Source: a virus (taxonomy: Duplodnaviria; Heunggongvirae; Uroviricota; Caudoviricetes). Taken from it: a stretch of 64,000 nt of DNA. Each line of letters begins with the position of its first letter. Positions within the stretch are counted from its first letter, which is position 1. Of the stretch, positions 1-64,000 are shown one piece after another. The stretch lies in the IMG/VR virus record IMGVR_UViG_3300042398_001452; one strand, written 5' to 3'. The notes under the pieces were generated by a model, which ran no database searches, had not been told where the DNA came from, and worked only from the letters and a program-made list of their open reading frames with translations. Position numbers and translations under genes: made by a program.

Positions 1-2
1 GT

Positions 3-278
3 TGCGACGGTAATCCTTTAACTAGTCTTGTGGGAGCGCCACAGGTGGTTAGCGGGTATTTCTCCTGCACAAATACCAAGCTCACAAGTCTAGAGGGAGC
101 TCCGCTGGAATGGAAGGGAAATTATTCCAATTTTTATCGTAACCCAATTTCAGAGGATACAGTGAATCTAGTTTGGAAGACGATGAGAAAAAATAAGATC
201 GATTATCGTACTGCTTTAATTTCTCTTAAGGGTGAGATACCCGCTAAGGATTGGAAGAAGATGTCTAGTGCATTATAA
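3..278 (+). CDS. C-terminal fragment (5' truncated by window edge) of a LTSLxGAP-repeat protein, paralogous to 1508..2350
   Basis: Reading frame is open from position 3 and contains the same about 22-aa repeat (F-C-x-N-x-LTSL-GAP) as 1508..2350. The track ORF 30..278 is its in-frame tail. Confidence 0.5.
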   Translation, partial: CDGNPLTSLVGAPQVVSGYFSCTNTKLTSLEGAPLEWKGNYSNFYRNPISEDTVNLVWKTMRKNKIDYRTALISLKGEIPAKDWKKMSSAL

Positions 279-329
279 GGAGACATTTAAAAAAATTTCG
301 ATCTAGTTTTTTCTACAACAAGATTCATA

Positions 330-372
330 AATCATTTTTTTCTTTAAATAGAATTTTCTACATTAGCTAAAC
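330..372 (+). promoter_or_regulatory. EPM: conserved early-promoter-like motif (consensus AAATCATTTTTTTATTTGTAGAAAATTCTATATATTAGCTATG)
   Basis: Motif copy about 20 nt upstream of the 394 ORF. Confidence 0.55.
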
Positions 373-393
373 AAACCAATTAAATCAAATAAT

Positions 394-591
394 ATGTCTC
401 CTAAAACAAAAGAAGTGGAAGTAACACCACAAGAAGAATTGAACCAAAGGATCGCTACTGCAATAGCAAATTGCGAGGAGCTAATTCACAACCTAAGATT
501 AAGCTACGATCTTCGGGCTAACAAAAGGATATCTGATATCATCGTAGCTCAAGAGTTATCCTTGATGGAACTAAAAGCCCTCTTAAGATAA
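394..591 (+). CDS. hypothetical small protein (65 aa)
   Basis: Track ORF. The early-promoter-like motif (EPM) ends about 20 nt upstream of the ATG. Confidence 0.55.
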   Translation: MSPKTKEVEVTPQEELNQRIATAIANCEELIHNLRLSYDLRANKRISDIIVAQELSLMELKALLR

Positions 592-592
592 G

Positions 593-634
593 CGGGGTCC
601 CTCCCAGGAGGCCGCGCATGTACGTGCGTAGCAG
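593..634. repeat. GC-rich hairpin element (GCH), copy 1 of 6
   Basis: GCGGGGTCCCTCCCAGGAGGCCGCGCATGTACGTGCGTAGC contains two stacked short hairpins (CCTCC/GGAGG and CGCA/TGCG). Lies immediately 5' of an EPM. Confidence 0.55.
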
Positions 635-648
635 TAAATAATACCAGG

Positions 649-691
649 AATCATTTTTTTAATTAGCTAGATTTTTCTACATTAGAATTAA
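649..691 (+). promoter_or_regulatory. EPM copy
   Basis: GAATCATTTTTTTAATTAGCTAGATTTTTCTACATTAGAATTA upstream of the 707 ORF. Confidence 0.55.
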
Positions 692-706
692 CAAACACAT
701 AAACCT

Positions 707-1027
707 ATGAAATATTTTGGAATTGCAGATGCACACGGAATCGAAAGCTTCATTAAAGGTGATCCAAACGAGGAAGAGCACTCACGTCAAGCTATGATCC
801 TAAACCTTAGAGCAGGAGCTAACCGTCACAGACACGCAGTAGTATACGTTGTTGACATCCCTGAAGACACTGCAGAAGAGGTAGACGATCTTATCATTGC
901 TGGTAATTACATAGGTGCTTTAGAACACCTTAAAAGCTCGATAAAGGAGCTTCAACTAACTAGTCTACCCGGCGCAGAAAAGAGCTGGGGACTTATCCCG
1001 AATCCAGATTTGGATCCTTATAATTAG
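707..1027 (+). CDS. hypothetical protein (106 aa)
   Basis: Track ORF with an EPM copy upstream and a terminator hairpin downstream. Confidence 0.6.
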   Translation: MKYFGIADAHGIESFIKGDPNEEEHSRQAMILNLRAGANRHRHAVVYVVDIPEDTAEEVDDLIIAGNYIGALEHLKSSIKELQLTSLPGAEKSWGLIPNPDLDPYN

Positions 1028-1046
1028 GCGGAACCTGTCCGCTGCG

Positions 1047-1074
1047 GCCTGGGTGATTCACCCAGGCTTTTTTG
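1047..1074 (+). terminator. rho-independent terminator
   Basis: GCCTGGGTG-ATTC-ACCCAGGC hairpin plus TTTTTT. Confidence 0.7.
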
Positions 1075-1111
1075 TGAGCTAAGGTTTCCGAATGATTCTT
1101 TGAATCTCCCT

Positions 1112-1126
1112 CTGAGGAACCCCAGG
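1112..1126. repeat. CTGGGGAACCCCAGG-family palindrome (PAL)
   Basis: CTGAGGAACCCCAGG, between a terminator and an EPM. Confidence 0.6.
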
Positions 1127-1140
1127 TGATTTGATCAGGA

Positions 1141-1181
1141 AATCATTTTTTTCTTTGTAGAAAAATCCATATATTAGCTAT
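1141..1181 (+). promoter_or_regulatory. EPM copy
   Basis: AATCATTTTTTTCTTTGTAGAAAAATCCATATATTAGCTAT directly abutting ATG 1182. Confidence 0.6.
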
Positions 1182-1511
1182 ATGAAAGATAAGGATATAT
1201 TACAAAGAATCAAACAACTATCGGTTGAAGATTGGTTTAAGAATGGTGATGATGCACCTGAAGAGATCTACGATGAGCTTTATGAAATAGAAGCTGAGAA
1301 CGATGATCTTGTGTATCTTCTCGAGTTAACTATTACAGGTCCAGGTCTCACCGATGTTTGGCTTTCCCGTGGTGTACTTATTGGTGATGTTTTTGCGTGG
1401 GGAGATGGATTAGAGGAAGGTGAGGAAGTTACTGAGGATGAGATCTACGAAGATAATCAAATGTTCATAGCGGAGAGAAGAGCTAATTTAATAGAGGAGA
1501 TCGTTTTATGA
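1182..1511 (+). CDS. hypothetical acidic protein (109 aa)
   Basis: Track ORF. EPM copy immediately upstream. Stop overlaps the start of the next gene (ATGA). Confidence 0.6.
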   Translation: MKDKDILQRIKQLSVEDWFKNGDDAPEEIYDELYEIEAENDDLVYLLELTITGPGLTDVWLSRGVLIGDVFAWGDGLEEGEEVTEDEIYEDNQMFIAERRANLIEEIVL

Positions 1512-2350
1512 AGTTAACTAATGAACAAATAGAATGGTTAAATAGCTGCCAAGGATGGGCTTACTTAAAAGCTAAATGGACATTTAACGAAGAAACCGGA
1601 CTAGTAGACGTAGATGGAGATTTTAAAACCCCAAATTCCCATAATTCTTGTAAAGCTTTAGGGAGGAACGGAGGTAAAAGATATGGAGGTATTTCTGATT
1701 TTATGGGTATTAAATTCGGTACTGTTACTGGTGATTTTGATTGCTCATATAACAATCTAACAAATCTAGAGGGAGCGCCTATTTACGTGGGAAAGAATTT
1801 TGATTGCTCATATAATGATCTCACAAGCTTAGTGGGAGCACCACAAGAAGTTGGAGGTTCCTTCAGTTGTATAGATAATAATCTCACAAGTCTTATTGGA
1901 TCTCCTCGAAGGGTTAATCGTCACTTCCACTGTGCTTACAACAAACTACCAAATCTAGTAGGAGCTCCTATGTACGTGGGAGAGAATTTCTGGTGCAGTG
2001 ATTTACCCAATGATCGTCATATAGAAAGTCTGCAGGGAGCAGAAGAATGTATAATACGGGGAGATTTCGATTGTCATTACAACAAATTGAAAGATTTAAA
2101 AGGTGCTCCTAGATTAATTTACGGTCAATTTAGGGTCTATGGTAATTATGAAGGAAATTACAAACGGATTAAAAAAGATACATTCGGGATAATAACCAGG
2201 ATAATGGAAGAAAAAAATCTAGGCTATTTTGGCGCTTTGTGCTATCTAAAAGACACCTTGGATAAGAAGGAATGGAACAAGCTAGCAAAAGGATATGATA
2301 TAACAGCCGAAGCTTTAAGAGCATATTCTATTATTTCAAGATATTCATAG
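1508..2350 (+). CDS. LRR-like repeat protein (about 7 tandem 22-23-aa repeats, F-C-x-Y-N-x-LTSL-x-GAP-x-V-G)
   Basis: Internal periodicity is visible in the translation: FDCSYNNLTNLEGAP / FDCSYNDLTSLVGAP / FSCIDNNLTSLIGSP and so on. LxxNxLxxL cores resemble leucine-rich repeats. Confidence 0.7.
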   Translation: MKLTNEQIEWLNSCQGWAYLKAKWTFNEETGLVDVDGDFKTPNSHNSCKALGRNGGKRYGGISDFMGIKFGTVTGDFDCSYNNLTNLEGAPIYVGKNFDCSYNDLTSLVGAPQEVGGSFSCIDNNLTSLIGSPRRVNRHFHCAYNKLPNLVGAPMYVGENFWCSDLPNDRHIESLQGAEECIIRGDFDCHYNKLKDLKGAPRLIYGQFRVYGNYEGNYKRIKKDTFGIITRIMEEKNLGYFGALCYLKDTLDKKEWNKLAKGYDITAEALRAYSIISRYS

Positions 2351-2392
2351 AATCATTTTTTTCTTTAAGTAGAATTTTCTACATTAGCTAAG
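2351..2392 (+). promoter_or_regulatory. EPM copy
   Basis: Upstream of the 2411 ORF. Confidence 0.6.
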
Positions 2393-2410
2393 TAACCAAA
2401 ATAAAAAAAT

Positions 2411-2887
2411 ATGAGAGATCACAGAAACCCACACGGAGCAAACACTCAAGAACTAAAAGAGCAAAAATTAGCGGATAATTTATTGTTCGCTGAATTCCAA
2501 TGGAACGATGCTAAGACATTAGAAGATAAGAAACGAGCTTTAGATCAGGTCAACCTCGCTATGAAAGAGATTGAAAAATTCGAAGCTGGTAGAAAGGACA
2601 ACAAGAAACCGAACCTTTACTTCGATGTGGATCCTTCGCTTATTCCTATGATGATGCAGGAGATGGAAGCTCGTATTATACGTCACGAAAGATTACAAAA
2701 TTGGCAGAACCCCGAATGGATGGACAAGCAATTGGATGAGTTAAGCAACTTGAAAGAGATGGGCTACTCCGAAAGTGAAGCATTGAAATATGTAGGTATC
2801 CTTGGTAATTCCGTTAGAGAGGTAAGAGAGATCCTAGATCTTGGTGTCGAATGGGACAACCAATCATGGGAAGAACAAAGAGGTTAA
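2411..2887 (+). CDS. hypothetical protein (158 aa)
   Basis: Track ORF with EPM upstream. Confidence 0.6.
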   Translation: MRDHRNPHGANTQELKEQKLADNLLFAEFQWNDAKTLEDKKRALDQVNLAMKEIEKFEAGRKDNKKPNLYFDVDPSLIPMMMQEMEARIIRHERLQNWQNPEWMDKQLDELSNLKEMGYSESEALKYVGILGNSVREVREILDLGVEWDNQSWEEQRG

Positions 2888-2894
2888 TTTACAA

Positions 2895-2938
2895 AATCAT
2901 TTTTTTTATTAAATAGAATTTTCTATATTAGCTAAGTA
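2895..2938 (+). promoter_or_regulatory. EPM copy
   Basis: Upstream of the 2959 ORF. Confidence 0.6.
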
Positions 2939-2958
2939 ACTAATTAAAACTAAAACCA

Positions 2959-3330
2959 ATGGCAAAATGTAACAACTGCGGGGACGAAAGAAAAATAGTA
3001 AGAGTCCTTTCATCTTGTGGATTAACAGGAGCGCGTCAATATGTAGAAATGGGAGAATGTGATTGTGACGACATCTCAGGAAGAATGGTAGACTTTGGTG
3101 AGAATCCCCACTACGAAGAGATTGAGGCTAAAAAAAAGTCCTATCCGCCTCATATTCAAAGAAAGATCGATCAGCTTGAAGAGCTAGAAGAAATGAATAT
3201 GGCATTGGGCTTTCACGACAAGATAGCTTCTGTTAGACATTTGATTGCTAAAGAAATAGAAGAAGAGGCAAAGAAAGAAGCGAGGGTTGCTAATAAAAGA
3301 GTAGAATCCGGATGGTTCATGTATACATGA
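2959..3330 (+). CDS. hypothetical protein with N-terminal Cys cluster (123 aa)
   Basis: Track ORF with EPM upstream. Contains CNNCG...C.CDD cysteines. A terminator follows. Confidence 0.6.
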   Translation: MAKCNNCGDERKIVRVLSSCGLTGARQYVEMGECDCDDISGRMVDFGENPHYEEIEAKKKSYPPHIQRKIDQLEELEEMNMALGFHDKIASVRHLIAKEIEEEAKKEARVANKRVESGWFMYT

Positions 3331-3384
3331 ACGTAACTATATAGCCGCTGCAAAACCGAGGGGTTAAGAGATGGCAAAACCAAG

Positions 3385-3410
3385 AGAGGACTTTTAAGTC
3401 CTCTTTTTTT
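3385..3410 (+). terminator. rho-independent terminator
   Basis: AGAGGACTTTTAAGTCCTCT plus T7. Confidence 0.7.
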
Positions 3411-3442
3411 GTGAAGAAAAAAATGAAAGCAATGGAGATACT

Positions 3443-3457
3443 CTGGGGAACCCCAGG
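3443..3457. repeat. PAL copy
   Basis: CTGGGGAACCCCAGG (perfect 6+2+6 palindrome). Confidence 0.65.
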
Positions 3458-3494
3458 AATCCTGATCAGGCTAAACCTATAGGTTGATTTCTGA

Positions 3495-3537
3495 AATCAT
3501 TTTTTTATCTGTAGAAAATTCTCTATATTAGCATTGT
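3495..3537 (+). promoter_or_regulatory. EPM copy
   Basis: Upstream of the 33-aa ORF at 3555. Confidence 0.55.
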
Positions 3538-3554
3538 AACCAAAATAAAATAAT

Positions 3555-3656
3555 ATGATGTTTTTAGTAATGATCGGAGAAGCCATCGCCGCTTCAAAAA
3601 GAAATAAATCAATATCTTCCGAGAGAGTAAGATATTATTCTTGGGGATCGGAGTAA
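3555..3656 (+). CDS. possible 33-aa peptide
   Basis: Short ORF (MMFLVMIGEAIAASKRNKSISSERVRYYSWGSE) placed exactly where the EPM copy at 3495 predicts a start. Terminator at 3688. Confidence 0.3.
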   Translation: MMFLVMIGEAIAASKRNKSISSERVRYYSWGSE

Positions 3657-3687
3657 GGTAAATTCACATATCGTAATTTTATTATAA

Positions 3688-3710
3688 AGAGGCTATACGC
3701 CTCTTTTTTT
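3688..3710 (+). terminator. rho-independent terminator
   Basis: AGAGGC-TATAC-GCCTCT plus T7. Confidence 0.7.
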
Positions 3711-3714
3711 CAGA

Positions 3715-3760
3715 AATCATTTTTTTATTTATGTAGAATTTTCTATATTTGTATTGTAAC
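3715..3760 (+). promoter_or_regulatory. EPM copy
   Basis: Upstream of the 3778 ORF. Confidence 0.6.
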
Positions 3761-3777
3761 CAATTAAAATAATTAAA

Positions 3778-4278
3778 ATGAAAAAGGGGGAACTAGAAAG
3801 AGTCGAAGGCATTATAGGAAGATATGGGGGTGCAAAAGAATGCGAGATTTGGGTCACTGCGGTAGAGCCAGACGGTGACTGGGAAGCTCCAGGACATTGG
3901 CCAATGTACACTCCAACCATTAAACTATCCATAGTATTAATAAAAGAATCTGGAGAGATCGACCTAATTCTAGATAAGCTTAGAAGCGGTGATTTTACAG
4001 TTGACCTTGACGGAGCAGATTTCTGCGATGAATTGACTAACAATGTTTTGGATAAAGATAGTATAATTTACGAAGCTAGTAAAGCTAAGGATCTTGATGA
4101 ATTTATAGAAAATCTCCAGGACGAAGTATACTCTGCTACTTTAGATTGGTATCGTGAAAATTATGAGTTAGATGAGGATGATGAAGATGCGGAGGATGCT
4201 TGGAATGGCGACGGTATTAACGATGATGCTTTATCAGAGATAACATATTCGGGAGGTAAAGGATTTAAAGTCGGATAG
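3778..4278 (+). CDS. hypothetical protein (166 aa), tandem paralog of 4305..4793
   Basis: N-terminus MKKGELERVEGIIGRYG matches MKKKELERVTSIIERYA of the next gene. EPM upstream. Confidence 0.65.
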   Translation: MKKGELERVEGIIGRYGGAKECEIWVTAVEPDGDWEAPGHWPMYTPTIKLSIVLIKESGEIDLILDKLRSGDFTVDLDGADFCDELTNNVLDKDSIIYEASKAKDLDEFIENLQDEVYSATLDWYRENYELDEDDEDAEDAWNGDGINDDALSEITYSGGKGFKVG

Positions 4279-4304
4279 AAATAATTAAATTAAAAAAGAT
4301 TAAA

Positions 4305-4793
4305 ATGAAAAAGAAAGAACTGGAAAGGGTCACATCGATTATAGAAAGATACGCACCAATGATAAATTGTACTATAAATTTAATGGGCATCATAATAACG
4401 GATCCAGAAAGACTCGATTGTGCAGATAGCTTTGACGGATCAATAGATGTTCAAATAATGGACTCTCGAATAGAAGAAATAAACAAAGAAAGAGTTCTTG
4501 AAAAAATAGCTAAAGGCGATTTCAAAGTTACCTGTGAAAGAGGACCAGATGGATTTATACGCCGTTTGGATGCTCTTTTAAATAAAAAGAATATAGCTAG
4601 TAAAGCGAATATGTCTGATAATTTAGAAGAATTTGTTGAAGAATTACAAGATGAGATGAATGATATATCATGTGATTACGCAGATAAGTTATTTGGCGAC
4701 GAATGGCATCCTGATATGTTCTATGAGCAGATAAGTATTTCTTACAAGTACTTCAGTGAAGATGGTGTTATAGTATTTGATAAAGAAAAATAA
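4305..4793 (+). CDS. hypothetical protein (162 aa), tandem paralog of 3778..4278
   Basis: Shared N-terminal and mid-region similarity with the preceding gene. Terminator at 4815. Confidence 0.65.
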   Translation: MKKKELERVTSIIERYAPMINCTINLMGIIITDPERLDCADSFDGSIDVQIMDSRIEEINKERVLEKIAKGDFKVTCERGPDGFIRRLDALLNKKNIASKANMSDNLEEFVEELQDEMNDISCDYADKLFGDEWHPDMFYEQISISYKYFSEDGVIVFDKEK

Positions 4794-4814
4794 TAATATT
4801 AATACTTTAACAAG

Positions 4815-4837
4815 AAGACCCTTCGGGGTCTTTTTTT
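4815..4837 (+). terminator. rho-independent terminator
   Basis: AGACCC-TTCG-GGGTCT plus T7. Confidence 0.75.
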
Positions 4838-4868
4838 GTGGAGAAAAAACTTAGGATGTCTAGATTTA

Positions 4869-4883
4869 CTGGGGAACCCCAGG
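4869..4883. repeat. PAL copy
   Basis: CTGGGGAACCCCAGG. Confidence 0.65.
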
Positions 4884-4898
4884 TGAATTAATTTCAGA

Positions 4899-4940
4899 AA
4901 TCATTTTTTTATTTGTAGAAAATTCCATACATTAGCTAAG
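4899..4940 (+). promoter_or_regulatory. EPM copy
   Basis: Upstream of the 4954 ORF. Confidence 0.6.
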
Positions 4941-4953
4941 TAAATCAATCAGA

Positions 4954-5301
4954 ATGAAATGTCAAAGATGCGGTAACGAAGTTAAGGAACACACGATGTC
5001 TATGTTTAATATCCAAACTATTTGTTTACCTTGTAAGAAGATCGAAAAGAAGCATCCGAAATATGAAGAAGCTTGTAAAACCGATCTCGAATATATTAGG
5101 GCAGGCGACTATAACTTTCCTGGTATCGGTTGGGACGCTTTGACGTATGAGGAAAGAATAGCTTGGTTCGTTAGCAAGTATTACGAGAGTGGTATGGAAT
5201 ACCAGAGCTTACTAGTTACTATGAAGGACGAAGACCTTGACAATTTCAAATGGTACGATGAGGTGATTAAGTTTCCTAAATATAGATGCGAAATTAAATA
5301 A
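4954..5301 (+). CDS. hypothetical zinc-ribbon protein (115 aa)
   Basis: CQRCGNEV...CLPCKK gives two CxxC pairs. EPM upstream. Confidence 0.6.
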   Translation: MKCQRCGNEVKEHTMSMFNIQTICLPCKKIEKKHPKYEEACKTDLEYIRAGDYNFPGIGWDALTYEERIAWFVSKYYESGMEYQSLLVTMKDEDLDNFKWYDEVIKFPKYRCEIK

Positions 5302-5302
5302 C

Positions 5303-5638
5303 ATGGCAGAGAAAATAGACCCACTAAAAATTGCAAGGTCCTCCAGAGACATGGACGTGAAAGGACTCGTAGGATTCTTTTATGCGCACCAAAGTAAATT
5401 CTGGTCGTGGGGACCGCATAATTTTGTAGATGTCAAAGGTAGAGGCTTACGCTTTAATGTTCAAGGACACCACCACACTGGACATGTGTATCTGTTCGTT
5501 AATGGATTGGACTTGTTCGATATTTACCTTACCTCATCTCATGGTACGATAAAAGAAACTATAAACGATGTTTACTTAGACGATTTGTTTGATACTCTTG
5601 ATAAGAAGATCGAATGGATTGATATTTATGAAGATTAA
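5303..5638 (+). CDS. hypothetical protein (111 aa)
   Basis: Track ORF, translationally coupled to the upstream gene. Confidence 0.55.
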   Translation: MAEKIDPLKIARSSRDMDVKGLVGFFYAHQSKFWSWGPHNFVDVKGRGLRFNVQGHHHTGHVYLFVNGLDLFDIYLTSSHGTIKETINDVYLDDLFDTLDKKIEWIDIYED

Positions 5639-5660
5639 AATAATTTCAATTATTTTCAGA

Positions 5661-5705
5661 AATCATTTTTTTCTTTAAGTAGAAATTTCTATATTTGTAA
5701 TGTTA
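5661..5705 (+). promoter_or_regulatory. EPM copy
   Basis: Upstream of the sigma-factor gene at 5725. Confidence 0.6.
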
Positions 5706-5724
5706 ATCAATTAAACAAAAGCAA

Positions 5725-6597
5725 ATGACAAATTTAAAGCACCACGTTTTCCAACAGTCAGTTACAGGACGTAACGAAGTAGTAGACGCTTACCTAAGCG
5801 AAATCAACAAAATCTCTCCGATCACTGCGGAAGAGGAAAAAACATTATGCAGTCGAATTATCAATGGTGGAGACGAAAGAGCTCGTCAAAGATTTGTCGA
5901 GGGTAACTTAAAAATCGTTGTATCAATCGCAAAGCAGTATCAAGGTACGGGTCTAGAATTAATGGACTTGATAAACGAAGGTAATGTCGGTTTGGTTAAG
6001 GCGTCACAGTTCTACGACCCTAGTGTTAAAGAAAAATACACCGACAGTGGTAAAACTGTTCGTTTTGTATCCTTCGCAGTTTGGTGGGTTCGTCAGGCAA
6101 TCTTAGAGGCGGTAAAAGAAAAAGGTCGTATAGTTAAAGTACCACAAAATCAACTAAACGCTCAAAGAAAGATCGCTAAGGAAATGGACCAAATCATGAA
6201 GACCGAAGGATACACCTCAGTCGAAATGGCAGCGGAATCTTTAGGTTTCGAACCGGACAAATACCAAACACAATCATCGGTTTCGCTAAGCACACCAATC
6301 GGAGAAGAAGACTTCACCCTAGGCGATACAATGTCTGACGGAACAGTTTCAGATGCGGGATTAGAAAAACTAAGTTTCATTAAACAAATCTCCGCAGTAC
6401 TAAGCACCTTAGACGAAAGAGAAAACTTCGTTATCTCCAACTGGTTCGGTATCAACGGTCAATCTATAAAAAGAAAAGATGAGATCGCAAAAGAACTCGG
6501 AGTATCTCAAGAACGTATAGAACAAATCTACCACAAAGGAATTCGAAAACTTAAAGCTTCGAGCCGATCACGATTATTAAAGCCTTTCGTTTCATAG
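5725..6597 (+). CDS. sigma-70 family RNA polymerase sigma factor (phage-encoded), 290 aa
   Basis: Region 2 signature (LINEGNVGLVKA...FVSFAVWWVRQAI) and region 4.2 HTH (KDEIAKELGVSQERIEQIYHKGIRKLK). EPM upstream. Confidence 0.8.
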   Translation: MTNLKHHVFQQSVTGRNEVVDAYLSEINKISPITAEEEKTLCSRIINGGDERARQRFVEGNLKIVVSIAKQYQGTGLELMDLINEGNVGLVKASQFYDPSVKEKYTDSGKTVRFVSFAVWWVRQAILEAVKEKGRIVKVPQNQLNAQRKIAKEMDQIMKTEGYTSVEMAAESLGFEPDKYQTQSSVSLSTPIGEEDFTLGDTMSDGTVSDAGLEKLSFIKQISAVLSTLDERENFVISNWFGINGQSIKRKDEIAKELGVSQERIEQIYHKGIRKLKASSRSRLLKPFVS

Positions 6598-6620
6598 GTT
6601 TGATTGATTAACAAAAAAGA

Positions 6621-6646
6621 GAGGAGACTTCGGTCTCCTTTTTTTG
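6621..6646 (+). terminator. rho-independent terminator
   Basis: GAGGAGAC-TTCG-GTCTCC plus T7. Confidence 0.75.
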
Positions 6647-6674
6647 TGTGATATTATTCACTGAATGATAAATT

Positions 6675-6689
6675 CTGAGGTTCCCCAGG
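6675..6689. repeat. PAL copy
   Basis: CTGAGGTTCCCCAGG. Confidence 0.55.
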
Positions 6690-6764
6690 AGATTTAGTCA
6701 GGTTTAAAAAAGAAGAAAATGAAAGATTGTATTTATTATATCCCCACGAGATTAATAAGATCTA

Positions 6765-6800
6765 GGGGTCCCCACCCGGAGGCCGCGCACGCGTAGGAGG
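6765..6800. repeat. GCH copy 2
   Basis: GGGGTCCCCACCCGGAGGCCGCGCACGCGTAGGAGG, 5' of EPM 6819. Confidence 0.55.
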
Positions 6801-6818
6801 TTTTTAGAAAAAACCAGG

Positions 6819-6858
6819 AATCATTTTTTTAATTAAATAAGATTACTTATATTAGCTA
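6819..6858 (+). promoter_or_regulatory. EPM copy
   Basis: Upstream of the 6860 ORF. Confidence 0.55.
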
Positions 6859-6859
6859 T

Positions 6860-7183
6860 ATGGAAACAATCGATAGAAAGGTATTTGAATCCCATGATCT
6901 ATTTGCAGAGATCATGAAGAAGGAATCACACCACGATCATGAGATTGTTGACGAAGGACATGGTTCAAGATGGAAGGAAGATCCAGATGTAGTTAAGCTT
7001 GTTGATGACATGGGAGGTTTAAATAACATTGTAAGACTATTCTTCTCACTTGGTATCACAAAGAATTCTGAAGAATGGAGGAAACTCTACAGAGATATAG
7101 GTTATTCACTCTATGGATATTGGGAGATATTCTATTGGGATATGAATAACGAAGATGCTGCTGATTATCGTTCAGATTGTTAG
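6860..7183 (+). CDS. hypothetical protein (107 aa)
   Basis: Track ORF with EPM upstream and terminator downstream. Confidence 0.55.
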   Translation: METIDRKVFESHDLFAEIMKKESHHDHEIVDEGHGSRWKEDPDVVKLVDDMGGLNNIVRLFFSLGITKNSEEWRKLYRDIGYSLYGYWEIFYWDMNNEDAADYRSDC

Positions 7184-7204
7184 TGGTTTGATTGATTAAC
7201 AAGA

Positions 7205-7231
7205 AAAGGTCGGATTCGCATCCGGCCTTTT
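7205..7231 (+). terminator. rho-independent terminator
   Basis: GGTCGGAT-TCGC-ATCCGGCC plus TTTT. Confidence 0.6.
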
Positions 7232-7271
7232 CCGTGCTCGAAAGTTTCTGGATGTTAGCTGTGGAGATGCA

Positions 7272-7286
7272 CTGGGGAACCGCAGG
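7272..7286. repeat. PAL copy
   Basis: CTGGGGAACCGCAGG. Confidence 0.55.
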
Positions 7287-7309
7287 AACTTTAGGATGTA
7301 CCAATTAAA

Positions 7310-7350
7310 AATCATTTTTTTTATCAATGTTTTATTACTATCTTTGCATC
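7310..7350 (+). promoter_or_regulatory. EPM copy (degenerate 3' half)
   Basis: AATCATTTTTTTTATCAATGTTTTATTACTATCTTTGCATC before ATG 7351. Confidence 0.4.
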
Positions 7351-7902
7351 ATGGGATACACAACAGAATTTGAAGGTCGATTTGACCTGGATAGAGAATT
7401 AAGCGAGGAGATGTTTAATTTTCTAAAATCATTCAACGAGACAAGGAGAATGAAAAGAAAGATTAGTGACGAATTTGGTGTGGAGGGTGAATTTTTCGTA
7501 AAAGGAGGTAGCTATTTTGGTCAAGGTCGTGAGGATAATATAATTGAGTATAATGAACCTCCGAGTACACAACCCGGGCTATGGTGTCAATGGACACCTA
7601 CGGAAGACCGAAAAGGAATTGAATGGGATGGGGGAGAGAAATTTTATGACTATACCGAATGGCTAGTATATCTTGTTAATAAGATACTTGCCCCGAATGG
7701 ATATGTCTTAAACGGAGCCGTTCAATGGGAGGGTGAAGAAAGAGGTGACAGAGGAAAAATTATAGTCGAGAACAATAAAGTCTATACTAAGAAGGGAAGG
7801 TTAAAAGACGAGATAACCCCAGAAAATGCTAGGAAGTACATAGCAGGTGAAGGATGGAAATACGATTTTATGATGGCCGAGACTGTTTTAAAATTGTCTT
7901 AA
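7351..7902 (+). CDS. hypothetical protein (about 183 aa; the track ORF 7327..7902 probably starts at the internal ATG 7351)
   Basis: A degenerate EPM copy ends just before 7351. Terminator at 7921. Confidence 0.55.
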   Translation: MGYTTEFEGRFDLDRELSEEMFNFLKSFNETRRMKRKISDEFGVEGEFFVKGGSYFGQGREDNIIEYNEPPSTQPGLWCQWTPTEDRKGIEWDGGEKFYDYTEWLVYLVNKILAPNGYVLNGAVQWEGEERGDRGKIIVENNKVYTKKGRLKDEITPENARKYIAGEGWKYDFMMAETVLKLS

Positions 7903-7920
7903 TCTATAGTACGATTCTTA

Positions 7921-7946
7921 AAGGCCGATGTAGTTCGGCCTTTTTT
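7921..7946 (+). terminator. rho-independent terminator
   Basis: AGGCCGA-TGTAG-TTCGGCCT plus T6. Confidence 0.7.
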
Positions 7947-7990
7947 GTGTGCCGTAAATTATTTTTAGAAAATTCTACCTTTTTCTCAGA

Positions 7991-8032
7991 AATCATTTTT
8001 TTATTAGTAGAAAAATCCATATATTTGCTATG
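7991..8032 (+). promoter_or_regulatory. EPM copy
   Basis: Upstream of the 8054 ORF. Confidence 0.6.
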
Positions 8033-8053
8033 TAACCAATTAAAAACAACCCC

Positions 8054-8359
8054 ATGAAAAACCAAATGACAGCAGAACAGAAGGCGAAAAAAGCAGCAGC
8101 TAACAAAGCTTACCGTGAGCGTAAAAAAATGAAAGCTCAAAACTGGATGGAGCTCGACAAGTTCGAAATGAGCTTTGAACATAAAATTCGCCTTTTCAAA
8201 AACCTTAAACTGGAAATCACAAACTCCTACTGTGCGAGTCCAGGTACGGTCTTAAAGTTTGAAAGAATATCGAACGAAGACAACTTGATAGTTTTCCGAG
8301 TACGCCGCACCGGACGAAGAACTTTCTTCACCACCTCTGAAGAACTAACCGTTAGTTAG
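8054..8359 (+). CDS. member A of a 4-copy paralogous family of basic about 100-aa proteins (KAKKAAANKAYRERKK...RVRRTGRRTFFTT)
   Basis: Paralogs at 11083, 14929 and 16281 share NWMELDKFEMSFEHKIRLFKNLKLE and RVRRTGRRTFFTT. EPM upstream. Confidence 0.7.
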   Translation: MKNQMTAEQKAKKAAANKAYRERKKMKAQNWMELDKFEMSFEHKIRLFKNLKLEITNSYCASPGTVLKFERISNEDNLIVFRVRRTGRRTFFTTSEELTVS

Positions 8360-8378
8360 TTCTTTGGAAACCCCGCGA

Positions 8379-8400
8379 AGGAGCTTAGGCTCCTTTTTTT
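8379..8400 (+). terminator. rho-independent terminator
   Basis: GGAGC-TTAG-GCTCC plus T7. Confidence 0.7.
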
Positions 8401-8431
8401 GTGAACCAAGGTTTTATGGATGTTGTATTTT

Positions 8432-8446
8432 CTGGGGAACCCCAGG
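8432..8446. repeat. PAL copy
   Basis: CTGGGGAACCCCAGG. Confidence 0.65.
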
Positions 8447-8460
8447 AATCTGGATACCAA

Positions 8461-8502
8461 AATCATTTTTTTATCTCGCTGGAAAATACTATATTTACTA
8501 TA
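8461..8502 (+). promoter_or_regulatory. EPM copy
   Basis: Upstream of the small ORF at 8503. Confidence 0.55.
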
Positions 8503-8609
8503 TGAAAAACAGGGAGTTAAACAAACAAATACTAATTAAGCTAGCACCATATCTTTTCATTGCTACTATATTAGGTGTATCATTTTTATTACTACATTAT
8601 CTTGGCTAA
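8503..8609 (+). CDS. possible 35-aa membrane peptide
   Basis: EPM copy at 8461 ends right before this ATG. The sequence is hydrophobic. Confidence 0.35.
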
Positions 8610-8649
8610 AACAAAAGTAAGATTCAATCTAAGCAGGGGTAAGAACTAC

Positions 8650-8976
8650 ATGAAGTGGAAGATTGCATACCCCGACGGTTCTATCGAATACATAGATCCA
8701 AATAAAAGCGATTTAACGCTTAAAAAATGCAGACTCAAGAATAATCCTAAAGCCGCTAATAAAATCCTGCTAGGAGCAAATAAAACGGTGTGTGCATGGA
8801 TTCTTTGTGACGATGTTATAATCGTTGAAAGAAATCATAAAGATATAGAAGAAGTGCAAAGACTCCGGTACAACCCCCGGGTAGCTGCAAACTGGAACTT
8901 TAGAGATGTCAATGTTGACGGTAAAGATTTCCATCTCATAGAAAGCCGAGGTAGCAAGCTGTATATTATTTACTAG
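8650..8976 (+). CDS. hypothetical protein (about 108 aa, start chosen at MKWK)
   Basis: Track ORF 8575..8976. Internal ATG at 8650 was chosen to avoid overlap with the small upstream ORF. Confidence 0.5.
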   Translation: MKWKIAYPDGSIEYIDPNKSDLTLKKCRLKNNPKAANKILLGANKTVCAWILCDDVIIVERNHKDIEEVQRLRYNPRVAANWNFRDVNVDGKDFHLIESRGSKLYIIY

Positions 8977-9020
8977 AATCATTTTTTTCTTTTCATAGAT
9001 TTTTCTACATTTGTTGTGTA
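8977..9020 (+). promoter_or_regulatory. EPM copy
   Basis: Upstream of the 9030 ORF. Confidence 0.55.
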
Positions 9021-9029
9021 AACAAAAGA

Positions 9030-9500
9030 ATGCCATCGTTATATTATCTTTCAAATGCACCATCAAATCTAAGAGACCTTGTAGCGTATTTGCCTGAGGA
9101 CTCTCGCATTTATTTAGTTGGCCACGGGCAAATGAATGCTTCAAAACTTTTGACTGCCTTTAAGAAATCATTAAAATTAAAAGGCGTATATTTAGGCTGT
9201 GTAGGCACCGGAAATTACCCGGGTGTTCAAGCAGCCAAAACATCATTGCCCCCTGGAGTTTACTATGGACCAATTAAATTTGATACGTATAATACTAAAG
9301 AACACCGGCATCTTAAAATGGTCCCCGCTTTTCTTGATTCTTATCTAGAGAGTATTAAATTAAAAGATCCCACTAGATATTCTTCTGCAATCTACGCTTT
9401 AAAAGAATCGGGTATTTCCCCTGATATTATAAGAAAGCATGAAGAAGAAAATAGACATATAATACGTTCAGGATCAATCCTTAGCAGATTCAGATTCTAA
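9030..9500 (+). CDS. hypothetical protein (156 aa) carrying the shared C-terminal module ...SAIYALKESGISPDIIRKHEE..RSGSILSRFRF
   Basis: C-terminal about 40 aa align with C-termini of 25482..26555, 29417..29989 and 31305..32828. EPM upstream. Confidence 0.65.
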   Translation: MPSLYYLSNAPSNLRDLVAYLPEDSRIYLVGHGQMNASKLLTAFKKSLKLKGVYLGCVGTGNYPGVQAAKTSLPPGVYYGPIKFDTYNTKEHRHLKMVPAFLDSYLESIKLKDPTRYSSAIYALKESGISPDIIRKHEEENRHIIRSGSILSRFRF

Positions 9501-9533
9501 GCATACTGCTGATCCTCCGGGTAAATAATAAGG

Positions 9534-9577
9534 AATCATTTTTTTATCTATGTAGAATTTTCTATATTAGCTATGTA
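9534..9577 (+). promoter_or_regulatory. EPM copy
   Basis: Upstream of the 9594 ORF. Confidence 0.6.
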
Positions 9578-9593
9578 ACCAACCATAATAATC

Positions 9594-9959
9594 ATGGAAG
9601 ACAAAAAGAAAATTACACCAGAGGAGAGGGTAGAGGGAATACTTAAAAGATATTCTCCTATAGACCATGAATACGAGAAAAGATTAGATAGAGCTGTTAG
9701 TAAATACTTTGCGGGGAGAAGATCTAACGATTCAGCTTTTGATGATGTTTTTGAATTCTATTACAATAAAGGAGACCTTTCAGCCGCTGATATAACTATC
9801 GAGGAATACGATGAATTAGATTGGAATCCTAGTGTCAGAATTCAGGCAGAGGTTGTACAATCTGCAGATCTTGACGATGAATTATTTTATTATCTAAGAG
9901 GGATTGTAGATCCTGATTGGTACGATGATGACGATGATGACGATGATGACGAATGGTAG
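9594..9959 (+). CDS. hypothetical acidic protein with poly-Asp tail (121 aa)
   Basis: Track ORF with EPM upstream. Ends in DDDDDDDDDEW. Confidence 0.6.
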   Translation: MEDKKKITPEERVEGILKRYSPIDHEYEKRLDRAVSKYFAGRRSNDSAFDDVFEFYYNKGDLSAADITIEEYDELDWNPSVRIQAEVVQSADLDDELFYYLRGIVDPDWYDDDDDDDDDEW

Positions 9960-9982
9960 AAAAAGAATCAAAAAAGATTTAA

Positions 9983-10023
9983 AATCATTTTTTTATCTGT
10001 AGAAGAATCCATATATTAGCTTA
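9983..10023 (+). promoter_or_regulatory. EPM copy
   Basis: Upstream of the 10047 ORF. Confidence 0.6.
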
Positions 10024-10046
10024 GTTAATCAATTAAACAAAACCAA

Positions 10047-10226
10047 ATGGAAAAGCTAGCAGAAAGAATCAATCTTACAATCGTATCACTTCTTCTTTTA
10101 GTGACAGCGGGAATCTTCTTCATCTCCGTAATAGGAGGGCACGTACTAATGGGAATCATCTCAGGGTGCCTAACTTGGATAGCAACAAGAATCTTAAAAA
10201 TCACATTGGATGAAACCAGAGGATAA
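10047..10226 (+). CDS. possible 59-aa membrane peptide
   Basis: ATG lies just after EPM copy 9983. Two hydrophobic stretches. Below the ORF-track size cut-off. Confidence 0.4.
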   Translation: MEKLAERINLTIVSLLLLVTAGIFFISVIGGHVLMGIISGCLTWIATRILKITLDETRG

Positions 10227-10440
10227 AACACCCGCTACGAAAAAACAATGGTGGGCTTTAGTAAGAAAGGACCTAGATGAATGGAACTCTAAAGCTCACC
10301 CGGAGGATCGGATGGGAATACAAGACTGGATAGGTGAGGTTGGACCTAACATCCACGGATGGATTGCCTTCAGAGATAGGTACGGTGATTGGGATGCTTC
10401 ACTAAGTGGCTTCCCTGATGATGAAGATGACGATTATTAG
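10210..10440 (+). CDS. hypothetical protein (76 aa)
   Basis: Track ORF overlapping the end of the preceding peptide. Confidence 0.5.
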   Translation: MKPEDKTPATKKQWWALVRKDLDEWNSKAHPEDRMGIQDWIGEVGPNIHGWIAFRDRYGDWDASLSGFPDDEDDDY

Positions 10441-10480
10441 TGGGGTCCCCGGCAGGAGGCCGCGTGCCTACGTGCGTACG
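10441..10480. repeat. GCH copy 3
   Basis: TGGGGTCCCCGGCAGGAGGCCGCGTGCCTACGTGCGTACG, 5' of EPM 10507. Confidence 0.55.
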
Positions 10481-10506
10481 AGAGAGATAAATCAGAAAAA
10501 AACTGG

Positions 10507-10547
10507 AATCATTTTTTTAAACAAAGCATTTTAAATACATTTACCTC
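10507..10547 (+). promoter_or_regulatory. EPM copy (degenerate)
   Basis: Abuts ATG 10548. Confidence 0.4.
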
Positions 10548-10811
10548 ATGAACACTTACAAATTTAGAGCAGAATGCCTTATTGATGTGATACAATTCAT
10601 GGGTCATGCACCAGAACTAATACAAAACATAGAGGTAGACAAGGATGAAAGGTTTCCTGATTGCTATGTCACTCTTAAAACCCTCTCAGATATGTCAGAG
10701 GTACTAAATAAAATACTTGAAATGAAAGGAGACGTTCATGTTATGTTTGAAAGCCTTCAACCAGAAGGAGAATACACAGGGCAAAGAATAAGAAGCTTCT
10801 TTCATTCATAA
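10548..10811 (+). CDS. hypothetical protein (87 aa)
   Basis: Track ORF with a degenerate EPM copy upstream. Confidence 0.55.
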   Translation: MNTYKFRAECLIDVIQFMGHAPELIQNIEVDKDERFPDCYVTLKTLSDMSEVLNKILEMKGDVHVMFESLQPEGEYTGQRIRSFFHS

Positions 10812-10882
10812 AAAGACCACTTCATAAAGAAGTAAAAGAAACTATTCTGTGATATGTTTAGTTTGATTAACACCCCTAAAAG

Positions 10883-10912
10883 GGATTCGGCTTCGGCTCG
10901 GATCCTTTTTTT
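10883..10912 (+). terminator. rho-independent terminator
   Basis: GGATTCGGC-TTCG-GCTCGGATCC (imperfect) plus T7. Confidence 0.6.
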
Positions 10913-10948
10913 GCGAGCCGAGGTTTTGACCAGGCCAGCTTGATTCAC

Positions 10949-10963
10949 CTGGGGAACCCCAGG
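10949..10963. repeat. PAL copy within a longer conserved element (GGCCAGCTTGATTCACCTGGGGAACCCCAGG..GATCCAGCC)
   Basis: The extended element recurs at 12371-12425 and 12921-12953. Confidence 0.65.
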
Positions 10964-11016
10964 AATCTTGATCCAGCCCTAGAATTTTTTTTTAGAAATT
11001 TCCACTTTTTTCCAAG

Positions 11017-11060
11017 AATCATTTTTTTATGTAGAATATTCTACTTATATTTGTATTGTT
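11017..11060 (+). promoter_or_regulatory. EPM copy
   Basis: Upstream of the 11083 ORF. Confidence 0.55.
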
Positions 11061-11082
11061 AATCAATTAAACACTTATAATT

Positions 11083-11394
11083 ATGAAAAAGGAAATGACA
11101 GCAGAACAAAAAGCAAAAAAGGCGGAGGCGAACAAGGCGTACAGAGAGCGCAAAAAAATGAAATCCCAAAACTGGATGGAATTGGATAAGTTCGAAATGA
11201 GTTTTGAACATAAAATCCGACTTTTTAAAAATCTTAAACTTGAGGATAGCAATTCCTACTGCGCTTCCCCGAACACGGTTTTGAGATTTGAAAAACTAAC
11301 CAATAACGATAATATAATCGTTTATCGGGTTCGCCGCACAGGTCGTCGAACTTTCTTCACCACATCCAACCACCTAGTCGCACCGGTTCAATAA
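11083..11394 (+). CDS. member B of the 4-copy basic-protein paralog family
   Basis: MKKEMTAEQKAKKAEANKAYRERKK...RVRRTGRRTFFTT. EPM upstream. Confidence 0.7.
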   Translation: MKKEMTAEQKAKKAEANKAYRERKKMKSQNWMELDKFEMSFEHKIRLFKNLKLEDSNSYCASPNTVLRFEKLTNNDNIIVYRVRRTGRRTFFTTSNHLVAPVQ

Positions 11395-11410
11395 CCGGGC
11401 ACTAGCCGAA

Positions 11411-11436
11411 AGGAACCTTAGGGTTCCTTTTTTACA
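11411..11436 (+). terminator. rho-independent terminator
   Basis: AGGAACC-TTAG-GGTTCCT plus T6. Confidence 0.75.
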
Positions 11437-11446
11437 TCCCAACCCA

Positions 11447-11461
11447 CTGCGGTTCCCCAGG
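11447..11461. repeat. PAL copy
   Basis: CTGCGGTTCCCCAGG, preceded by ACATCCCAACCCA as in the copy at 15311. Confidence 0.6.
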
Positions 11462-11486
11462 AGTTTTGATCAGAAATGATTTAAGA

Positions 11487-11527
11487 AATCATTTTTTTAT
11501 TCTAGATAAATCTCTTATATTTACTAT
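11487..11527 (+). promoter_or_regulatory. EPM copy
   Basis: Abuts ATG 11528. Confidence 0.5.
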
Positions 11528-12307
11528 ATGATATACAACCAAATATATGACTTCTGTAAGGTAAGAAATCTAGGAAGTGTTTTTGAAAATACTGATGTGC
11601 CTACACCGAGGGTGGAATTCCTACTAGAGCTTCTTGAGAAAGAAGGAGTCTCTTATGAGATCGATCGGTACAAGAAAACATTTAACTTTCTAGAGGAGCA
11701 AACAGATGTTTGGTGTTACAACATTATACTAAGGGGTGACTCAGATAAGATGCTAGTTGCTCATCATGATGTTGCTAACCATGAAATCGATAATGCTAAT
11801 GACAACTCCGCTTCCGTTATCAACGCAATAGCTTTAAAGAAAATGTTACCTAACATTCACGTTGTGTTATTAGACGGTGAGGAATTCGGAGGCATCGGAG
11901 CACAAAGAGTATCCGAACAAATCAATAAGGGAGACTTCGGTGATATCTCTTTTGTACTTAACCTTGAACTATCAGGTAAGGGAGGTAAACAATTTTTCGT
12001 CGGAGACGTTGGGGAATTCCCGAGTATACTCCATGAAAAAATTAAATCACAATTTCCATGTCCCACTGTTAGCACTCCGTTTAATGACTCGGTGGTGTTC
12101 AGAAGAAATGGTATAGACTCTTGCGTGATAAATCCTTTACCTAGCACGGATAATATTAATCCTCTCTCCCGAGCTATCTTTGAAGGAAGACAACTAGATA
12201 TGTCAATGCTTTACCACTGCCACACCTCGAAGGACACAATCGATACTATCGACCCAAATGATATGAAAGAATTCACCGAAGAGGTTGTTTTTAAAATTCT
12301 TGAATAA
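11528..12307 (+). CDS. hypothetical protein, possibly an M28/M20-like zinc peptidase fold (259 aa)
   Basis: HHDVANHEIDNANDNSASV followed by LLDGEEFGGIGAQ resembles the H-x-D...D-N-x-S-G and E-E-x-G motifs of M28/M20 aminopeptidases. Weak, motif-level only. Confidence 0.45.
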   Translation: MIYNQIYDFCKVRNLGSVFENTDVPTPRVEFLLELLEKEGVSYEIDRYKKTFNFLEEQTDVWCYNIILRGDSDKMLVAHHDVANHEIDNANDNSASVINAIALKKMLPNIHVVLLDGEEFGGIGAQRVSEQINKGDFGDISFVLNLELSGKGGKQFFVGDVGEFPSILHEKIKSQFPCPTVSTPFNDSVVFRRNGIDSCVINPLPSTDNINPLSRAIFEGRQLDMSMLYHCHTSKDTIDTIDPNDMKEFTEEVVFKILE

Positions 12308-12331
12308 GTAATCCTTCCATCCATAGAAGAG

Positions 12332-12358
12332 TCAGCATTTTATATGCTGGCTTTTTTT
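12332..12358 (+). terminator. rho-independent terminator
   Basis: CAGCAT-TTTATAT-GCTGG plus T7. Confidence 0.65.
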
Positions 12359-12392
12359 GTGGTCCAAAAAACTTAGGCCAGCTTGATTCACC

Positions 12393-12407
12393 TGGGGAAC
12401 CACAGCA
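12393..12407. repeat. PAL copy (degenerate)
   Basis: CTGGGGAACCACAGC within the extended GGCCAGCTTGATTCACCTG element. Confidence 0.5.
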
Positions 12408-12440
12408 AACCTGATCCAGCCTGTGCAAACTTTTTTCAGA

Positions 12441-12482
12441 AATCATTTTTATTTCTGTAGAATAATCTATACTTTAGCCTAG
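12441..12482 (+). promoter_or_regulatory. EPM copy
   Basis: Upstream of the 12504 ORF. Confidence 0.55.
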
Positions 12483-12503
12483 TTAATCAATCAAATAAAA
12501 ACA

Positions 12504-12866
12504 ATGACAAAAGAAACTTTAAATGCAGATTTGATAAATCAAATCATCAAGATGGATGGGGAACTTGATAAGGACCCAACGTACAAGAAGTATGAAAAAA
12601 TATTTGCAACTCAAAAAATAAAAGAGAGTATAGCAAAGAACTTCGGTATCGAGGCTGACCTTGTACCACAAGAGATGGTAGATGATCTACTAGTTTTCGC
12701 TGAAGAAAATAGCAGTGGCAACGGGCTAACTCCAGAGCTCGTAGTAAGCAGGAAAGATGAAGTGATGGAACTAGTTGAAGCTATAATCGATGTAGCCAAC
12801 TGGGATGAGGAATATGAACTAAGTCATAAACTTAAAGTGTTCGTAGACCTTCTTAAACAACTATAA
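12504..12866 (+). CDS. hypothetical acidic protein (120 aa)
   Basis: Track ORF with EPM upstream and terminator downstream. Confidence 0.55.
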   Translation: MTKETLNADLINQIIKMDGELDKDPTYKKYEKIFATQKIKESIAKNFGIEADLVPQEMVDDLLVFAEENSSGNGLTPELVVSRKDEVMELVEAIIDVANWDEEYELSHKLKVFVDLLKQL

Positions 12867-12884
12867 GAACTCAACAAAAAACAG

Positions 12885-12908
12885 AAGCCAGCAATGCTGG
12901 CTTTTTTT
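12885..12908 (+). terminator. rho-independent terminator
   Basis: AGCCAGCA-ATGC-TGGCT plus T7. Confidence 0.7.
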
Positions 12909-12938
12909 GTGCAACAAACCTAGGCCAGCATGATTCAC

Positions 12939-12953
12939 CTGAGGCTCCCCAGG
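12939..12953. repeat. PAL copy
   Basis: CTGAGGCTCCCCAGG within the extended element. Confidence 0.55.
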
Positions 12954-12976
12954 CTAGGAATCAAGAAAGATTCAGA

Positions 12977-13018
12977 AATCATTTTTTTGTTTGTGGAAAA
13001 ATCTATATATTAGCTATG
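12977..13018 (+). promoter_or_regulatory. EPM copy
   Basis: Upstream of the 13042 ORF. Confidence 0.6.
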
Positions 13019-13041
13019 TTAATCAATTAAAACACTAGCTT

Positions 13042-13197
13042 ATGTACTCTTTAGATTGTGACTATTACACAAAACAATTTTCATCCATCGATGAACTTCT
13101 AACAGATATTGTATTATCTGGTATGGACCCGAACTATGTAATAACATATAATGGTGTTACTATAGGATATCAAGCTATTGAACTAATACAATTTTAA
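13042..13197 (+). CDS. possible 51-aa protein
   Basis: ATG placed after EPM copy 12977. Next EPM copy follows immediately at 13200. Confidence 0.35.
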   Translation: MYSLDCDYYTKQFSSIDELLTDIVLSGMDPNYVITYNGVTIGYQAIELIQF

Positions 13198-13199
13198 GA

Positions 13200-13240
13200 A
13201 ATCATTTTTTTAATCAAATAGAATTTTCTACATTTACATT
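13200..13240 (+). promoter_or_regulatory. EPM copy
   Basis: Upstream of the 13256 ORF. Confidence 0.55.
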
Positions 13241-13255
13241 ATAAAACAAAATCAC

Positions 13256-13483
13256 ATGATACTCTTTATAACAATTTTCATCTTAGCTCTCCTGGTCCCC
13301 GTAATCACACAGACAGTAGGAATTGACCAATCCACAAATCAATATAAGGAGAGCTACATCGCGGAGGTGGGTGCCACCAGTTACTTTACCCTACCTCGAG
13401 GACAGCCCAAGTCACGGGCTTCTATTATAACAAACAAATCACTCCCACGCAACAAGGGAGAGCCCAAAGAAAACTCAAGTTAA
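13256..13483 (+). CDS. hypothetical protein with N-terminal transmembrane segment (75 aa)
   Basis: Track ORF with EPM upstream. Confidence 0.45.
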   Translation: MILFITIFILALLVPVITQTVGIDQSTNQYKESYIAEVGATSYFTLPRGQPKSRASIITNKSLPRNKGEPKENSS

Positions 13484-13487
13484 AAAA

Positions 13488-13512
13488 AAGACTCCACAAG
13501 GGTCTTTTTTTG
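13488..13512 (+). terminator. rho-independent terminator
   Basis: AGACTC-CACAA-GGGTCT (imperfect) plus T7. Confidence 0.6.
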
Positions 13513-13548
13513 TGGACCAAGTTTTTCAAATAGCATATGCTAGATTCT

Positions 13549-13564
13549 CTGAGGAACCACAGAG
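13549..13564. repeat. PAL copy (degenerate)
   Basis: CTGAGGAACCACAGAG. Confidence 0.45.
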
Positions 13565-13606
13565 AATCATTTTTTTATTTGTGGAAAAATCTTTATATTT
13601 GGATAT
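13565..13606 (+). promoter_or_regulatory. EPM copy
   Basis: Upstream of the 13634 ORF. Confidence 0.55.
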
Positions 13607-13633
13607 ATAAGTATAAATAAATAAAAAATTAAA

Positions 13634-14137
13634 ATGAAACACATTAAATTATTTGAGGGATTCATGAAGAATCCAAATCCTTATAAGGACATAACAGAAA
13701 GAGGTGAGTCTGTTTTCTTATTCCACGAAGAAGATTCTATTTGGTTTGGAATATTTCCAGATAATGTTGCGGAGGATCTTAAATATGCTTCTGAAGATTA
13801 TATGAAACATGCAATATCTAAAGGTTTAGGAGAGGAATATTACGATGTTTTTGTTGACCGAAGAGAAGGACTAGCTTATGTTGAATGGGAAGGTAAAAAT
13901 GGATGGAATGCTTGTACCCCAGGAGAAATTGATGTAAACGATTATAATTATGTTATGATGCCAGATGGAACTGAAATAGAAATTAATCCATCTGCTAAAT
14001 ATTCATCTCTTCCTTTATTTGCTTTAGAAAGAGGAATGATAACACACTATCAAGGAAACCACGGTAATGAACCTATGACTGTTCGAGAATACATGGATCA
14101 TTTAGAAAGTGGAAAATCAGATTGGTATTCTATGTAA
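13634..14137 (+). CDS. leader-family protein (N-terminus MKHIKLFEGF), 167 aa
   Basis: Carries the conserved N-terminal decapeptide shared by 17 proteins in this window. EPM upstream. Confidence 0.65.
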   Translation: MKHIKLFEGFMKNPNPYKDITERGESVFLFHEEDSIWFGIFPDNVAEDLKYASEDYMKHAISKGLGEEYYDVFVDRREGLAYVEWEGKNGWNACTPGEIDVNDYNYVMMPDGTEIEINPSAKYSSLPLFALERGMITHYQGNHGNEPMTVREYMDHLESGKSDWYSM

Positions 14138-14157
14138 GAAATAAAATATATCTAAAA

Positions 14158-14182
14158 AAAGACCCTACAAGGGTCTTTTTTT
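14158..14182 (+). terminator. rho-independent terminator
   Basis: AGACCC-TACAA-GGGTCT plus T8. Confidence 0.75.
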
Positions 14183-14222
14183 ATGCTCCAAGGTTTACAG
14201 TAAACAGTCTACTGTAAACCAA

Positions 14223-14237
14223 CTGAGGAACCTCAGG
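14223..14237. repeat. PAL copy
   Basis: CTGAGGAACCTCAGG, where both arms changed (G to A with C to T) and the palindrome is preserved. Confidence 0.65.
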
Positions 14238-14287
14238 AAAATAGATGTAGAGAAGGATTACATCTATAACTACATCTATAACTATAG

Positions 14288-14333
14288 CGGGCTCCCCCGG
14301 GGGACGCGTGCGTACGTGTGCACGCGTAGGCAC
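14288..14333. repeat. GCH copy 4
   Basis: GGGCTCCCCCGGGGGACGCGTGCGTACGTGTGCACGCGTAGGCAC carries a perfect 8-bp hairpin ACGCGTGC-gtacgtgt-GCACGCGT. 5' of EPM 14345. Confidence 0.6.
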
Positions 14334-14344
14334 TTTTTTTCAGA

Positions 14345-14388
14345 AATCATTTTTTTATTTGTAGAAAATTCCATACATTAGCTATGTT
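14345..14388 (+). promoter_or_regulatory. EPM copy
   Basis: Upstream of the 14409 ORF. Confidence 0.6.
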
Positions 14389-14408
14389 AATCAATTAAAT
14401 ATATACAA

Positions 14409-14543
14409 ATGGAAAGAACAATCAATTTTATCGCTTGGAGCCTTATCACTGTTTTAGCTTCACTTACAATCTATGGTATACTTTACGCAGCTATACAGAT
14501 AGTTATAGGTAATGTACATTCAACAGCAAGCTTTGAATTTTAA
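14409..14543 (+). CDS. possible 44-aa membrane peptide
   Basis: ATG immediately after EPM copy 14345. Hydrophobic. Confidence 0.3.
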   Translation: MERTINFIAWSLITVLASLTIYGILYAAIQIVIGNVHSTASFEF

Positions 14544-14547
14544 AAAA

Positions 14548-14709
14548 AATGAAAACTGTAATAACAAAATCACAACTTCTTAAGATAGAATCCGGGAGAG
14601 TCAGAGAAGACCAGAAAGCCCAAGGTTTCTTCGATGGAAGATTTGTTACAAGAGCTCAAGATTCAAAAAAGAAATACTCCCGCAAGGAGAAGCACAAGGG
14701 CATCAACTA
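14548..14709 (+). CDS. possible 53-aa basic peptide
   Basis: Small ORF between the preceding peptide and the terminator at 14730. Confidence 0.3.
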
Positions 14710-14729
14710 AGAAACAAAACCCTATCTAC

Positions 14730-14757
14730 CCCTTGTCCGTTCGGACAGGGGTTTTTT
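14730..14757 (+). terminator. rho-independent terminator
   Basis: CCTTGTCCG-TTCG-GACAGGGG plus T6. Confidence 0.7.
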
Positions 14758-14786
14758 GTGCGAATCCAAAATCCCTCTTAATCATC

Positions 14787-14802
14787 CTGGGGTTCCGCCG
14801 AG
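14787..14802. repeat. PAL copy (degenerate)
   Basis: CTGGGGTTCCGCCGAG. Confidence 0.4.
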
Positions 14803-14872
14803 TGGATTCAAAGAATCAGACCTCCTGAGATACCCCGAAAACTTTTTTCAAAAAAAATCAGAAATCATTTTT

Positions 14873-14914
14873 TTATTTGTAGAAAATTCTATATTTTAGC
14901 TAAGTTAATCAATT
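14873..14914 (+). promoter_or_regulatory. EPM copy
   Basis: Upstream of the 14929 ORF. Confidence 0.6.
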
Positions 14915-14928
14915 AAACAATATCAATT

Positions 14929-15249
14929 ATGAAAAAGGAAATGACAATGGAACAAAAAGCAAAAAAAGCAGCAGCGAACAAAGCTTACCGTGAGCGTAAG
15001 AAAAACCAAGCGGCAACTCCGAATTGGATGGAATTGGATAAGTTCGAAATGAGTTTCACTCACAAAATTCGACTTTTCAAAAACCTCAAATTGGAAATCA
15101 CAAATTCCTACTGCGCTTCCCCTGGTACAGTTTTGAGATTTGAAAAAATTAAAAACGAAGATAATAAAATTATCTTTCGAGTACGCCGCACCGGTCGTCG
15201 CACCTTCTTCACCACCTCGACTAACCTACACGCACCAGTCGAGGCGTGA
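14929..15249 (+). CDS. member C of the 4-copy basic-protein paralog family
   Basis: MKKEMTMEQKAKKAAANKAYRERKK...RVRRTGRRTFFTT. EPM upstream. Confidence 0.7.
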   Translation: MKKEMTMEQKAKKAAANKAYRERKKNQAATPNWMELDKFEMSFTHKIRLFKNLKLEITNSYCASPGTVLRFEKIKNEDNKIIFRVRRTGRRTFFTTSTNLHAPVEA

Positions 15250-15273
15250 TCGGGGTGGATGTAAAAAACCCAC

Positions 15274-15297
15274 GGGAATCTTCGGATTCCCTTTTTT
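15274..15297 (+). terminator. rho-independent terminator (paralogous hairpin GGGAATC-TTCG-GATTCCC)
   Basis: Hairpin plus T6. Same hairpin family as those at 15576 and 16604. Confidence 0.7.
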
Positions 15298-15310
15298 ACA
15301 TCCAAGCCCA

Positions 15311-15325
15311 CTGCGGTTCCGCAGG
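15311..15325. repeat. PAL copy
   Basis: CTGCGGTTCCGCAGG, where both arms changed (G to C with C to G) and the palindrome is preserved. Confidence 0.65.
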
Positions 15326-15357
15326 GAGACAGAAATTATTTTAAATAAAAATTCGAA

Positions 15358-15401
15358 AATCATTTTTTTATTTGTAGAAAATTCTATATATTAGCTATGT
15401 T
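15358..15401 (+). promoter_or_regulatory. EPM copy (exact consensus)
   Basis: Upstream of the 15422 ORF. Confidence 0.6.
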
Positions 15402-15421
15402 AATCAATCAAATAAAAACAT

Positions 15422-15571
15422 ATGAAATCAGAAACAAAAAAGAAATTAGAATTTCTAAAATCATTAGGATTGTCAGAAAATGAAATTAGTGAATTATTAG
15501 ATTCCCAATTCATCCTCGACCAATCCCAAGAATTTAAAAGGGAGGAAATTGAAGAAGAAGAAGAGTTTTAA
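15422..15571 (+). CDS. possible 49-aa acidic peptide
   Basis: ATG right after EPM copy 15358. Terminator at 15576. Confidence 0.35.
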   Translation: MKSETKKKLEFLKSLGLSENEISELLDSQFILDQSQEFKREEIEEEEEF

Positions 15572-15575
15572 AATT

Positions 15576-15600
15576 GGGGAATCTCCGGATTCCCTTTTTA
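15576..15600 (+). terminator. rho-independent terminator (GGGGAATC-TCCG-GATTCCC)
   Basis: Hairpin plus T5. Confidence 0.65.
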
Positions 15601-15613
15601 ATTTATATACCCT

Positions 15614-15630
15614 CTGCGGAACCCCAGAGG
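15614..15630. repeat. PAL copy
   Basis: CTGCGGAACCCCAGAGG. Confidence 0.55.
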
Positions 15631-15673
15631 GGCTCCATGGGGGACGCGTGCGTACGTGCGCCCGCGTAGAGGG
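15631..15673. repeat. GCH copy 5
   Basis: GGCTCCATGGGGGACGCGTGCGTACGTGCGCCCGCGTAGAGGG, 5' of EPM 15684. Confidence 0.55.
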
Positions 15674-15683
15674 TTTTTTCAGA

Positions 15684-15724
15684 AATCATTTTTTTATCTT
15701 CCCTAGATTTATTATATTTACACT
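15684..15724 (+). promoter_or_regulatory. EPM copy (degenerate)
   Basis: Abuts ATG 15725. Confidence 0.45.
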
Positions 15725-15928
15725 ATGTCACTAACACCACAACAATTAAAAGCTAATGCAGACTTCTTTAATAATGTAGCTGCAATGACCAAGATGTATG
15801 TGTGGCCTGATACTGGCCACATTTATAAAATAGAAGAAGGGATCTTTATCTGTGACTCCCCGGAATCATTTAATGATTTAAAAGATAACACTCCAGAAAC
15901 TTTCCATTATAAAATCAAAATGAAATAA
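15725..15928 (+). CDS. hypothetical protein (67 aa)
   Basis: Track ORF with EPM upstream. Confidence 0.5.
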   Translation: MSLTPQQLKANADFFNNVAAMTKMYVWPDTGHIYKIEEGIFICDSPESFNDLKDNTPETFHYKIKMK

Positions 15929-15981
15929 AATAAATCCTTATATTTGTATTATACATTTAAATTTTATTCCCATAAAATTTG

Positions 15982-16010
15982 AACCCTAGAAGAAATTCTA
16001 GGGTTTTTTT
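15982..16010 (+). terminator. rho-independent terminator
   Basis: AACCCTAGA-AGAAAT-TCTAGGGTT plus T7. Confidence 0.75.
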
Positions 16011-16072
16011 GTGTAATCAAAATACAAGCATATAGTAAGACACCGGAGTTTCCTCGATAGATCTTATACCCC

Positions 16073-16090
16073 ATAGCGGAACCCCAGGGG
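16073..16090. repeat. PAL copy (first of a 3-copy cluster)
   Basis: ATAGCGGAACCCCAGGGG. Confidence 0.55.
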
Positions 16091-16119
16091 ATAAAAAAAA
16101 ATTAAATATATAAAACCCC

Positions 16120-16134
16120 CTGCGGAACCCCCAG
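16120..16134. repeat. PAL copy (cluster)
   Basis: CTGCGGAACCCCCAG. Confidence 0.55.
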
Positions 16135-16156
16135 TTAAAATTTTAAAAAATACCTT

Positions 16157-16176
16157 GGAAGGTTCCGCAGGGAACC
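16157..16176. repeat. PAL-related palindrome in shifted register (cluster)
   Basis: GGAAGGTTCCGCAGGGAACC contains GGTTCC-gcag-GGAACC. Confidence 0.5.
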
Positions 16177-16215
16177 ATTAAAATAAATTTTTAGAAATTT
16201 CCACTTTTTTCCAAG

Positions 16216-16258
16216 AATCATTTTTTTGTTTGTAGAAAAATCCATATATTAGCTATGT
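16216..16258 (+). promoter_or_regulatory. EPM copy
   Basis: Upstream of the 16281 ORF. Confidence 0.6.
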
Positions 16259-16280
16259 TAATCAATTAAACAAAAACAAA

Positions 16281-16583
16281 ATGAAAAAGGAAACAGTAAA
16301 AAAACCAGTTGCTAAAAAATCAGTTAAAAATTCTAACACTCCAGAATGGTTAAATCTGGAAAAGTTTGAAATGAGTTTTGAACATAAAATCAGACTTTTT
16401 AGAAATCTGAAACTTGAAACTACAAACTCCTACTGTGCAACTCCGGGTACTCCTCTTAAATTTGAAAAAATTAAAAATGAGGATAACAAGATTGTTTATC
16501 GAGTTCGCCGCAACGGTCGTAGAACTTTCTTTACAACTTGCGACCATTTGAAAAATCAAGTTGAAACAATACCCGCGGAATAA
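16281..16583 (+). CDS. member D of the 4-copy basic-protein paralog family
   Basis: ...WLNLEKFEMSFEHKIRLFRNLKLE...RVRRNGRRTFFTT. EPM upstream. Confidence 0.7.
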   Translation: MKKETVKKPVAKKSVKNSNTPEWLNLEKFEMSFEHKIRLFRNLKLETTNSYCATPGTPLKFEKIKNEDNKIVYRVRRNGRRTFFTTCDHLKNQVETIPAE

Positions 16584-16603
16584 TCGGGTTTACAAAAAAT
16601 AAA

Positions 16604-16628
16604 GGGGGAATCTCCGGATTCCCTTTTT
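16604..16628 (+). terminator. rho-independent terminator (GGGGGAATC-TCCG-GATTCCC)
   Basis: Hairpin plus T5. Confidence 0.65.
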
Positions 16629-16641
16629 AATAAAAATTTCT

Positions 16642-16656
16642 CTGCGGAACCCCAGG
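16642..16656. repeat. PAL copy
   Basis: CTGCGGAACCCCAGG. Confidence 0.6.
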
Positions 16657-16680
16657 AACACTGATCAGAAAAGATTCAGA

Positions 16681-16722
16681 AATCATTTTTTTTATTTGGA
16701 AAAATCTATTATATTAGCTATG
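16681..16722 (+). promoter_or_regulatory. EPM copy
   Basis: Upstream of the 16741 ORF. Confidence 0.55.
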
Positions 16723-16740
16723 TAATCAAACTAAGAACAA

Positions 16741-16947
16741 ATGGACATTTTAGAAGTTTTCAAATCTATAAAACAAAGTAGAAAAAATCTTAAAGATTTA
16801 GAAGCCCAAGTGATTCTTTTATGGGGAGATCTCTATTGGCTTAATAGTGATTTTCAAAGTAGTAATGAAGCTGCTATGATGGAAAAGATTAGTACAGATA
16901 TTCAATATGATTTACAAAAATATAATTCATTTATTTCATTAAACTAG
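16741..16947 (+). CDS. hypothetical protein (68 aa)
   Basis: Track ORF with EPM upstream. Confidence 0.5.
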   Translation: MDILEVFKSIKQSRKNLKDLEAQVILLWGDLYWLNSDFQSSNEAAMMEKISTDIQYDLQKYNSFISLN

Positions 16948-17003
16948 AAAATAAATTCTTATATTTGTAGTTCATAAAATATTTATTCTTGGAATAAACA
17001 CTA

Positions 17004-17032
17004 AACCCTAGATTGATCATCTAGGGTTTTTT
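17004..17032 (+). terminator. rho-independent terminator
   Basis: AACCCTAGAT-TGATC-ATCTAGGGTT plus T6. Confidence 0.75.
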
Positions 17033-17065
17033 GTGTGTAAAAAAAATCTATACTATATGATTCCC

Positions 17066-17080
17066 CTGCGGCACCCCAAC
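17066..17080. repeat. PAL copy (CTGCGGCACCCC subtype)
   Basis: CTGCGGCACCCCAAC. Confidence 0.5.
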
Positions 17081-17122
17081 GAGATTTTTTATGTATTTAA
17101 TTTTTATATACTATTTTTACAT

Positions 17123-17137
17123 TGGGGGAACCGCAGG
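17123..17137. repeat. PAL copy
   Basis: TGGGGGAACCGCAGG. Confidence 0.5.
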
Positions 17138-17161
17138 AAGACTAATAAGAAAAGATTTAGA

Positions 17162-17205
17162 AATCATTTTTTTATATGTAGAAAAATCCATATATTTATA
17201 TAATC
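17162..17205 (+). promoter_or_regulatory. EPM copy with no ORF downstream (ATG-TAA immediately, then a terminator)
   Basis: The motif is intact. The downstream 17222..17297 region ends in a hairpin plus T-run. Confidence 0.5.
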
Positions 17206-17266
17206 AATAAAACAAAAAGAAATGTAATATTATCATTTAAAAAATAAAATCCCCAATCCCCCAATG

Positions 17267-17296
17267 GAAGAGTTGTATAACTCTTCTTTTTTTTGT
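17267..17296 (+). terminator. rho-independent terminator closing the ORF-less transcript from EPM 17162
   Basis: GAAGAGTT-GTAT-AACTCTTC plus T8. Confidence 0.65.
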
Positions 17297-17323
17297 GGAA
17301 AATTTTAAAACTATTTAAGCTCC

Positions 17324-17337
17324 CTGAGGAACCCCAC
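17324..17337. repeat. PAL copy
   Basis: CTGAGGAACCCCAC. Confidence 0.5.
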
Positions 17338-17417
17338 ATAAAAATTGTAGAGTATAATAGTAAAGTAATAGTAAGAATAGTAAGTAATAGTAGTAAAAAT
17401 GTATTACCATAATTCCT

Positions 17418-17432
17418 CTGCGGCACCCCAGG
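17418..17432. repeat. PAL copy (CTGCGGCACCCCAGG subtype)
   Basis: CTGCGGCACCCCAGG. Confidence 0.6.
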
Positions 17433-17462
17433 GTGGTAAATATATAATTAACTATTTTCAGA

Positions 17463-17505
17463 AATCATTTTTTTATATGTAGTATAATCCATATATTTAC
17501 TTAAT
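17463..17505 (+). promoter_or_regulatory. EPM copy
   Basis: Upstream of the 17519 ORF. Confidence 0.55.
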
Positions 17506-17518
17506 CAATCATTCAAAC

Positions 17519-17755
17519 ATGGCATCATCTAAAACATCTTCAAGCATTAGTATCACAACAGTACTATTTCTGATATTCCTAACTCTTAAACTAACTAACC
17601 TCATAGCATGGTCTTGGTGGTGGGTCACAGCTCCTTTATGGATACCTGTATTACTAGCAATAGCTATTATAGTGATAGCTGCATCAGTAATCATTATTGC
17701 ATTTGCTCTAGGATTCTCCGGAGATGACATTAAAAGAAGAATAAGAAGAAATTAA
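17519..17755 (+). CDS. hypothetical membrane protein (78 aa)
   Basis: Track ORF with EPM upstream. Hydrophobic W-rich core. Confidence 0.5.
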   Translation: MASSKTSSSISITTVLFLIFLTLKLTNLIAWSWWWVTAPLWIPVLLAIAIIVIAASVIIIAFALGFSGDDIKRRIRRN

Positions 17756-17771
17756 CTTAACACACAATATA

Positions 17772-18008
17772 ATGGAAAATCAAACAAAAGTAGATTATCT
17801 AAAAACACTCTTTACTGTAACAGAAGTACAAGATGAAGGATGTAGCTTTGAAGCTCCCGACTGCTATGAAGCATATATCTTATTTGAAGACTTTCAAGTA
17901 GGGGACACCGCGAATGATATATGTAGTGCTTCAGAATACTACTCATGCTGTGGAGACGTATTAGACAAAGACTATATGATGTGTCCAACTTGCTACGAAC
18001 ATTGCTAA
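17772..18008 (+). CDS. hypothetical Cys-rich protein (78 aa)
   Basis: Track ORF. CxxC...CC...CPTC cysteines. Terminator at 18041. Confidence 0.5.
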   Translation: MENQTKVDYLKTLFTVTEVQDEGCSFEAPDCYEAYILFEDFQVGDTANDICSASEYYSCCGDVLDKDYMMCPTCYEHC

Positions 18009-18040
18009 TTTCATAGTTCATAGATTAACAAAAAAAGAGA

Positions 18041-18062
18041 GGAGCTTTATGCTCCTTTTTTT
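18041..18062 (+). terminator. rho-independent terminator
   Basis: GGAGC-TTTAT-GCTCC plus T7. Confidence 0.7.
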
Positions 18063-18081
18063 ATGCACATCTCTTTTCCCT

Positions 18082-18096
18082 CTGCGGCACCCCAGG
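18082..18096. repeat. PAL copy (CTGCGGCACCCCAGG subtype)
   Basis: CTGCGGCACCCCAGG. Confidence 0.6.
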
Positions 18097-18128
18097 GAAT
18101 ACAATTAATATAATTAATTATTTTCAGA

Positions 18129-18172
18129 AATCATTTTTTTATTCGTGGAAAAATCCATATATTTATATAGTT
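18129..18172 (+). promoter_or_regulatory. EPM copy
   Basis: Upstream of the 18193 ORF. Confidence 0.55.
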
Positions 18173-18192
18173 AATCAATTAAACATATAAAC

Positions 18193-18372
18193 ATGAAAAA
18201 ACTAAATCTCTTCATCACACTAACTATCCTAGTATTACCAATAGGAACTATCCTAATGCTAGGAGGTAATCACATAGGAGAATACCTAGTATCAATAGGC
18301 TCTATTATGGGTCTTTATACATGCTACCTTCTAGACCAAGAAGAACAGAAAAAACCCGAAAACCAACCCTAA
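18193..18372 (+). CDS. possible 59-aa membrane peptide
   Basis: ATG after EPM copy 18129. Hydrophobic N-terminal two-thirds. Confidence 0.4.
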   Translation: MKKLNLFITLTILVLPIGTILMLGGNHIGEYLVSIGSIMGLYTCYLLDQEEQKKPENQP

Positions 18373-18415
18373 AAAATAGCCCCCTAAAAAGGGCTATATT
18401 TATATGGTAAAACCC

Positions 18416-18430
18416 CTGCGGCACCCCCTA
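18416..18430. repeat. PAL copy (subtype)
   Basis: CTGCGGCACCCCCTA. Confidence 0.5.
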
Positions 18431-18461
18431 GTGAAAAATGATAAATCTTTCATTTATCACA

Positions 18462-18478
18462 CTGAGGCACCCCCACAT
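18462..18478. repeat. PAL copy (subtype)
   Basis: CTGAGGCACCCCCACAT. Confidence 0.5.
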
Positions 18479-18510
18479 AAATACCTTTAAACTTAAAAAC
18501 TATAGCACAT

Positions 18511-18545
18511 TAAAAAGGCCCTTATTTTAAGGGCCTCTTCTTTTA
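18511..18545 (+). terminator. terminator-like hairpin at the end of the early block
   Basis: AGGCCCTTA-TTTT-AAGGGCCT followed by a T-rich stretch. Confidence 0.5.
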
Positions 18546-18880
18546 GATATGTAACCAACTAAAAGATATATGGAGAATATACAGCTAATATAGATATAAT
18601 TCACTATATAAAAAAATGATTCCAGGCCCCAAATATCACTAAAATAAGGGGCCTAAAATGAGCTTTTTAAAGGGCCCAAAATCTCTTAAAAAAGGCCCTA
18701 AAAACCCCCCATTTTAAGCCTTTTTGGCCCCCTCTAAAAGTGTGCTAATGCCCCGGGGGGTAATTCTAATTTTGGCCCCCGGCTTCGGGCTAGCAAAATT
18801 TTATGAGCCTACCAAAAGGGTCCTTTCTAGGATTTATCCCGGACTATCCAGGAGGTCTAGGTGAGTTACCTTTAAACATT

Positions 18881-18925
18881 CCTATGCGTACGCGCACACG
18901 CGTATAGGGGTGGGCCCAGGCCCTG
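18881..18925. repeat. GCH-related copy 6 inside the gene-free GC-island region
   Basis: CCTATGCGTACGCGCACACGCGTATAGGGGTGGGCCCAGGCCC. Confidence 0.45.
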
Positions 18926-19050
18926 AATATGGTGTGTGTTCTCGAATCAAAATTTTTTTTTATAGGGAAACTATAGCCTCCTAGGGCTCGCCTCGATATA
19001 CTATCTAATAGGGTGGGGTTGGGACCTAAATATGATGTGTGTTCATTTTT
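18903..19050. repeat. about 45-nt imperfect direct repeat, 2 copies (TATAGGGGTGGGCCCAGGCCCTGAATATGGTGTGTGTTC / TAATAGGGTGGGGTTGGGACCTAAATATGATGTGTGTTC)
   Basis: Copies at about 18903-18945 and about 19006-19046, each followed by an A/T tract. Confidence 0.6.
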
Positions 19051-19100
19051 GAAAATTTTACGTGCGGGGTAGAACTTGTGTTTCTAGGGCTTCGTATTAA

Positions 19101-19571
19101 TCAATTACCTGTCCAGATAGGAATTATTTTAGCATCTGAAGGTATTATTCTCTTGTATTTATCTGAAATCTGTAGGATATCATATTTAGATATTAGTCTT
19201 TGAAGTGGTGTAGATTCGCCTGATTTATTTCTTCTAATCACATTAGAGAAAGCTTTCTCTGGATCATTTTCGAAGTACATTATTTCTAGTTCAGCCCCGG
19301 AATCTTTTATTTTTTTTATTGTTGAATATGGAATATCTGTATATAATCTATAATCAAACATTATAGGACCATCTGATATTATCTGATTTTCCATTCCTGA
19401 ATTTTCTAATGCTTTTCTAATCTGATTATCATCATAGATCTTATAATCCATATTAGGGTTTTCCATCTGTATTTTCTTAGCAAGATATGATTTACCAGAT
19501 CCAGGAAGACCTAGTATTAGTATAGTTTTCTTTTTGTTGGTGTATTCTTCAAAAAGTTTAATCCTTCTCAT
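19101..19571 (-). CDS. P-loop NTPase / nucleotide-kinase-like protein with N-terminal leader MRRIKLFEEY (156 aa)
   Basis: Walker A motif ILILGLPGSGKSYLAKK directly follows the leader. Confidence 0.7.
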   Translation of the reverse strand: MRRIKLFEEYTNKKKTILILGLPGSGKSYLAKKIQMENPNMDYKIYDDNQIRKALENSGMENQIISDGPIMFDYRLYTDIPYSTIKKIKDSGAELEIMYFENDPEKAFSNVIRRNKSGESTPLQRLISKYDILQISDKYKRIIPSDAKIIPIWTGN

Positions 19572-19603
19572 CTTATCTATATTTATCTTTGAATATATAT
19601 ATT

Positions 19604-19629
19604 AAGCCAGCTTCTAGCTGGCTTTTTTG
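19604..19629 (+). terminator. rho-independent terminator (plus-strand sense) upstream of the minus-strand kinase gene
   Basis: AAGCCAGC-TTCT-AGCTGGCTT plus T6. Confidence 0.65.
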
Positions 19630-19746
19630 TGACCAATGGTTTGCCCTCCGGGCCTTAGATTTTTCTACAGTTCTTGTATGAGGCCCTGGGGGCCTTTAAT
19701 CTTAGATGGCTTTGGATTCTCTTTGATTTATGTGAATATATAATGT

Positions 19747-20862
19747 ATGAAACACCTTAAGTTATTTGAAGATTTTAATCCTTATGAGTATGAGCTTCCT
19801 AATTTCAGGGTAAGCCTAGTAAGTTCGGGCATGACTAACGGTAAATACCTTTTTAGCCTAGTTGATGGAGACGCCAATTCTTATTGGGGGATTTTCGATT
19901 TGGAAGGTCTTAAAGTCCTAGAGGATGAGATGAACACCATATGTGTCTTAGAAGAATTATTCAATGCTATAGCATACAACAAAAAAAATGATCCTGTTGT
20001 GTGGGCTACGAAAAAATGGACTAAACTTGTTATCAATAAGGTTCCAGAAGATTCTAAGCTTATTGTTCTTCTGAATAAGCTTGTGGTTGATAAAGACATA
20101 ATGGCGGATTGGGGGATTAGAAAAAATCTTAATATCTTAGGTGCTTTTCACGAATACATTGCAGATGTTGTCTCTGACGAGAATGAAATTCCAGAAGTTG
20201 ATTTTGGATTTTCGAAGGACGAGGGCATAATAATCGTTCCCGCTGAGGTGAACACTTTATACCATGAAGGAAACCATCTAGGAAGCTTCGATGACACCAC
20301 AGGGAAAATCATTAAAGACAAGAGAGATGAAAATTACTTTGCCATTGATTATGAAAACCCTTTAATGGTTAAACACGATAATAATTACACAGATCCTAAA
20401 TTCTGGAATGCTCCTCCTGATAACAAAGAATGGATTACTACCCCTATAAATTTTGATGACATAGAGCCTTATATGCCATCCATCATAGAAGGAGGAGCTC
20501 CTAAAGCATTTTTAAAGGTCATAGAAAAGTATAAGGGCATAAGAGACAGAAAGCCAACCATAAGAAAAATACCAACATTCATCGAAGGGGTTGAGAAGGG
20601 ACTTCTTAGGGATTATGGAAATGATTTAGAATTTAAGAAATTCCTAGAAGAGACCGATTACATTCAATTGGTGGACCAGATAGAGAAAGAAGAGACTAAA
20701 TTACGAAGAGAAAGATCACCGGAGAAATTATTGATCCTCAAATCCATATTGGATAAAAAAGAGGTGCTTATTAATTCATGGGAAGATAGACTTCCTATTG
20801 ACTTTATTAAAATGGAGAGAAGCGGTCTGGGTATAACCAGATTTAATTACGGTCTTAAATAG
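19747..20862 (+). CDS. leader-family protein (MKHLKLFEDF), 371 aa
   Basis: Track ORF. Leader decapeptide at N-terminus. C-terminus ..GITRFNYGLK loosely resembles the shared ..RF tail. Confidence 0.7.
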   Translation: MKHLKLFEDFNPYEYELPNFRVSLVSSGMTNGKYLFSLVDGDANSYWGIFDLEGLKVLEDEMNTICVLEELFNAIAYNKKNDPVVWATKKWTKLVINKVPEDSKLIVLLNKLVVDKDIMADWGIRKNLNILGAFHEYIADVVSDENEIPEVDFGFSKDEGIIIVPAEVNTLYHEGNHLGSFDDTTGKIIKDKRDENYFAIDYENPLMVKHDNNYTDPKFWNAPPDNKEWITTPINFDDIEPYMPSIIEGGAPKAFLKVIEKYKGIRDRKPTIRKIPTFIEGVEKGLLRDYGNDLEFKKFLEETDYIQLVDQIEKEETKLRRERSPEKLLILKSILDKKEVLINSWEDRLPIDFIKMERSGLGITRFNYGLK

Positions 20863-20986
20863 ATTATTTTAATGACTATGCTGAAAAGAGTCCCTATGGA
20901 CCTTGAACACTGGATGCTTTGATTCTCTTTAGGATGTGCATATGGTTAGCCTAGATATAATGGATATATAATATAAAACAAAAGAG

Positions 20987-21487
20987 ATGGCATTATTTGA
21001 CACTTTTCAAGGAGGTACAATCGTATATTATCTTCAGCCGGGTGATCCTGGATTCACTGCACCAGATACTAATGGATTAATAGTTTATCCGCAATTATTA
21101 GGAACAGCAGAATGGGGTTGTTATGGTACACAGTTAGATGTTTTCGGTACTGCTTTAGGAACTGGGAGTGCTAACACTGCTAGTATAGTAGCTGGATGTA
21201 CTCAAGCTGGTACAGCTGCAAAGATATGTTCAGATTTAAATGTTGGTGGATATTCAGATTGGTATCTTCCTTCTAAGGATGAATTAAACAAAGTTTATCT
21301 TGTTCAGTCTAGTCTTTCTTTCTTAAACATCACTGCTGGTTATTGGAGTTCTTCTGAGACTGCAGTTGATGTAAACTTTACTGTTCTGAACACTGCTTAT
21401 GCTCAGTTATTTGCTCAGACTTCAAATTCACAGGTTTCCACTAGTAAGTCGAATCCTTATTATGTTATTGCAATGAGATCGTTCTAA
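20987..21487 (+). CDS. hypothetical protein, DUF1566-like (W-x-LP-x-x-x-EL) motif
   Basis: GYSDWYLPSKDELNKVY resembles the conserved core of DUF1566-type domains. Ends ..NPYYVIAMRSF, similar to the tails of 21490 and 47622. Confidence 0.5.
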   Translation: MALFDTFQGGTIVYYLQPGDPGFTAPDTNGLIVYPQLLGTAEWGCYGTQLDVFGTALGTGSANTASIVAGCTQAGTAAKICSDLNVGGYSDWYLPSKDELNKVYLVQSSLSFLNITAGYWSSSETAVDVNFTVLNTAYAQLFAQTSNSQVSTSKSNPYYVIAMRSF

Positions 21488-21489
21488 TA

Positions 21490-21864
21490 ATGAAGAGTTT
21501 CAAGTGTGGGTTTATTGAGGTGATGGATCACGATTACTATAAGAATCAGAGGCAACGTGGAAGTATTCATATGAATTGGAATGATTATATTCATAATGGA
21601 TGGGATCCTTTTTTAAAATCTTTGAAAGAGGACGGATGGAGAGCTCCTTACATACAGGAGATCAAATATCTTTATAGTCTACACCTTATGAACATTGGAG
21701 CTTTTAGTTACGAGCTTCCTCCTTATAGTTATTATATAACAGAGCCTTATAGGAGAACTACTTGGAATGACAAATGTAGTTTTTTCGATTTTCATAATGG
21801 TAGGCTTTCTAATGATGTTGGTGATAAGTCGCTAGGTCATCTCAGATTAGTTAGAAATATATAG
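21490..21864 (+). CDS. hypothetical protein (124 aa), paralog of 47622..47948
   Basis: GWRAPYIQEIKYLY and terminal HLRLVRNI match GWRLPYESEFLTIY and YYVRLVRNI of the 47622 ORF. Confidence 0.55.
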   Translation: MKSFKCGFIEVMDHDYYKNQRQRGSIHMNWNDYIHNGWDPFLKSLKEDGWRAPYIQEIKYLYSLHLMNIGAFSYELPPYSYYITEPYRRTTWNDKCSFFDFHNGRLSNDVGDKSLGHLRLVRNI

Positions 21865-21867
21865 ATA

Positions 21868-22380
21868 ATGACTTACTTTGTTAATCTATTACAAACATCT
21901 TACGGACAGGCTGGAAGATACTACTCATATCGTTTATATTCAGGAGAATCTGTTGAGGATATAAAAATGAATATACTTAATGGTATAAAAGATGAGTGGG
22001 GTGATTATATAGATGGATTTGAAAGAAATCTTGATATTATAAGTGATAAGCCTTTGAAAGATTTAGTTACCAGAATCAATGATTTAATACAGGATTATAT
22101 GGATGAGGACTATGGAGATATAACAGATTATGATTTGATTTTAGATGATCCTTATACAGATCTTGGTAAGTCTTTTGATTTTTATAGTGACTATCTTGAA
22201 TTATTGGAGGGGGATATTGAAGACTACGAAGATGCTAGCTTTTATTTCTATGGAGATTATGCTATAAAAATACAGGATGTATTTCCCATTCTTTCAGATA
22301 TTAGAGATGAGTATAACGTGAGTATTCCTACTGGATATGCTGAGAAGATGTCTAGATATTTATTTGGGGCATATAATTAA
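21868..22380 (+). CDS. hypothetical acidic protein (170 aa), paralog of 26573..27094
   Basis: YSGESVEDIKMNILNGIKDEWGDY and DDPYTDLGKSFDFYSDYLELL match YSGEDIERIKSEIVEDIKDEWENEF and SDEPYTDIRQAIDFYFEYLSI. Confidence 0.6.
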   Translation: MTYFVNLLQTSYGQAGRYYSYRLYSGESVEDIKMNILNGIKDEWGDYIDGFERNLDIISDKPLKDLVTRINDLIQDYMDEDYGDITDYDLILDDPYTDLGKSFDFYSDYLELLEGDIEDYEDASFYFYGDYAIKIQDVFPILSDIRDEYNVSIPTGYAEKMSRYLFGAYN

Positions 22381-22381
22381 G

Positions 22382-22420
22382 AATCATTTTTTTTATCTCT
22401 TTGAATTTTCTATCTTTGGT
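22382..22420 (+). promoter_or_regulatory. EPM copy outside the early block
   Basis: AATCATTTTTTTTATCTCTTTGAATTTTCTATCTTTGG before ATG 22433. Confidence 0.45.
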
Positions 22421-22432
22421 AAAAACAGAGAT

Positions 22433-22780
22433 ATGGCTTTAAATTATGATCTTAATGAGATAAAGGGGTTTAAAAGACTTTACGAGAAATCTATTGAAAC
22501 TAGCGGATTTAAAATCAAAGATATCCCTCAGACTATTATACTTAGCACTATGAGTGTGGGTATGAGGGAAATCACCAAAGACAATTACATTAAATTCTAC
22601 AATCGTCTCAGTCTACTTGAGAATGTTTATGGACCTATCTTCTATGTGAGAAAGAGAGGTAAGATGATTCCTCGCCCTATTAAATTAGAAGAAGTCGAGC
22701 GTATGATTGGGTTGAAGACTAATGCTTCAGAGATTTCAAGAACTAAATTTATGTCGAGAATCGATAAGGATAAATTTTAA
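22433..22780 (+). CDS. hypothetical protein (about 115 aa; track ORF 22337..22780 trimmed to the ATG after the EPM copy)
   Basis: EPM copy 22382 ends just before ATG 22433. Confidence 0.5.
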   Translation: MALNYDLNEIKGFKRLYEKSIETSGFKIKDIPQTIILSTMSVGMREITKDNYIKFYNRLSLLENVYGPIFYVRKRGKMIPRPIKLEEVERMIGLKTNASEISRTKFMSRIDKDKF

Positions 22781-22830
22781 AATCCTTTTTTTAATCAGAA
22801 ATAGGTTTCTAACTTAGCAAAAAAATCAAG

Positions 22831-23172
22831 ATGAAAAATAAACAAGCACGGGTGCTTAACGCAATCCCAGAGAACATGACACTAACTGAATATTTTGACT
22901 CATTAGATGTCTTCGAAAAAAGAGAGTTGATTGACGAGCTAAAATACATGGGGGATGTTTATTCTAAGAATTTCACTAGAAATATCATTCTTGCAGTGGT
23001 ATCTTGGTTGTGTTCATTCTTGTGTTACTTCGGAGTTCAAGAAACTTGGTTCATTTACTACTTAATTTTGATCAATGTGCCTTTAACTATTTTCTTATGG
23101 TTGAATATTCGAAACTACACCAATTATAGTGGGGTTGCTAAGCATTTAGAAAAACGAATGAGAGAACAATAA
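22831..23172 (+). CDS. hypothetical membrane protein (113 aa)
   Basis: Track ORF with two hydrophobic segments. Confidence 0.55.
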   Translation: MKNKQARVLNAIPENMTLTEYFDSLDVFEKRELIDELKYMGDVYSKNFTRNIILAVVSWLCSFLCYFGVQETWFIYYLILINVPLTIFLWLNIRNYTNYSGVAKHLEKRMREQ

Positions 23173-23182
23173 AAATAGCATA

Positions 23183-23401
23183 ATGGTAAAAAGAGGATTA
23201 TCTGGAATTTACTTCCGAGCAAAAAACGAAGAGACTGGAAAATTTGAGAATTTTGTATTTGAGGACTTGTCCGAAGAGAAACAAGATGAAATGATGAATG
23301 GAAGGTCTGAAGAGTGGCTAAAGAGCTTAGCTAAGCAATTAGCAAGCACACTACGGGCTATTGGTGATCAATTTGATATTGCAGTTGGATCAGATGAGTA
23401 A
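23183..23401 (+). CDS. hypothetical protein (72 aa)
   Basis: Track ORF. Confidence 0.5.
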   Translation: MVKRGLSGIYFRAKNEETGKFENFVFEDLSEEKQDEMMNGRSEEWLKSLAKQLASTLRAIGDQFDIAVGSDE

Positions 23402-23445
23402 TTTAACGGAACTTTTGGTTACTTTTGTATATATAATAAAATAAT

Positions 23446-23866
23446 GGGCCCGCTTTGGATTTGACAGGCGGAGGTAGTTCTTTGAAATGATGCAGGCAGG
23501 GTTAGATTGGAAATCCTTAATCACCTATCGAACAATAAACGCAAACGTTTACAACACCGAGGATATCATGAGTATCCCAACTTCTCTTACTCGCGTAGCG
23601 GTAGCAGAGGAGGCTGAGTTGCTAATGGCAGCTTAACCGGCGGGCCGCACCGGCCTAGGAACAGAAAGGTGATGGTGGAGTCTGGTCTTACCTTAAAGAC
23701 CGAAACGGAAATTCGGCTCATACCGAAGAGTACACAGACTGAGCATTAAGTTTGTAATAAAAGAAATGCAAAAAAGTTTGTCCGTGTCGAACAACGGACT
23801 AAGCCTGTGAATGAGTTTCCTGAGCATTCGATCTGGACGAGGGTTCGACTCCCTCCGGGTCCACCA
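23446..23866 (+). ncRNA. ssrA: tmRNA (transfer-messenger RNA), about 421 nt, with encoded CCA
   Basis: 5' end GGGCCCGCUUUGGAUUUGACAGG resembles the canonical tmRNA 5' end GGGGCUGAUUCUGGAUUCGACGGG. The 3' end has T-arm GAGGGUUCGACUCCCUC and acceptor CGGGUCC-ACCA pairing with the 5' GGGCCCG. An internal reading frame ends with TAA at 23634-23636 (..AEEAELLMAA) followed by a GC hairpin, as in tmRNA tag regions. A terminator follows the CCA. Confidence 0.75.
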
Positions 23867-23870
23867 AAAA

Positions 23871-23900
23871 TAAATCCCACTCTTATAGGGTGGGATTTTT
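23871..23900. terminator. bidirectional terminator between tmRNA and the convergent GGCT gene
   Basis: AAATCCCAC-TCTTATAG-GGTGGGATTT with an A-run on the left and a T-run on the right. Confidence 0.7.
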
Positions 23901-24335
23901 ATTGATTATTGATGTCAACATCTTTTGGTAATCTGGTGAAAGTAATGATGATCCTTCTATCAAGAATTTCATGTAATCGTCAGTGGGTTTAAGACCTTCT
24001 ACTATGTAATCGTTCTGAGCTATGTACGTTATACATTCTATTTTATTACCACATGAGCTCACATTAATTTTTTCTCTTCTATAATGTACAGGAGCTCCCT
24101 CGAATTTATCTAGTTTTTCAAGGTGTGACTCTCTTATTTCAAAGATTATTCCTTCTACTGCATCTCCTTCGCTTTCTTCTATGTTTGCAAAAGACCAATC
24201 ACCTTTAGAAGATTTTTTATTGAATTTTAATACATAATTATTAAGAATTCCTTGAGTTCTAGAAAGTGGTGTTACTCCCCTTTTTATCATTCTAGTAACA
24301 CTCATATTAGATCCATATGCAAAATATTTTATCAT
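23883..24335 (-). CDS. gamma-glutamyl cyclotransferase (GGCT/AIG2)-like protein, 150 aa
   Basis: N-terminal YFAYGSNM and downstream GxxxEGxxVxGxxFE..LDxxEG pattern typical of the GGCT/AIG2 fold. Confidence 0.65.
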   Translation of the reverse strand: MIKYFAYGSNMSVTRMIKRGVTPLSRTQGILNNYVLKFNKKSSKGDWSFANIEESEGDAVEGIIFEIRESHLEKLDKFEGAPVHYRREKINVSSCGNKIECITYIAQNDYIVEGLKPTDDYMKFLIEGSSLLSPDYQKMLTSIINKNPTL

Positions 24336-24388
24336 TCTAATTATTAATCTTATAAAATATATATAATAAAGAAAATTAATAGATTAAA

Positions 24389-24898
24389 TTGGAAGATAAG
24401 GTTTATGCTATATTAAAATTAGAGGTAGAGAGTTCGTATCAAATGGTATATCTTTATTTCTATTGTTATGTTGCTAATAGTGAGGAAGATATAGTTAAGA
24501 ATTTCAGAGACGATCTTTATTCCTATTTTGACAGGATACCTAGGGGATTAAGTAAAATATCAGATTTTAAGGAAAAGCTTGGCTCCTATAATTATGATCT
24601 TAATGAAGAGACAGGAGATGTAGAGTTAATTGATTTTAAAATATATTCAGATCCTTTGGAGTTTTACATAGATATGAAGGGGTGCTGGACGATTGAGAAA
24701 AATCCAGAAGAAACAAAAAATGAAAGGGACCTTGAGGATATAAATTTCATCTATAGAGATCTAACAGTTAATGATGATTATAATACAGCTAGAGTTATTA
24801 TGGTTAGGGATTTAGCCGATAATATATTCCAGTATAATATGGATTTTATGACCGAGTATCGTGTATCTTACGATCCTTATAAAATCCCCTCTAAATAG
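24389..24898 (+). CDS. hypothetical protein (169 aa)
   Basis: Track ORF. Confidence 0.55.
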   Translation: MEDKVYAILKLEVESSYQMVYLYFYCYVANSEEDIVKNFRDDLYSYFDRIPRGLSKISDFKEKLGSYNYDLNEETGDVELIDFKIYSDPLEFYIDMKGCWTIEKNPEETKNERDLEDINFIYRDLTVNDDYNTARVIMVRDLADNIFQYNMDFMTEYRVSYDPYKIPSK

Positions 24899-25490
24899 AT
24901 TTCAATCTATCTATTGGAAATTTATCAACAGAATATTTAGTTATAATAGCATTAGAGATATTTAGTCCTAATTCGTTATATATGTCTGTGATGTCTGTGG
25001 TTTTTGTGATAATCATTCCAGATTCTTGTGCTTTCTTCATTATGAAGTGATTGTATATTCTAGATCTTCTATCATCGCCTAGTGATTCTGATTTTGCAAC
25101 CACTATAATAGATATTAAGTTTCCGCCTTTACTTCTCTCTTTAGCCCATTCCTTTACCGCCCACCACACACTGCCCATAACATCTTGCATATTGTTTCTT
25201 CCTGTGAGCGAGTCTGAGTATTCTGTATCGGACGGATCAGCTTTAGACGAGAAATGTATTTCTAGAGTTACTGTGTTGTCTTCCCATCTTCTTACCAGAA
25301 TAAAAACTTTATATGGAGCTCCGTCTATTTCAAATTCATAGGTCATATCTTCATCCCTTGCTGGAATTTTGTTTATAACCTTGATGTCTGGGATTGTGTC
25401 CCACATCTCATTAAGAAACTGGTAGTATTTAAGAATTGATCTCATTCTTTTTATATATCGTTGTTTTTGATATATAGATATATGAAACAT
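24891..25490 (-). CDS. hypothetical protein (199 aa; alternative start at 25445 gives 184 aa)
   Basis: Track ORF on the minus strand, convergent with 24389..24898. Confidence 0.55.
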   Translation of the reverse strand: MFHISIYQKQRYIKRMRSILKYYQFLNEMWDTIPDIKVINKIPARDEDMTYEFEIDGAPYKVFILVRRWEDNTVTLEIHFSSKADPSDTEYSDSLTGRNNMQDVMGSVWWAVKEWAKERSKGGNLISIIVVAKSESLGDDRRSRIYNHFIMKKAQESGMIITKTTDITDIYNELGLNISNAIITKYSVDKFPIDRLKSI

Positions 25491-26555
25491 ATTAAATATT
25501 TCTCTGAGATCAATGAATCTAAAGAAGAATCAACAGAGATATTAGATTTTATAAAATCTTCACCAGAGGGTATTGATCTTTCTAGAATAAACGACAGGGG
25601 TACAGATATAAACAATATGTTTGAATTAGTAAGAACAGGGAGGGTATATTGTATTGGATTTGGCTCTAAAACTTATATAGATAAAAATCACAATGGAAAT
25701 TATTGCTGGCAAAGCCTATCTAACGGTAAGATATTTGCTCAAGAGTGCTATTCCACACTAAAAGAATGTATTAGAGAATTTTTTGTTACTGTGGTAAGTA
25801 GACAAATATCAGGAATGTATGGGGTTAAAAAGGAGGAAATGAGAAACTGGGTTTCTTCTAATATTCCTGTCGGTATGGGATTAACTATGTCTGATATAAT
25901 AGAAAAATATAAGGAATTAGAGGGAAAGAAAAAAGTGGATTTCTTAGAACTTTCTAAGGATAGTAGGGCTTTAAATATTATTGTTAATGCTTTTGGTGGA
26001 ATATTTGAAAAGCAACCTTATGATTATGACAGATATGACGAATACACATTAACTTTTAATATTTTTAAACCATTTGGGTTAGATATATGCGAATATGGTG
26101 ATAGAGCAAGACCTATTAGTGTCGTTATTAGAGCTGGTATGAAGGGAAAAAATAGCATTAAATCAGATTGGCACGGTGAGATTGTAAGTTTAGGAGATCA
26201 TGATACCGCTTTAAAATATTTCGATACTTCCTTACCTAAACTTCTAATTAATAAGTTATCAGGTAATAATAATAATGGGTATGGTTATTATATTCAGGGA
26301 GTAGATAATCTTTGTCCAGAATTATTGGAGTTGGTAAAATATATTTTTAGGGGAGATTATGATGTTAATAATAATCTTTCAGATATACTGGATTCATATC
26401 TTTCTAAAATTAAAACAAAAAATCCTATAATTTTTTCATCAGCAATACAATCATTAGAATCTAGTGGTAAATTCCCGGAATTGGTTGATAAGTATATTAA
26501 AAGCGATAAAGCTACTATCAAAGCAGGATCTATTTTAAAAAGATTTGAGCTTTAA
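25482..26555 (+). CDS. leader-family protein (MKHIKYFSEI) with shared C-terminal module (..SAIQSLESSGKFPELVDKYIK..KAGSILKRFEL), 358 aa
   Basis: Track ORF 25461..26555 trimmed to the ATG that begins the leader. The C-terminal about 40 aa align with 9030, 29417 and 31305 ORFs. Confidence 0.7.
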   Translation: MKHIKYFSEINESKEESTEILDFIKSSPEGIDLSRINDRGTDINNMFELVRTGRVYCIGFGSKTYIDKNHNGNYCWQSLSNGKIFAQECYSTLKECIREFFVTVVSRQISGMYGVKKEEMRNWVSSNIPVGMGLTMSDIIEKYKELEGKKKVDFLELSKDSRALNIIVNAFGGIFEKQPYDYDRYDEYTLTFNIFKPFGLDICEYGDRARPISVVIRAGMKGKNSIKSDWHGEIVSLGDHDTALKYFDTSLPKLLINKLSGNNNNGYGYYIQGVDNLCPELLELVKYIFRGDYDVNNNLSDILDSYLSKIKTKNPIIFSSAIQSLESSGKFPELVDKYIKSDKATIKAGSILKRFEL

Positions 26556-26572
26556 TATAGGATATATAATGA

Positions 26573-27094
26573 ATGATGAATTTTATTAATTTTAATCAGG
26601 AATATACTGTAGGTAACCTAACATATAAAAAATATATTCTATATTCTGGAGAAGATATAGAAAGAATAAAATCTGAAATAGTAGAAGACATAAAAGACGA
26701 GTGGGAGAATGAATTTGATGACATATCTGACATTTACTCAAGTTTTGATTTAGATAGTATTTCTTACGATACCAATGATATTATTAATGAGTATATAAAA
26801 AGCCGTAATACTGAACTTACTAGTTATAGATTACTTTTGAGTGACGAACCTTATACAGATATAAGACAAGCAATAGATTTTTATTTTGAATACCTTTCTA
26901 TAAGGCAGGAGGATTTAAATGATATCATTTATAATACTAAATTCTTTTTTGCTGGTTATTATGAGGATGTTAATCAGCTAATAGGTATAGTAAATAAGAA
27001 TGCTTTAAGCTATCTAATGGGATTTAAGGAAGACTATAAGATTTCATTGTCTAATCATTATATCGATAAGATAACTAAAATCCTAGCATATTAA
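26573..27094 (+). CDS. hypothetical acidic protein (173 aa), paralog of 21868..22380
   Basis: See the paralog alignment described for 21868..22380. Confidence 0.6.
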   Translation: MMNFINFNQEYTVGNLTYKKYILYSGEDIERIKSEIVEDIKDEWENEFDDISDIYSSFDLDSISYDTNDIINEYIKSRNTELTSYRLLLSDEPYTDIRQAIDFYFEYLSIRQEDLNDIIYNTKFFFAGYYEDVNQLIGIVNKNALSYLMGFKEDYKISLSNHYIDKITKILAY

Positions 27095-27100
27095 AAAAAT

Positions 27101-27913
27101 ATGAAATACATTAAACTATTTGAAGCTTTTTTAGCTAGTGATAATAAATCAACTATAATTTTATTTGGACCTCAAGGAGTGGGAAAAAGCACACTGGCTA
27201 AACAGTTAGGGAACGAGTTAAACATGGGAGTTATTGGCTCAGATGATTTTATAGATCAAGGGAATTGGTCAGCAGAGGAAATATGGAGTAAAGGATGGCA
27301 AGTTAGAAAACAAAATGAATATAAAGGAATGGTTAATTATCTTAATGATAATTTAGGTAAGCCTGTTATATTGGATGTTGGCGGTAGTCATGGAGTATGG
27401 GATGGAAAAATGCTAGAAGATATTATTGGTATGCTAGAGTCATATCCTAATAGATTCTTAATAATACCTTCTGAGAACGAAATAGAAAATCAGGAGTTTT
27501 TAAGAGGAAGATTATTAAAAAGGGAATTAGATATGCACCCTTCCAATATTAAATACTGGGAGGCTATTTTGAAGGGGGATACAAGCTTTGCAAAAGATTT
27601 TGATCACGAAAAAAGAAGTGAATTTTTAGAGAGAATAGAATTAGTAAAAAAAGAAGAAAAATATAGAACTATGGCTATGAATATGCTTAAATCTAGCCAG
27701 AATAGATATAACTCTCTAAAGAGAGGGGTTGAATGGATGGTGTATGATGATTCACCTGAACAAAAATTCGATTTTGAAATGAATAAGATGGAAGATTATT
27801 CAAAGTTCTTTATAGACACAATGAAAAATTCAGGGATAGCTAATCATATAATTTACAATAAAGAAAAGTCCTCTGATTTATTAGTTGGTGAAATAACAAA
27901 ATTATTAAAATGA
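27101..27913 (+). CDS. P-loop kinase-like protein with leader MKYIKLFEAF (270 aa)
   Basis: Walker A IILFGPQGVGKSTLAKQ after the leader. First 39 nt of this gene are identical to those of 27915..28637. Confidence 0.7.
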   Translation: MKYIKLFEAFLASDNKSTIILFGPQGVGKSTLAKQLGNELNMGVIGSDDFIDQGNWSAEEIWSKGWQVRKQNEYKGMVNYLNDNLGKPVILDVGGSHGVWDGKMLEDIIGMLESYPNRFLIIPSENEIENQEFLRGRLLKRELDMHPSNIKYWEAILKGDTSFAKDFDHEKRSEFLERIELVKKEEKYRTMAMNMLKSSQNRYNSLKRGVEWMVYDDSPEQKFDFEMNKMEDYSKFFIDTMKNSGIANHIIYNKEKSSDLLVGEITKLLK

Positions 27914-27914
27914 T

Positions 27915-28637
27915 ATGAAATACATTAAACTATTTGAAGCTTTTTTAGCTAAAAAAAATCCAAGGTATAAAAAACCGGAATATGAATTTAAGGAGTTCTA
28001 TAGGGTTTTTAAGGGTTATCCCGAGTTAAGAGCTCTTCTCCCTTCTGATATTGATCAGGATGTATTTTCTATTAAATCAGACGGATTTGGTGGGGAACCT
28101 AAATGGTTAGATAAACACTTAGATCCACCTAGTAAGTCTGACGAGATCACTACTGATGCTCTTTTAAGAATAGCAGAAGAGATGGATCCAAGATTTGTTC
28201 CTCTTATTCTTTGGTGTTGTGATTTATTTGAAAAGGGTGAGATGGAGAAGATGACTTTAGATTATATACGTCCAAGATTAAGATCTGATTTTAAGAATCA
28301 CGATTGGGCGGAGTTAGAAAAAAATCCGGATCTTTTAGACCAATGCGAGAAAGAATACAATAAAGCAATTGATGTAGGATTAGATGATGATATTCTTAAT
28401 AATACAGAAGGACTTGTACAAGAGTATCCTGATATCACTATATGGAAGGCTCAATTCTGGACTTATGTTAAGGGATCAATAGCACATTTTAATCGTGTCG
28501 AAGCCAGCGGAGGTGAATTACCTTGTACTCAGTTTATATTGTATAGAGGTAAATATTACACTGTGGGTGGTAGAAGAAGAATGTTCTGGCACTTCTATAA
28601 TCATGTGGATCCTACTGTATGGATAATGGAATTATAA
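27915..28637 (+). CDS. leader-family protein (MKYIKLFEAF), 240 aa
   Basis: Leader is identical at DNA level to the preceding gene. Rest of the protein is unrelated. Confidence 0.65.
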   Translation: MKYIKLFEAFLAKKNPRYKKPEYEFKEFYRVFKGYPELRALLPSDIDQDVFSIKSDGFGGEPKWLDKHLDPPSKSDEITTDALLRIAEEMDPRFVPLILWCCDLFEKGEMEKMTLDYIRPRLRSDFKNHDWAELEKNPDLLDQCEKEYNKAIDVGLDDDILNNTEGLVQEYPDITIWKAQFWTYVKGSIAHFNRVEASGGELPCTQFILYRGKYYTVGGRRRMFWHFYNHVDPTVWIMEL

Positions 28638-28685
28638 GGAAATACCAATACACTAGAATATATACAACAAATAGAAATTAAATAG

Positions 28686-29414
28686 ATGAAACATCTTAGA
28701 CCATTTAACGAAATAAACGAGCATTTAGGCGGAAAAGATATTAGTAGTATCGATAGAATGAAAAATAAATACCCTAAAGGTATAGAGATTCCTAAAGAAA
28801 TAAAAGCTACAGGATCTGGTAATTTCTCTATTGGCGTTGATTCGTTAGATCCTGAGTCTAAAAAATTCATGGAAATTGTCGAGATTATTAATGATCTATT
28901 ACAAAACTCAAAAGGAGATGTTAAAGTAAAAGTTAGCGCTGGTGCTTCTGCTGTAGGGCAGGGAAGATATGATAATCAGGGTCTTGCTGAAAGAAGAAGA
29001 GATAACACAATAGAGGCTCTTAAAAAATATCCTTTTATAGATCCTAAGAGAATTGTTTTTATACCAGGAAAAGCAACAGTCGGAAAATCAACAGTTAAAG
29101 GATCTAAAGAAGCTGAGGGTGAACAATATGTTATCGTTGAAGTTTCAGGAACTGGTAGTTTAAATGTTCCTATTACCGGTGTTCAGGGTGATAATACTAA
29201 TGTATATAGACCTGAGTTATTTAAATTTGACGGGAAGAAAAATAACAGCGATGACGACGACTTTGATTTTACTAAAACAAAGATAAAAAGAATATGTTTA
29301 CAGCTTCCTGAGCCTTATGTAGATAAATTTATCGAGATGCTAGGAAAATTCAGAAGGGATAATGGATTTGAAAAGATCCCTTATGGAATCTATGATATAG
29401 AGCCTAAGAAATAA
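28686..29414 (+). CDS. leader-family protein (MKHLRPFNEI) with OmpA-like peptidoglycan-binding-type motif, 242 aa
   Basis: VKVSAGASAVGQGRYDNQGLAERRRDNTIEAL resembles the OmpA_C core (G-x-T/A-D..G...YN..LS..RA..V). Confidence 0.55.
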   Translation: MKHLRPFNEINEHLGGKDISSIDRMKNKYPKGIEIPKEIKATGSGNFSIGVDSLDPESKKFMEIVEIINDLLQNSKGDVKVKVSAGASAVGQGRYDNQGLAERRRDNTIEALKKYPFIDPKRIVFIPGKATVGKSTVKGSKEAEGEQYVIVEVSGTGSLNVPITGVQGDNTNVYRPELFKFDGKKNNSDDDDFDFTKTKIKRICLQLPEPYVDKFIEMLGKFRRDNGFEKIPYGIYDIEPKK

Positions 29415-29416
29415 TA

Positions 29417-29989
29417 ATGAAATATATTAAGATTTTTGAATATTTCCCGCCTGATACAAAATTTGAGGTGGTTGAAAAATATCCAATGAATATTGAGAAG
29501 TTTTTTATCGATGCACCTTTTCAGGATTTTATTTCATTTATAAGTAAAAATTACCCAAAGAGTAGTTTTCTACATGCTTTTGTTAATTCTACCTGGGATT
29601 CCTACAATAAGGAAAAAATATTTATTTTATTGAGTCAATCTACACTTTGGTCTAAAAACGGTGTAATAGAATCTGAGCCAGTTGAAAGACTATTAGGTAT
29701 TACTATGTCTTACGATGGTAATATAAAAGCATCCGGATGGGACAATAATAAATTAGCAACAGACGAAGAACTAAATCAGGCTTCATCCGTTATATCTAAT
29801 AGTGGTTTAATGGATGAAAAACTTAAAGAGTATTTAGAAGAAGTAAGATCTAAAGATGCAGTATTATTTTCCCGTACTATTAACAAATTAGATACCAATG
29901 GAATTTTTCAAAATATTTCTAAATATTTTAAAGAGAAATATCCAGCTTTTTTTAAAGCAGGAAGTATACTGTCAAGATTTTCGAACTAA
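29417..29989 (+). CDS. leader-family protein (MKYIKIFEYF) with shared C-terminal module (..RTINKLDTNGIFQNISKYFKEKYPAFFKAGSILSRFSN), 190 aa
   Basis: Conserved at both termini. Overlapping start/stop with the upstream gene. Confidence 0.65.
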   Translation: MKYIKIFEYFPPDTKFEVVEKYPMNIEKFFIDAPFQDFISFISKNYPKSSFLHAFVNSTWDSYNKEKIFILLSQSTLWSKNGVIESEPVERLLGITMSYDGNIKASGWDNNKLATDEELNQASSVISNSGLMDEKLKEYLEEVRSKDAVLFSRTINKLDTNGIFQNISKYFKEKYPAFFKAGSILSRFSN

Positions 29990-30534
29990 TTTTTAAAAAA
30001 TTCTATGGTTGCCCATCTAGAGGGGGATTCTGCTAAAATCATTCTTCTTGATTTCCAATGATTTATATTCCCTAATTTTTTATCAGCAACTCCCCATATG
30101 TAATCATAGTTTAAATTGCTAACCCAATCTTTTAGCATGTTGCCAAATCCCATGTTTCTGTATTCAGGGTATACTGAAAGTGCTATCCCTTGTAATCCTT
30201 TCCCGTATAGATTCTCCATATATATTTTGGTTTCATCTGGCGGAAAATCTTTTATTTCGTCCATTTTTATTTGTTCTATAAAAGTGGTTGCAGATTTTTC
30301 GTTTAATAAATAACAACCCACTATTTTTTCATTTATAGAAAGGTATATCGATAACCCGTTTGAAAGTCTTGGCTGTATTCTTTTTCTTAATGATTCTTTG
30401 CTATCTTCTAAAAATCCAAAGGATGAATATAAAACATCTATAACATCTTCTTCCTTATCTGGTGTAATCACATCTATTAGGACATCATTTTTTGATTCAG
30501 AAATAAATGAATAGAAAGAATTTAGGTATTTCAT
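29986..30534 (-). CDS. GNAT-family acetyltransferase-like protein (about 183 aa from ATG at 30534; track ORF extends to 30645)
   Basis: IVGCYLL...GIALSVYPEYRNMGFGNMLKD resembles GNAT motif A (Q/R-x-x-G-x-G/A). Only minus-strand gene in this plus-strand run. Confidence 0.5.
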   Translation of the reverse strand: MKYLNSFYSFISESKNDVLIDVITPDKEEDVIDVLYSSFGFLEDSKESLRKRIQPRLSNGLSIYLSINEKIVGCYLLNEKSATTFIEQIKMDEIKDFPPDETKIYMENLYGKGLQGIALSVYPEYRNMGFGNMLKDWVSNLNYDYIWGVADKKLGNINHWKSRRMILAESPSRWATIEFFKN

Positions 30535-30573
30535 ATATCTTATATATTCCCAATTATTTAAGATATATAAAGG

Positions 30574-31308
30574 ATGAATCATATTAAGTCTATAGAGGAA
30601 TTCATATTTGAAAAAAAGAATCCTTGTTGGCCGGGATACAAGCAAATAGGAATGAAAAATAAGAACGGTAAAAAAGTTCCTAATTGTGTAAAGGTTAACG
30701 AGCAGCTTTTTTCCGATGCTAGAAAGTTTTCACAAATGTTAGGTGTGGGAAATCAAGATTCTCAGCAAGCCCCGTATGTTAACACTCCTACTGGACCTAT
30801 ACAAACATCAAGAAACGATGAAGCATCCTGTCCTAATAATGATTGTTGGTCACACTTTGGTAAGGAAGCTTTTTGGAATGGCGACAGTAAAATAAATAAT
30901 ATAACAGTACCTAAAATTACAATACAAAAATCACCCACTCTTTTTAAAATAACATACAGTGGACAGGTATCGGGATTTTTATTAAAACATGCTAAAGGAG
31001 GAAAGGGTGATACTATACATCAATTATTAAATGTATTAACTCTAGAATTAAATGAATACCTGAAAGGAGTTTCTGCAAAACCAGATGTAAATAGAATAAA
31101 AATGACAAAATCTGGTAATGTATTGGAGATTGAAGTACCATTGGTTAGTGGGAATGGTAAAAAATATATGATAGCTAGAAGAGGAGGATTAGGTCACGGT
31201 GGTGATTTTACTGGACTTAGAAAATATAAAAAAATGGAGGGTTACGAAGAAGCTGTACATAAAAGCGAGAATCTAACTGAAAAGTTTGTAACTGTGGTTG
31301 TATCATGA
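30574..31308 (+). CDS. leader-family protein (MNHIKSIEEF), 244 aa
   Basis: Track ORF with leader at N-terminus. Confidence 0.65.
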   Translation: MNHIKSIEEFIFEKKNPCWPGYKQIGMKNKNGKKVPNCVKVNEQLFSDARKFSQMLGVGNQDSQQAPYVNTPTGPIQTSRNDEASCPNNDCWSHFGKEAFWNGDSKINNITVPKITIQKSPTLFKITYSGQVSGFLLKHAKGGKGDTIHQLLNVLTLELNEYLKGVSAKPDVNRIKMTKSGNVLEIEVPLVSGNGKKYMIARRGGLGHGGDFTGLRKYKKMEGYEEAVHKSENLTEKFVTVVVS

Positions 31309-32828
31309 GTAGGATAAAAGGATTTAGCAATTTTATGGATGAAGGGATATATTGGGAAACATTAAAAGAATCCTATAGACGTGTTAAAGGTGTAGCTGTT
31401 AAGGTTTTCAATGCTTTTAAGAATGAGGGGAAAGAAACTTCGGAGATGATGAGAGTTTTTAATTACCAGCTGAGAAAGAAATTAAAACTTGATACAAGAG
31501 GAGACAATCCAACACAAGAGGAAATTAATATGGCCTTAGAGCAATTAAAAGATATTCCAAGATTAGCTCCTTATGCAATTATTCTACTTTCATCACCTAT
31601 ACCTTTTTCGAGTGTTATGTATACTGCTTTAGGAGTATATCTAAAGAGGATAAGCGGGGGATATATAAATCTTCTACCAGGATCTTTCAATAATATATTT
31701 AATGATCCTATTAAGGACGAAAAAATAGATGAAAAAAATATGAAATTTTTAAAATACTTCCATTTATTTGAATCGAGTAATTGGAAATTTACTTTTCCTA
31801 AAACAGATTCTGAATTGAACTCTATGCTAGAAGGACCCGCTGGAAAAAGCCTAAGGGAAATAAAGCAATTTCCTGATGAAATGAGATATGGTACTCCTTC
31901 AATTAGTCAAGGAAAAAGTATACAAATTTGGTCAGGAGCGGGTTACAATCTTATAGCTTCACTTCAAGGAAATATAGTATATGGAACAATGAGAGTATAT
32001 CCTTCAGTGATGCCAGTTCACCAAAGCTTAGAGATACTTATTGACTTTCTAACAATTTATCTTTTCTGTATATCTAAAAGAATTACTTATCATTCAGTGG
32101 AGGAATTTGTTTATTTAGGTAAGCCTCTTAGTTTATCAATATACAATAAGTGTATTCCTAGACCTAAACAATTCGAGGTAATAATTGGAATTGCTAAAAA
32201 ATATAACGGGAATTCTAATATTGAATCCATTATATCTAAAATAAAATCTGATTCTGATAGCAATGTACCATTTAGCCAGGAAACCTTAAATAAGAGTAGG
32301 GCCTATAGATTTTTCGATGAGGTATTTAAATTTAGTATAGGAGATGATAATTCAGATTTTTATCAGATAAATGGCGAGTATTTTGTTCCCTTCGGTATAA
32401 AGGGGACAGGTCGCGATTATAACAGGGGTATGGTTATATACATTCCTAAGAATAAATTTAATTATAAAAAGGAAGATAATGCTATAAAATTTATAGATAA
32501 ACAAATAATAGATAAGGTAAGAGAAAATTTAAGATATAACTATCGGACTCTTAATTCAGATGAAAATGGAGAACTTATTAAAAATCTGACCGAAGCTTTA
32601 TTAGAAGTTTATAATAGTGGAACGGAATTATTATATAGTGGTGGTGATTTATATAGTAGAATAAGAGATATATTAGATTCTGTAAGATTAAAAAATCCGG
32701 TATTATTCTCTGAATTTTTACAAGGACTATCCAATATAGCTGAATTTAAAGAACTAGCAGATGAATATATCGAAAAATATCAATCTTCTTTCAGAAGTGG
32801 TAATATATTAAGTAGATTTAGAAAGTAA
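31305..32828 (+). CDS. large leader-family protein (MSRIKGFSNF) with shared C-terminal module (..FRSGNILSRFRK), 507 aa
   Basis: Conserved at both termini. C-terminal ..SEFLQGLSNIAEFKELADEYIEKYQSSFRSGNILSRFRK aligns with the other tails. Confidence 0.7.
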   Translation: MSRIKGFSNFMDEGIYWETLKESYRRVKGVAVKVFNAFKNEGKETSEMMRVFNYQLRKKLKLDTRGDNPTQEEINMALEQLKDIPRLAPYAIILLSSPIPFSSVMYTALGVYLKRISGGYINLLPGSFNNIFNDPIKDEKIDEKNMKFLKYFHLFESSNWKFTFPKTDSELNSMLEGPAGKSLREIKQFPDEMRYGTPSISQGKSIQIWSGAGYNLIASLQGNIVYGTMRVYPSVMPVHQSLEILIDFLTIYLFCISKRITYHSVEEFVYLGKPLSLSIYNKCIPRPKQFEVIIGIAKKYNGNSNIESIISKIKSDSDSNVPFSQETLNKSRAYRFFDEVFKFSIGDDNSDFYQINGEYFVPFGIKGTGRDYNRGMVIYIPKNKFNYKKEDNAIKFIDKQIIDKVRENLRYNYRTLNSDENGELIKNLTEALLEVYNSGTELLYSGGDLYSRIRDILDSVRLKNPVLFSEFLQGLSNIAEFKELADEYIEKYQSSFRSGNILSRFRK

Positions 32829-32837
32829 TTTTAAAAA

Positions 32838-33410
32838 ATGGTAAGATTATTAAAATTTGAATCTTTTCTAAATGAATCATCAAATTCTGTGATAGATCTA
32901 GTTAAGGATTTAGCTATAAGATTACATGGAGATCAGAAGAGAAAATATAGCGGTGATCCTTATTACACACATCTCTTTAGAGTTTCCGATACTGTTAGAG
33001 AATACGGAGGCGATGATTCTATGATTATGGCAGCCTTGTTACACGATGTTATAGAAGATACACCAACAACAGACGAGGAGCTTATCTTAGAATTAGAAAC
33101 AATAGTAGATCCACAAATGGCTAGGGACATTGTTAATTTAGTTGTTGAATTAACTGATGTGTATACGAAGGAAAATTTTCCAGATTTAAACAGAAGAGCT
33201 AGAAAAGAAATGGAAGCCAAAAGACTTGGAGAGATTTCTTCTAGAGCACAAACTATAAAATATGCAGATCTTTTAGATAACGGTGAGGATATAATGAAGA
33301 ATGATCCCTCGTTTGGTAGGGTTTATATCAAGGAGAAAGAAAGAATACTTAATTATATGAACTTTGGCGATAGGACATTATATAATAAGTGCTTGGATTC
33401 AATATATTAG
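32838..33410 (+). CDS. HD-domain (p)ppGpp-hydrolase-like protein (small alarmone hydrolase-like) with leader MVRLLKFESF, 190 aa
   Basis: LHGDQKRKYSGDPYYTHLFRVSDTV...MIMAALLHDVIEDT matches the Rel/SpoT HD hydrolase core (H..Q.R.SG.PY..H...VA......D....AALLHDv.EDT). Confidence 0.75.
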   Translation: MVRLLKFESFLNESSNSVIDLVKDLAIRLHGDQKRKYSGDPYYTHLFRVSDTVREYGGDDSMIMAALLHDVIEDTPTTDEELILELETIVDPQMARDIVNLVVELTDVYTKENFPDLNRRARKEMEAKRLGEISSRAQTIKYADLLDNGEDIMKNDPSFGRVYIKEKERILNYMNFGDRTLYNKCLDSIY

Positions 33411-33416
33411 AAATAT

Positions 33417-33839
33417 ATGAAGAAATTAAATATAGGTTCATTTGAAGTCTTACCTAAAGATAAAGAATATTCAAGTCCCTCGGAATTTCTTAATAATTAC
33501 TCTAGAAAAACACCCAATAGTGAGGGTATAATAATAGCGGATAGTAGATTGGCAAATTATCTAATATCGCAATTTAAACAATTAAAAGTTGGAGATTATC
33601 TTAAAAACTATTACTATACATTCACTACTGAAATAACTATAGTCTATGATCCTTTTGGAACAGGTAATTATAAGGAAGCTATTATAGATGATCCTGAGGA
33701 GGTTATAAATTTTCAAAATGGAGAGCCAGCAATGGGATACGACGAGGATGGGGATAATGAAGAATTTTTCAAAGGTGCTGGTAAGATAGAGGATTGGAGA
33801 GAGGAGAAATCAATATTTTTCTTAGTTAGAGTGATATGA
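33417..33839 (+). CDS. hypothetical protein (140 aa)
   Basis: Track ORF in the same-strand run. Confidence 0.55.
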   Translation: MKKLNIGSFEVLPKDKEYSSPSEFLNNYSRKTPNSEGIIIADSRLANYLISQFKQLKVGDYLKNYYYTFTTEITIVYDPFGTGNYKEAIIDDPEEVINFQNGEPAMGYDEDGDNEEFFKGAGKIEDWREEKSIFFLVRVI

Positions 33840-34267
33840 ATTTAGAGGAGTCGCTATATAAGTGGATAGTAAAAATAGCTTCTAAAGATTTTGGTCCTGC
33901 TTGTCCCTATGCTTTAAAAGCGCTAACCAATAATCAGGTTATTCTTACCGATGATGGGGTTCCTATTCCAGATGTATTACCCCTTAAAGATGGAGTATCT
34001 GTTTGCGTTGTTCCTAGATTAGGTATCGATTATGATGATCTGGTAATGGTTTGCTATTACTACAATAAAATATTTTCTGATTATATATTTTTAGATACAC
34101 ACCCAGATGAGACTCTAAGACTTAATGGAAAAAAGACCGTATGGGAATATCCCGCTATAATTATACAAAATAAAGTGGAGCTATTAGAAGCAAGATCCCA
34201 GCTGAATAAGATCGGATTCTATAAAAACTGGGATAAGGATCTTTTAGACGATTTAGGCATACCATGA
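33836..34267 (+). CDS. hypothetical protein (143 aa)
   Basis: Track ORF with ATGA overlap with the upstream gene. Confidence 0.55.
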   Translation: MNLEESLYKWIVKIASKDFGPACPYALKALTNNQVILTDDGVPIPDVLPLKDGVSVCVVPRLGIDYDDLVMVCYYYNKIFSDYIFLDTHPDETLRLNGKKTVWEYPAIIIQNKVELLEARSQLNKIGFYKNWDKDLLDDLGIP

Positions 34268-34602
34268 AGGATATTGTTATGTTCAAAACAGAATCGGACG
34301 ACTATTCAAAATTCATAGTAAACTTTGGCATCGTCCCAACATTGGTTTTGTTAGAAAAATTTGAAAAATTAGAGCTATATGAGGAATGTCAAAAGATTCT
34401 TAAGGGAATATCAAAATTAAACGCAAAAGCTAACATCTATAAGGAAACAAAGCTCACTGAGGAGCTAATAAATGACGTTATAGACGATTATAAGAAAATG
34501 GGAATGGTAGATATGGACAGGGAGAAATTAATGCAGCGTGCGGAAAGATACGCATCTTCTTTTATAACTAATAATTCCTTCCTAATTTATAGAACCAAAT
34601 AG
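34264..34602 (+). CDS. hypothetical protein (112 aa)
   Basis: Track ORF with ATGA overlap. Confidence 0.55.
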   Translation: MKDIVMFKTESDDYSKFIVNFGIVPTLVLLEKFEKLELYEECQKILKGISKLNAKANIYKETKLTEELINDVIDDYKKMGMVDMDREKLMQRAERYASSFITNNSFLIYRTK

Positions 34603-34621
34603 GATATATATTTAATCCTAC

Positions 34622-34828
34622 GTGAATAAAATTATGGGTTTTAACGAAGATTTTTTTTATCATGTGTATAATGAAGTTCATGAGAAAGATATTTCTAATG
34701 AGTTTTATAAACAGCTGGACAAAATGAAGTATCAGGATAAGCATAAACATAAAACTGTAAAAGAACAATGGGAATATGCTTATTTAAAAATTATCAATAA
34801 TAAAAATGAAGCACATAAAACTATTTGA
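34622..34828 (+). CDS. hypothetical protein (68 aa)
   Basis: Track ORF. End overlaps the start of the next gene. Confidence 0.4.
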   Translation: MNKIMGFNEDFFYHVYNEVHEKDISNEFYKQLDKMKYQDKHKHKTVKEQWEYAYLKIINNKNEAHKTI

Positions 34829-35309
34829 AAACTTTGATTCGATTAACGAGTCAGAATTTATTGCGGGAGACTATAAGATGTCAGCAACAAAGGACGGAGA
34901 AATACAAGTTGTTGACTCTGCTAATAATAAAACTTATATCTACCTTGTTAGCGCAGGTATGGTTGGTATAAAGGTTAAGGATTTCCCCGAAGGAAATTCT
35001 ATATTAGTTACCGCTTTAGGTAAAAGTATAAAAAGCCCTTTGTCTAAGGACGGATCAACTATAAAAGCAATTAAGGATAATATAGGAAAATCAAAAATAA
35101 AATTTGAACTTCCTGCTGCTTCACTTACTTTAAGCTGTAAATCAGGTTGTGATAAAGGAGCAGAGAACGTTGCAAATATTAAAATATCTAAAGAGGAATT
35201 TGATATCGATTTAGATGATATTATAGATACAGCAAAAGATGCAGGTCACAATATTATTAAAGCAGTTGAAGGCGGTGCAGAGAAACTTAAATCGCTCCTT
35301 AAGTGGTAA
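34806..35309 (+). CDS. leader-family protein (MKHIKLFENF), 167 aa
   Basis: Track ORF with leader at N-terminus. Confidence 0.65.
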   Translation: MKHIKLFENFDSINESEFIAGDYKMSATKDGEIQVVDSANNKTYIYLVSAGMVGIKVKDFPEGNSILVTALGKSIKSPLSKDGSTIKAIKDNIGKSKIKFELPAASLTLSCKSGCDKGAENVANIKISKEEFDIDLDDIIDTAKDAGHNIIKAVEGGAEKLKSLLKW

Positions 35310-35361
35310 ATCTTTTTTTTTAATAATTCTTTATTTCTACATTTGTTTTAAATAAAAACAG

Positions 35362-35523
35362 ATGTATATTAAGCAAATCCTAATTTTAATTTTTACCGCT
35401 GGAATAATCCTAGGTATATTATCGATTGTTAATAATCTATCCTATGGGTATGGAATTACTATAACATCGTTTATTTTCTTTATATTAGTAATAATTATAT
35501 TAAACGAAAAAAACAACAAATGA
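35362..35523 (+). CDS. possible 53-aa membrane peptide
   Basis: Hydrophobic small ORF after a T-run motif variant. Overlaps the next small membrane ORF (ATGA). Confidence 0.35.
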   Translation: MYIKQILILIFTAGIILGILSIVNNLSYGYGITITSFIFFILVIIILNEKNNK

Positions 35524-35708
35524 GACTACACTTAATTGCTTTTCTAATTTTTTTGTTAATAACCAGTACTATTTGGTATTTTTTAACAAGCCCAGAAATA
35601 ATTACATGGATTTTGGGTATGGCGATATTATTTTTCACAATTCTTGGAATGATAGAGCTATACAAATTTATTTATAGATCTGTTAAAAATATATTTGGAA
35701 ATGAGTAA
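35520..35708 (+). CDS. small membrane protein (62 aa)
   Basis: Track ORF with two hydrophobic segments. Confidence 0.45.
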   Translation: MRLHLIAFLIFLLITSTIWYFLTSPEIITWILGMAILFFTILGMIELYKFIYRSVKNIFGNE

Positions 35709-35979
35709 AGCTAAAGGAACATGGATTAAATCCAGCGGGAAGGTTATAGAAATGGAGTTTTCTAAAAAAATGATAACTCTAAAAGAACTTCAGGATTGCG
35801 TAGATGGATATATTGAATTTATCTGGCTTAGAGAGGGTAAGATCCTAGTAGTTAATGAGGATGGCAAAATTAACGGGATGGAGACGAATTCTTTTGCAAG
35901 TGCTCTTATACAAAATGAAGGTATAAATGACTATATAGTCGGAAATGCACTTTTAATAGATTCAAAATACGTAGACTAA
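35695..35979 (+). CDS. hypothetical protein (94 aa)
   Basis: Track ORF. Confidence 0.5.
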   Translation: MEMSKAKGTWIKSSGKVIEMEFSKKMITLKELQDCVDGYIEFIWLREGKILVVNEDGKINGMETNSFASALIQNEGINDYIVGNALLIDSKYVD

Positions 35980-35985
35980 ATTAAA

Positions 35986-36153
35986 TGGATAAGAAAGAAA
36001 AACCTAAACAACCTAATTCTTTTTACGCTTACAATTCTTTAAGAAAGAAAGTTATGAAAAATCCTAACCCAGAAGAAAAAGACTGGATAAGATTAAAGTA
36101 TGAAGATAAAATGGATTGGATAAACAAATACGGAAAAATTTTAGAATTTTAAT
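35986..36153 (+). CDS. possible 55-aa basic protein
   Basis: MDKKEKPKQPNSFYAYNSLRKKVMKNPNPEEKDWIRLKYEDKMDWINKYGKILEF. Loose HMG-box-like composition. Low confidence. Confidence 0.3.
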
Positions 36154-36232
36154 AAATCTTTTTTTTATAAAAATTTTAATATCTACCTTTGTTTCTGTAT
36201 AATTAATTTATTAATAATTTAAATTTTAGCTT

Positions 36233-36574
36233 ATGGCTGTTAAAATGACATCATCAGATTTGATGAAAGAGTACTTCAATGGGGTTCTAAGTAGAGCCGA
36301 TCATCACGCACAAGGGGTTCAAGAAATATCTTTAGCTCTAATGGGTGCAGTAATTTGGAAGAGTGAAGGGGATATAGAGGTTAAGTCCGTAAAAGACGGA
36401 GGAATGGGAAACATCTTATGGTTTAATACAGGGAGTGAAAGATACGCAATGTATTACAATCACGAGACCATTAGTATTGAAATGAGAGCTAGAACAATGA
36501 ATGGTGATACACTACACGTGTTTAATAACGAAACACCAATCTCTGAGGTTTTTGAAATCTTTAAAAATCTTTAG
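36233..36574 (+). CDS. hypothetical protein (113 aa)
   Basis: Track ORF. Confidence 0.55.
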   Translation: MAVKMTSSDLMKEYFNGVLSRADHHAQGVQEISLALMGAVIWKSEGDIEVKSVKDGGMGNILWFNTGSERYAMYYNHETISIEMRARTMNGDTLHVFNNETPISEVFEIFKNL

Positions 36575-36596
36575 TCTAGAAAAAAATAAAAAATGT

Positions 36597-36827
36597 ATGA
36601 AGATTCAACTTAGAAATCTTGGACTGTGGACTATTATCGGGATGATAATGGTATACATCCTATCAATGAATTTATTCTTTGAATATGTTATCAATAGAGA
36701 GGTGCCTCAAATTATTCAAGCAGCCGGACTATTGATATCAATGGCTTACACCGTGTTCATGATAAGGATAATCGTTTGGAACGTATCCAGATTAATAAAC
36801 ATAAAAAAAGAAAAACAAAATGATTAG
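36597..36827 (+). CDS. small membrane protein (76 aa; track ORF 36501..36827 trimmed to ATG 36597)
   Basis: MKIQLRNLGLWTIIGMIMVYIL... is hydrophobic. Confidence 0.5.
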   Translation: MKIQLRNLGLWTIIGMIMVYILSMNLFFEYVINREVPQIIQAAGLLISMAYTVFMIRIIVWNVSRLINIKKEKQND

Positions 36828-37722
36828 TTTAGTTATAATAGTAATATCCCTAATAGTAGCAGGGATTAAATTTTTAAATGCTTTTAGAAATGATGATTCA
36901 AAAGGCAAAACTTTTGCAATCGTTATAGCGGTTGTTGGTATTTTAGTAGGATTAGTACAGCCTTTCTCATTCGAAAGAATTGATGCGGGGAACAAGGGAC
37001 TAAAAGTTAATTTAACGGGATCTGAAAGAGGAGTATCTTCATACCAATATAAAACAGGTTGGGTATTTTATAATGTTTGGACAGAGCAGGTAAAAGAATT
37101 CCCTTTATTCCAACAACACATCGAATACGATGCTCAAACTGTAATTACAAAAGGAGGATTTGCAGCTACCATTAAACCCTCGTTTAATTATTCATTACGT
37201 GAAGATGCTATTGGTGAGATGTTTGTCAACTTGAGATTAGACATTAAGGAAGTTGAACAAGGATGGTTAAAGAATGCTATCGTTTCATCTGTTAATGATG
37301 TTGCTAACCGATGGGAAGTTGATGCTATCTTTAATAAAAGGGAAGAGTTTGAATCTGCAATTATTTTAGAATGTAACAAAAGAGTTTCTAAATGGTTTAC
37401 AGTATCTCAGTTAAGAACTAACATTATTCCACCGAAGTCATTACAACAAGCAATTGAAGGTAAAACAAAGGCTGTACAAGAAGCACAAGCTGCACAACAA
37501 AGAACGTTGGTTGCTCAGGCTGAGGCTTTAGAAAAAATGGCAATTGCAAGAGGTGACTCAGCAAAGACTATTATCAACGCAAATGCAGCTGCACTTGCAA
37601 TGAAGATCAAGCAAAAGGAATTAACTCCTTTATATGTAGAGTTTATTAAAGCTTCGGCTTGGGACGGAAAACTTCCTACAACTGTAGCAGGAGGATCCGG
37701 AACATTTTTGAATATTAAATAA
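36820..37722 (+). CDS. SPFH/band-7 (stomatin/HflK-C/prohibitin-like) membrane protein, 300 aa
   Basis: N-terminal TM helix, then a long region with a coiled-coil (QEAQAAQQRTLVAQAEALEKMAIARGDSAKTIINANAAALAM) typical of SPFH proteins. Confidence 0.6.
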   Translation: MISLVIIVISLIVAGIKFLNAFRNDDSKGKTFAIVIAVVGILVGLVQPFSFERIDAGNKGLKVNLTGSERGVSSYQYKTGWVFYNVWTEQVKEFPLFQQHIEYDAQTVITKGGFAATIKPSFNYSLREDAIGEMFVNLRLDIKEVEQGWLKNAIVSSVNDVANRWEVDAIFNKREEFESAIILECNKRVSKWFTVSQLRTNIIPPKSLQQAIEGKTKAVQEAQAAQQRTLVAQAEALEKMAIARGDSAKTIINANAAALAMKIKQKELTPLYVEFIKASAWDGKLPTTVAGGSGTFLNIK

Positions 37723-37805
37723 TATTAAGGTGCCGGTATAATAGGCAAGGCTTAATTGAGATAAGCCCTTCCCATCTCGAAGGATAAAATCTCAGCCTTA
37801 ATTTT

Positions 37806-37946
37806 AGTCAGGTGGCGGAATGATGGTACAAAGAGTAATTGTATGTACTTGATACGGAAGACGCTCATTAGAAGGTTCCTATAAAGCAATGGTTAATATC
37901 GTGGAGCTTTGGTATTAACATACAGGTTCGAATCCTGTCCTGACTA
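37806..37946 (+). tRNA. tRNA-like element: 7-bp acceptor stem (AGTCAGG/CCTGACT) plus canonical T-arm (ACAGG-TTCGAAT-CCTGT), but 141 nt long (about 65 nt more than a tRNA)
   Basis: Perfect acceptor pairing and GGTTCGAATCC T-loop seen directly. No clean D/anticodon arms could be drawn by eye, so it may be an interrupted or insertion-bearing tRNA or another tRNA-like RNA. Confidence 0.3.
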
Positions 37947-37960
37947 CTTAAAAAAATAAG

Positions 37961-38275
37961 ATGCCATACAAGACAGAAAAATTGAAGCTTGATTCGCCAT
38001 TCTTAGATAAGAGAGTAAAGCTATTACCTTGTCAGAAAGAAATGATTTTGTACTGGACTAAAGAAGGATTAAGCCAAAGAAAGATTGCAGCTATGTTTAA
38101 AGTTTCAAGAAGACTTATAACCTTTATACAAGATCCAAAGAAGAAAGAAAGGGATTTGGAAAATAGAGCAGCTCGTGGAGGTAGTATGGCTTATTATAAA
38201 GGCGGCGAAGAATGGAATGAAACTATGAAGAAACATAGAAGAAGAAAGAATGAACTATTAAAACATTTAGTATGA
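37961..38275 (+). CDS. small basic protein with helix-turn-helix (GLSQRKIAAMFKVSRRLI), 104 aa
   Basis: HTH-like segment. Lies directly downstream of the tRNA-like element. Confidence 0.5.
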   Translation: MPYKTEKLKLDSPFLDKRVKLLPCQKEMILYWTKEGLSQRKIAAMFKVSRRLITFIQDPKKKERDLENRAARGGSMAYYKGGEEWNETMKKHRRRKNELLKHLV

Positions 38276-38829
38276 AAGGTAAGCTGTATAAAACTAATAA
38301 TGATACTTATATTCTCGTAGACCCAACCAAAGAAACTTACGATAAAGGACATCTTCTCGGAACATCAAGAGAAAGTGATGTAAATAAACTATTCATTAAA
38401 AACTGTCAAGCAATTGAAAATGGCTATGACTTGGATAATTTGGCTGACAGTTGGGTCTTTGAAAAAAACGGACACAAGTGGTCAAATAACGATGGAACTG
38501 CGGGGGATAACTATGGATCTTTCAAAGCTGGTTTTGAAAGAGCACTTGAGTTGATGGAAGAAAGGTATTACACTAAGGATCAAATGATGATGTTAGCTGG
38601 ATATGTAGCAGGAATGTTATCAAGAAATAAAGAAATCCCTGCCCTTGATATAAAAAAAGAGTCTTTAGATTTTATCGACTCTATGGAACAAAAAGAATGG
38701 GACGTTGAGATTGAGATGGAGCCTTATCACGATGGTGAATTTGTAGATGATGGTAAAACACATATTTTTGAACCAAAATGGAAACCATTATTAGATGAAA
38801 ATGGATGTTTAATTCTTAAAAGATTATGA
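38272..38829 (+). CDS. hypothetical protein (185 aa)
   Basis: Track ORF with ATGA overlap. Confidence 0.55.
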   Translation: MKGKLYKTNNDTYILVDPTKETYDKGHLLGTSRESDVNKLFIKNCQAIENGYDLDNLADSWVFEKNGHKWSNNDGTAGDNYGSFKAGFERALELMEERYYTKDQMMMLAGYVAGMLSRNKEIPALDIKKESLDFIDSMEQKEWDVEIEMEPYHDGEFVDDGKTHIFEPKWKPLLDENGCLILKRL

Positions 38830-39152
38830 AACAAGAGAAATGGGATAAACTCCACAAAGAACTTGATGATGCTTTAGATTCAGAATTTGGAAAAGCTAAA
38901 TTAGCACTTAGAAAATATATTTCCGATAATAAAGAAAAAGTTACTAGCGATTTAGAACAAATGAGGGAACTGTCAAATAGAGATAAACAAGGATCATTAG
39001 AAGAAATTGCAGCTAATCTTGCTGATCCTAATATATGTAAAACTGATAATTGGATAGCAGGCGCTAAATGGATGCAGGAACAGATGGAAAAGTTAAAATA
39101 CTTTGATACTTGGAAAGAATGGAAAAGCAGCGGTATAATTAAATCTGAATAG
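38826..39152 (+). CDS. hypothetical protein (108 aa)
   Basis: Track ORF. Confidence 0.55.
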   Translation: MKQEKWDKLHKELDDALDSEFGKAKLALRKYISDNKEKVTSDLEQMRELSNRDKQGSLEEIAANLADPNICKTDNWIAGAKWMQEQMEKLKYFDTWKEWKSSGIIKSE

Positions 39153-39153
39153 A

Positions 39154-39492
39154 ATGAGAGCAAGAGTCGAATACATTTTTCATAGAGAATTTAAAAATGA
39201 TACATCTTTTACAGAAAAGCCTACATTATTGCAGGCAATGTTCCCTAGGAAATATTCTGATACTGAGATGAGAGAAACATTTCATAGGGGTGCTAGAATT
39301 GGTATTGAAATAGGATTAAACGAATCATCTCCACAGGGACAGAGAATACAATTGGATAGAAATACCGATTCTAAACATAAAGAGTTTCTTGAAAAAATGT
39401 ATGCACTTTGTGACGAATATAAATGCTCAATCGAATATCACCCGGAAGTGGGAATGATTGTTTTAGATAAAATGAATAGTTATGAAAGATAA
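39154..39492 (+). CDS. hypothetical protein (112 aa)
   Basis: Track ORF. Confidence 0.55.
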   Translation: MRARVEYIFHREFKNDTSFTEKPTLLQAMFPRKYSDTEMRETFHRGARIGIEIGLNESSPQGQRIQLDRNTDSKHKEFLEKMYALCDEYKCSIEYHPEVGMIVLDKMNSYER

Positions 39493-39685
39493 TAAACAAA
39501 CACCAGTGGAAAGAATATTTGAACAATTTAATCTGCTATCGGATGCTGAGTTTAAATCGTGGATGCTAAATCAGCATGATAATTTACACGAAGCAGAAAG
39601 AAGAATTCTTATAGAAGAATATACGAAAGGAAAAAGGGAGGGTAAAAGATTAACAACAACAAGCACTTTAGTAAGAGGAAAATGA
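39482..39685 (+). CDS. hypothetical protein (67 aa)
   Basis: Track ORF. Confidence 0.45.
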   Translation: MKDNKQTPVERIFEQFNLLSDAEFKSWMLNQHDNLHEAERRILIEEYTKGKREGKRLTTTSTLVRGK

Positions 39686-39927
39686 ATAGATTAATTTTAA
39701 TTGTAATTTCATCGGTATCGATTTTAACATCTTGCTCTGAGAGAAGAGGAAATAAAGCTCCTGAGTCAAAAAGAATGGAACTAGATTCTACATCACAATA
39801 CTACGATCAAAACTATGAAGTTTATAATCTTGAAGGCTGTGAGTATGTTGTATTTGGGTATGGTAATACTAGATGGGGATCTCACAAAGGAAACTGTAAA
39901 AATCCGATTCATAATGGAAACAAATAG
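39682..39927 (+). CDS. putative lipoprotein (81 aa)
   Basis: MNRLILIVISSVSILTSCSE is a signal peptide plus lipobox-like LTSC. Confidence 0.5.
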   Translation: MNRLILIVISSVSILTSCSERRGNKAPESKRMELDSTSQYYDQNYEVYNLEGCEYVVFGYGNTRWGSHKGNCKNPIHNGNK

Positions 39928-40120
39928 AATAGTAACTTTTAGCTGTAGTAATAAGATACACATCTATGAAAAAGGATGTGGAAAAATACCAAATCCACCT
40001 TATAAAAGACACGAGAATATAGATTCCGCTGTTTTTTATATGTCTCAAATATTAGGTGTTAATGATATAGAAATAGTTCTAGAGGAAAAAATTAAGAAAG
40101 AAGATTATGGAATTAACTAA
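39914..40120 (+). CDS. hypothetical protein (about 68 aa; track ORF 39815..40120 trimmed to avoid a 110-nt overlap)
   Basis: Internal ATG (METNRIV..) gives a coupled start. Confidence 0.4.
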   Translation: METNRIVTFSCSNKIHIYEKGCGKIPNPPYKRHENIDSAVFYMSQILGVNDIEIVLEEKIKKEDYGIN

Positions 40121-40328
40121 AGATCAGAAGGATTTTATTGTAAAAAAATACAAATCCGTAGACATGGAGAATTTTCCATTTGAAGAGAAAGTAGAGATCA
40201 TTGTTGATTATATGCTAGATGATAATATAGAAGACCTCTCTGATGACGAAAATGGTGACGCGCACGAAGATCTATATAATGCAGTTTGGGAATATTTAGA
40301 AGAAAATATGGTAGGGCCTATTAATTAG
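40107..40328 (+). CDS. hypothetical acidic protein (73 aa)
   Basis: Track ORF. Confidence 0.5.
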   Translation: MELTKDQKDFIVKKYKSVDMENFPFEEKVEIIVDYMLDDNIEDLSDDENGDAHEDLYNAVWEYLEENMVGPIN

Positions 40329-40381
40329 AAATAGGTGTTCTCGAAATAAAGAACCTCAAATTTATTGTTGATATCAATCAG

Positions 40382-40420
40382 AATCGTTTTTTATAAAGAT
40401 CTGATATCCCTACATTAGCT
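40382..40420 (+). promoter_or_regulatory. EPM variant
   Basis: AATCGTTTTTTATAAAGATCTGATATCCCTACATTAGCT upstream of the 40435 ORF. Confidence 0.4.
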
Positions 40421-40434
40421 TAAAATAAGAAAAT

Positions 40435-40734
40435 ATGGATCTAAAAAAATATTTAAAAACTCAAGGATATTACGAGATAAAAGAAATATCAGGGAGGGGA
40501 ATATGTGGTCTTAATGATTTCGTTTTTACTACTGGTCTTATAATAGGAATGAATGAGATAGGATACTTTGGAAGATACTGTTATAAAACTAGACAAGAGG
40601 CATTGGATGCTATTAACTCTTGGAACGGGAAAAAAGATCCTCCTGGAAATTGGATAAAGTATAAAGGAGAAGGAGGAGAGAGAGAAAATCCCAATAATAT
40701 TAACGGATGTTTAAATTGTTCTAAAAATGGATAA
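40435..40734 (+). CDS. hypothetical protein (99 aa)
   Basis: Track ORF with an EPM-variant upstream. Confidence 0.55.
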   Translation: MDLKKYLKTQGYYEIKEISGRGICGLNDFVFTTGLIIGMNEIGYFGRYCYKTRQEALDAINSWNGKKDPPGNWIKYKGEGGERENPNNINGCLNCSKNG

Positions 40735-41332
40735 GATTTTTTTACCTGAGAATTTAGTAGGAATGGTTTCAAAAGGAAGAGATTCTTTGTCTCATCTTAT
40801 GATGCTTAGAGAATCAGCTCCTGATATTGTTGAAAGATATGATTCTAGAGAGAAATTCAGAACCGGAGTGTCGTGGCATGTTCCTACACAATCTCTTATA
40901 GACTTATTGAAGACACATTCACCGCTAGTCTCTGTCGGAAGTGGATTTGCTTATACAGAAAGTATTGCTAAAGAACAAGGGGCTGATATAATACCAACTG
41001 ATTTAAAACCTAATTCTAGCAATGGGTGGTGTAGAGATGGCCAATTTTTTTGTGATGTAGAAGAGATAGAATCTGTTGATGCTGTTAAAAAATATAAAGA
41101 CAGGAACGTTTTTATGGCTTGGCCTCCTTATGATACATCTATGGCTTATGATGTAGCTTTAGCTATGACTCCAGGAACACATTTAATATATGTTGGAGAA
41201 GGATGGGGAGGATGTAACGGGGATGATGAATTTTTTCAATGTTTACGAGACCAATTTGAAGAGATTGATGATTTAGAAATACCAAAATGGTTTGGACTGA
41301 ATGATGCTTGTTCGGTTTATCGAAAAAAATAA
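40727..41332 (+). CDS. hypothetical protein (201 aa)
   Basis: Track ORF. Confidence 0.6.
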   Translation: MDKIFLPENLVGMVSKGRDSLSHLMMLRESAPDIVERYDSREKFRTGVSWHVPTQSLIDLLKTHSPLVSVGSGFAYTESIAKEQGADIIPTDLKPNSSNGWCRDGQFFCDVEEIESVDAVKKYKDRNVFMAWPPYDTSMAYDVALAMTPGTHLIYVGEGWGGCNGDDEFFQCLRDQFEEIDDLEIPKWFGLNDACSVYRKK

Positions 41333-41415
41333 AAAAATAAAATAATCCTTTTTTTATAAGGATTTAATAAACTACCTTAGAGGACAATTTTAAAACTAAT
41401 AAGAATTAAGAAAAA

Positions 41416-42279
41416 ATGAGGCAACTTAAAATTACAACATCGATTACAAATAGATCTGATAGATCCCTAGAGAAATATCTTCAAGATATTTCAAAGGAGG
41501 AAATGATTACCGCAGACGAAGAGACAAGATTGACTAGATTAATTAGAGAGGGTGATACACGGGCTCTAGATAAGATGGTTAAAGCAAATCTAAGATTCGT
41601 TGTTTCTGTAGCTAAACAATATCAACACCAAGGACTTACTCTTACAGATCTTATTAACGAGGGTAATCTTGGTCTGATAAAAGCTGCAAAGAAGTTCGAC
41701 GAAACAAGGGGGTTCAAATTTATATCATATGCTGTTTGGTGGATCAGACAAGCTATATTAGAAGCTCTTTCCGATAAAGCAAGAGTTATTCGTATACCAC
41801 TCAATCAAGTAGGTGTTCTTGGAAAAATAAACAAGGCTTATTCTAAATTAGAACAAGATCTTGGGAGAGCTCCTACAACAGAAGAGATATCAGAAGAAAT
41901 TGACATTGCAGATCATAAGATAAAAGAAACCTTAATGACCTCAAGAAATCATGTTTCTTATGATGCTCCTATGGGTGGTGACGATGAAAATTCATCGATG
42001 ATAGATCTATTGACCAATAAGGATTTCCCGTCAACAGATTCAGTTGTAATTGAAGAGTCACTAAGAATTGATATAGAAAGAACATTAGACACTTTAGATC
42101 CTAAATGCCGTGAGATTATAAAATTAAATTATGGTATAGGATATACACACCCAAGGTCTCTTGATGAAATAGGTGAAAAATATTCATTGACTAGAGAAAG
42201 GGTTAGACAAATAAAAGAAAAAGGATTAAAAAAATTAAGAGCACAAGCTCGTACTAAGATATTAAAACAATATCTATAG
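41416..42279 (+). CDS. sigma-70 family sigma factor (RpoD/RpoS-like, with regions 1.2, 2, 3 and 4), 287 aa
   Basis: YLQDISKEEMITADEE (region 1.2), LINEGNLGLIKAAKKFD..FISYAVWWIRQAI (region 2), EIGEKYSLTRERVRQIKEKGLKKLR (region 4.2). Confidence 0.85.
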   Translation: MRQLKITTSITNRSDRSLEKYLQDISKEEMITADEETRLTRLIREGDTRALDKMVKANLRFVVSVAKQYQHQGLTLTDLINEGNLGLIKAAKKFDETRGFKFISYAVWWIRQAILEALSDKARVIRIPLNQVGVLGKINKAYSKLEQDLGRAPTTEEISEEIDIADHKIKETLMTSRNHVSYDAPMGGDDENSSMIDLLTNKDFPSTDSVVIEESLRIDIERTLDTLDPKCREIIKLNYGIGYTHPRSLDEIGEKYSLTRERVRQIKEKGLKKLRAQARTKILKQYL

Positions 42280-42291
42280 GATAAATAATAT

Positions 42292-42492
42292 GTGAAAGAT
42301 TTTTTAAAATACCTTGTTGTTTGGATAAGTGAAAACTTATCCATTCCTTTTTGGATAGTTGGACATATACACCTTACTATGAATATCTACGAGGATCTCT
42401 ATGAGATCCTCGCTTCTTTTTCTATGAACATTATTGTATTTGTTGGTTTTTTTATTTCCTATAAGGAATGGAAAAAGAATAAGGATATATAA
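42292..42492 (+). CDS. small membrane protein (66 aa)
   Basis: Track ORF. Hydrophobic. Confidence 0.4.
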   Translation: MKDFLKYLVVWISENLSIPFWIVGHIHLTMNIYEDLYEILASFSMNIIVFVGFFISYKEWKKNKDI

Positions 42493-42507
42493 GAAGAACA
42501 ATAAAAT

Positions 42508-44184
42508 ATGAATATGAATTACGTTGACTCTTTTTATAACTTTACTCCTAATGACGGATCAATAAATTTTGAGGAGCTATTTACTTTTAACGAGAATAGA
42601 ACATCTGCTAAATATTCTAAAGATGAATTTAAGGATCTTTTTAGAGATTCTTTAATGGAATCTGATGGATATGCAGACGAGGAAATTCTAGAAAATGCAC
42701 ACGCTCATTATGAGCTTGGTATGTTATATGAAGCAAAATCACATTGGTTTGAATCTAACGTAAATTTTAAATATTTAGATTGTGAATCCCATATCATACT
42801 TATTAAAGAGGGTGAGGGCTATATAATAGATAAAAGCACATTTACGAGATCTAAATCTATTAATGAGGGAGAGGGATTTTGGAGTGACCCTATGGGTTCT
42901 ATATCTGCAGGATGGCAAAAAGTAAAAAGTGTTGCTAAGGCGGTGGTTAAAAAAACAGTAAGTACTGTTAAAGACGGATGGGATAAACTAAGTTACGGAG
43001 CTAAAAAAGCTTGGGAATTTGTTAAAACATGTGGTAAAGTAATTGTTGAATTTGTTAAAGGAATGACTATGATAGAATGGGCAGCTTTAACGATGAGTGT
43101 TTTATCAGCAATATTAGGTATATTAGGTGGAATTGCAGCAGGAAGCGTAGCTTTTTCTGTAGCAGCTCCTTTTCTTACTGGTGCTGCTGGAGTATTTCAG
43201 GGAGTTGGTGGAATCTTACATATATACGAGGGATTTATGAAATATAAGCACTCGGTAGAACTTATAAACAAAGCAAATGTAACATTAACACCAATGTCTA
43301 AAGTAGCTACTGTAGCTATTAAAGTCCTACCGGAATTTACTGTTGGAGGATGTATGCTTCTTCTTGGAATAAATGACATAGTTAAAGGTGCTACAACTAC
43401 GATAAATCCTGCGGGTGGAGCAGAGAGTGTTGCTACAAACACAGCAGCAAAATCCGGTGCAAAAAATGCAGTAAAAGAATTTAAACCTGGTGCTGCTATA
43501 GAGCATAAGATAGAAGAAGTTGGAGTGAAGGTTATAAAATCTATGGGAATAGATATAGCCAAAAAAGAGTCTAAAGAAGCTGTTGGTAAGGTTCTTACAA
43601 GTATAGTCACTACCGTATCTTCCGCAATTCTTTCAGGAGTACTTGGATGGGTATGGGAAGGGATTCTTAAAATAGGACAGGGAATAACTAAAGGTATTGA
43701 TTTTATGATAAATATACCTAAAAAAATATCCTCCATGATAGATTCATTTAATAAGAAAGCGGAGGGTACTTTTTTGAAAATGATAGCAAAGGGGTTAAAT
43801 ACATTGGTTAAACCAATGACTGATGCAGCTGCTAAAGTTATATCTAAATATATACAGCCTATTGTAGACTCTGTTAAGAGATTTTTTACAAGGGAGCTTG
43901 AATCTTATAAACAAGCAGATAAATTACTAGGAGCATTAAAAAAAGAATTACATGGACATGGATCTAAACATGCTCCGCCTAAACCGAGTGGAAAAACTGA
44001 AATGCCTAATGCACCTAAACATAAAATAGACCCGGATAAAGTAAAAAAGAGCGACGTAAAGGTTATTAAAAAAGCGGTTGCTAAATCTAAGGGTAAAGAG
44101 GTTGACAAAAAGAAAAAAGTTAAGGAATCTTTAGTATGGGAGAGAAAGCACGTTCAATCTTTTAACGATCTAAATTTTATTTAA
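42508..44184 (+). CDS. large hypothetical protein with Gly/Ala-rich hydrophobic segments and Lys-rich C-terminal tail (558 aa)
   Basis: Track ORF. Segments AAGSVAFSVAAPFLTGAAGVFQGVGGIL and a C-terminal KHAPPKPSGK...KKKKVKE tail. Function not recognisable from sequence. Confidence 0.65.
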   Translation: MNMNYVDSFYNFTPNDGSINFEELFTFNENRTSAKYSKDEFKDLFRDSLMESDGYADEEILENAHAHYELGMLYEAKSHWFESNVNFKYLDCESHIILIKEGEGYIIDKSTFTRSKSINEGEGFWSDPMGSISAGWQKVKSVAKAVVKKTVSTVKDGWDKLSYGAKKAWEFVKTCGKVIVEFVKGMTMIEWAALTMSVLSAILGILGGIAAGSVAFSVAAPFLTGAAGVFQGVGGILHIYEGFMKYKHSVELINKANVTLTPMSKVATVAIKVLPEFTVGGCMLLLGINDIVKGATTTINPAGGAESVATNTAAKSGAKNAVKEFKPGAAIEHKIEEVGVKVIKSMGIDIAKKESKEAVGKVLTSIVTTVSSAILSGVLGWVWEGILKIGQGITKGIDFMINIPKKISSMIDSFNKKAEGTFLKMIAKGLNTLVKPMTDAAAKVISKYIQPIVDSVKRFFTRELESYKQADKLLGALKKELHGHGSKHAPPKPSGKTEMPNAPKHKIDPDKVKKSDVKVIKKAVAKSKGKEVDKKKKVKESLVWERKHVQSFNDLNFI

Positions 44185-44267
44185 TCAAATCTATCTATTA
44201 ACCATATTCCAATCCACATTAGGATAGACAGGAATAATAAAATAGCTAAAGACTCCATATATTATAT

Positions 44268-44474
44268 ATGATATCGTATACAATTATTATTATCTTAACT
44301 ACTTTGATGTTTTCATCAGGTACTTTATTTTGGATAATATCTATGTTTACTGGTAAAATGGAAAGACCCATATTATCACTATTCGGATATTTATTTTGGC
44401 CTGTTAGTATTTTACTAATTATTTTTTATGTTTATTTATTAAATAGATATAATTCTAGAAAATCTATTTTTTAA
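44268..44474 (+). CDS. small membrane protein (68 aa)
   Basis: Track ORF with two hydrophobic helices. Confidence 0.4.
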   Translation: MISYTIIIILTTLMFSSGTLFWIISMFTGKMERPILSLFGYLFWPVSILLIIFYVYLLNRYNSRKSIF

Positions 44475-44516
44475 TTGAATAATATTTTCTACCTTTATAA
44501 AAGAATATATAATAGT

Positions 44517-45179
44517 ATGAGAGCTATTAAGACATTTGAGAATTTTTCTCCTGATAATTATTTATGGAACGATGCTTCTTTTTGGATAGAGGAACTATAT
44601 CCAGAGGAGATATGCTTCCTTTCGATCTATTCAAAATATATAGATGATTTAAAAACAAAAAAAAATAACGAGTCACCTTTATTTAAGGTAAAACTTGAAT
44701 CGCCTTCTGAGGTAGATTTAGAACTGAATCATGATGATGGAGACGAAGCTTCAACTGGTTTTGAAATGTTTTATAGTATTCCTGCTAAAAAAGGCGAGGC
44801 CACTCTATCATTTGAAGTGACAGCTTCTGGTCATTTTACTCCAGTAAGAAGTTATGGATATTATGATCCAGAGGAGGGTGGAGAACCTATATTAGATGAT
44901 ATAAATATAGAATCCATATATTATCTAGATTCGGAAGAGAATTTAGAGATTGATTTTTCTTATACTTATAATTTTAGCTCAGAATTTATAACAGAAAAGA
45001 TGCTAATGGATATCATGGTTTTTGTTGCAGAAGATCGAATGGTATACGAGGAATCAAGGGTACAAGCTGATCTCCCTTCAATTCCACAAGGTCTTTTAGA
45101 TAAATGCGAAAAAATTAGAAAAAAAAATCCTTCTATATCAAAGGGATATGATATAATTAATAGATTTAATCTTAAATAG
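44517..45179 (+). CDS. leader-family protein (MRAIKTFENF), C-terminus ..GYDIINRFNLK, about 220 aa
   Basis: Track ORF 44475..45179 trimmed to the ATG that begins the leader. Confidence 0.6.
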   Translation: MRAIKTFENFSPDNYLWNDASFWIEELYPEEICFLSIYSKYIDDLKTKKNNESPLFKVKLESPSEVDLELNHDDGDEASTGFEMFYSIPAKKGEATLSFEVTASGHFTPVRSYGYYDPEEGGEPILDDINIESIYYLDSEENLEIDFSYTYNFSSEFITEKMLMDIMVFVAEDRMVYEESRVQADLPSIPQGLLDKCEKIRKKNPSISKGYDIINRFNLK

Positions 45180-45225
45180 ATAAGGAACAAAATATATTTT
45201 TTAATCTATAAAAGTTAAAAAAAAT

Positions 45226-45471
45226 ATGAGAATTTTATTTGCTTTTTTTCTATCTTTTCAAATTAGTATAGGATATTCACAGATGGAAAAAGTTTCGGTA
45301 GTATCAACAAATAGAGATACTTTATGGTTAAGAAATAATGATATAGGACTATTAATAGCTAGATCTTGGGAGATGGGAAATTTACCACCGGAGGAAAAAG
45401 TACCAGTAATATTAATAGTAGATGCACTTCCGGATAATACTAGAAATGGAAAAAGAAAATCTGGAGAATAA
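45226..45471 (+). CDS. secreted small protein with signal peptide (81 aa)
   Basis: MRILFAFFLSFQISIGYSQ is signal-peptide-like. Confidence 0.5.
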   Translation: MRILFAFFLSFQISIGYSQMEKVSVVSTNRDTLWLRNNDIGLLIARSWEMGNLPPEEKVPVILIVDALPDNTRNGKRKSGE

Positions 45472-45615
45472 TAATTTTTGTCACTATTGTGGAGAATCCC
45501 ATTGCAGATCAGGATGTAAACCGGTAGGTAGACTATTAGAAACTATAATTTTTATTCTGTCATTGGCTTTATTTTTTTCCGTAGGATTTTTGATATATAT
45601 AGTAAATAGATAATA

Positions 45616-46017
45616 ATGATGAGATATATAAAACTTTTTGAATCGTTTGATCAAGTAAATGAAGCCGAAGGAATTTCGGAAGATTTAATATTCGATTGGC
45701 TACCTTTTGATGATCAGATAAATAATCCAGTAAATTCTAGAGTACCTATTGAAGTTAAATATTCTGAACTTGCTCAAGTTTGTAATGAGATGGGAAAAGA
45801 CTTTAATGGTGTTGGTCTTTATATAGCTCACCAGAAACTAAGTGATGGCGGATTTGTTAGATTCGTAGTAGGAAACCCTTCACCAGTACTTTTTGACGTA
45901 GCAGTATTTGACAGAGAATTTAAGAAGTCTTCAGAACAAAAAGGCATATCAGCTGATAAATTTAATTTCAAATCATATTTAAGAGGAACAGAAATTCTTA
46001 ATAGATTCAAATTTTAA
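45616..46017 (+). CDS. leader-family protein (MMRYIKLFESF), C-terminus ..GTEILNRFKF, 133 aa
   Basis: Leader and an ..NRF tail. Terminator at 46039. Confidence 0.65.
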   Translation: MMRYIKLFESFDQVNEAEGISEDLIFDWLPFDDQINNPVNSRVPIEVKYSELAQVCNEMGKDFNGVGLYIAHQKLSDGGFVRFVVGNPSPVLFDVAVFDREFKKSSEQKGISADKFNFKSYLRGTEILNRFKF

Positions 46018-46038
46018 TAAAACCCGCATTTTTAAAAA

Positions 46039-46070
46039 GTCCGAAAAATATTTCGGACTTTTTTTTTGAT
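46039..46070 (+). terminator. rho-independent terminator
   Basis: AGTCCGAAA-AATA-TTTCGGACT plus T9. Confidence 0.75.
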
Positions 46071-46152
46071 TTTTTTTCCAAAATCGTAAACTTTTTTAAA
46101 ACCCTCGCATATAAACTATGTATAATATAAAAAACAATTAAATTTAAAAATT

Positions 46153-46644
46153 ATGGAAAAACAAGAAACAATGGAGAGAAGAGAAGCTACTATCGAGGCA
46201 GTTTTAGCTTTAAAAAACGACAAATCAGTAAAAGCTTGGATTGGACCAAATCACTTATTATTTGGTAAAAGCTTAGAGAACAGGGATATGTTTTTGACAA
46301 CATATCGTATAAGAAATTCATACGAGGAGCTGTTATTAAAACTTGATGTTAACGAGGAGGTTACTGATGAGAGAGATCTTATTCTAATTAAAAGATTTTT
46401 TGATATGATGTTTTATCCCCCAAGAAAAATGAGTATTAGCGATTGGAAAAATCAGAGAGACCCTATTGTGAAAATAGTTAAAGCTTATAAGGATGTAAGA
46501 TGGAAAGGTAACAGAAGAAGAAAGCACGAAATAACTTTATTGTTAGATGACGGGAAAAAGATCCAGATTAATCCTGGAGATGTATTAAACCGATTTTTTC
46601 ATATATGGGGTAATTTTGATTCCCTTATAAATTCCAAGTTATAA
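46153..46644 (+). CDS. hypothetical protein (163 aa)
   Basis: Track ORF with terminator at 46669. Confidence 0.6.
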   Translation: MEKQETMERREATIEAVLALKNDKSVKAWIGPNHLLFGKSLENRDMFLTTYRIRNSYEELLLKLDVNEEVTDERDLILIKRFFDMMFYPPRKMSISDWKNQRDPIVKIVKAYKDVRWKGNRRRKHEITLLLDDGKKIQINPGDVLNRFFHIWGNFDSLINSKL

Positions 46645-46668
46645 GGCTCCCTTTGTTAATAAATTATT

Positions 46669-46697
46669 AGCCGGCTTTTCCCAAAGCCGGCTTTTTT
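46669..46697 (+). terminator. rho-independent terminator
   Basis: AGCCGGCTTT-TCCC-AAAGCCGGCT plus T6. Confidence 0.75.
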
Positions 46698-46754
46698 GTG
46701 GTTTTTTTTAAGGGAAGGGGGATATATAATCCATAAATAAATAATTAGAAAGAA

Positions 46755-47126
46755 ATGGAAGAATTCGGCCCTCACATCACAATAGATCTAAAAGGATGCC
46801 CTAAAGAAACACTATCGAATTACGATTTACATTTTAATTACTTAAAGTCTCTTCCTGAACTAATTAATATGACCCCGATAACACAACCCTATGTTTTTCC
46901 TTATTCTGGATTAGTACCAGAGGATAAAGGAATAACAGGAATAGTTATAATAGCAGAAAGTCATATATCAATACATTCTTTTGAAGAAAAGGGATATTCT
47001 TTTATTGATATATTTTCTTGTAAGGATATGGACGTTGAAAGAGCTATACAGATAACTCTAGATATGTTTAAGCCTGCTGACTACGAAATAAATATAGTTA
47101 AAAGAGGTAAAGATTTTCCTAGATAA
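46755..47126 (+). CDS. speH: S-adenosylmethionine decarboxylase proenzyme, small class-1 (SpeH-like, pyruvoyl-dependent), 123 aa
   Basis: Full-length resemblance to Bacillus-type SpeH, including HITIDLKGC near the N-terminus and the self-processing site ESHISIHSF followed by GYSFIDIFSC. Confidence 0.75.
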   Translation: MEEFGPHITIDLKGCPKETLSNYDLHFNYLKSLPELINMTPITQPYVFPYSGLVPEDKGITGIVIIAESHISIHSFEEKGYSFIDIFSCKDMDVERAIQITLDMFKPADYEINIVKRGKDFPR

Positions 47127-47600
47127 TTAGTGTTTTATCTTCTTCTTTAAGTTATCTATTTCGTTTATAATATTACCCATATCATTTTTAACTATAATAG
47201 TTGATTGAGTCGGAGGTTCTGGTGAATATAATAAAGAATCACTAACTGATATTACTGGGAAAAATTCCATATTTGTTTGACTTATTATCTTATTGTTATC
47301 TTTTTTAGCTTTATTCTGCAAATAATCTAGCATTGCTACAAACTCTTTTTCCCTTTCTAATATTTGATTTGTACAGCTTTTTTGCTCCGATCTTATCTTA
47401 GTATCTTTTTCGTTTAATTCGCTCTCTAAAGCCTTTATTTTAATAGTTTTAGCATCTATTTCTTCCTTTAATTCGTCGTTGCTTTCTATCATAGAAGGAC
47501 CTATAGTTATTATCACTATGGACAATAAAATTAAAGAAAGAGCTATTACTTTCTGTGGTGTAGAAAATTGTGCTATGATTTCTGAAATATATCTAAACAT
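47127..47600 (-). CDS. membrane-anchored coiled-coil protein (157 aa)
   Basis: Track ORF on the minus strand. N-terminal TM (IALSLILLSIVIITIG), then Glu/Lys-rich helical region. Confidence 0.55.
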   Translation of the reverse strand: MFRYISEIIAQFSTPQKVIALSLILLSIVIITIGPSMIESNDELKEEIDAKTIKIKALESELNEKDTKIRSEQKSCTNQILEREKEFVAMLDYLQNKAKKDNNKIISQTNMEFFPVISVSDSLLYSPEPPTQSTIIVKNDMGNIINEIDNLKKKIKH

Positions 47601-47621
47601 ATTTTATACCTTATTTGGACT

Positions 47622-47948
47622 TTGTTAATATATACTCATATGATCAATATAATCAAAGGAAATTTAGAAATAATGTCCCAGGATTTACCAGGAAAAATGA
47701 CTTGGACTTCTGTTCCTTCGCAGATAGAATCATTTGGTGGATTCGGATGGAGATTACCTTATGAATCCGAATTTCTTACTATTTATGAGCTTTATAATTT
47801 GGGGATAGGGGGATTTAAGCCATCAAGATATTGGTCTTATTCATCCTATATTAATAAAGCTTGGTACTACGATCTTAGTGTTGGGTATTCACCACACATA
47901 GCAGATCAATCTAATCTTTACTATGTCAGACTTGTTAGAAATATCTAA
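47622..47948 (+). CDS. hypothetical protein (108 aa), paralog of 21490..21864 (DUF1566-like WRLPY core; tail YYVRLVRNI)
   Basis: See the paralog alignment described for 21490..21864. Confidence 0.5.
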   Translation: MLIYTHMINIIKGNLEIMSQDLPGKMTWTSVPSQIESFGGFGWRLPYESEFLTIYELYNLGIGGFKPSRYWSYSSYINKAWYYDLSVGYSPHIADQSNLYYVRLVRNI

Positions 47949-48144
47949 TTATCCAGATAAGGATGAGGAGAAAGCAGATATAATTTTTTGTGATCTTGTT
48001 AAAATAAAGAGAGCATTAGATTATTCGATCGAAAGAGAAATGGAACATGAATTTATTTATAGCATGATAAAATTTGCTAGAAATAATCCAGATTCTAAGG
48101 TAGAAGAAATTATAGACCTTGCTTTATCTGATTGGAAATATTAA
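47923..48144 (+). CDS. hypothetical protein (73 aa)
   Basis: Track ORF. Confidence 0.45.
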   Translation: MSDLLEISNYPDKDEEKADIIFCDLVKIKRALDYSIEREMEHEFIYSMIKFARNNPDSKVEEIIDLALSDWKY

Positions 48145-48147
48145 ATT

Positions 48148-49410
48148 CTATTTCTTTTTAAAAAAATCCTTCCAATCAACTTCCACTGGGGAATATCCAG
48201 AAGCTACTAATTTTCTAACTTCCTGTAGAGCTTTATCTGTAGAGCTTCCTTTTTTGTAAAGTCTATCCCAAGATCCGTCTTTTTTCCTACTCTGATTGTT
48301 CATTAGATCTATAGCAGTTACAGCTCCCTGTGCATTTGGATTTTTACCAACTAATTTTTTAATAGATTCCTTTTGCTTCCATAATGTTTCCTGTATAATA
48401 ACCGTCCACTTATTAGCAACAATAGTTTCTGCATTTTTTATAACATATTTAGGATCTTTATATTCTTCAGGTACTGCTATATCAAGTCTGTCGCCTATGT
48501 TCATTATTTTTACTCCGGTTTTTCTTTCTTCGTATCTTCCAGAATAATATGACTTTATTTTTTTAAATCCTAATGTTGGTAATACTCCAGTAATAGCACG
48601 CATATCGAAAAGGGTAGATCTAACCGTATGTTGTGTACAGTTAGAAAAAAGAAGATTGTAACTTTTATTGCTAGCTCCTATTACTGCAGTTGGTACATCC
48701 TTAACCTTTTTTTTCGCCCAATCACCAACTATTTTTTTAAAGTTGTCGTATTCTTTTTTGTTCATTTTTATTACGACTGATTGTTTTTTGAGATGATTTA
48801 ATTCGGAGCATACTTGATTATACATTGTTTGAGAATACTCTGGGTATATCTTTTCCCCTGTTTTAGTATCACCAACACCACCTAAAAGAACTTTATCTAT
48901 ATCAGCTTTCTCGGGCATTGCATTTATTTGATATTTAGGCTCTTTTAAAGACCAAGCTTGTAGGTGACCGAATCCTCCTCCTGCATCTTTTTGGCCCATC
49001 TCGAAGTAATCAACTACTACCGGATACTGGAACTCTTTTTTAGCATACGCCTTAATTTCTTGTTCCATTGGCATATCAGTTTCTGTGTTGTACCAATTAC
49101 CTCCCCAAACAAAATAATTACATCCTTGTTTTTTAGCTGCTAAGAAAGCTTCCTTTCTAGTTTTTTTGGATGACATATTACAAGATTTCCCTTGCTTTAT
49201 TGAATTGTAATAGAAATCTTTTAATATTCCTTTTCCCCAATTAAAAGAATCGTCGCCTTTCTTTTTTAAATTGGAGACGGTTTTTTTCCCTGTATCCAAA
49301 AGCTTATTTGCAAAATCTTTATAATCATCAAAATTCCAATATTCATTTATATCTTCACTAGATGATTCACTGATATTATTCCAATCTTTAAAAGATTTAA
49401 GATGCTTCAT
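48148..49410 (-). CDS. leader-family protein (MKHLKSFKDW), 420 aa
   Basis: Track ORF on the minus strand with leader at N-terminus. Confidence 0.7.
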   Translation of the reverse strand: MKHLKSFKDWNNISESSSEDINEYWNFDDYKDFANKLLDTGKKTVSNLKKKGDDSFNWGKGILKDFYYNSIKQGKSCNMSSKKTRKEAFLAAKKQGCNYFVWGGNWYNTETDMPMEQEIKAYAKKEFQYPVVVDYFEMGQKDAGGGFGHLQAWSLKEPKYQINAMPEKADIDKVLLGGVGDTKTGEKIYPEYSQTMYNQVCSELNHLKKQSVVIKMNKKEYDNFKKIVGDWAKKKVKDVPTAVIGASNKSYNLLFSNCTQHTVRSTLFDMRAITGVLPTLGFKKIKSYYSGRYEERKTGVKIMNIGDRLDIAVPEEYKDPKYVIKNAETIVANKWTVIIQETLWKQKESIKKLVGKNPNAQGAVTAIDLMNNQSRKKDGSWDRLYKKGSSTDKALQEVRKLVASGYSPVEVDWKDFFKKK

Positions 49411-49415
49411 TTATT

Positions 49416-49631
49416 TTAATCATTTCTTCTCATTTTAGCTAGGTTTTTTCTAACAGAAGAATCTAGATCGTCGAATGTTCTTTTTAGGCCCTTATCATAA
49501 ATATTAGATAATGATCTAGCAACACTGTTTTGCTCCAGTATTATTTCCCATTTAGGATCTTTCTCTTTGTTAATAATCTCCTCTGCTATCTCTCTCCCCA
49601 TTTCCTCAATTTTCTTTTCGTATGTTTTCAT
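49416..49631 (-). CDS. hypothetical protein (71 aa)
   Basis: Track ORF. Confidence 0.5.
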   Translation of the reverse strand: MKTYEKKIEEMGREIAEEIINKEKDPKWEIILEQNSVARSLSNIYDKGLKRTFDDLDSSVRKNLAKMRRND

Positions 49632-49656
49632 AATATTTCTATCAATAAAATGCTTT

Positions 49657-49971
49657 TTATTTCATTTGATTATATATTTTTTCCAGTTCATCAAATATTA
49701 ATTCCTCTGGATATCCATCATCTATTGATGTTTCTATAGCATCACTTATAAGGGATATGTATTTATATTCATCGCTTTGTCTATGAAATTTAGATTGATC
49801 AGCCCATCCTTTGTAGTGATTTAATATTTCTTTTATCATATTTTTTATAGCATATGGATCTGCTCCCATAGCTAAAGCATTGTTTATCTTATTAGAAATA
49901 GTAGTATAAGGGTCTTCTGATCCTGGATGAAATTCGTATAATCTCAAGAAATCTGTATATTTTTTTATCAC
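49657..49971 (-). CDS. hypothetical protein (104 aa)
   Basis: Track ORF. Confidence 0.55.
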   Translation of the reverse strand: MIKKYTDFLRLYEFHPGSEDPYTTISNKINNALAMGADPYAIKNMIKEILNHYKGWADQSKFHRQSDEYKYISLISDAIETSIDDGYPEELIFDELEKIYNQMK

Positions 49972-50026
49972 TTCTTATATATCTGGAAATAAATACTGTT
50001 TTATTACTATAATTAATAAAAATAAA

Positions 50027-51007
50027 ATGGTAAAGAAAAAAGGACCCATATGTATGTTTATAGAGAGAAACTATAAACACTTTAATGCAGCTGCCTTAAA
50101 AGATGCAGCTATAGGATACGAAAAACATATAGATAGCGGAGGAAAGATGCTCGTGTCTCTAGCAGGTGCAATGAGTACAGCAGAGCTTGGTATTTCACTT
50201 GCTGAAATGATAAGAGAAGGAAAAATTGATATAATATCTTGTACAGGAGCAAACTTAGAGGAGGATTTAATGAACCTAGTAGCTCACTCTCACTACAAGA
50301 GAATACCTAACTACCGCGATTTAACTCCTCAGCAAGAAAGGGATCTTTTAGATAAGGGACTGAATAGAGTTACAGATACATGTATACCCGAGGAAGAAGC
50401 TTTTAGAAGACTACAGACCCACATATATGATATTTGGAAAGAAGCTGAAGATAAAGGAGAAAGATATTTTCCGCATGAATACATGTACAAATTAATCAAT
50501 AGTGGAATACTAGCTCAATATTATGAGATAGATCCTAAGGATTCTTGGATGATTGAAGCAGCTAAAAGAAATCTACCGATGGTTGTTCCTGGATGGGAGG
50601 ATTCAACAATGGGAAATATATTTGCTTCTTATGTTATTAAAGGTGAACTAAAAGCTGAAACAGTTAAAAGTGGTATAGAGTATATGGTAGATCTTAGCCA
50701 TTGGTACAGAAATAATTGTTCACCGATGGGTGTCGGTTTCTTTCAAATAGGAGGGGGAATTGCTGGGGATTTTCCTATATGTGTTGTTCCTATGATGTAT
50801 CAGGATCTTGAATGGGAGGATGTTCCTTTCTGGTCTTATTTCTGTCAGATCTCTGATTCGACTACATCATACGGTTCTTATTCAGGAGCAGTACCAAACG
50901 AGAAGATTACATGGGGAAAATTGGATGCAGATACACCAAAATTTGTTATTGAGTCCGATGCAACAATAGTTGCTCCTCTAATGTTCGCTTGGATATTAAA
51001 TAAGTGA
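50027..51007 (+). CDS. deoxyhypusine synthase-like / homospermidine synthase-like NAD-dependent aminobutyl transferase, 326 aa
   Basis: KIDIISCTGANLEEDL (cf. DHS V-D-V-L-V-T-T-A-G-G-V-E-E-D-L), FFQIGGGIAGD, and C-terminal GAVPNEKITWGKLDADTPKFVIESDATIVAPLMFAWIL (cf. DHS [35 protein letters not shown]). Confidence 0.75.
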   Translation: MVKKKGPICMFIERNYKHFNAAALKDAAIGYEKHIDSGGKMLVSLAGAMSTAELGISLAEMIREGKIDIISCTGANLEEDLMNLVAHSHYKRIPNYRDLTPQQERDLLDKGLNRVTDTCIPEEEAFRRLQTHIYDIWKEAEDKGERYFPHEYMYKLINSGILAQYYEIDPKDSWMIEAAKRNLPMVVPGWEDSTMGNIFASYVIKGELKAETVKSGIEYMVDLSHWYRNNCSPMGVGFFQIGGGIAGDFPICVVPMMYQDLEWEDVPFWSYFCQISDSTTSYGSYSGAVPNEKITWGKLDADTPKFVIESDATIVAPLMFAWILNK

Positions 51008-51102
51008 TTTAGGATATATAAACAGTGAAATGTATCTTAGTATTATGTGTTGTAACCATATTAACAATACCTATGGGATACATACATCTAAATAAACAAA
51101 AA

Positions 51103-51840
51103 ATGAGGCATCTAAAAAGTATAGAAGAATTTAAAAAAGTAAATGAGCAGTTATTTAAAAGCGAAGGATCTTTTTTTAATAAGATGTTAAATCTAGGAGA
51201 CACAAAGAATGATAATACAGCATCCGCGGGTGGTACAGGTTCTTCTTCAGGTTCTTCTTCAGGTTCTACTGGAACTATAGACAATAAAGTCGATATATCA
51301 GATTATGGAAAATTCAGTGAGGCTAAGGACAAAAAAGCTCCTTTAGTAGTTGTATATGGTGGAATAGATGTTGGTGGTAAGAAAAGTGGCGTATATATGT
51401 ATGACTATTTAAATACCCTAGGAAATTCAGTAAATTTGTTTGTAGCTAAAGATGCTAGTATTAACGGAAAATCTGCATATACATCTTTAAAAAATAAATT
51501 ATCAGATCTATCAATAACACCATCTAAAAAGATATTATATCTTTTCTCCGGAGGATGGAGTCCAGGTAAAGATCTATTGAGCTCTGTTTCTGCATCTGAA
51601 TTTGATACAATATACCTAGTAGATATATGGATGGGTAAAGATGCTTCTTCTAGTTTTTATAAAAAATTAGCAGCAGACAACAGAAGCAAAGTTAAGTATT
51701 TCTACACTAGCTTTGGTGCTAATGATAAATCTGCTAGCGATGCAATTATTAAGACAGTAAACACTTCTAAATTAAATGGAAATAACGATCATATGTCTAC
51801 TAACACAGATGCAGTTTCAGATTTAAAAGGAATAATATAA
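51103..51840 (+). CDS. leader-family protein (MRHLKSIEEFKKVNEQLF) with Gly/Ser linker, about 245 aa
   Basis: Track ORF 51025..51840 trimmed to the leader ATG. Shares EQLF after the leader with the next gene. Confidence 0.6.
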   Translation: MRHLKSIEEFKKVNEQLFKSEGSFFNKMLNLGDTKNDNTASAGGTGSSSGSSSGSTGTIDNKVDISDYGKFSEAKDKKAPLVVVYGGIDVGGKKSGVYMYDYLNTLGNSVNLFVAKDASINGKSAYTSLKNKLSDLSITPSKKILYLFSGGWSPGKDLLSSVSASEFDTIYLVDIWMGKDASSSFYKKLAADNRSKVKYFYTSFGANDKSASDAIIKTVNTSKLNGNNDHMSTNTDAVSDLKGII

Positions 51841-51849
51841 TATAAAAAA

Positions 51850-52626
51850 ATGAAGCATTTAAAAAATATAAAGGAGTTCGGATTGGTTTACGAGCAGCTA
51901 TTTAGTCAAGAGCTTGCAGCATTTAATAAACTTATGGGTATATCTGTTGAAGAAACAGGAATGGCTGAGCCAAATATGATTTCAGCTGAGAACCCTTCCG
52001 GATTAGGAACTGCTCCAGTATCTGTTGTTAAACTGAACACTAATCAATTAGATAATTACGGATCTACTGTTGGGATAACAGAGAAGGGAGACTCTTCCAG
52101 CTTAAACCAGCCATCAAGGGGTCCTTTAGGAAATATAGTAAACTCAGCTTATGCAAATTTAAATGTTTCAACAAGAAGAATCCCTGGAACAATGGGGGGA
52201 AATCTTGGATGTGCAGCTGCTGTTTCTATTATATTTTACAGAGCTACTGGATATGCAATAGCAGGATCAGGAGCTATAACTTTGGGAACTTCAAGTATGT
52301 GGAGCCACATGGATGCAGAAAGCAAAAAATCCGATGGAGTTTGGCAAAAAATAACTAATTGGAAAACAGATTCTCAGCCTGGTGATATAATATTAACATC
52401 TAGAGCAACTAAAGCAGGACACGTGGGAGTTGTAGTAGAGGGAGGAAATATTATATCTAATTCTTCTGGAGGGTTTCAAGGAGACAGAAAAGGTCAAATA
52501 GAATTAAATTATAATCTAAATACTTGGCAAAGCGTAGCAAACAGAAATCCTACACAAACAGCATCTTTTAGATATAGAGGTCCTTACAAATCAACATGGG
52601 GTAAAGAACAAGCTCCGATAGCATAA
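51850..52626 (+). CDS. CHAP-domain (cysteine/histidine amidohydrolase-peptidase) protein with leader MKHLKNIKEF, 258 aa
   Basis: GNLGCAAAVSIIFYRATG (catalytic Cys context) followed by GDIILTSRATKAGHVGVVVEG (catalytic His context), matching the CHAP/NlpC-P60 topology. Confidence 0.7.
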   Translation: MKHLKNIKEFGLVYEQLFSQELAAFNKLMGISVEETGMAEPNMISAENPSGLGTAPVSVVKLNTNQLDNYGSTVGITEKGDSSSLNQPSRGPLGNIVNSAYANLNVSTRRIPGTMGGNLGCAAAVSIIFYRATGYAIAGSGAITLGTSSMWSHMDAESKKSDGVWQKITNWKTDSQPGDIILTSRATKAGHVGVVVEGGNIISNSSGGFQGDRKGQIELNYNLNTWQSVANRNPTQTASFRYRGPYKSTWGKEQAPIA

Positions 52627-52668
52627 ATCGTTTTTTTATCCAAATAATAATATCTAATTTTACACTGT
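52626..52668 (+). promoter_or_regulatory. EPM variant
   Basis: AAATCGTTTTTTTATCCAAATAATAATATCTAATTTTACAC upstream of 52729. Confidence 0.35.
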
Positions 52669-52728
52669 TATGAAAACGTATCTACTAAATAAATCTCTAA
52701 AGCTCTGCTAACTATAAGTTAGTAGTAT

Positions 52729-53433
52729 ATGAAAAAGAGAAACAAAAAGTGGGCTAAGAAAAAAGATTACCTTAGACTCAGAAGAGAACTTGATAAAAAT
52801 CACGATTCTCAAAAAAACCTAGGATGGATCGAACTAGAAGAACCAATATTCATTGGTTGGAAAGCAAAAATAGAACCTCGTAAGGATATACAAAACAGGG
52901 ACGATTCTTGGGTCTTTTGGAAAATTTGTGAAAGTTTTTCAACTGATGTTTTTGCAAAAAGGATCAAAGATTTCGATTGGAATAGAAAAAAACCAATAAA
53001 TAATTGGTGTGTACATCGACCCCCACATGTAAAGTGTATAAATGATTTAGTCTATAATAGTCTTCATCCACAGGTACAAAAATATTTTACAGAAGATCCT
53101 TTTTTATCTAAAGATTACAAATATAGATTTGGTACTTGGTATTCTTGTAACATCCCAGATTTTTTCTGGGATATTGTTTATGTAAAAGAATACAAGAATA
53201 AAGTCAGAGTTCTAGACGAGATTATTTTACAAGAGGAAGATGATATTGAGAAGGAAATATATCAGAATCACTACTGGTCATATAAATGGTTTAAAGGAGC
53301 GCCTAAGCACTTTCGAAACACATTGAATAGAATACAAAGGGCTAGGTCAAAAGAGGACCTTAGAAATCAAATAAATGGGGAAGATCCTTATTGGACGCCT
53401 AATTATAAAAATGCAAAATGGCTTTGGTGGTAG
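52729..53433 (+). CDS. hypothetical basic Trp-rich protein (234 aa)
   Basis: Track ORF with an EPM-variant upstream. Confidence 0.6.
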   Translation: MKKRNKKWAKKKDYLRLRRELDKNHDSQKNLGWIELEEPIFIGWKAKIEPRKDIQNRDDSWVFWKICESFSTDVFAKRIKDFDWNRKKPINNWCVHRPPHVKCINDLVYNSLHPQVQKYFTEDPFLSKDYKYRFGTWYSCNIPDFFWDIVYVKEYKNKVRVLDEIILQEEDDIEKEIYQNHYWSYKWFKGAPKHFRNTLNRIQRARSKEDLRNQINGEDPYWTPNYKNAKWLWW

Positions 53434-53475
53434 AATCATTTTTTTATTGTGAATGTAATCTCTACATTTGAAAAA
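53434..53475 (+). promoter_or_regulatory. EPM copy
   Basis: AATCATTTTTTTATTGTGAATGTAATCTCTACATTTG upstream of 53487. Confidence 0.5.
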
Positions 53476-53486
53476 AATTTTAATTT

Positions 53487-53711
53487 ATGACAGAAAAAGT
53501 AATTAAGGTAAAGGACAATTATCGAACAAATCCTGAAAGCCACATTCCTGGTGGCTCCGTAGTAGAGACCTTTAATGATAAAGGTATAAGACTCGTTTAT
53601 GATAAGATTAAAAATCCGGGGGCTTATATCCGGAGAATAACCAAGGATGAGTCCATAATTAGGGTTTATGTAGATGGTGAGCTTAAATTCGATAGGAATG
53701 GAGAGCAGTAA
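53487..53711 (+). CDS. hypothetical protein (74 aa)
   Basis: Track ORF with a good EPM copy upstream. Confidence 0.5.
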   Translation: MTEKVIKVKDNYRTNPESHIPGGSVVETFNDKGIRLVYDKIKNPGAYIRRITKDESIIRVYVDGELKFDRNGEQ

Positions 53712-54057
53712 ATTTACGGATCTAGTTTATTTTGGCTACGATCATTATGGAGAGGAAGCAGACAATGCCCAAAAAGACGAAAAGGAATTTATAGAAACCC
53801 TCAGTAAAAGGTTTCCTTCCGTAGAGTTTAAGGATGCTTACGATCAAATTAAAGGATTTAGACGAGAGGTTATCCTAGATGGGTCATTACAGGACCAATA
53901 TTATTCTTGGATATTTGCTTTTGGTTGGCACAATTACTCCTTGAGCGTATCTCTAATGATGGCTAGCATAGACGGAAAAGATGATGCTATAAAATATATC
54001 GATTTAGCAAAAACAGAATATCCACAAAATTTTAAAAACGAAGAAAATGGAAAATAA
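53698..54057 (+). CDS. hypothetical protein (about 119 aa; track ORF 53674..54057 trimmed to ATG 53698)
   Basis: Coupled with the upstream stop. Confidence 0.5.
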   Translation: MESSKFTDLVYFGYDHYGEEADNAQKDEKEFIETLSKRFPSVEFKDAYDQIKGFRREVILDGSLQDQYYSWIFAFGWHNYSLSVSLMMASIDGKDDAIKYIDLAKTEYPQNFKNEENGK

Positions 54058-54463
54058 AGAAATTAAAAACGAAAGAAATCCGGAATCAAACTCTTTTTTA
54101 TTGGATATACAAATGCACAATAGCATAGAACCAGAAATTGCAAGCTCTCTTGCAAAAGATATAGCCAAATATGTATCAGATAGAGAAAAAGTAGAATCGT
54201 GCCTTATTAGTTACATGAATCATAAAAAAGGGGAGGTTTCGTTTGTTATATGTAATAACGAAATTAGAAGAATGATAGATTTTAGCTGGGATGATGATAG
54301 GATAACGGAAGGATCCATTCTTTATACCGATGGAGAACATTTTCCATTAAATAAAAAAGATATCTCTAGAATTAATAAGGAAATATATTCAATACCTGGA
54401 TCTTTTATAGAGTCAGCAATGGATACAGTAACATTAAATTTTATTGACCATCTAATAAAATAA
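54047..54463 (+). CDS. hypothetical protein (138 aa)
   Basis: Track ORF. Confidence 0.55.
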   Translation: MENKEIKNERNPESNSFLLDIQMHNSIEPEIASSLAKDIAKYVSDREKVESCLISYMNHKKGEVSFVICNNEIRRMIDFSWDDDRITEGSILYTDGEHFPLNKKDISRINKEIYSIPGSFIESAMDTVTLNFIDHLIK

Positions 54464-54481
54464 TATCTCTAAGAATTTAAA

Positions 54482-55078
54482 ATGAAAGATCCAATAGAGA
54501 TATGGAAAGATGTTAATCATCCAATATTTTGGAAGTATTATCAAGTAAGTAATTTAGGTAGAATAAAGACCAAAGGAAGATATGTAACCAGGGGAGGCCC
54601 AGAGAATGAATACACTTTCTGGTTAGATGAAAGAATAGTTTCTTGTAGAAGATCTAAAGAAAACCCACACCTTTTTTGTTCACTTTACGCTACTAAAGTT
54701 CTTCTTAAGAATAAAACATCATATTTACATAAGTTGGTTGCTGAGGCCTTTATAAAAAAACCAAGCAAAGATCATGTTTATGTTACTCACATAGACGGAG
54801 ATTATGATAATAATATGGCTATAAATCTTAAGTGGATAACTGCATCAGAGAATTCAAAAAGAAATCTAGAAAAATATCCAGAGAACAGAAATAAATTAAA
54901 AGACCACAACGATAAAGTGGGATATTACGAAAAACTAAGACATCCAATATGGGAGGATAAGAATATTAAAAAGGTTGATAAGATGATTTCTTGGGGGGTT
55001 TCGTATAAGGAGATACAAAGGATATATGGATGCTCAGAAGCAACACTTTATAAAGTAATTAAAAAATTAAAAAAATGA
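54482..55078 (+). CDS. HNH homing endonuclease (NUMOD4 + HNH_3 type, with C-terminal HTH), 198 aa
   Basis: IWKDVNHPIFWKYYQVSNLGRIKT (NUMOD4-like) followed by LHKLVAEAFI..P....VTHIDGDYDNNMAINLKWITASEN (HNH_3), then GVSYKEIQRIYGCSEATLYKVIKK (HTH). Confidence 0.8.
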   Translation: MKDPIEIWKDVNHPIFWKYYQVSNLGRIKTKGRYVTRGGPENEYTFWLDERIVSCRRSKENPHLFCSLYATKVLLKNKTSYLHKLVAEAFIKKPSKDHVYVTHIDGDYDNNMAINLKWITASENSKRNLEKYPENRNKLKDHNDKVGYYEKLRHPIWEDKNIKKVDKMISWGVSYKEIQRIYGCSEATLYKVIKKLKK

Positions 55079-55581
55079 AGTATTTAGATTATGAAGTTAC
55101 TAAACTTCCAGACAGTGTAGAAAATTTGTTCTGCAAACCTTTAGACGAAAATGGGGAGATACAAAGGGCTAGCGATGACCAGATGAGAATTATATTATTT
55201 TCTATGACCTCCGGTAGCCAAGAGATAGATGAAATGTATGATAAGCTAAAGAAAGAATATATGATTCTTCCTATATTGGATGATAGGCTTAGATCTTTTG
55301 GGTGTAAATTAGATAAAGCTTCAAGGATACTAATTTCCCTTTCATGTAAAACCCCAGGGGAGGCTGTTATGTATTCTTGTTATCTAGCTTATAAAATGAA
55401 AAAATTAGGGATTGACTTTTTAGATATTGAAAAAATTTGCACAGATATATTTCCCACTGGTTTTTTTACAGAAAAATCCCTTCATGACCACTGGGATATA
55501 CAAAAAGTAAAAACTGAAGGTAATTATGGATCTGATAATTTATTGGATTATAGATCAGCATCAGAAAGTTTAATGAAATAA
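55075..55581 (+). CDS. hypothetical protein (168 aa)
   Basis: Track ORF. Confidence 0.55.
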   Translation: MKYLDYEVTKLPDSVENLFCKPLDENGEIQRASDDQMRIILFSMTSGSQEIDEMYDKLKKEYMILPILDDRLRSFGCKLDKASRILISLSCKTPGEAVMYSCYLAYKMKKLGIDFLDIEKICTDIFPTGFFTEKSLHDHWDIQKVKTEGNYGSDNLLDYRSASESLMK

Positions 55582-55737
55582 ATTTATAATACCTTTCTAT
55601 AATAATTAAAAGAAACATGGAAAGTAATGAATATATCATTAAGGAAATTGTAAATCTTATAAAGGATTATCCTAATGATTACGAACTAGGTAAAAAAGTT
55701 AGAGAAATATTTAGAGACAAAGTAAAGGAGGAGAAAG

Positions 55738-56142
55738 ATGATAATGGGGATTGATTTTGACGGAACTTGTGTATCTCACGAATTTCCACTGGTAGGAAAC
55801 GATATAGGAGCGGTTTCTGTTCTTAAAGATATTGTAGAAAGTGGAAATAGTCTTATTTTATGGACAATGAGATCTGATAATAATAAAGGTCTTTTCTTAG
55901 CTGCCGCTGTAAAATGGTTTTCTGATAATGATATACCACTATGGGGAATACAAAGAAATCCCTTACAAGATAGTTGGACTAGTTCTCCTAAAGCTTATTG
56001 TGAGATGTATATAGATGACGCAGCTTTAGGATGTCCACTAAAAACAGATTTAGTAATATCTTCTAGACCTTTTGTAGATTGGGAAGAAGTTAGAAAAATC
56101 CTAACAAATCAGGGGGTTATTAAAATAAAGGGAGCTCAATGA
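55738..56142 (+). CDS. HAD-superfamily hydrolase-like (nucleotidase-like) protein, 134 aa
   Basis: N-terminal GIDFDGTCV is a DxDGT motif I. Confidence 0.45.
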   Translation: MIMGIDFDGTCVSHEFPLVGNDIGAVSVLKDIVESGNSLILWTMRSDNNKGLFLAAAVKWFSDNDIPLWGIQRNPLQDSWTSSPKAYCEMYIDDAALGCPLKTDLVISSRPFVDWEEVRKILTNQGVIKIKGAQ

Positions 56143-56654
56143 TCAAGTATTATGCTGGTATAGGTTCTAGAGAAACTCCTCCCGGTATAGAACCAATGAT
56201 AGAGGAGATATCCAAGATTCTTAATAAGTTCGGATATGTTCTTAGATCAGGAGGGGCAGATGGATCTGACTATATGTTTGAAAAATATTTTGATGGCGAA
56301 AAAGAAATATATCTTCCTTGGAAAGGATTTAACAAAAATGATTCAGATTTATATCTAGATAATATAGATCTGGATTTAATAGAAAAATCTAAAGAAATAG
56401 CTAAAAAATTCCATCCATCATGGAATTTTTTATCTGATGGGGGTAGAAAGCTTATGATTCGAAACACTTTTCAAATTCTAGGTAAAGATTTAGAGACTCC
56501 TTCTTCTTTCGTTGTCTGTTGGACCCCAGGAGGTAAAATAACAGGAGGGACTGGGCAGGCTTTAAGAATAGCTAAGAGTTTATCTATACCAATATTTAAT
56601 CTCTACGATAAAGATTGCTTACATAAAATAAAATTACACATAACAAATAATTAA
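56139..56654 (+). CDS. DprA/SLOG-superfamily Rossmann-like protein, 171 aa
   Basis: YAGIGSRETPP...GYVLRSGGADGSDYMFEK resembles the GSR...SGGA.G.D core of DprA/Smf-like proteins. Confidence 0.5.
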   Translation: MIKYYAGIGSRETPPGIEPMIEEISKILNKFGYVLRSGGADGSDYMFEKYFDGEKEIYLPWKGFNKNDSDLYLDNIDLDLIEKSKEIAKKFHPSWNFLSDGGRKLMIRNTFQILGKDLETPSSFVVCWTPGGKITGGTGQALRIAKSLSIPIFNLYDKDCLHKIKLHITNN

Positions 56655-56658
56655 AAAA

Positions 56659-57231
56659 ATGGCAGAAACAGTTAATTTACCCAATCCAAAAGACCGGAAT
56701 CTTTTCTTCAATAGACAAGTAAACCAAAGCTCGGTAAATGATCTTTGTAAGAATCTAGTAGATATTTCAGAGCATGACCAGTATATCAAAAAGATATATG
56801 AAGCACATGATCTTATATACGTACCAAAGCCTATTAAAATATATGTAGATTCTTATGGTGGATACGTATATCAATGTCTAGGTCTTATAGGGATAATGGA
56901 AACATGTAAAACCGAGATTCATACAATTGTAACTGGATGTGCTATATCTTGCGGATTTTTAATAGCCATATCAGGACACAAAAGATTCGGATATGATAGA
57001 TCAACTTATTTATATCATCAGGTAGCAGGAGGAGCTTTTGGAAAGGTTAAGGATATAGAAGAGGAACTTTTAGAGATCTTAAGATTACAAGAAACTACAG
57101 AGGATATAACCCTAAGAAAAACTTCAATAAGTAAAAAAATGCTAGAGAAAGTTTATAAAGGCAAAAAAGACTGGTATATGGATAGTAGAGAGGCATTAAA
57201 ATTAGGTGTAATAGACGAAATAATAAAATAA
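56659..57231 (+). CDS. ClpP-family serine protease, 190 aa
   Basis: IYVDSYGGYVYQCLGLIGIME...IVTGCAISCGFLIAISG...YLYHQVAGGAFG follows the ClpP pattern (nSpGG....aIyD.m......T...G.AaSmg..ll..G.....p.s.imiHQp.gg). Confidence 0.75.
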   Translation: MAETVNLPNPKDRNLFFNRQVNQSSVNDLCKNLVDISEHDQYIKKIYEAHDLIYVPKPIKIYVDSYGGYVYQCLGLIGIMETCKTEIHTIVTGCAISCGFLIAISGHKRFGYDRSTYLYHQVAGGAFGKVKDIEEELLEILRLQETTEDITLRKTSISKKMLEKVYKGKKDWYMDSREALKLGVIDEIIK

Positions 57232-58658
57232 TGTCCGAGGATAAAATTATATCTAAGTCTATAGTAGATCTTTCAACTCTAAACGAGGATCAGAGAAAAT
57301 CATTTGATTTAATGAAAGATTTCATTTATGACAGGAATGATGACGATATTTATGTTTTAAAGGGATGGGCAGGTACTGGTAAAACATATTGTGTAAGCAT
57401 ACTTGTTAGATATGTTCTTGATGTAATATATCCAGACAAAAATTGGTACAAAATAGCTGTTACTGGTCCAACGAATAAATCGGTTAGGGTTATTAAAAAA
57501 AGTACAGGTATAAAAAATCCTAGGGTTGTTTTTCAGACTATACATAAAATGTTAGGTCTAACAGAGAGAATAACACAGGACGGGCAACAGGAATTTGTTA
57601 ATCAGGGTGATTTTGTTCCACCTATTGAGAAAACAAAATTGCTTATAATAGATGAGGTTTCTATGCTCAATGATGATCTATTCCACGAGATATTGAGATA
57701 TAGGGATAAGGTTAAAATTATATGTATGGGAGATCCTGCTCAGATCCCACCAGTCGGTAAGCCTGATTGCATACCATTCAGAGATGAATTTTCTGAAATG
57801 TATGGTATAAAAACAATAGAGCTTAAAACTATAATGAGACAGAAGGGAGATAATCCAATTATAAGCACTTCTGTTACTATAAGAAATGATCTAGAAAATC
57901 CTTACGTTGATACAGGAAATGATTCTAGATTAAATGATAGAGGCGAAGGGATAGAAATAATAAATCTAAATTCCAGCGACAAAAGAGTTACCTTCTCTGA
58001 TATATTATCCAGCTATTTTAAAACTGAAGAATTTAAAGAAGATTCAGAATATTCTAAGATTATAGCTTGGAGAAATAAAACGGTTGAAACTATGAATAAT
58101 CTTGTTAGAAAGGTTATTTATGGAGAGGAGAATATAGGATCTAAAATATTGATAGGAGAGAAGCTTATAGCTAATAATCCAATAATGGATATGAATCAAA
58201 TACTTTTTAATACTAACGACGAATTCAGTGTTGAGGAGTTTGAGATAAAAAAAGAAAAGGTTAGAGTTGGAGATGATGAGGGTATACTAAAATATTATGA
58301 AGCAAGGGTCAGTTACTTAAATGATGACGACAAAAAGATTTATTATTATATAGATATACTACACGAGGATAGCGAATCCTATTTTAATGTTCTAGCAGGG
58401 AAACTTAAAAAAATAGCTATAGAGAAAAGAGGAAAAGAAAAATCCTGGATAAAGTACTACGAATTTATTAGAAGATTTGCAGATGTTAGTTATGCTTATG
58501 CAATAACAGCTCATAAATCTCAAGGGAGTACATATAATACAGCTTTTGTTCTCGAAGACGATATAGATGTTAATACTAATATAGTTGAGAGAAATAGAAT
58601 AAAATACACAGCATACACAAGATCAAGTAAAAAATTATATGTACTTAAACGATTTTAA
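57231..58658 (+). CDS. Dda/RecD-like superfamily-1 DNA helicase, 475 aa
   Basis: Walker A GWAGTGKT, Walker B LLIIDEVSM, GDPAQIPPV, and C-terminal AITAHKSQGST motif. Confidence 0.85.
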   Translation: MSEDKIISKSIVDLSTLNEDQRKSFDLMKDFIYDRNDDDIYVLKGWAGTGKTYCVSILVRYVLDVIYPDKNWYKIAVTGPTNKSVRVIKKSTGIKNPRVVFQTIHKMLGLTERITQDGQQEFVNQGDFVPPIEKTKLLIIDEVSMLNDDLFHEILRYRDKVKIICMGDPAQIPPVGKPDCIPFRDEFSEMYGIKTIELKTIMRQKGDNPIISTSVTIRNDLENPYVDTGNDSRLNDRGEGIEIINLNSSDKRVTFSDILSSYFKTEEFKEDSEYSKIIAWRNKTVETMNNLVRKVIYGEENIGSKILIGEKLIANNPIMDMNQILFNTNDEFSVEEFEIKKEKVRVGDDEGILKYYEARVSYLNDDDKKIYYYIDILHEDSESYFNVLAGKLKKIAIEKRGKEKSWIKYYEFIRRFADVSYAYAITAHKSQGSTYNTAFVLEDDIDVNTNIVERNRIKYTAYTRSSKKLYVLKRF

Positions 58659-59013
58659 TCTAAGACACCTATTAGCAATATTTTTTGCTATTGGTATAGC
58701 ACACGAGGCTAATATTTTATTAGGATTATCATTTCCTATTTTGTCCCTAATTTATACAGTTGGGCTACTATTAATAATATTTAATTTTACACAGCTAAAA
58801 AACTATGTTTGGCCTCCTGGATTAGGTATAATTGGTATTTTTTCACTGATCTATTTTATATTTCTTTTAATTGGATATGGTGAGAAATTTTTTAGAGATC
58901 TTTCTTCCGTCATATCCATATTGGTTTGGTTTAAATGTATATCATATCTAACAGATAATAATAGCGAGGAGGATCAAGATGACGGGTGGGAAATAAACGA
59001 AGAAAATGAATAA
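58639..59013 (+). CDS. hypothetical membrane protein (124 aa)
   Basis: Track ORF with three hydrophobic segments and an acidic tail. Confidence 0.5.
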   Translation: MYLNDFNLRHLLAIFFAIGIAHEANILLGLSFPILSLIYTVGLLLIIFNFTQLKNYVWPPGLGIIGIFSLIYFIFLLIGYGEKFFRDLSSVISILVWFKCISYLTDNNSEEDQDDGWEINEENE

Positions 59014-59446
59014 AAAAATGAAGACATCAGAAAAGTATAGACATATAGGATATTCATACCCAGGGGTACCAAATCCATGGAAACCTATAGTTGAAAAAGC
59101 AATAGTAGAGATAGAAAAAGAAATGTGGCCTAGATGGATACCTCTTTTTATAAAAAGATTGATACATTACTTAGCAACTGGAAATAGTGTGGTTAGAGTT
59201 AGAAGTTGGTTCTGGTATAGAATAAGAACAAAATTAACCAAAGGACAAATTATAACCGATATTAAAGATAAGTTTGCTACTCTAAGAATTTATGGGCATT
59301 TTGGAGAGGAGATAGAAAAAATAATAGAGCAAGCTGAAGACGAATGTTACAAAACATGTGAAAGGTGTGGTGGTAAAGAAAAAGTTAGAAGCGTCGGTAA
59401 AGGATGGATATACAATCTATGCAAAACGTGTAGAAAACCAAAATAA
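59006..59446 (+). CDS. hypothetical protein with C-terminal zinc ribbon (146 aa)
   Basis: CERCGG...CKTCRK. Confidence 0.55.
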   Translation: MNKKMKTSEKYRHIGYSYPGVPNPWKPIVEKAIVEIEKEMWPRWIPLFIKRLIHYLATGNSVVRVRSWFWYRIRTKLTKGQIITDIKDKFATLRIYGHFGEEIEKIIEQAEDECYKTCERCGGKEKVRSVGKGWIYNLCKTCRKPK

Positions 59447-59485
59447 TCATTTTTTATATCAATAAAAAATTCCTATCTTTATAAT
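59445..59485 (+). promoter_or_regulatory. EPM variant
   Basis: AATCATTTTTTATATCAATAAAAAATTCCTATCTTTATAAT abutting ATG 59486. Confidence 0.45.
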
Positions 59486-60304
59486 ATGAAAGTACTAACA
59501 TTAGGAGATGTACATGGTCGTGATAGGTGGATGTTTCATACACACGGAAGCCCTTACGAGTTCAATCACTGGATGACATTGGTTGAGAATGGAGTACCTG
59601 CGGACGAAGCCGAATTTTGGAAAGAAATGCCTTATATGCAATACGATAAGATTGTATTCGTTGGCGATTATGTTGATAGCTTCGATATTAGCAATGCCGT
59701 TATATTAGACAATCTTAAAAAAATACTTTTCTTTAAAAAAGCATTACCTGATAAGGTTGTACTTTTACTTGGAAATCATGATATTCAATATTTCGTTCCT
59801 AACGAAGTATGTAGCGGATATAGAGCAGAAATGAAACCAGATCTTTATCAGTTATTTACGGAGAATAAAGAATGTTTTAAAGTGGCTCACTTAGAGAAGG
59901 ATAATACGGGGGTTAAGTATTTATGGACACATGCAGGTGTTACCAATGGATGGCTAAAAGATGTTTGTAAAGATATTAATAATCCAAGATATAGACATTA
60001 CGAAATAGCTAAGGATTTTGATCCAAATGACCTAGATAAATTTATAAACGATCTATTTGAGCTTCGGGTTGACAATATATTTAACGTTGATGCTCACAGT
60101 GGTGGATATAACTTATGGGCAGGACCATTTTGGATTAGACCCACAATATTAAATGATTATCCTCTAGAAGGTGTTAATCAAATAGTAGGACACACACCAC
60201 AAAAAACGGTTAAAGATATCATCTGTGGAAAAGTTACTCATTATTTAGTAGATTGCCTTTTCGATGACTGTGACGAAGTTCTAGTTTTAGATATAGAAAA
60301 ATGA
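59486..60304 (+). CDS. calcineurin-like metallophosphoesterase (Ser/Thr phosphatase-like), 272 aa
   Basis: GDVHG, GDYVD and GNHD motifs in canonical order. EPM-like motif upstream. Confidence 0.8.
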   Translation: MKVLTLGDVHGRDRWMFHTHGSPYEFNHWMTLVENGVPADEAEFWKEMPYMQYDKIVFVGDYVDSFDISNAVILDNLKKILFFKKALPDKVVLLLGNHDIQYFVPNEVCSGYRAEMKPDLYQLFTENKECFKVAHLEKDNTGVKYLWTHAGVTNGWLKDVCKDINNPRYRHYEIAKDFDPNDLDKFINDLFELRVDNIFNVDAHSGGYNLWAGPFWIRPTILNDYPLEGVNQIVGHTPQKTVKDIICGKVTHYLVDCLFDDCDEVLVLDIEK

Positions 60305-60624
60305 CAAGAAAATTTAAATTTTATAAGGAAGATGATAATAGATGGTTTGTAGATCTACCTGAATGGGAAGGTGAAAAAGACGATCTTGAAATGGTTCTAG
60401 GAGCAGATACTCTTTTAGAGATATTATCCGGAGAATCTGACTATTGCTTTGTCACTTTTTCTGATGAACCATTTGAAGATTCTAAGATACTTTCTTATGA
60501 TCATAATGAATCTACACAAGGATATTATAACAATGACGCATGGCACGGACCATCTACAATCTGGCTCTGTTACGTTACAGAATTTGTATTTGGTAAATAT
60601 CCAGAAAAGATCTACTATAAATAG
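60301..60624 (+). CDS. hypothetical protein (107 aa)
   Basis: Track ORF with ATGA overlap. Confidence 0.55.
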   Translation: MTRKFKFYKEDDNRWFVDLPEWEGEKDDLEMVLGADTLLEILSGESDYCFVTFSDEPFEDSKILSYDHNESTQGYYNNDAWHGPSTIWLCYVTEFVFGKYPEKIYYK

Positions 60625-60679
60625 ATAATTCCATATCAATTTTTCATCACAGGGGGATATATAAAAGAAAATATTCTCA

Positions 60680-62305
60680 GTGAAATATAGTTTAAGAATA
60701 AAAATCACACTAGCCATTGCTTCTATCCTAATGATTTGTTATATGTGTGTTAAAATTGCGGTTCTTGCTGAATTACGAGAATCTACAGAAACTACTAGAT
60801 GGATAGAATTTTTTGGCGTTATTTCGTTAATTCCTATATCAATCCTGTTAATCAAAGACTTTATTAATTCTACTAAAGATTCAGTATCTAAAGATTCTGT
60901 GAATAAGATGATTGAACTTGAGAATTTTTTAGATTCATCTGCTATTATTTCTAAAGCTGATAAAAACGGAAAGATAACTTATGTGAATAATAAATTTACG
61001 GAAGTCTCTGGTTATTCATTAGAAGATGTAATTGGTAAAGATCATAATATCGTAAACAGTGGAACACATCCGAAAGAATTCTGGACAGACATGTATCGTA
61101 CTGTTGTTAAAGAAAGAAAGATCTGGAACTCTGTATGTACTAATCGCACAAAAGATGGTTCTTTATACTATGTAGATACATTCATTAAATGTGAGTTTGA
61201 CGAAAAAGGCAATCTTCAGGGGTTTATGTCAATACGTCAAGACGTAACAGAGATAAAAAGAAAAGAGATAGAGATATCTAATAGAATGAATGCTATTAAC
61301 AGATCAAATGCTGTTATTGAATTTGATTTAGAGGGCAATATAAGATTTGCAAACGATTCATTTCTAAATGTATTAGGATATTCGCAGGAAGAAATCGTAG
61401 GGAAGCATCATAGTATATTTATTGAAGATGATGTAAAAGCGACTGATGAATATCATAATTTTTGGAAAACTTTAGGTAAAGGCGAATTCTTCAGTGGTGA
61501 AATCACAAGAAAGAAAAAAGACGGTACGTTAATTTATCTACAAGCAACATATAACCCTATCATAGGACCCGATGGAAAACCATATCGAGTAATGAAAATT
61601 GCTACTGATATTACTGAAAGTTATAATCAACAGAAAGAGATAGAAAAGAAAAATACATATCTTGAGCATGCTGCTAAAATACTTAGACACGATATGCACA
61701 GTGGAATTAACACATATATGCCTAGAGGTCTAAGCTCTTTAGATAGAAGATTATCAGAAGAACAAATAAAGGAACTTAAAATTGAAGCTCCTATTAAAAT
61801 GATTAAGGAAGGCCTTCGACACACACAAAAAGTTTATAAAGGGGTTTATGAGTTTACAAATCTTGTAAAGAAAGACGTAGTTCTCAATAGAGAAAAATGT
61901 AATCTAAAAAATATTCTTGAAGACTACTTATCAGCAACTGCATATAGACCGCAGGTTGATTTAGGAGATTTGGGAGAATTAAGCGTTAATGAGGCTCTTT
62001 TTTGTACTGCATTAGATAATTTAATAAGAAACGGATTAAAATACAATGACAGTAATAATAAGATAGTAAAAATATACAGAATAGATGATATATTATATGT
62101 AGAAGATAACGGTAGAGGATTAAGCTCTGAGGAGTTTAAATTACTTTCCCAACCATATACTCGTAAGGAAGGGCAGAAAGAATCTGGTACTGGATTAGGA
62201 TTAAATATATGTATAGCAATATTAGAGGAACACGGATTTAGTGTCTCATGTGATAGACTTCCTGAAATTGGAAGCCAAATAAAAATAAATTTAAAAAATG
62301 ATTGA
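60680..62305 (+). CDS. sensor histidine kinase with N-terminal TM anchor, two PAS domains, HisKA and HATPase_c, 541 aa
   Basis: Two PAS-like segments (GKITYVNNKFTEVSGYSLEDVIGKDHNIV...; GNIRFANDSFLNVLGYSQEEIVGKHHSIF...), H-box LRHDMHSGIN, and ATPase motifs LIRNGLKYN / VEDNGRGL / GTGLGLNI. Confidence 0.8.
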   Translation: MKYSLRIKITLAIASILMICYMCVKIAVLAELRESTETTRWIEFFGVISLIPISILLIKDFINSTKDSVSKDSVNKMIELENFLDSSAIISKADKNGKITYVNNKFTEVSGYSLEDVIGKDHNIVNSGTHPKEFWTDMYRTVVKERKIWNSVCTNRTKDGSLYYVDTFIKCEFDEKGNLQGFMSIRQDVTEIKRKEIEISNRMNAINRSNAVIEFDLEGNIRFANDSFLNVLGYSQEEIVGKHHSIFIEDDVKATDEYHNFWKTLGKGEFFSGEITRKKKDGTLIYLQATYNPIIGPDGKPYRVMKIATDITESYNQQKEIEKKNTYLEHAAKILRHDMHSGINTYMPRGLSSLDRRLSEEQIKELKIEAPIKMIKEGLRHTQKVYKGVYEFTNLVKKDVVLNREKCNLKNILEDYLSATAYRPQVDLGDLGELSVNEALFCTALDNLIRNGLKYNDSNNKIVKIYRIDDILYVEDNGRGLSSEEFKLLSQPYTRKEGQKESGTGLGLNICIAILEEHGFSVSCDRLPEIGSQIKINLKND

Positions 62306-62729
62306 TTCGATTTTATTAGTGGATGATGAGAGTTTATTTCATCTTGTATTTGAAGACGCTTGTAGTCTTTTAGATATCTCGCTTTCTTTAGAAAGTCTTG
62401 ATAGCTCAGACCAAGCTGCTAAACTTTTTGAGGGGTTTCAAAAAGATCCTGACGGTAAGCCAGAGTGTGTATTCGTAGATCTAAATATAATTGGTTCTTC
62501 TTATGATGGTATTGAATTAATACGTAAGATCAATTTTGAATATGGTAATAATGTTGTAATCGGTATAATATCCTCATCTAATGAACCAGAAGAACAAGCT
62601 AAAGCGGTTAAAGCTGGTGCTCAATTTTGGATTATAAAATCTGATGATATCGAGCCAAGATTGGAGGATTTTAAAAATGATTTTCCAGGATACAAAAATA
62701 GAACAAATCCTTTTAAGATCTATAAATAA
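62298..62729 (+). CDS. stand-alone response-regulator receiver (REC) domain protein, 143 aa
   Basis: LLVDDE, phospho-acceptor context VFVDLNI, and conserved K in AVKAGA. Overlaps the kinase stop and is co-oriented. Confidence 0.65.
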   Translation: MIDSILLVDDESLFHLVFEDACSLLDISLSLESLDSSDQAAKLFEGFQKDPDGKPECVFVDLNIIGSSYDGIELIRKINFEYGNNVVIGIISSSNEPEEQAKAVKAGAQFWIIKSDDIEPRLEDFKNDFPGYKNRTNPFKIYK

Positions 62730-63301
62730 TGAAGATAGAAAAATCAGTTAGGGATTGCTTATTAGAAATTCAAAAAACGAAGAGAATAAGCTTAGAGGGT
62801 AATATACTGAAGATAATTGAGGCTGATGAGGAGGATACTGAATTTAAAAATTATCTCACTAGCTCCATAGAAAAAGATAAAGAAGGTAGAAGGAAAAGAC
62901 TTGAGATAACTAAGCAAGTACAGGAAAGAAATAAAGAATTGCAAGCTTCAGAAGAGGAAAATATAAGAATAAACGAAGAACTAAAGATTGCATTAGAGGA
63001 AGCTGAAATCGCTAAAAATGAAGCACTAGAAGCAAAAGATATTGCATTGAATGATTTAGATGTAATACAAAAAAAATCTCAAACTGAACTTATAGGAACT
63101 ATAGTAAAGGTTGCTCTTCTTGTTATTATCAGTGTTGGTGTTATCACTACTATTATGTATGCAATTGCAATGATGACAGGGAAAGATACTCAGATAATAG
63201 GATCTACGTGGAGTAATATGTTCGGGATACTCCTAACCAACGCATTCTCTATAGTTGGTACTATCATGGGGGTTAAATACGCTAGCGAAAAAAAGGAATG
63301 A
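62729..63301 (+). CDS. coiled-coil protein with C-terminal transmembrane anchor (190 aa)
   Basis: Track ORF with Glu/Lys-rich heptads, then IGTIVKVALLVIISVGVITTIMYAIAMM. Confidence 0.55.
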   Translation: MKIEKSVRDCLLEIQKTKRISLEGNILKIIEADEEDTEFKNYLTSSIEKDKEGRRKRLEITKQVQERNKELQASEEENIRINEELKIALEEAEIAKNEALEAKDIALNDLDVIQKKSQTELIGTIVKVALLVIISVGVITTIMYAIAMMTGKDTQIIGSTWSNMFGILLTNAFSIVGTIMGVKYASEKKE

Positions 63302-63369
63302 CAAAAAAAGAGAGCCAGGATGGTTGCGATTCTCCTGACTCTCGATGATACTTGCGTAACATCACGGTC

Positions 63370-63855
63370 CTAAGCCGTGTAAGATCTTAATTTTCTTTGT
63401 TTCTGTATTCTATTATATCTTAATAATTCATGTAAATGAAACAAACAAAGAATAGTTATTGCAAATATTTCAGCATATAATATACTATGGAATAAAAATA
63501 ATATAGAAGCGGAATAAGGTACTATCGCCCAGTTTATTTTTTTGTTTAATAAAATTGGATAAAAATTAAACAAAAAGAAACCTATAGCAAATATATTATG
63601 TAGGTTTTCGTTGGTATTAAAAGAGAATGCAGTCAAAAGCAATAGCATTACTGCAGGAATTCTCCATCTATTTAGAGAGAATAGAAAATATGATGTTGAA
63701 GCATTTACTATTATAAACATTGGTTGCATAGATGTAATCCAATAAGAAGATATAGATGGAAGTTCTCCTATTGATCCTATGTATATAAAAGGAGCTATAG
63801 CTGCCATTAAAATTACAAGAAACCTTAGAATGAAATCTTTCCGATTATTGAACAT
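63370..63855 (-). CDS. polytopic membrane protein (161 aa)
   Basis: Track ORF on the minus strand with 4-5 hydrophobic helices. Confidence 0.55.
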   Translation of the reverse strand: MFNNRKDFILRFLVILMAAIAPFIYIGSIGELPSISSYWITSMQPMFIIVNASTSYFLFSLNRWRIPAVMLLLLTAFSFNTNENLHNIFAIGFFLFNFYPILLNKKINWAIVPYSASILFLFHSILYAEIFAITILCLFHLHELLRYNRIQKQRKLRSYTA

Positions 63856-63882
63856 ATAATATGTATTCGATATGGCTAGAAA

Positions 63883-64000
63883 AAAAATAGAAATCGTCGG
63901 GGAATATGAGGAAGATATTTCTACTTTAACGGGTAAAAGAAAAATTCTATTTAATAATATGAGAAAACTACACCCTAAAGGAAATGAAAAAGCACAAATG
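63883..64000 (+). CDS. 5' part of an ORF running off the window end (MARKKIEIVGEYEEDIS...)
   Basis: Open frame from ATG 63883 to the window edge. Confidence 0.3.

Follow-up and report, generated by a model that had tools for sequence, protein, structure and literature searches.

A composite non-coding region between two gene blocks in an uncultured freshwater phage group

A non-coding region between two differently organised blocks

The region at positions 18373-19100 of the window (the whole 64-kb stretch of phage DNA analysed here) is a composite non-coding landmark whose parts follow one another in a fixed order. The same parts were found in the same order in approximately eight related phage lineages in which the flanking genes are different; the early block was also shuffled between relatives. 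At somewhat less than an even chance, we interpret the region as a conserved non-coding boundary and control region made of promoter/stem-loop cassettes together with a cis-acting site, with promoter class, RNA ends and terminator activity being predicted. A stop of early transcription and the production of one small RNA would most likely be its roles according to these predictions. As the landmark keeps its place although the genes to its left and right are exchanged, it can serve as an anchor for comparing genomes of the group. It is also a concrete place to seek the switch from early to later expression, a phage small RNA or a replication origin.

The original prediction of a gene-free stretch was confirmed in that positions 18373-19100 contain no ORF of at least 60 amino acids and no credible gene. 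The predicted cluster of short G/C motifs was found as well: eight GGCCC and four GGGCC motifs, i.e. 12 of the 24 present in the 64 kb, fall into this 1.14% of the length (binomial P = 1e-17). The GC island held in part. The GC content of the region is 40% compared to 33% for the window, but the true island is narrower (18650-18950); there it reaches 46-52%, a value that ranks in the top 1% for 150-nt windows and resembles that of the tmRNA gene.

The region divides two differently organised blocks. This boundary was borne out by class-1 promoter cassettes to the left and, to the right, by genes that are preceded by GATATATA[AG] and often belong to a leader family with the N-terminus MKHIKLFE.F. 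The left block appears to consist of about 30 small early-type cassettes, each with a terminator, a G/C stem-loop and a long conserved promoter. Approximately 28 good plus-strand copies of the long promoter-like motif are located between 329 and 18128; further right there are no good ones and two weak plus-strand copies (22381 and 22780). Palindromes or hairpins of the CTGGGGAACCCCAG type are present in 17 copies upstream of early promoters. No TTGACA-17-TATAAT arrangement was recognisable in the conserved promoter word (~45 nt), and a scan for a σ70-like consensus yielded fewer sites than shuffled sequences (4 versus 7.5). The right block would use a different promoter-like signal, as GATATATA[AG] is found 11 times on the plus and twice on the minus strand, just upstream of right-block start codons. 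Leader-family genes lie mostly right of the region, as had been claimed, but not exclusively, since one starts at 13634. The change of gene orientation expected to the right was not generally observed: beside the region only the gene at 19101-19571 is reversed, and the plus strand continues to carry most later ORFs. Neighbouring genes encode variable small proteins of unknown function, TerC or P-loop kinase-like proteins.

In megablast and blastn searches, none of 50,697 phage records matched the region. When viral contigs were scanned with a protein pattern of the 371-aa neighbour, no match was obtained, and a second such scan, with another core pattern, found the same two contigs and no others. 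The phage group lacks cultured relatives, and annotation is missing for most of its genes. The phage itself is present at 100% identity in the samples SRR27420420 and JGI 3300042383, 3300042402 and 3300042898, and contig IMGVR_UViG_3300036770_006296 has a length of 206,617 nt.

Predicted terminators, inverted promoter and candidate small RNA

At the left edge, the terminator scan predicted an intrinsic terminator hairpin, ATAGCCC..GGGCTAT, on the plus strand at 18376-18397, immediately 3' of a 59-aa early gene (18193-18372). Relatives have a hairpin and TTTTTTGTG at the equivalent position. The next element consists of two degenerate copies of an early-block GC motif on the plus strand (18416-18473), CTGCGGCACCCC at 18416 and CTGAGGCACCCC at 18462, both conforming to CTG[AC]GGCACCCC; the single 'GCH-like copy' noticed previously is thus present twice. 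The pair flanks a TGATAAAT/ATTTATCA hairpin, has no promoter behind the copies, and was found in all lineages compared. CTGNGGNNCCCC is present in 17 copies in the window, all of them on the plus strand and left of 18475.

A second intrinsic terminator, AGGCCCTTA-TTT-TAAGGGCCT at 18516-18536, was predicted by the same scan for both strands. This hairpin and the AGGCCCC/GGGGCCT hairpin at 18624-18655, both named in the original prediction, were found. The T-run of the former is stronger on the minus strand (TTTTT; TTTTTTGTG in relatives), and its stem is kept in every lineage despite sequence change, with 5 of 13 pairs altered on both sides in nine sequences. The hairpins at 18376-18397 and 18516-18536 have the attributes of intrinsic terminators, namely a G+C-rich hairpin with a T-run and compensatory stem changes. 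The two predicted terminators would end rightward transcription of the early block.

On the minus strand at 18581-18626 lies an early-type promoter copy, GGAATCATTTTTTTAT..N..CTATATTAGCT, the sole good minus-strand copy in the window. Reading from 18626 to 18581, it has 1+3 mismatches and the canonical 14-nt spacing, and it is conserved across all lineages. The AGGCCCC..GGGGCCT hairpin is located upstream of it. These elements would form a complete stem-loop and promoter cassette that is inverted, lacks an ORF and faces the bidirectional terminator, and which should therefore yield a non-coding RNA of approximately 70 nt.

This candidate RNA is placed on the minus strand at 18512-18580, between inverted promoter and terminator, with both ends predicted. 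It lacks an ATG, and its length in relatives is 70-80 nt. It folds into a stem-loop with a conserved GGUUAC loop followed by the terminator hairpin (-23 kcal/mol, z = -3.75), and its body is 75% identical between lineages as compared to 44-50% in adjoining segments. The RNA would act either on early transcripts or on the array/core site described below. Predicted duplexes with 24 early leaders were stronger (mean -13.4 kcal/mol) than those of controls (-10.05 kcal/mol; P = 4e-4). Pairing with the dominant early leader variant was only moderate, and a co-variation test was negative, as two lineages have a base substitution in the RNA that is unmatched in their leaders.

A far-reaching proposal, distinctly improbable when its two halves are taken jointly, is (i) that the conserved UUUUAGUUGGUUACA loop and stem of the ~70-nt RNA pair, with G-U wobbles, with the 5' leader shared by about 30 early mRNAs, so that a single phage RNA would tune or shut off the entire early block, and (ii) that the adjacent 11.5-bp array and core represent a new once-per-genome nucleoprotein site (origin, or injection or segregation landmark) specific to this uncultured freshwater phage group.

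Lambda OOP, P22 sar and P1 c4 are short cis-encoded phage regulatory RNAs. The candidate resembles them as a small untranslated unit of promoter, ~70 nt and terminator, located at a regulatory boundary and with partial complementarity to phage mRNAs. It differs in that no particular overlapping gene is its antisense target; instead, its complementarity is imperfect and directed to the leader consensus shared by many cassettes. No relation to OOP, sar or c4 was detected by sequence or Rfam.

The phased array and the single-copy core

Upstream of the inverted promoter there is an array of about 120 bp, in which G/C blocks of 3-7 nt alternate with A/T tracts at spacings of 11-13 or 22-24 bp (18621-18740, no strand assigned). 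The blocks comprise the AGGCCCC/GGGGCCT hairpin as well as GGGCCC, GGCCC, CCCCCC and GGCCCCC. The best period was 11.5-12 bp in seven of seven lineages, and the array showed the highest 11-12-bp G/C periodicity among 6388 windows in the 64 kb (power 6.2 versus 1.34 at the 99th percentile). Since sequence identity between lineages is only 50%, it is the pattern that is conserved and not the letters. GGGGSCTAAAATGGCTAAAAT occurs in direct units of 21-23 bp, repeated two to three times in L013, L018 and L020 and degenerate in the window. The array might be intrinsically curved or protein-wrapped DNA. G-quadruplex potential was dismissed as a conserved property because L005, L016 and L018 would allow it whereas the window and L013 would not.

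The array is followed by a conserved core of 110-120 bp (18735-18855, no strand assigned) which contains TAAAAGTGTGCTAATG and three short inverted repeats: (i) CCGGGGG (18753-18759) and CCCCCGG (18776-18782), separated by an AT-rich, variable stretch of 16 nt; (ii) the near-palindrome GGGCTAGCAAAATTTTATGAGCCT (18787-18810); (iii) a hairpin-capable segment (18824-18855). The core is unique within the window and shows 88% mean pairwise identity among seven lineages, with 22 nt of it fixed by the search pattern. It is conserved even between lineages with non-homologous flanking genes. No match to the core pattern was found across one genome per bacterial or archaeal species, which argues against a host-derived sequence or an attachment-site copy. 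In the variable spacer right of the core, an alternating purine-pyrimidine palindrome, TGCGTACGCGCACACGCGTA, is present at 18885-18904 (no strand assigned); it has related copies at 14309 and 15649, and most relatives lack it at this place.

Array and core would together form a once-per-genome cis-acting site of an operator- or enhancer-like type that controls two outward-facing promoters and insulates the two blocks. No regulator gene was linked to array or core. An identity of 88% over 110 nt is unusual for a purely regulatory site; an origin, an RNA gene or some other essential cis site would fit this level too.

A DNA replication origin is an unlikely alternative. According to it, the phased G/C blocks would bind an initiator or an architectural protein in the manner of iterons, transcriptional activation or an R-loop primer would come from the inverted promoter and the AT-rich segment transcribed from it, and the GC-clamped inverted repeat around the AT-rich spacer would be a loading site. 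The uniqueness of the array and its helical phasing at 11.5 bp in all lineages agree with this, as do the directly repeated GGGGSCTAAAATGGCTAAAAT units in relatives, the single-copy core that is better conserved than its surroundings, and the lone promoter pointing the 'wrong' way, downstream of which the GC content is the lowest within the region (18540-18620, 27-29%). A promoter combined with an AT-rich unwinding element is characteristic of the T7 primary origin and of T4 ori(uvsY) and ori(34). Compared with such promoter-type origins and with iteron origins (lambda ori, iteron plasmids), the likeness consists of an intergenic promoter followed by an AT-rich segment, phased direct repeats, a nearby palindrome and a conserved single-copy site. 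However, no DnaA box (TTWTNCACA) is present on either strand in 18370-19100, and no initiator, helicase-loader or primase gene was recognised beside the region, where neighbours are variable. In addition, the repeats of the window are degenerate and not true 17-22-bp iterons. The cumulative GC skew of the 64 kb, a check suggested with the original prediction for the full genome, showed only a local dip at 18-19 kb, being positive on both sides and without a V-shaped inflection.

We consider it quite unlikely that the core (~18735-18860) is a trans-acting, structured plus-strand non-coding RNA gene, i.e. a GC-rich island like the nearby tmRNA gene, to which its GC content of 46-52% (window, 33%) is equal. 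All lineages are able to form three hairpins, in which 96% of cells are paired, and the first-hairpin loop is variable while its arms are not. Six of nine pairs of the third helix vary only between G-U and G-C/A-U, a variation that fits the plus strand only. Yet pairing did not exceed that of column shuffles; with only one pair changed on both sides, the stems vary too little for covariation to show. Loops are conserved as much as stems. The predicted fold was no better than shuffles (z = -1.34 on the plus and -0.45 on the minus strand). The core is not bracketed by a recognisable promoter or terminator. A search of 18000-19750 against Rfam 15 (gathering score, E up to 5) gave nothing credible, with a best score of 31.6 bits versus a gathering score of 136; the only match that passed in the window was the tmRNA at 23446-23866.

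It is barely credible that the region is a graveyard of decayed promoter/terminator cassettes without function of its own, or that the core is the gene of a small protein. Many pieces are recognisable fragments of repeated cassettes, and in most lineages one reading frame runs through the core without a stop. Against decay stand the order and content kept in about eight lineages with unrelated flanks, and the core identity given above. A 46-aa ORF with a TTG start (18724-18864) was rejected as a gene: variable sites are distributed 12/8/12 over the codon positions, i.e. without third-position excess, and one lineage has an in-frame stop. The same holds for a small core protein starting with ATG, which is TGG in two lineages; stop positions differ, and L018 contains an in-frame TAG. 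On the basis of these comparisons both possibilities appear largely refuted.

Promoter modules and gene exchange at the right edge

At its right edge, the region carries the first predicted promoter module of the next block (copy 1; 18906-18999, plus strand) composed of a G-box GGGTGGGCCCAGGCCC, GTGTGTGTTC, AATCAAAA-T9 and then CCTAGGGCTCGCCTCGATATAC. In relatives it continues into GATATATAG..ATG of the first right-block gene. The T9 run (18953-18961) was rejected as a terminator because no conserved hairpin precedes it. Copy 2 of the module (19000-19100, plus strand) is truncated at CTAGGGCTTCG, where the reverse gene begins; its closest counterpart is a module between two other genes (L005:3447-3531, 83% identical). 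The direct repeat reported previously was recovered as 49 nt at 18908 and 19011 with 73% identity, and turned out to belong to a tandem duplication of ~103 nt (18897-18999 and 19000-19100).

The gene inserted at 19101-19571 on the minus strand encodes a 156-aa P-loop protein that matches the Pfam profiles Zeta_toxin (25.6 bits; cut-off 22.3) and AAA_33 (27 bits). This kinase-like gene is strain-specific, as it was not found at the equivalent place in L005, L013, L019 and L024. It is followed by a predicted plus-strand terminator (19604-19624) and a third intergenic module with GCCCTCCGGGCC.. and AGGCCCTGGGGGCCT (19604-19696, plus strand) upstream of the 371-aa gene. The third module prolongs the zone of GGCCC hairpins and occurs twice in L005 between other genes.

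Strains L019 and L022 are near-identical, and their sequences part from that of the window exactly after CTAGGGCTTCGCCTCG; four different gene contents were found directly right of it (window, L019/L022, L005 and L024). By sequence comparison, the promoter module of the next block thus appears to be a recombination junction where the cargo genes differ between related strains. The second copy of the half-module, together with the reversed kinase-like gene, would represent a recent insertion that arose by recombination between repeated promoter modules.

The original prediction had considered the region as a candidate terminus, terminal-repeat boundary or pac/cos site. Together with an injection stop like the iss of T5, which would end a first-injected early block, such a physical landmark is very unlikely. 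In its favour, the stretch is large and untranslated, abounds in repeats and palindromes and closes a block of small early genes; it is better conserved than adjacent coding sequence, and several short contigs end inside it or just to its right. But at least eight independent assemblies read straight through (L001, L002, L013, L016, L019, L022, L023 and L024), and in the 86-kb contig L026 the region is internal, flanked by 11 kb and 74 kb; terminally redundant genomes, too, should give such read-through. Contig ends are scattered (18633 and 19088 in the window; equivalents of ~18811, 18977 and 19025), and their clustering at the module that differs between strains accounts for the assembly breaks. 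No terminase was found in the 18 kb left of the region or the 45 kb right of it; a scan of 40 ORFs from across the window, where many ORFs had no match at all, revealed neither terminase nor structural proteins.

The iss region of T5-like phages consists of untranslated repeats and palindromes in the left terminal repeat and is more conserved than flanking coding sequence (Davison, bioRxiv 10.1101/866236). The T5 region further has eight DnaA boxes in pairs, lies inside a long terminal repeat and is associated with the A1/A2 genes (bioRxiv 10.1101/866236). The region described here is likewise large, untranslated, rich in repeats and palindromes, conserved above flanking coding sequence and located at the end of the first-expressed block. 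In contrast to T5, however, paired DnaA boxes are missing, the region is partly explained by ordinary promoters and terminators, and it has no similarity to any cultured phage.

[quoted passage not shown] 2010, PMC2839356; Comeau et al. 2014, PMC4122927). The PeSL stem-loops (GGGG..CCCC) terminate upstream transcription and mediate gene shuffling (PMC2839356). PeSL units occur mainly within a block of small orphan genes, and genes are gained, lost and replaced between close relatives at these units (PMC2839356; PMC4122927). Here, too, a conserved promoter is repeated in many intergenic spaces of one genome region (the ~28 good plus-strand copies), a G/C stem-loop with predicted terminator activity is adjacent, and insertions, deletions and replacements between relatives map to the cassettes, as seen with the four cargos right of CTAGGGCTTCGCCTCG. 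The cassettes differ from PeSLs in that the promoter is a ~45-nt word without TTGACA-17-TATAAT and thus not of the σ70-like T4 type, and an ORF-less inverted cassette, an 11.5-bp array and a unique core are missing from PeSLs. No T4 core genes were seen among the window ORFs scanned. Shuffling of promoter/stem-loop cassettes, known from T4-type coliphages, thus also takes place in a phage group that is very different and uses another promoter. This group is AT-rich and from freshwater; it carries a tmRNA and two sigma factors, and its contigs reach up to 206 kb.

A gene-free region between two gene blocks

No open reading frame of at least 60 aa was found in 18373-19100, in agreement with the original prediction of a gene-free stretch. 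The predicted GGCCC/GGGCC cluster was recovered as well, with 12 of the 24 such pentamers of the window falling within 1.14% of its length (P ~ 1e-17), as were both named hairpins, two copies of the 'GC-hairpin-like' motif and the direct repeat (49 nt, 18908 and 19011, 73% identical), which belongs to a 103-nt tandem duplication. G+C content of the region is 40% overall and 46-52% at 18650-18950, level with the tmRNA gene; that of the 64-kb window is 33%. The region is real and more structured than could be seen initially.

The left 18 kb form a string of small genes. Three elements recur upstream of each: a terminator, consisting of a hairpin and TTTTTTGTG; a G/C palindrome; and a promoter-like word that is conserved. 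Palindromes of type CTGGGGAACCCCAGG occur in 17 copies, all on the plus strand and left of 18475. In a two-part scan for the promoter-like word (~45 nt; GAAATCATTTTTTTAT.TGTAGAAAAATCCATATATTAGCTATGTAA), about 28 good copies were found on the plus strand (329-18128), together with two weak ones (22381 and 22780); the minus strand has a single good copy, which lies within the region (18626-18581). Right of the region, the signal GATATATA[AG] lies 5-25 nt ahead of many start codons (11 on the plus, two on the minus strand), and many genes carrying it start with MKHIKLFE.F. Since the early promoter word marks the left side and GATATATA[AG] the right, the region separates two differently organised blocks, as proposed. 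The accompanying claim of a rightward orientation change applies to one gene (19101-19571) and not to the rest; nearly all ORFs of the window are on the plus strand.

Nearly the same N-terminus, MK[HY][IL]K[LY]FE.F, was seen in at least ten otherwise different ORFs (plus strand: 13634, 19747, 25482, 27101, 27915, 28686, 29417, 34806 and 51850; minus strand: 49410), several of them preceded by GATATATA[AG]. This shared start might serve as a signal for targeting or translation; alternatively, it may be a recombination linker reaching into the first codons. Paralogous ~100-aa genes are repeated in the early block (8054-8359, 11083-11394, 14929-15249 and 16281-16583, plus strand) with 69-80% nucleotide identity, promoter cassettes included. 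Sigma-70-family sigma factors are encoded on the plus strand at 5725-6597 and 41416-42279 (PHROG 351; E = 1e-52 and 3e-68 for the pair); one of the two genes sits within the early cassette block, a possible link to the second promoter class.

Architecture of the region and a candidate small RNA

The region comprises the following elements: (i) the terminator of a 59-aa gene (18376-18397; terminator scan); (ii) a degenerate G/C motif pair lacking a promoter (18416 and 18462); (iii) a bidirectional terminator (18516-18536, both strands); (iv) a complete, inverted stem-loop and promoter cassette (18626-18581, minus strand); (v) an array of 3-7-nt G/C blocks that recur every 11-13 or 22-24 bp and are separated by A/T tracts (18621-18740); (vi) a conserved core (18735-18855) that includes TAAAAGTGTGCTAATG, an inverted repeat, CCGGGGG/CCCCCGG, flanking 16 AT-rich bases, the near-palindrome GGGCTAGCAAAATTTTATGAGCCT and another stretch able to form a hairpin; (vii) an alternating purine-pyrimidine palindrome (18885-18904); (viii) a right-hand promoter module (18906-18999) with a G-rich box, AATCAAAA-T9 and CCTAGGGCTCGCCTCGATATAC; and (ix) a shortened second copy of this module (19000-19100), directly next to the stop codon of the reverse-strand gene. 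Palindromes of type TGCGTACG..CGCGTA (19-20 nt, Z-DNA-like composition) also lie between genes of the early block, at 14309-14328, 15649-15673 and ~6770-6790.

The bidirectional terminator keeps its stem between lineages while the letters differ, five pairs having changed on both sides. Its loop (18525-18528) reads TTATTTTAA in the window and TTAAAATAA in the related contigs L019 and L022 with the stem unchanged; this difference between near-identical strains is a hairpin-loop flip.

On the minus strand, the stretch from ~18580 to the T-run at 18516-18512 lacks an ATG and has a predicted fold (-23 kcal/mol, z = -3.75) with a stem-loop (loop GGUUAC) and the terminator hairpin. This makes it a candidate for a ~70-nt RNA, and a small RNA transcription unit is well supported by these predicted signals. 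Over its 5' portion, the candidate RNA is the complement of an early-leader consensus copy, TGTAACCAACTAAAA. With 24 early leaders, its predicted duplexes averaged -13.4 kcal/mol; the mean was -10.05 with 51 5' regions from the right block (P = 4e-4) and -7.4 when shuffled RNAs were used. Pairing with the commonest early leader, GTTAATCAAT, was only moderate, and an A-to-G change in the RNA template of two lineages had no matching change in their leaders. Early leaders as predicted targets are not well supported.

In the array, G/C periodicity was best at 11.5-12 bp in all seven lineages compared; the pattern is kept and the sequence is not. Among 6388 overlapping 120-nt windows across the 64 kb, the array ranked first in 11-12-bp periodicity (power 6.2; 99th percentile 1.34). 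Because a near-helical-turn period is kept while letters drift, the phasing would be a property of the DNA (curvature or protein binding to one face) and not of an RNA.

Conservation and identity of the core

Exact-pattern scans with 22-23 nt of the core retrieved two viral contigs (206.6 and 86 kb) and eleven metagenome contigs, in total about eight distinct lineages, all with the same order of parts. The left flank gene encodes a 59-aa or a TerC-like protein depending on the lineage, and the right flank a 371-aa protein (homologues 74-90% identical), shorter MKHIKLFE-type proteins, a 166-aa Lcl_C-like protein or others. Mean pairwise identity was 0.88 for the core, 22 bases of which are set by the search pattern, 0.75 for the small RNA body, 0.70 for the right-hand module, 0.65 for the inverted promoter, 0.60 for the terminator, 0.50 for the array and 0.44-0.45 for the spacer and G/C-motif pair. 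In L010 (1575-1887; Lake Michigan), a more distant lineage whose neighbour protein is 79% identical, a different G/C-block-rich non-coding island precedes the homologous gene; GGGCCC hairpins, a G-box and GGGGG blocks are present, and core and inverted promoter are absent.

The core matched no Rfam family and was absent from cultured phages and bacterial genomes. It was rejected as coding: variable sites are distributed 12/8/12 over codon positions, the ATG is not shared by all lineages, and the frame, open in most of them, contains a stop in one. That the core holds a plus-strand RNA gene is rather improbable. Three hairpins can form in all lineages, and six pairs of the third helix alternate only G-U with G-C or A-U, which would fit such an RNA; however, the fold was no better than that of shuffles (z = -1.34 and -0.45), and covariation did not exceed column shuffles, since the stems barely vary.

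Right-hand junction and the question of a terminus or origin

L019 and L022 are ~99% identical to the window as far as CTAGGGCTTCGCCTCG; their next 1 kb is unrelated to it, and the match resumes at 20892. Right of CTAGGGCTTCGCCTCG, L024 carries nothing and L005 the 371-aa gene alone (homologue 89% identical), the reverse gene being absent so that the region leads straight into it. The second module copy of the window most resembles an L005 module located between two other genes, and the module ahead of the 371-aa gene (19642-19696) occurs twice more elsewhere in L005. By these comparisons, the right end is a recombination junction, which also explains why several short contigs break there. In T4-type phages, promoter/stem-loop cassettes with GGGG..CCCC stems end upstream transcription and drive gene shuffling (PMC2839356); the junction behaves likewise. 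The strain-specific reverse gene (19101-19571, minus strand) encodes a 156-aa P-loop protein passing the Pfam Zeta_toxin cut-off; as it lies downstream of plus-strand modules, with a plus-strand terminator beyond it (19604-19624), antisense transcripts may extend across it.

The proposed terminus, pac site or origin received no positive support. The region is spanned by no fewer than eight assemblies, and in the 86-kb contig it is flanked by 11 kb and 74 kb; true contig ends nearby do not coincide. Scans of the window found neither a terminase nor any structural gene, the region has no DnaA boxes, and the only feature of the GC skew is a local dip. An origin of replication is unlikely, and a physical genome landmark still more so. 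These observations are nevertheless compatible with a genome that is terminally redundant and with an origin activated by transcription. Were the region a landmark, its nearest counterpart in layout would be the untranslated repeat region of T5-like phages that contains the injection stop signal. That stretch, too, is more conserved than the coding sequence beside it (bioRxiv 10.1101/866236), but the paired DnaA boxes that are diagnostic of it are missing here. We tentatively favour, at somewhat under even odds, a conserved transcriptional boundary and control region derived from promoter/stem-loop cassettes. It would include a probable gene for one small RNA, an array of curved or protein-wrapped DNA beside a unique conserved element and, at its end, a gene-exchange hot spot.

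The window looks like part of a large uncultured phage. Several freshwater metagenomes hold contigs 100% identical to it, and among deposited phages the sole DNA or protein links are weak matches to metagenomic huge phages. It encodes a Dda-like helicase and a tmRNA (23446-23866, plus strand; Rfam RF00023, 92.7 bits; ARAGORN) that is 98% identical in L005 and 93% in L016 and has an unusually long predicted tag peptide, ANVYNTEDIMSIPTSLTRVAVAEEAELLMAA. Accessory genes unusual in a phage (50027-51007, 60680-62305 and 36820-37722, plus strand) encode a deoxyhypusine synthase homologue (E = 1.5e-41), a PAS-domain histidine kinase and an SPFH/Band 7 protein.

Follow-up and report, generated by a model that had tools for sequence, protein, structure and literature searches.

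A phage-borne one-piece tmRNA with a long, conserved tag reading frame and a probable role in ribosome rescue

The stretch of viral DNA analysed here (64,000 nucleotides, 33% G+C; hereafter the window) contains about 120 ORFs, nearly all on the same strand and most without known homologues. The recognisable genes include two RpoD-like sigma factors, a Dda-type helicase, HNH endonucleases and a DprA-like protein, together with a ClpP-like protease, a PAS histidine kinase with its response regulator, and a deoxyhypusine-synthase-like protein. Among these lies a single tmRNA gene (ssrA), which an earlier sequence-only reading had placed at 23446–23866; ARAGORN and the Rfam tmRNA model RF00023 agree on exactly these coordinates. 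The RF00023 match extends over model positions 1–374 of 374 and scores 92.7 bits (E = 8.4e-35) against a gathering score of 47 bits, and ARAGORN assigns the coding part to gene positions 96–191, with the tag ANVYNTEDIMSIPTSLTRVAVAEEAELLMAA*. RF00023 is the only Rfam family in the window, the scan returning no riboswitch or other family beside the tmRNA. The canonical tmRNA end strings quoted in the earlier reading (GGGCCCGCTTTGGATTTGAC, GGGTTCGACTCCC and GGTCCACCA) are all present, and the 5′ 23-mer and 3′ 26-mer each occur just once in the window with up to three mismatches allowed (expected number of occurrences, 0 in 100 shuffles). The tmRNA, at 48% G+C, stands well above the 33% of the genome around it, and its predicted fold is better than those of 100 out of 100 shuffled sequences (z = −3.1). 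The tmRNA is genuine and complete. The features of the locus are as follows.

23408–23437 (+), promoter-like element read from the sequence: GGAACTTTT, then TACTTTTG, then TATAAT at 23432–23437
23446–23866 (+), one-piece tmRNA gene (ssrA), 421 nt with CCA encoded (ARAGORN, RF00023)
23446–23452 (+), 5′ strand of the acceptor stem, GGGCCCG, pairing with CGGGTCC at 23856–23862
23498–23529 (+), pseudoknot 1 (PK1), H-type, AGGGUU/AAUCCU and GAUUGG/CCUAUC (inspection and RF00023 alignment)
23541–23636 (+), tag reading frame, resume codon GCA at 23541, 31 codons, stop codon TAA at 23634–23636 (ARAGORN, RF00023)
23561–23577 (+), hairpin within the tag frame, GGAUAU-CAUGA-GUAUCC, codons D-I-M-S-I (RNAalifold), six of six pairs invariant in the family
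23612–23633 (+), helix 5 (GGCUG ... CAGCU), 97.5% of cells paired in the family, with the stop codon directly 3′
23839–23855 (+), T-arm, GAGGG-UUCGACU-CCCUC (RF00023 alignment), stem pairs invariant in the family
23872–23898 (+), intrinsic terminator-like hairpin, a stem of 12 pairs with a T-run after it, 6 nt past the CCA, kept in relatives
23883–24335 (−), AIG2/gamma-glutamyl-cyclotransferase-like gene, 150 aa (Pfam GGACT, 3.4e-14), convergent to the tmRNA

Relatives of this tmRNA were sought with the 5′ motif GGGCCCGNNNNGGATTTGACAGG, which retrieved 19 IMG/VR stretches and, from a search space of 241 million metagenome records, 52 JGI metagenome stretches. An exact 32-mer from the tag region had no match in IMG/VR, the tags of the relatives differing there, and the IMG/VR relatives were found via the neighbouring protein and the 5′ motif. 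The tmRNAs brought up by the motif belong only to the window's own family, which we call family A, and to a sister tmRNA family, both in viral-type contexts. Removal of chance matches and truncated copies left 24 distinct full-length sequences of 418–491 nt, that of the window included, so that family A comprises at least 24 distinct sequences on one alignment. Viral contigs of 207, 248, 250 and 290 kb carry members of the family, as does a metagenome contig of 238 kb. Its more divergent members are surrounded by phage genes without detectable similarity to those of the window, among them genes for Gp23, a head protease, DNA polymerases, an RNA ligase and homing endonucleases. No nucleotide relative was found among 50,697 deposited phage records (blastn with 701 nt and megablast with 20 kb). 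The family is previously undescribed, phage tmRNAs as such being already known. One member has a group I intron in its T-loop, and one other contig carries a second, 3′-truncated tmRNA copy.

Several features of the alignment point to selection on the RNA. Across the 24 members, 96.4% of the cells in ten named helices are paired and 15 pairs have changed on both sides, whereas sliding the 3′ partners by 1–3 columns gives at most 53% paired cells and at most 5 doubly changed pairs. The acceptor stem, the T-arm and the hairpin in the tag frame never vary in the family. Between the window and its 207-kb relative the tmRNA has 14 substitutions in 419 nt, all of which sit in loops, at wobble-compatible positions or in the tag, and the adjoining protein is only 87% identical. 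The tmRNA is thus clearly under purifying selection on its RNA structure.

The functional parts of a bacterial one-piece tmRNA (RF00023) can be recognised in order. In the acceptor stem the third pair is a G·U, and all seven pairs are invariant in the 24 family sequences, the G·U being kept in every case; G3·U (G3·U70) is the alanine identity element recognised by AlaRS. The T-arm and acceptor strand are followed in the window by the discriminator A and an encoded CCA (ACCA), though CCA is not encoded in some relatives. In the 490-nt members PK1 stem 1 reads AGUCUU/AAGACU, such that two pairs are altered on both sides. The distance from the end of PK1 to the resume codon GCA (23541) is 11 nt, and the sequence AAUAAAC that precedes this codon provides U at −5 and A at −4; the corresponding distance in E. 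coli is 12 nt, and the frame there is set by U85 and A86 at −5 and −4 (PMC2481249). Helix 5 shows G·U/G-C and C-G/U·G exchanges across the family. The RF00023 alignment is of low confidence over the PK2–PK4 region, where several hairpins have compensatory changes (helices 5–8) and where the 490-nt members carry about 70 extra nucleotides. The window tmRNA thus shares with bacterial one-piece tmRNAs a tRNA-like domain with G3·U, T-arm and CCA, PK1, the U−5/A−4 context before GCA, helix 5 with its stop codon, and a tag that ends in hydrophobic-Ala-Ala. It differs from them in that the stop codon is just past helix 5 rather than in its loop, in an additional invariant hairpin and another helix within its tag frame, and in a middle part that cannot be aligned to the bacterial tmRNAs retrieved here.

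The reading frame of the tag is unusually long, as the sequence-only reading had remarked, and this long frame is conserved across the family. With the resume position taken from the alignment, each of the 23 distinct nucleotide versions has an open frame, and together they encode 20 different peptides, which are 29, 31, 32 or 35 residues long; at 31 residues the window tag is close to the longest tags reported (range 8–35; PMC8012679). The first codon is GCA or GGC in every member, and the indels within the tag (−6, +3 and +12 nt) are all in frame. The family consensus is [AG][NK][VT][YI]N-x-ED[IM]MSIPTS[LIV]T ... EE[AV]E[LMF][LA][LMVI]AA, and the C-termini conform to [LA][LMVI]AA with a single variant, AVAV. 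The ending ..ELLMAA had been regarded as non-canonical, but this does not hold: sister strains end in ..LLAA, and bacterial tmRNAs with the same T-arm/acceptor strand end in ..YAMAA or ..YALAA, so that the window tag keeps the usual hydrophobic-Ala-Ala C-terminus. The G-to-A change that distinguishes LLAA from LMAA converts a U·G pair to U-A in an alternative register of helix 5 that was read by eye, the pair count having used another register. ARAGORN does not call the tag consistently within this one family: the call has 31 residues in members of 418 nt, shrinks to the final nine (EEVELAVAA, EEAEMLLAA) in those of 490 nt, and uses a different frame in a third group. Such cases will therefore be misreported when phage tmRNA tags are surveyed automatically.

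There is also conserved structure within the tag frame. The hairpin at 23561–23577 appears in the single-sequence fold of the window tmRNA as well as in the family alignment, and the block GAGGAUAU(C/G)AUGAGUAUCC is invariant, third codon positions included, while the remainder of the tag varies. Beyond it, a CUUC/GAAG helix closes a tag segment of variable length, and its innermost pair switches between U-A and A-U in different sub-clades by way of synonymous third positions. The variable sites in the tag are only mildly skewed by codon position (11, 10 and 18 at positions one, two and three). The tag region is thus under constraint at two levels, RNA and reading frame, and part of its conservation lies in the RNA. 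Since the hairpin is invariant and the third positions are frozen, selection on the peptide is not cleanly separable from selection on the RNA in the core motif. We take the long, conserved and structured tag to be genuine.

The tmRNA gene is probably a small transcription unit of its own. The TATAAT of the upstream promoter-like element ends 8 nt before the mature 5′ G, and the element GAAAYTTTT..TAYTTT(G/A)..TATATAAT is retained in relatives that have different upstream genes; it is for this reason that we regard the tmRNA as separately transcribed, promoter function being predicted. A simple sigma-70 scan called no promoter upstream of the tmRNA. A Bacteroidota −33/−7 promoter was also considered, and although TACTTTTG fits the −7 box, TTTG is missing at the proper distance, and we therefore claim only a conserved promoter-like element. 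Downstream, the terminator-like hairpin is common to the tmRNA and the convergent AIG2/GGACT-like gene. This gene is the constant partner of the tmRNA within the window's sub-clade: its product is identical on 16 metagenome contigs and 87% identical in the IMG/VR relatives that carry the tmRNA. The tmRNA is absent beside the GGACT homologue in more distant relatives (L121–L130). The earlier description of the tmRNA as flanked on both sides by leader-family phage genes is true only in a loose sense. Phage genes do lie on either side, but the repeated leader/promoter motif (about 33 copies) is at 331–18130, the copies closest to the tmRNA are at 22383 and 53435, and the upstream element of the tmRNA differs from this motif.

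The tmRNA belongs to the phage, as had been proposed, and is not a remnant of a host attB site, for it has phage genes on both flanks in an arrangement conserved in related contigs. In eight of nine fetched metagenome contigs it adjoins an identical AIG2/GGACT-like protein and lies between phage ORFs, whose order around it is partly shuffled among strains. Two IMG/VR viral contigs, of 206,617 bp and 85,958 bp, are syntenic with the window, tmRNA included, and a further contig, which overlaps the last 11 kb of the window with the same genes in step, extends beyond it to genes for an endolysin, a Gp23-family capsid protein and a third sigma factor; the T4-type capsid gene (Gp23) is thus located just past the window. 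The ORFs flanking the tmRNA are AT-rich, with homologues that are found only in phages or not at all. No integrase was found by Pfam and PHROGs among the ten nearest flanking ORFs (19747–26555), nor among the precomputed Pfam hits for the ORFs of relatives further out (to about 29.9 kb), and the window contains no second, partial copy of either the 5′ or the 3′ end of the tmRNA. The source is probably a large virulent-type phage with T4-like capsid genes, the genome of one relative being at least 207 kb.

Several indirect signals suggest that the host is most likely a member of the Bacteroidota. A scan with the 26-nt T-arm/acceptor strand across 185,579 species, one genome per species, yielded 83 matches, five of them in tmRNAs, namely those of four MAGs labelled Bacteroidia/Bacteroidetes and one labelled Saccharibacteria whose tag is the same as those of the Bacteroidia. 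The window tmRNA has the same acceptor stem and T-arm as tmRNAs of freshwater Bacteroidota MAGs, and a Bacteroidota-type tRNA-like domain may thus serve as a host marker. Beyond roughly 35 nt from the 3′ end the phage RNA and the bacterial tmRNAs are dissimilar, so the phage did not capture the gene recently. Shine-Dalgarno motifs precede only three of the window's 120 ORFs, a depletion relative to the background of 7.7%. The repeated early promoter/leader contains TAnnTT(T/A)G, which is the Bacteroidota −7 box. Three proteins with a CHU_C type IX secretion domain are encoded by phages with distant family members, not by the window phage. A freshwater origin of the phage also seems probable, judging by the titles of the MAG records retrieved alongside and by JGI id ranges. 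The recently described ‘moraphages’ are aquatic jumbo phages with predicted Bacteroidota hosts, T4-like structural genes and sigma factors (PMC12619734), and their description does not mention a tmRNA.

Phage-borne tmRNAs are indeed uncommon, as the earlier reading had stated, and were found in 402 of 18,146 phage genomes (2.3%), including the two-piece tmRNA of OM43 phage Melnitz (PMC9004378). Others are encoded by the mycobacteriophage Bxz1 group and Bacillus phage G (PMC4131195) and by the huge phages of Al-Shayeb et al. 2020 (PMC7162821). The window tmRNA resembles these and the tmRNAs of pelagimyophages in being a complete ssrA in a large lytic-type genome, usually without evidence of integration, and such genes have been proposed to sustain the hijacked translation apparatus (PMC4131195, PMC7162821, PMC9004378). 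It is one-piece and not permuted, whereas those of Melnitz and the pelagimyophages are two-piece, and it departs from the known phage tmRNAs in its family-specific conserved long tag and in having no nucleotide similarity to the 50,697 phage records. The Bacteroidota tags comprise just nine residues (GENNYAMAA, GNNNYALAA), against 31 in the phage.

Long ssrA tags are also found in Mycoplasma, where, as Gur and Sauer reportedly found in 2008, they are read by Lon instead of ClpXP. The Mycoplasma tags and the phage tag are alike in being far above the norm of about ten residues and in having conserved positions spread along the tag, the pattern expected where recognition exceeds the last three residues. 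They differ in that the phage tag keeps the hydrophobic-Ala-Ala end, and its internal conservation is partly explained by RNA structure. The last 8–10 residues of the family tags, (A/T)EE(A/V)E(L/F)(A/L)(V/L/M)AA, also bear a likeness to the end of the alphaproteobacterial tag of Caulobacter, AANDNFAEEFAVAA, which ends in ..AEEFAVAA. The phage RNA is nonetheless one-piece, with a Bacteroidota-type tRNA-like domain, unlike that of Caulobacter, and the resemblance may be convergent.

We propose, with a probability of roughly 0.8, that this is a functional phage-borne ssrA of a large virulent-type freshwater phage, and that it serves ribosome rescue by way of host factors. Host AlaRS would charge the tmRNA with alanine through the invariant G3·U pair, and host SmpB and EF-Tu would bind the charged molecule. 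The tmRNA, presumably expressed during infection, would then enter stalled ribosomes whose mRNA is broken or lacks a stop codon, and translation would resume at the GCA at 23541, adding Ala and the 31-residue tag ending in L-M-A-A (32 residues in all). To the presumed benefit of the phage, the released ribosomes would return to phage protein synthesis, and the truncated proteins, now tagged, would be degraded by host AAA+ proteases; these are the likely readers of the tag, whose hydrophobic-Ala-Ala end matches those of the Bacteroidota-labelled tmRNAs with the same T-arm and acceptor strand. The use of host SmpB is proposed because there is no smpB in the window: tblastn and phmmer searches for SmpB found none in the 64 kb or in the fetched phage loci (a positive control matched a bacterial locus), and it is likewise absent among the top 25 Pfam families listed. 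The SmpB component of a self-sufficient trans-translation module (tmRNA + SmpB) is thus not found within the window. Huge phages sometimes carry smpB along with a tmRNA (PMC7162821), and a phage smpB may be located elsewhere in the genome, of which the window is an incomplete part.

Other accounts of the locus have to be weighed against this proposal. One is that the gene is a host ssrA at a prophage or island junction, either as an attB remnant or as host DNA acquired through a recent imprecise excision. tmRNA genes are well known as integration sites, fragments of ssrA can be phage-borne (discussed in PMC9004378), and the 3′-terminal 26–35 nt are (nearly) identical to those of Bacteroidota-labelled tmRNAs; beyond the T-arm/acceptor strand, however, the window tmRNA is unlike every bacterial tmRNA retrieved by the 3′ pattern from the 185,579 species genomes, and the 5′ motif brings up only phage-context tmRNAs in metagenomes. 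When the AT-rich phage flanks, the synteny in many contigs (including the viral ones of 86 and 207 kb) and the failure to find an integrase among the ten nearest ORFs or the precomputed Pfam hits of relatives, or a second partial copy in the window, are added, this origin is scarcely credible and we reject it. It is also highly improbable that the gene is a decaying or neutral passenger without function for the phage. Most phages lack a tmRNA, and it is missing beside the GGACT homologue in L121–L130, but the RNA is far better conserved than the adjoining genes and shows compensatory base changes, and it persists in phages whose flanking proteins have no detectable similarity to those of the window.

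The RNA could also be made but serve in some role other than rescue: as a decoy it might titrate host SmpB or block trans-translation in the host, or it might offer mobile introns and recombination a landing pad. Mycobacteriophage DS6A carries a TLD-only tmRNA fragment, and such molecules can inhibit tmRNA (PMC4131195); the T-loop intron of one family member, the 3′-truncated second copy on another contig and the shuffled gene order around the tmRNA would fit as well. A decoy, though, would have no need of PK1, the U−5/A−4 context, an open tag ending in hydrophobic-Ala-Ala or the stop codon at helix 5, all of which are conserved, and we consider this kind of role very unlikely. The remaining question concerns the tag itself, which might be only about ten residues long (AEEAELLMAA), with a resume GCA 21 codons downstream and the long tag an ARAGORN artefact over a structured spacer. 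The nine-residue calls for the 490-nt relatives are as this would predict, the final 9–10 residues by themselves resemble an ordinary tag, and conserved RNA helices (the invariant hairpin, and the CUUC/GAAG helix enclosing the variable-length segment) lie between the two candidate sites. Yet the RF00023 alignment sets the resume codon at 23541 with high posterior probability, and it is the upstream site that lies 11 nt past PK1 and has U−5 and A−4 in every member, in keeping with the established rule (PMC2481249). The downstream site is preceded by GCGGUA, with neither U−5 nor A−4, and its codon is GCA, GCU, ACU or AGA depending on the member, while that at the upstream site is invariably GCA or GGC; this makes the long tag the better-supported reading of the alignment. 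Since every indel class is a multiple of three and each of the 23 versions keeps an open frame when read from the upstream site, a short tag seems quite unlikely.

The family offers a handle on why phages carry tmRNAs, a matter on which the literature offers suggestions only. It is widespread in uncultivated large aquatic phages, and the stronger conservation of the RNA relative to the adjoining genes, together with a tag frame kept through in-frame indels, argues that the tag, over and above the release of ribosomes, matters to the virus. The conserved ED(I/M)MSIPTS(L/I)T core, the hairpin, or both could even constitute a second recognition element, with the phage tmRNA behaving unlike that of its host. 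We think this unlikely on present evidence, but if it were true, tagging itself, beyond ribosome release, would be under selection in the virus. The core could be a peptide handle for an adaptor or protease of the phage's choosing, or the hairpin an RNA site for a phage or host factor; a factor bound there could control the timing of tmRNA use. Two further possibilities for the tag region were set aside. The GAGGA-N6-AUG within the tag is unlikely to be an internal start, with Shine-Dalgarno motifs depleted genome-wide and its GGA belonging to the hairpin stem, and a search for a tag-like protein in the window gave a single weak match (33279–33350, E about 0.01–0.08) that we treat as chance.

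One candidate reader of the tag core could be the phage's own ClpP-like protein. The ClpP-like gene that had been noted at 56659 is present in the window (56659–57231), and its product falls below all NCBIfam cut-offs, scoring 82 bits against the ClpP model (cut-off 249) and 57 bits against that of the ClpP-related head protease (cut-off 120), with Ser, His and Asp aligning with the ClpP catalytic residues. A functional link between this protein and the tmRNA is possible but unsupported. The two genes are 33 kb apart in the window, and the tmRNA of one relative (L140) has a ClpP-like gene 0.7 kb upstream of it.

Structural variation among the family-A tmRNAs, the group of full-length phage tmRNAs to which that of the window belongs, is seen at several loci of related phages. 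It takes the form of an inserted intron, a second partial copy on the same contig, and differences at the extreme 3′ end.

L171, 7403-7633, minus strand: group I intron (Rfam RF00028) of ~230 nt in the T-loop of a family-A tmRNA
L198, 1015 and 2490, plus strand: two family-A tmRNA 5′ halves on a single contig, 1.5 kb apart

The L171 intron scores 95.5 bits against RF00028 (gathering score 50) and is inserted between GAGGGUU and CGACUCCC of the tmRNA T-loop; the same T-loop intron is present at a second related locus, L166. At L198 the copy at 2490 is complete, and the 5′ half at 1015 has its own distinct 32-residue tag frame and is without a recognisable 3′ part. The terminal CCA is encoded by the window tmRNA, unlike several of its relatives (e.g. 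L119/L120 and many family members) in which the 3′ end is ..GGGTCCACT, and, as judged from these ends, such tmRNAs would require CCA addition.

There is in addition a sister family of ~404-nt tmRNAs that has a 5′ motif in common with family A and occurs on viral contigs, the longest of them 172 kb (loci L132, L135-L138, L141-L144, L153, L155, L169, L172, L186, L189, L191, L194 and L201). The sister-family tags are 21 residues long and terminate in ..E(V/Q)VTVA (for example GNVLNKMETLGLLRGSEVTVA), a genuinely unusual C-terminus. Most of these tmRNAs are missed by ARAGORN, and for family A (loci such as L134, L150 and L193) its tag calls are inconsistent and of three kinds: the full 31 aa, the last 9 aa only, or a wrong frame (AQTKESCWWSLTYP). 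Surveys of phage tmRNA tags, if automated, would mislead.

Two protein-coding genes of the window, and a homologue of one of them at a related locus, are listed next.

33279-33350: tag-core-like stretch NGEDIMKNDPSFGRV, inside an HD-domain protein (32838-33410)
56659-57231: divergent ClpP-family protein, with Ser, His and Asp aligned
L140, 5309-5875: homologue of the window ClpP-family protein, 31% identity

The likeness of NGEDIMKNDPSFGRV to the conserved tag core NTEDIMSIPTSLTRV is weak (8 of 15 residues identical, E ~0.01-0.08 in a within-window search) and is probably due to chance. The window ClpP-family protein scores under the cut-off for ClpP, and likewise under that for the ClpP-related head protease. 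In L140, the homologue is located upstream of the tmRNA at a distance of 0.7 kb.

Further features of the window are as follows.

331-18130, plus strand, and also 22383, 53435 and 59446: intergenic promoter/leader repeat of ~50 nt, ~33 copies
5725-6597 and 41416-42279: RpoD-like sigma-70 factors; regions 1.2, 2, 3 and 4 present
60680-62305: PAS-PAS histidine kinase
62298-62729: response-regulator receiver protein, directly after the kinase
50027-51007: deoxyhypusine/homospermidine-synthase-like protein (Pfam DS, 1.5e-41)

The repeat, which is the 'leader family' of the sequence-only reading, has the consensus (A/G)AATCATTTTTTT-N8-12-TAGAA..TTCTA.ATT(A/T)GCTA.GTAA, and each copy in the window is followed 40-65 nt downstream by the start codon of a small ORF. 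It contains TAnnTT(T/A)G, a Bacteroidota-type -7 box, and has the appearance of an early-gene promoter family. A third RpoD-like sigma-70 copy is present on a contig overlapping the 3′ end of the window, and the best phage match to these factors is in the Microcystis jumbo phage MaAM05 (42% identity). The histidine kinase and the receiver protein constitute a phage-encoded two-component pair. An S-adenosylmethionine decarboxylase is also encoded somewhere within the window, and together with the deoxyhypusine/homospermidine-synthase-like protein it therefore represents polyamine-related auxiliary genes in the phage.
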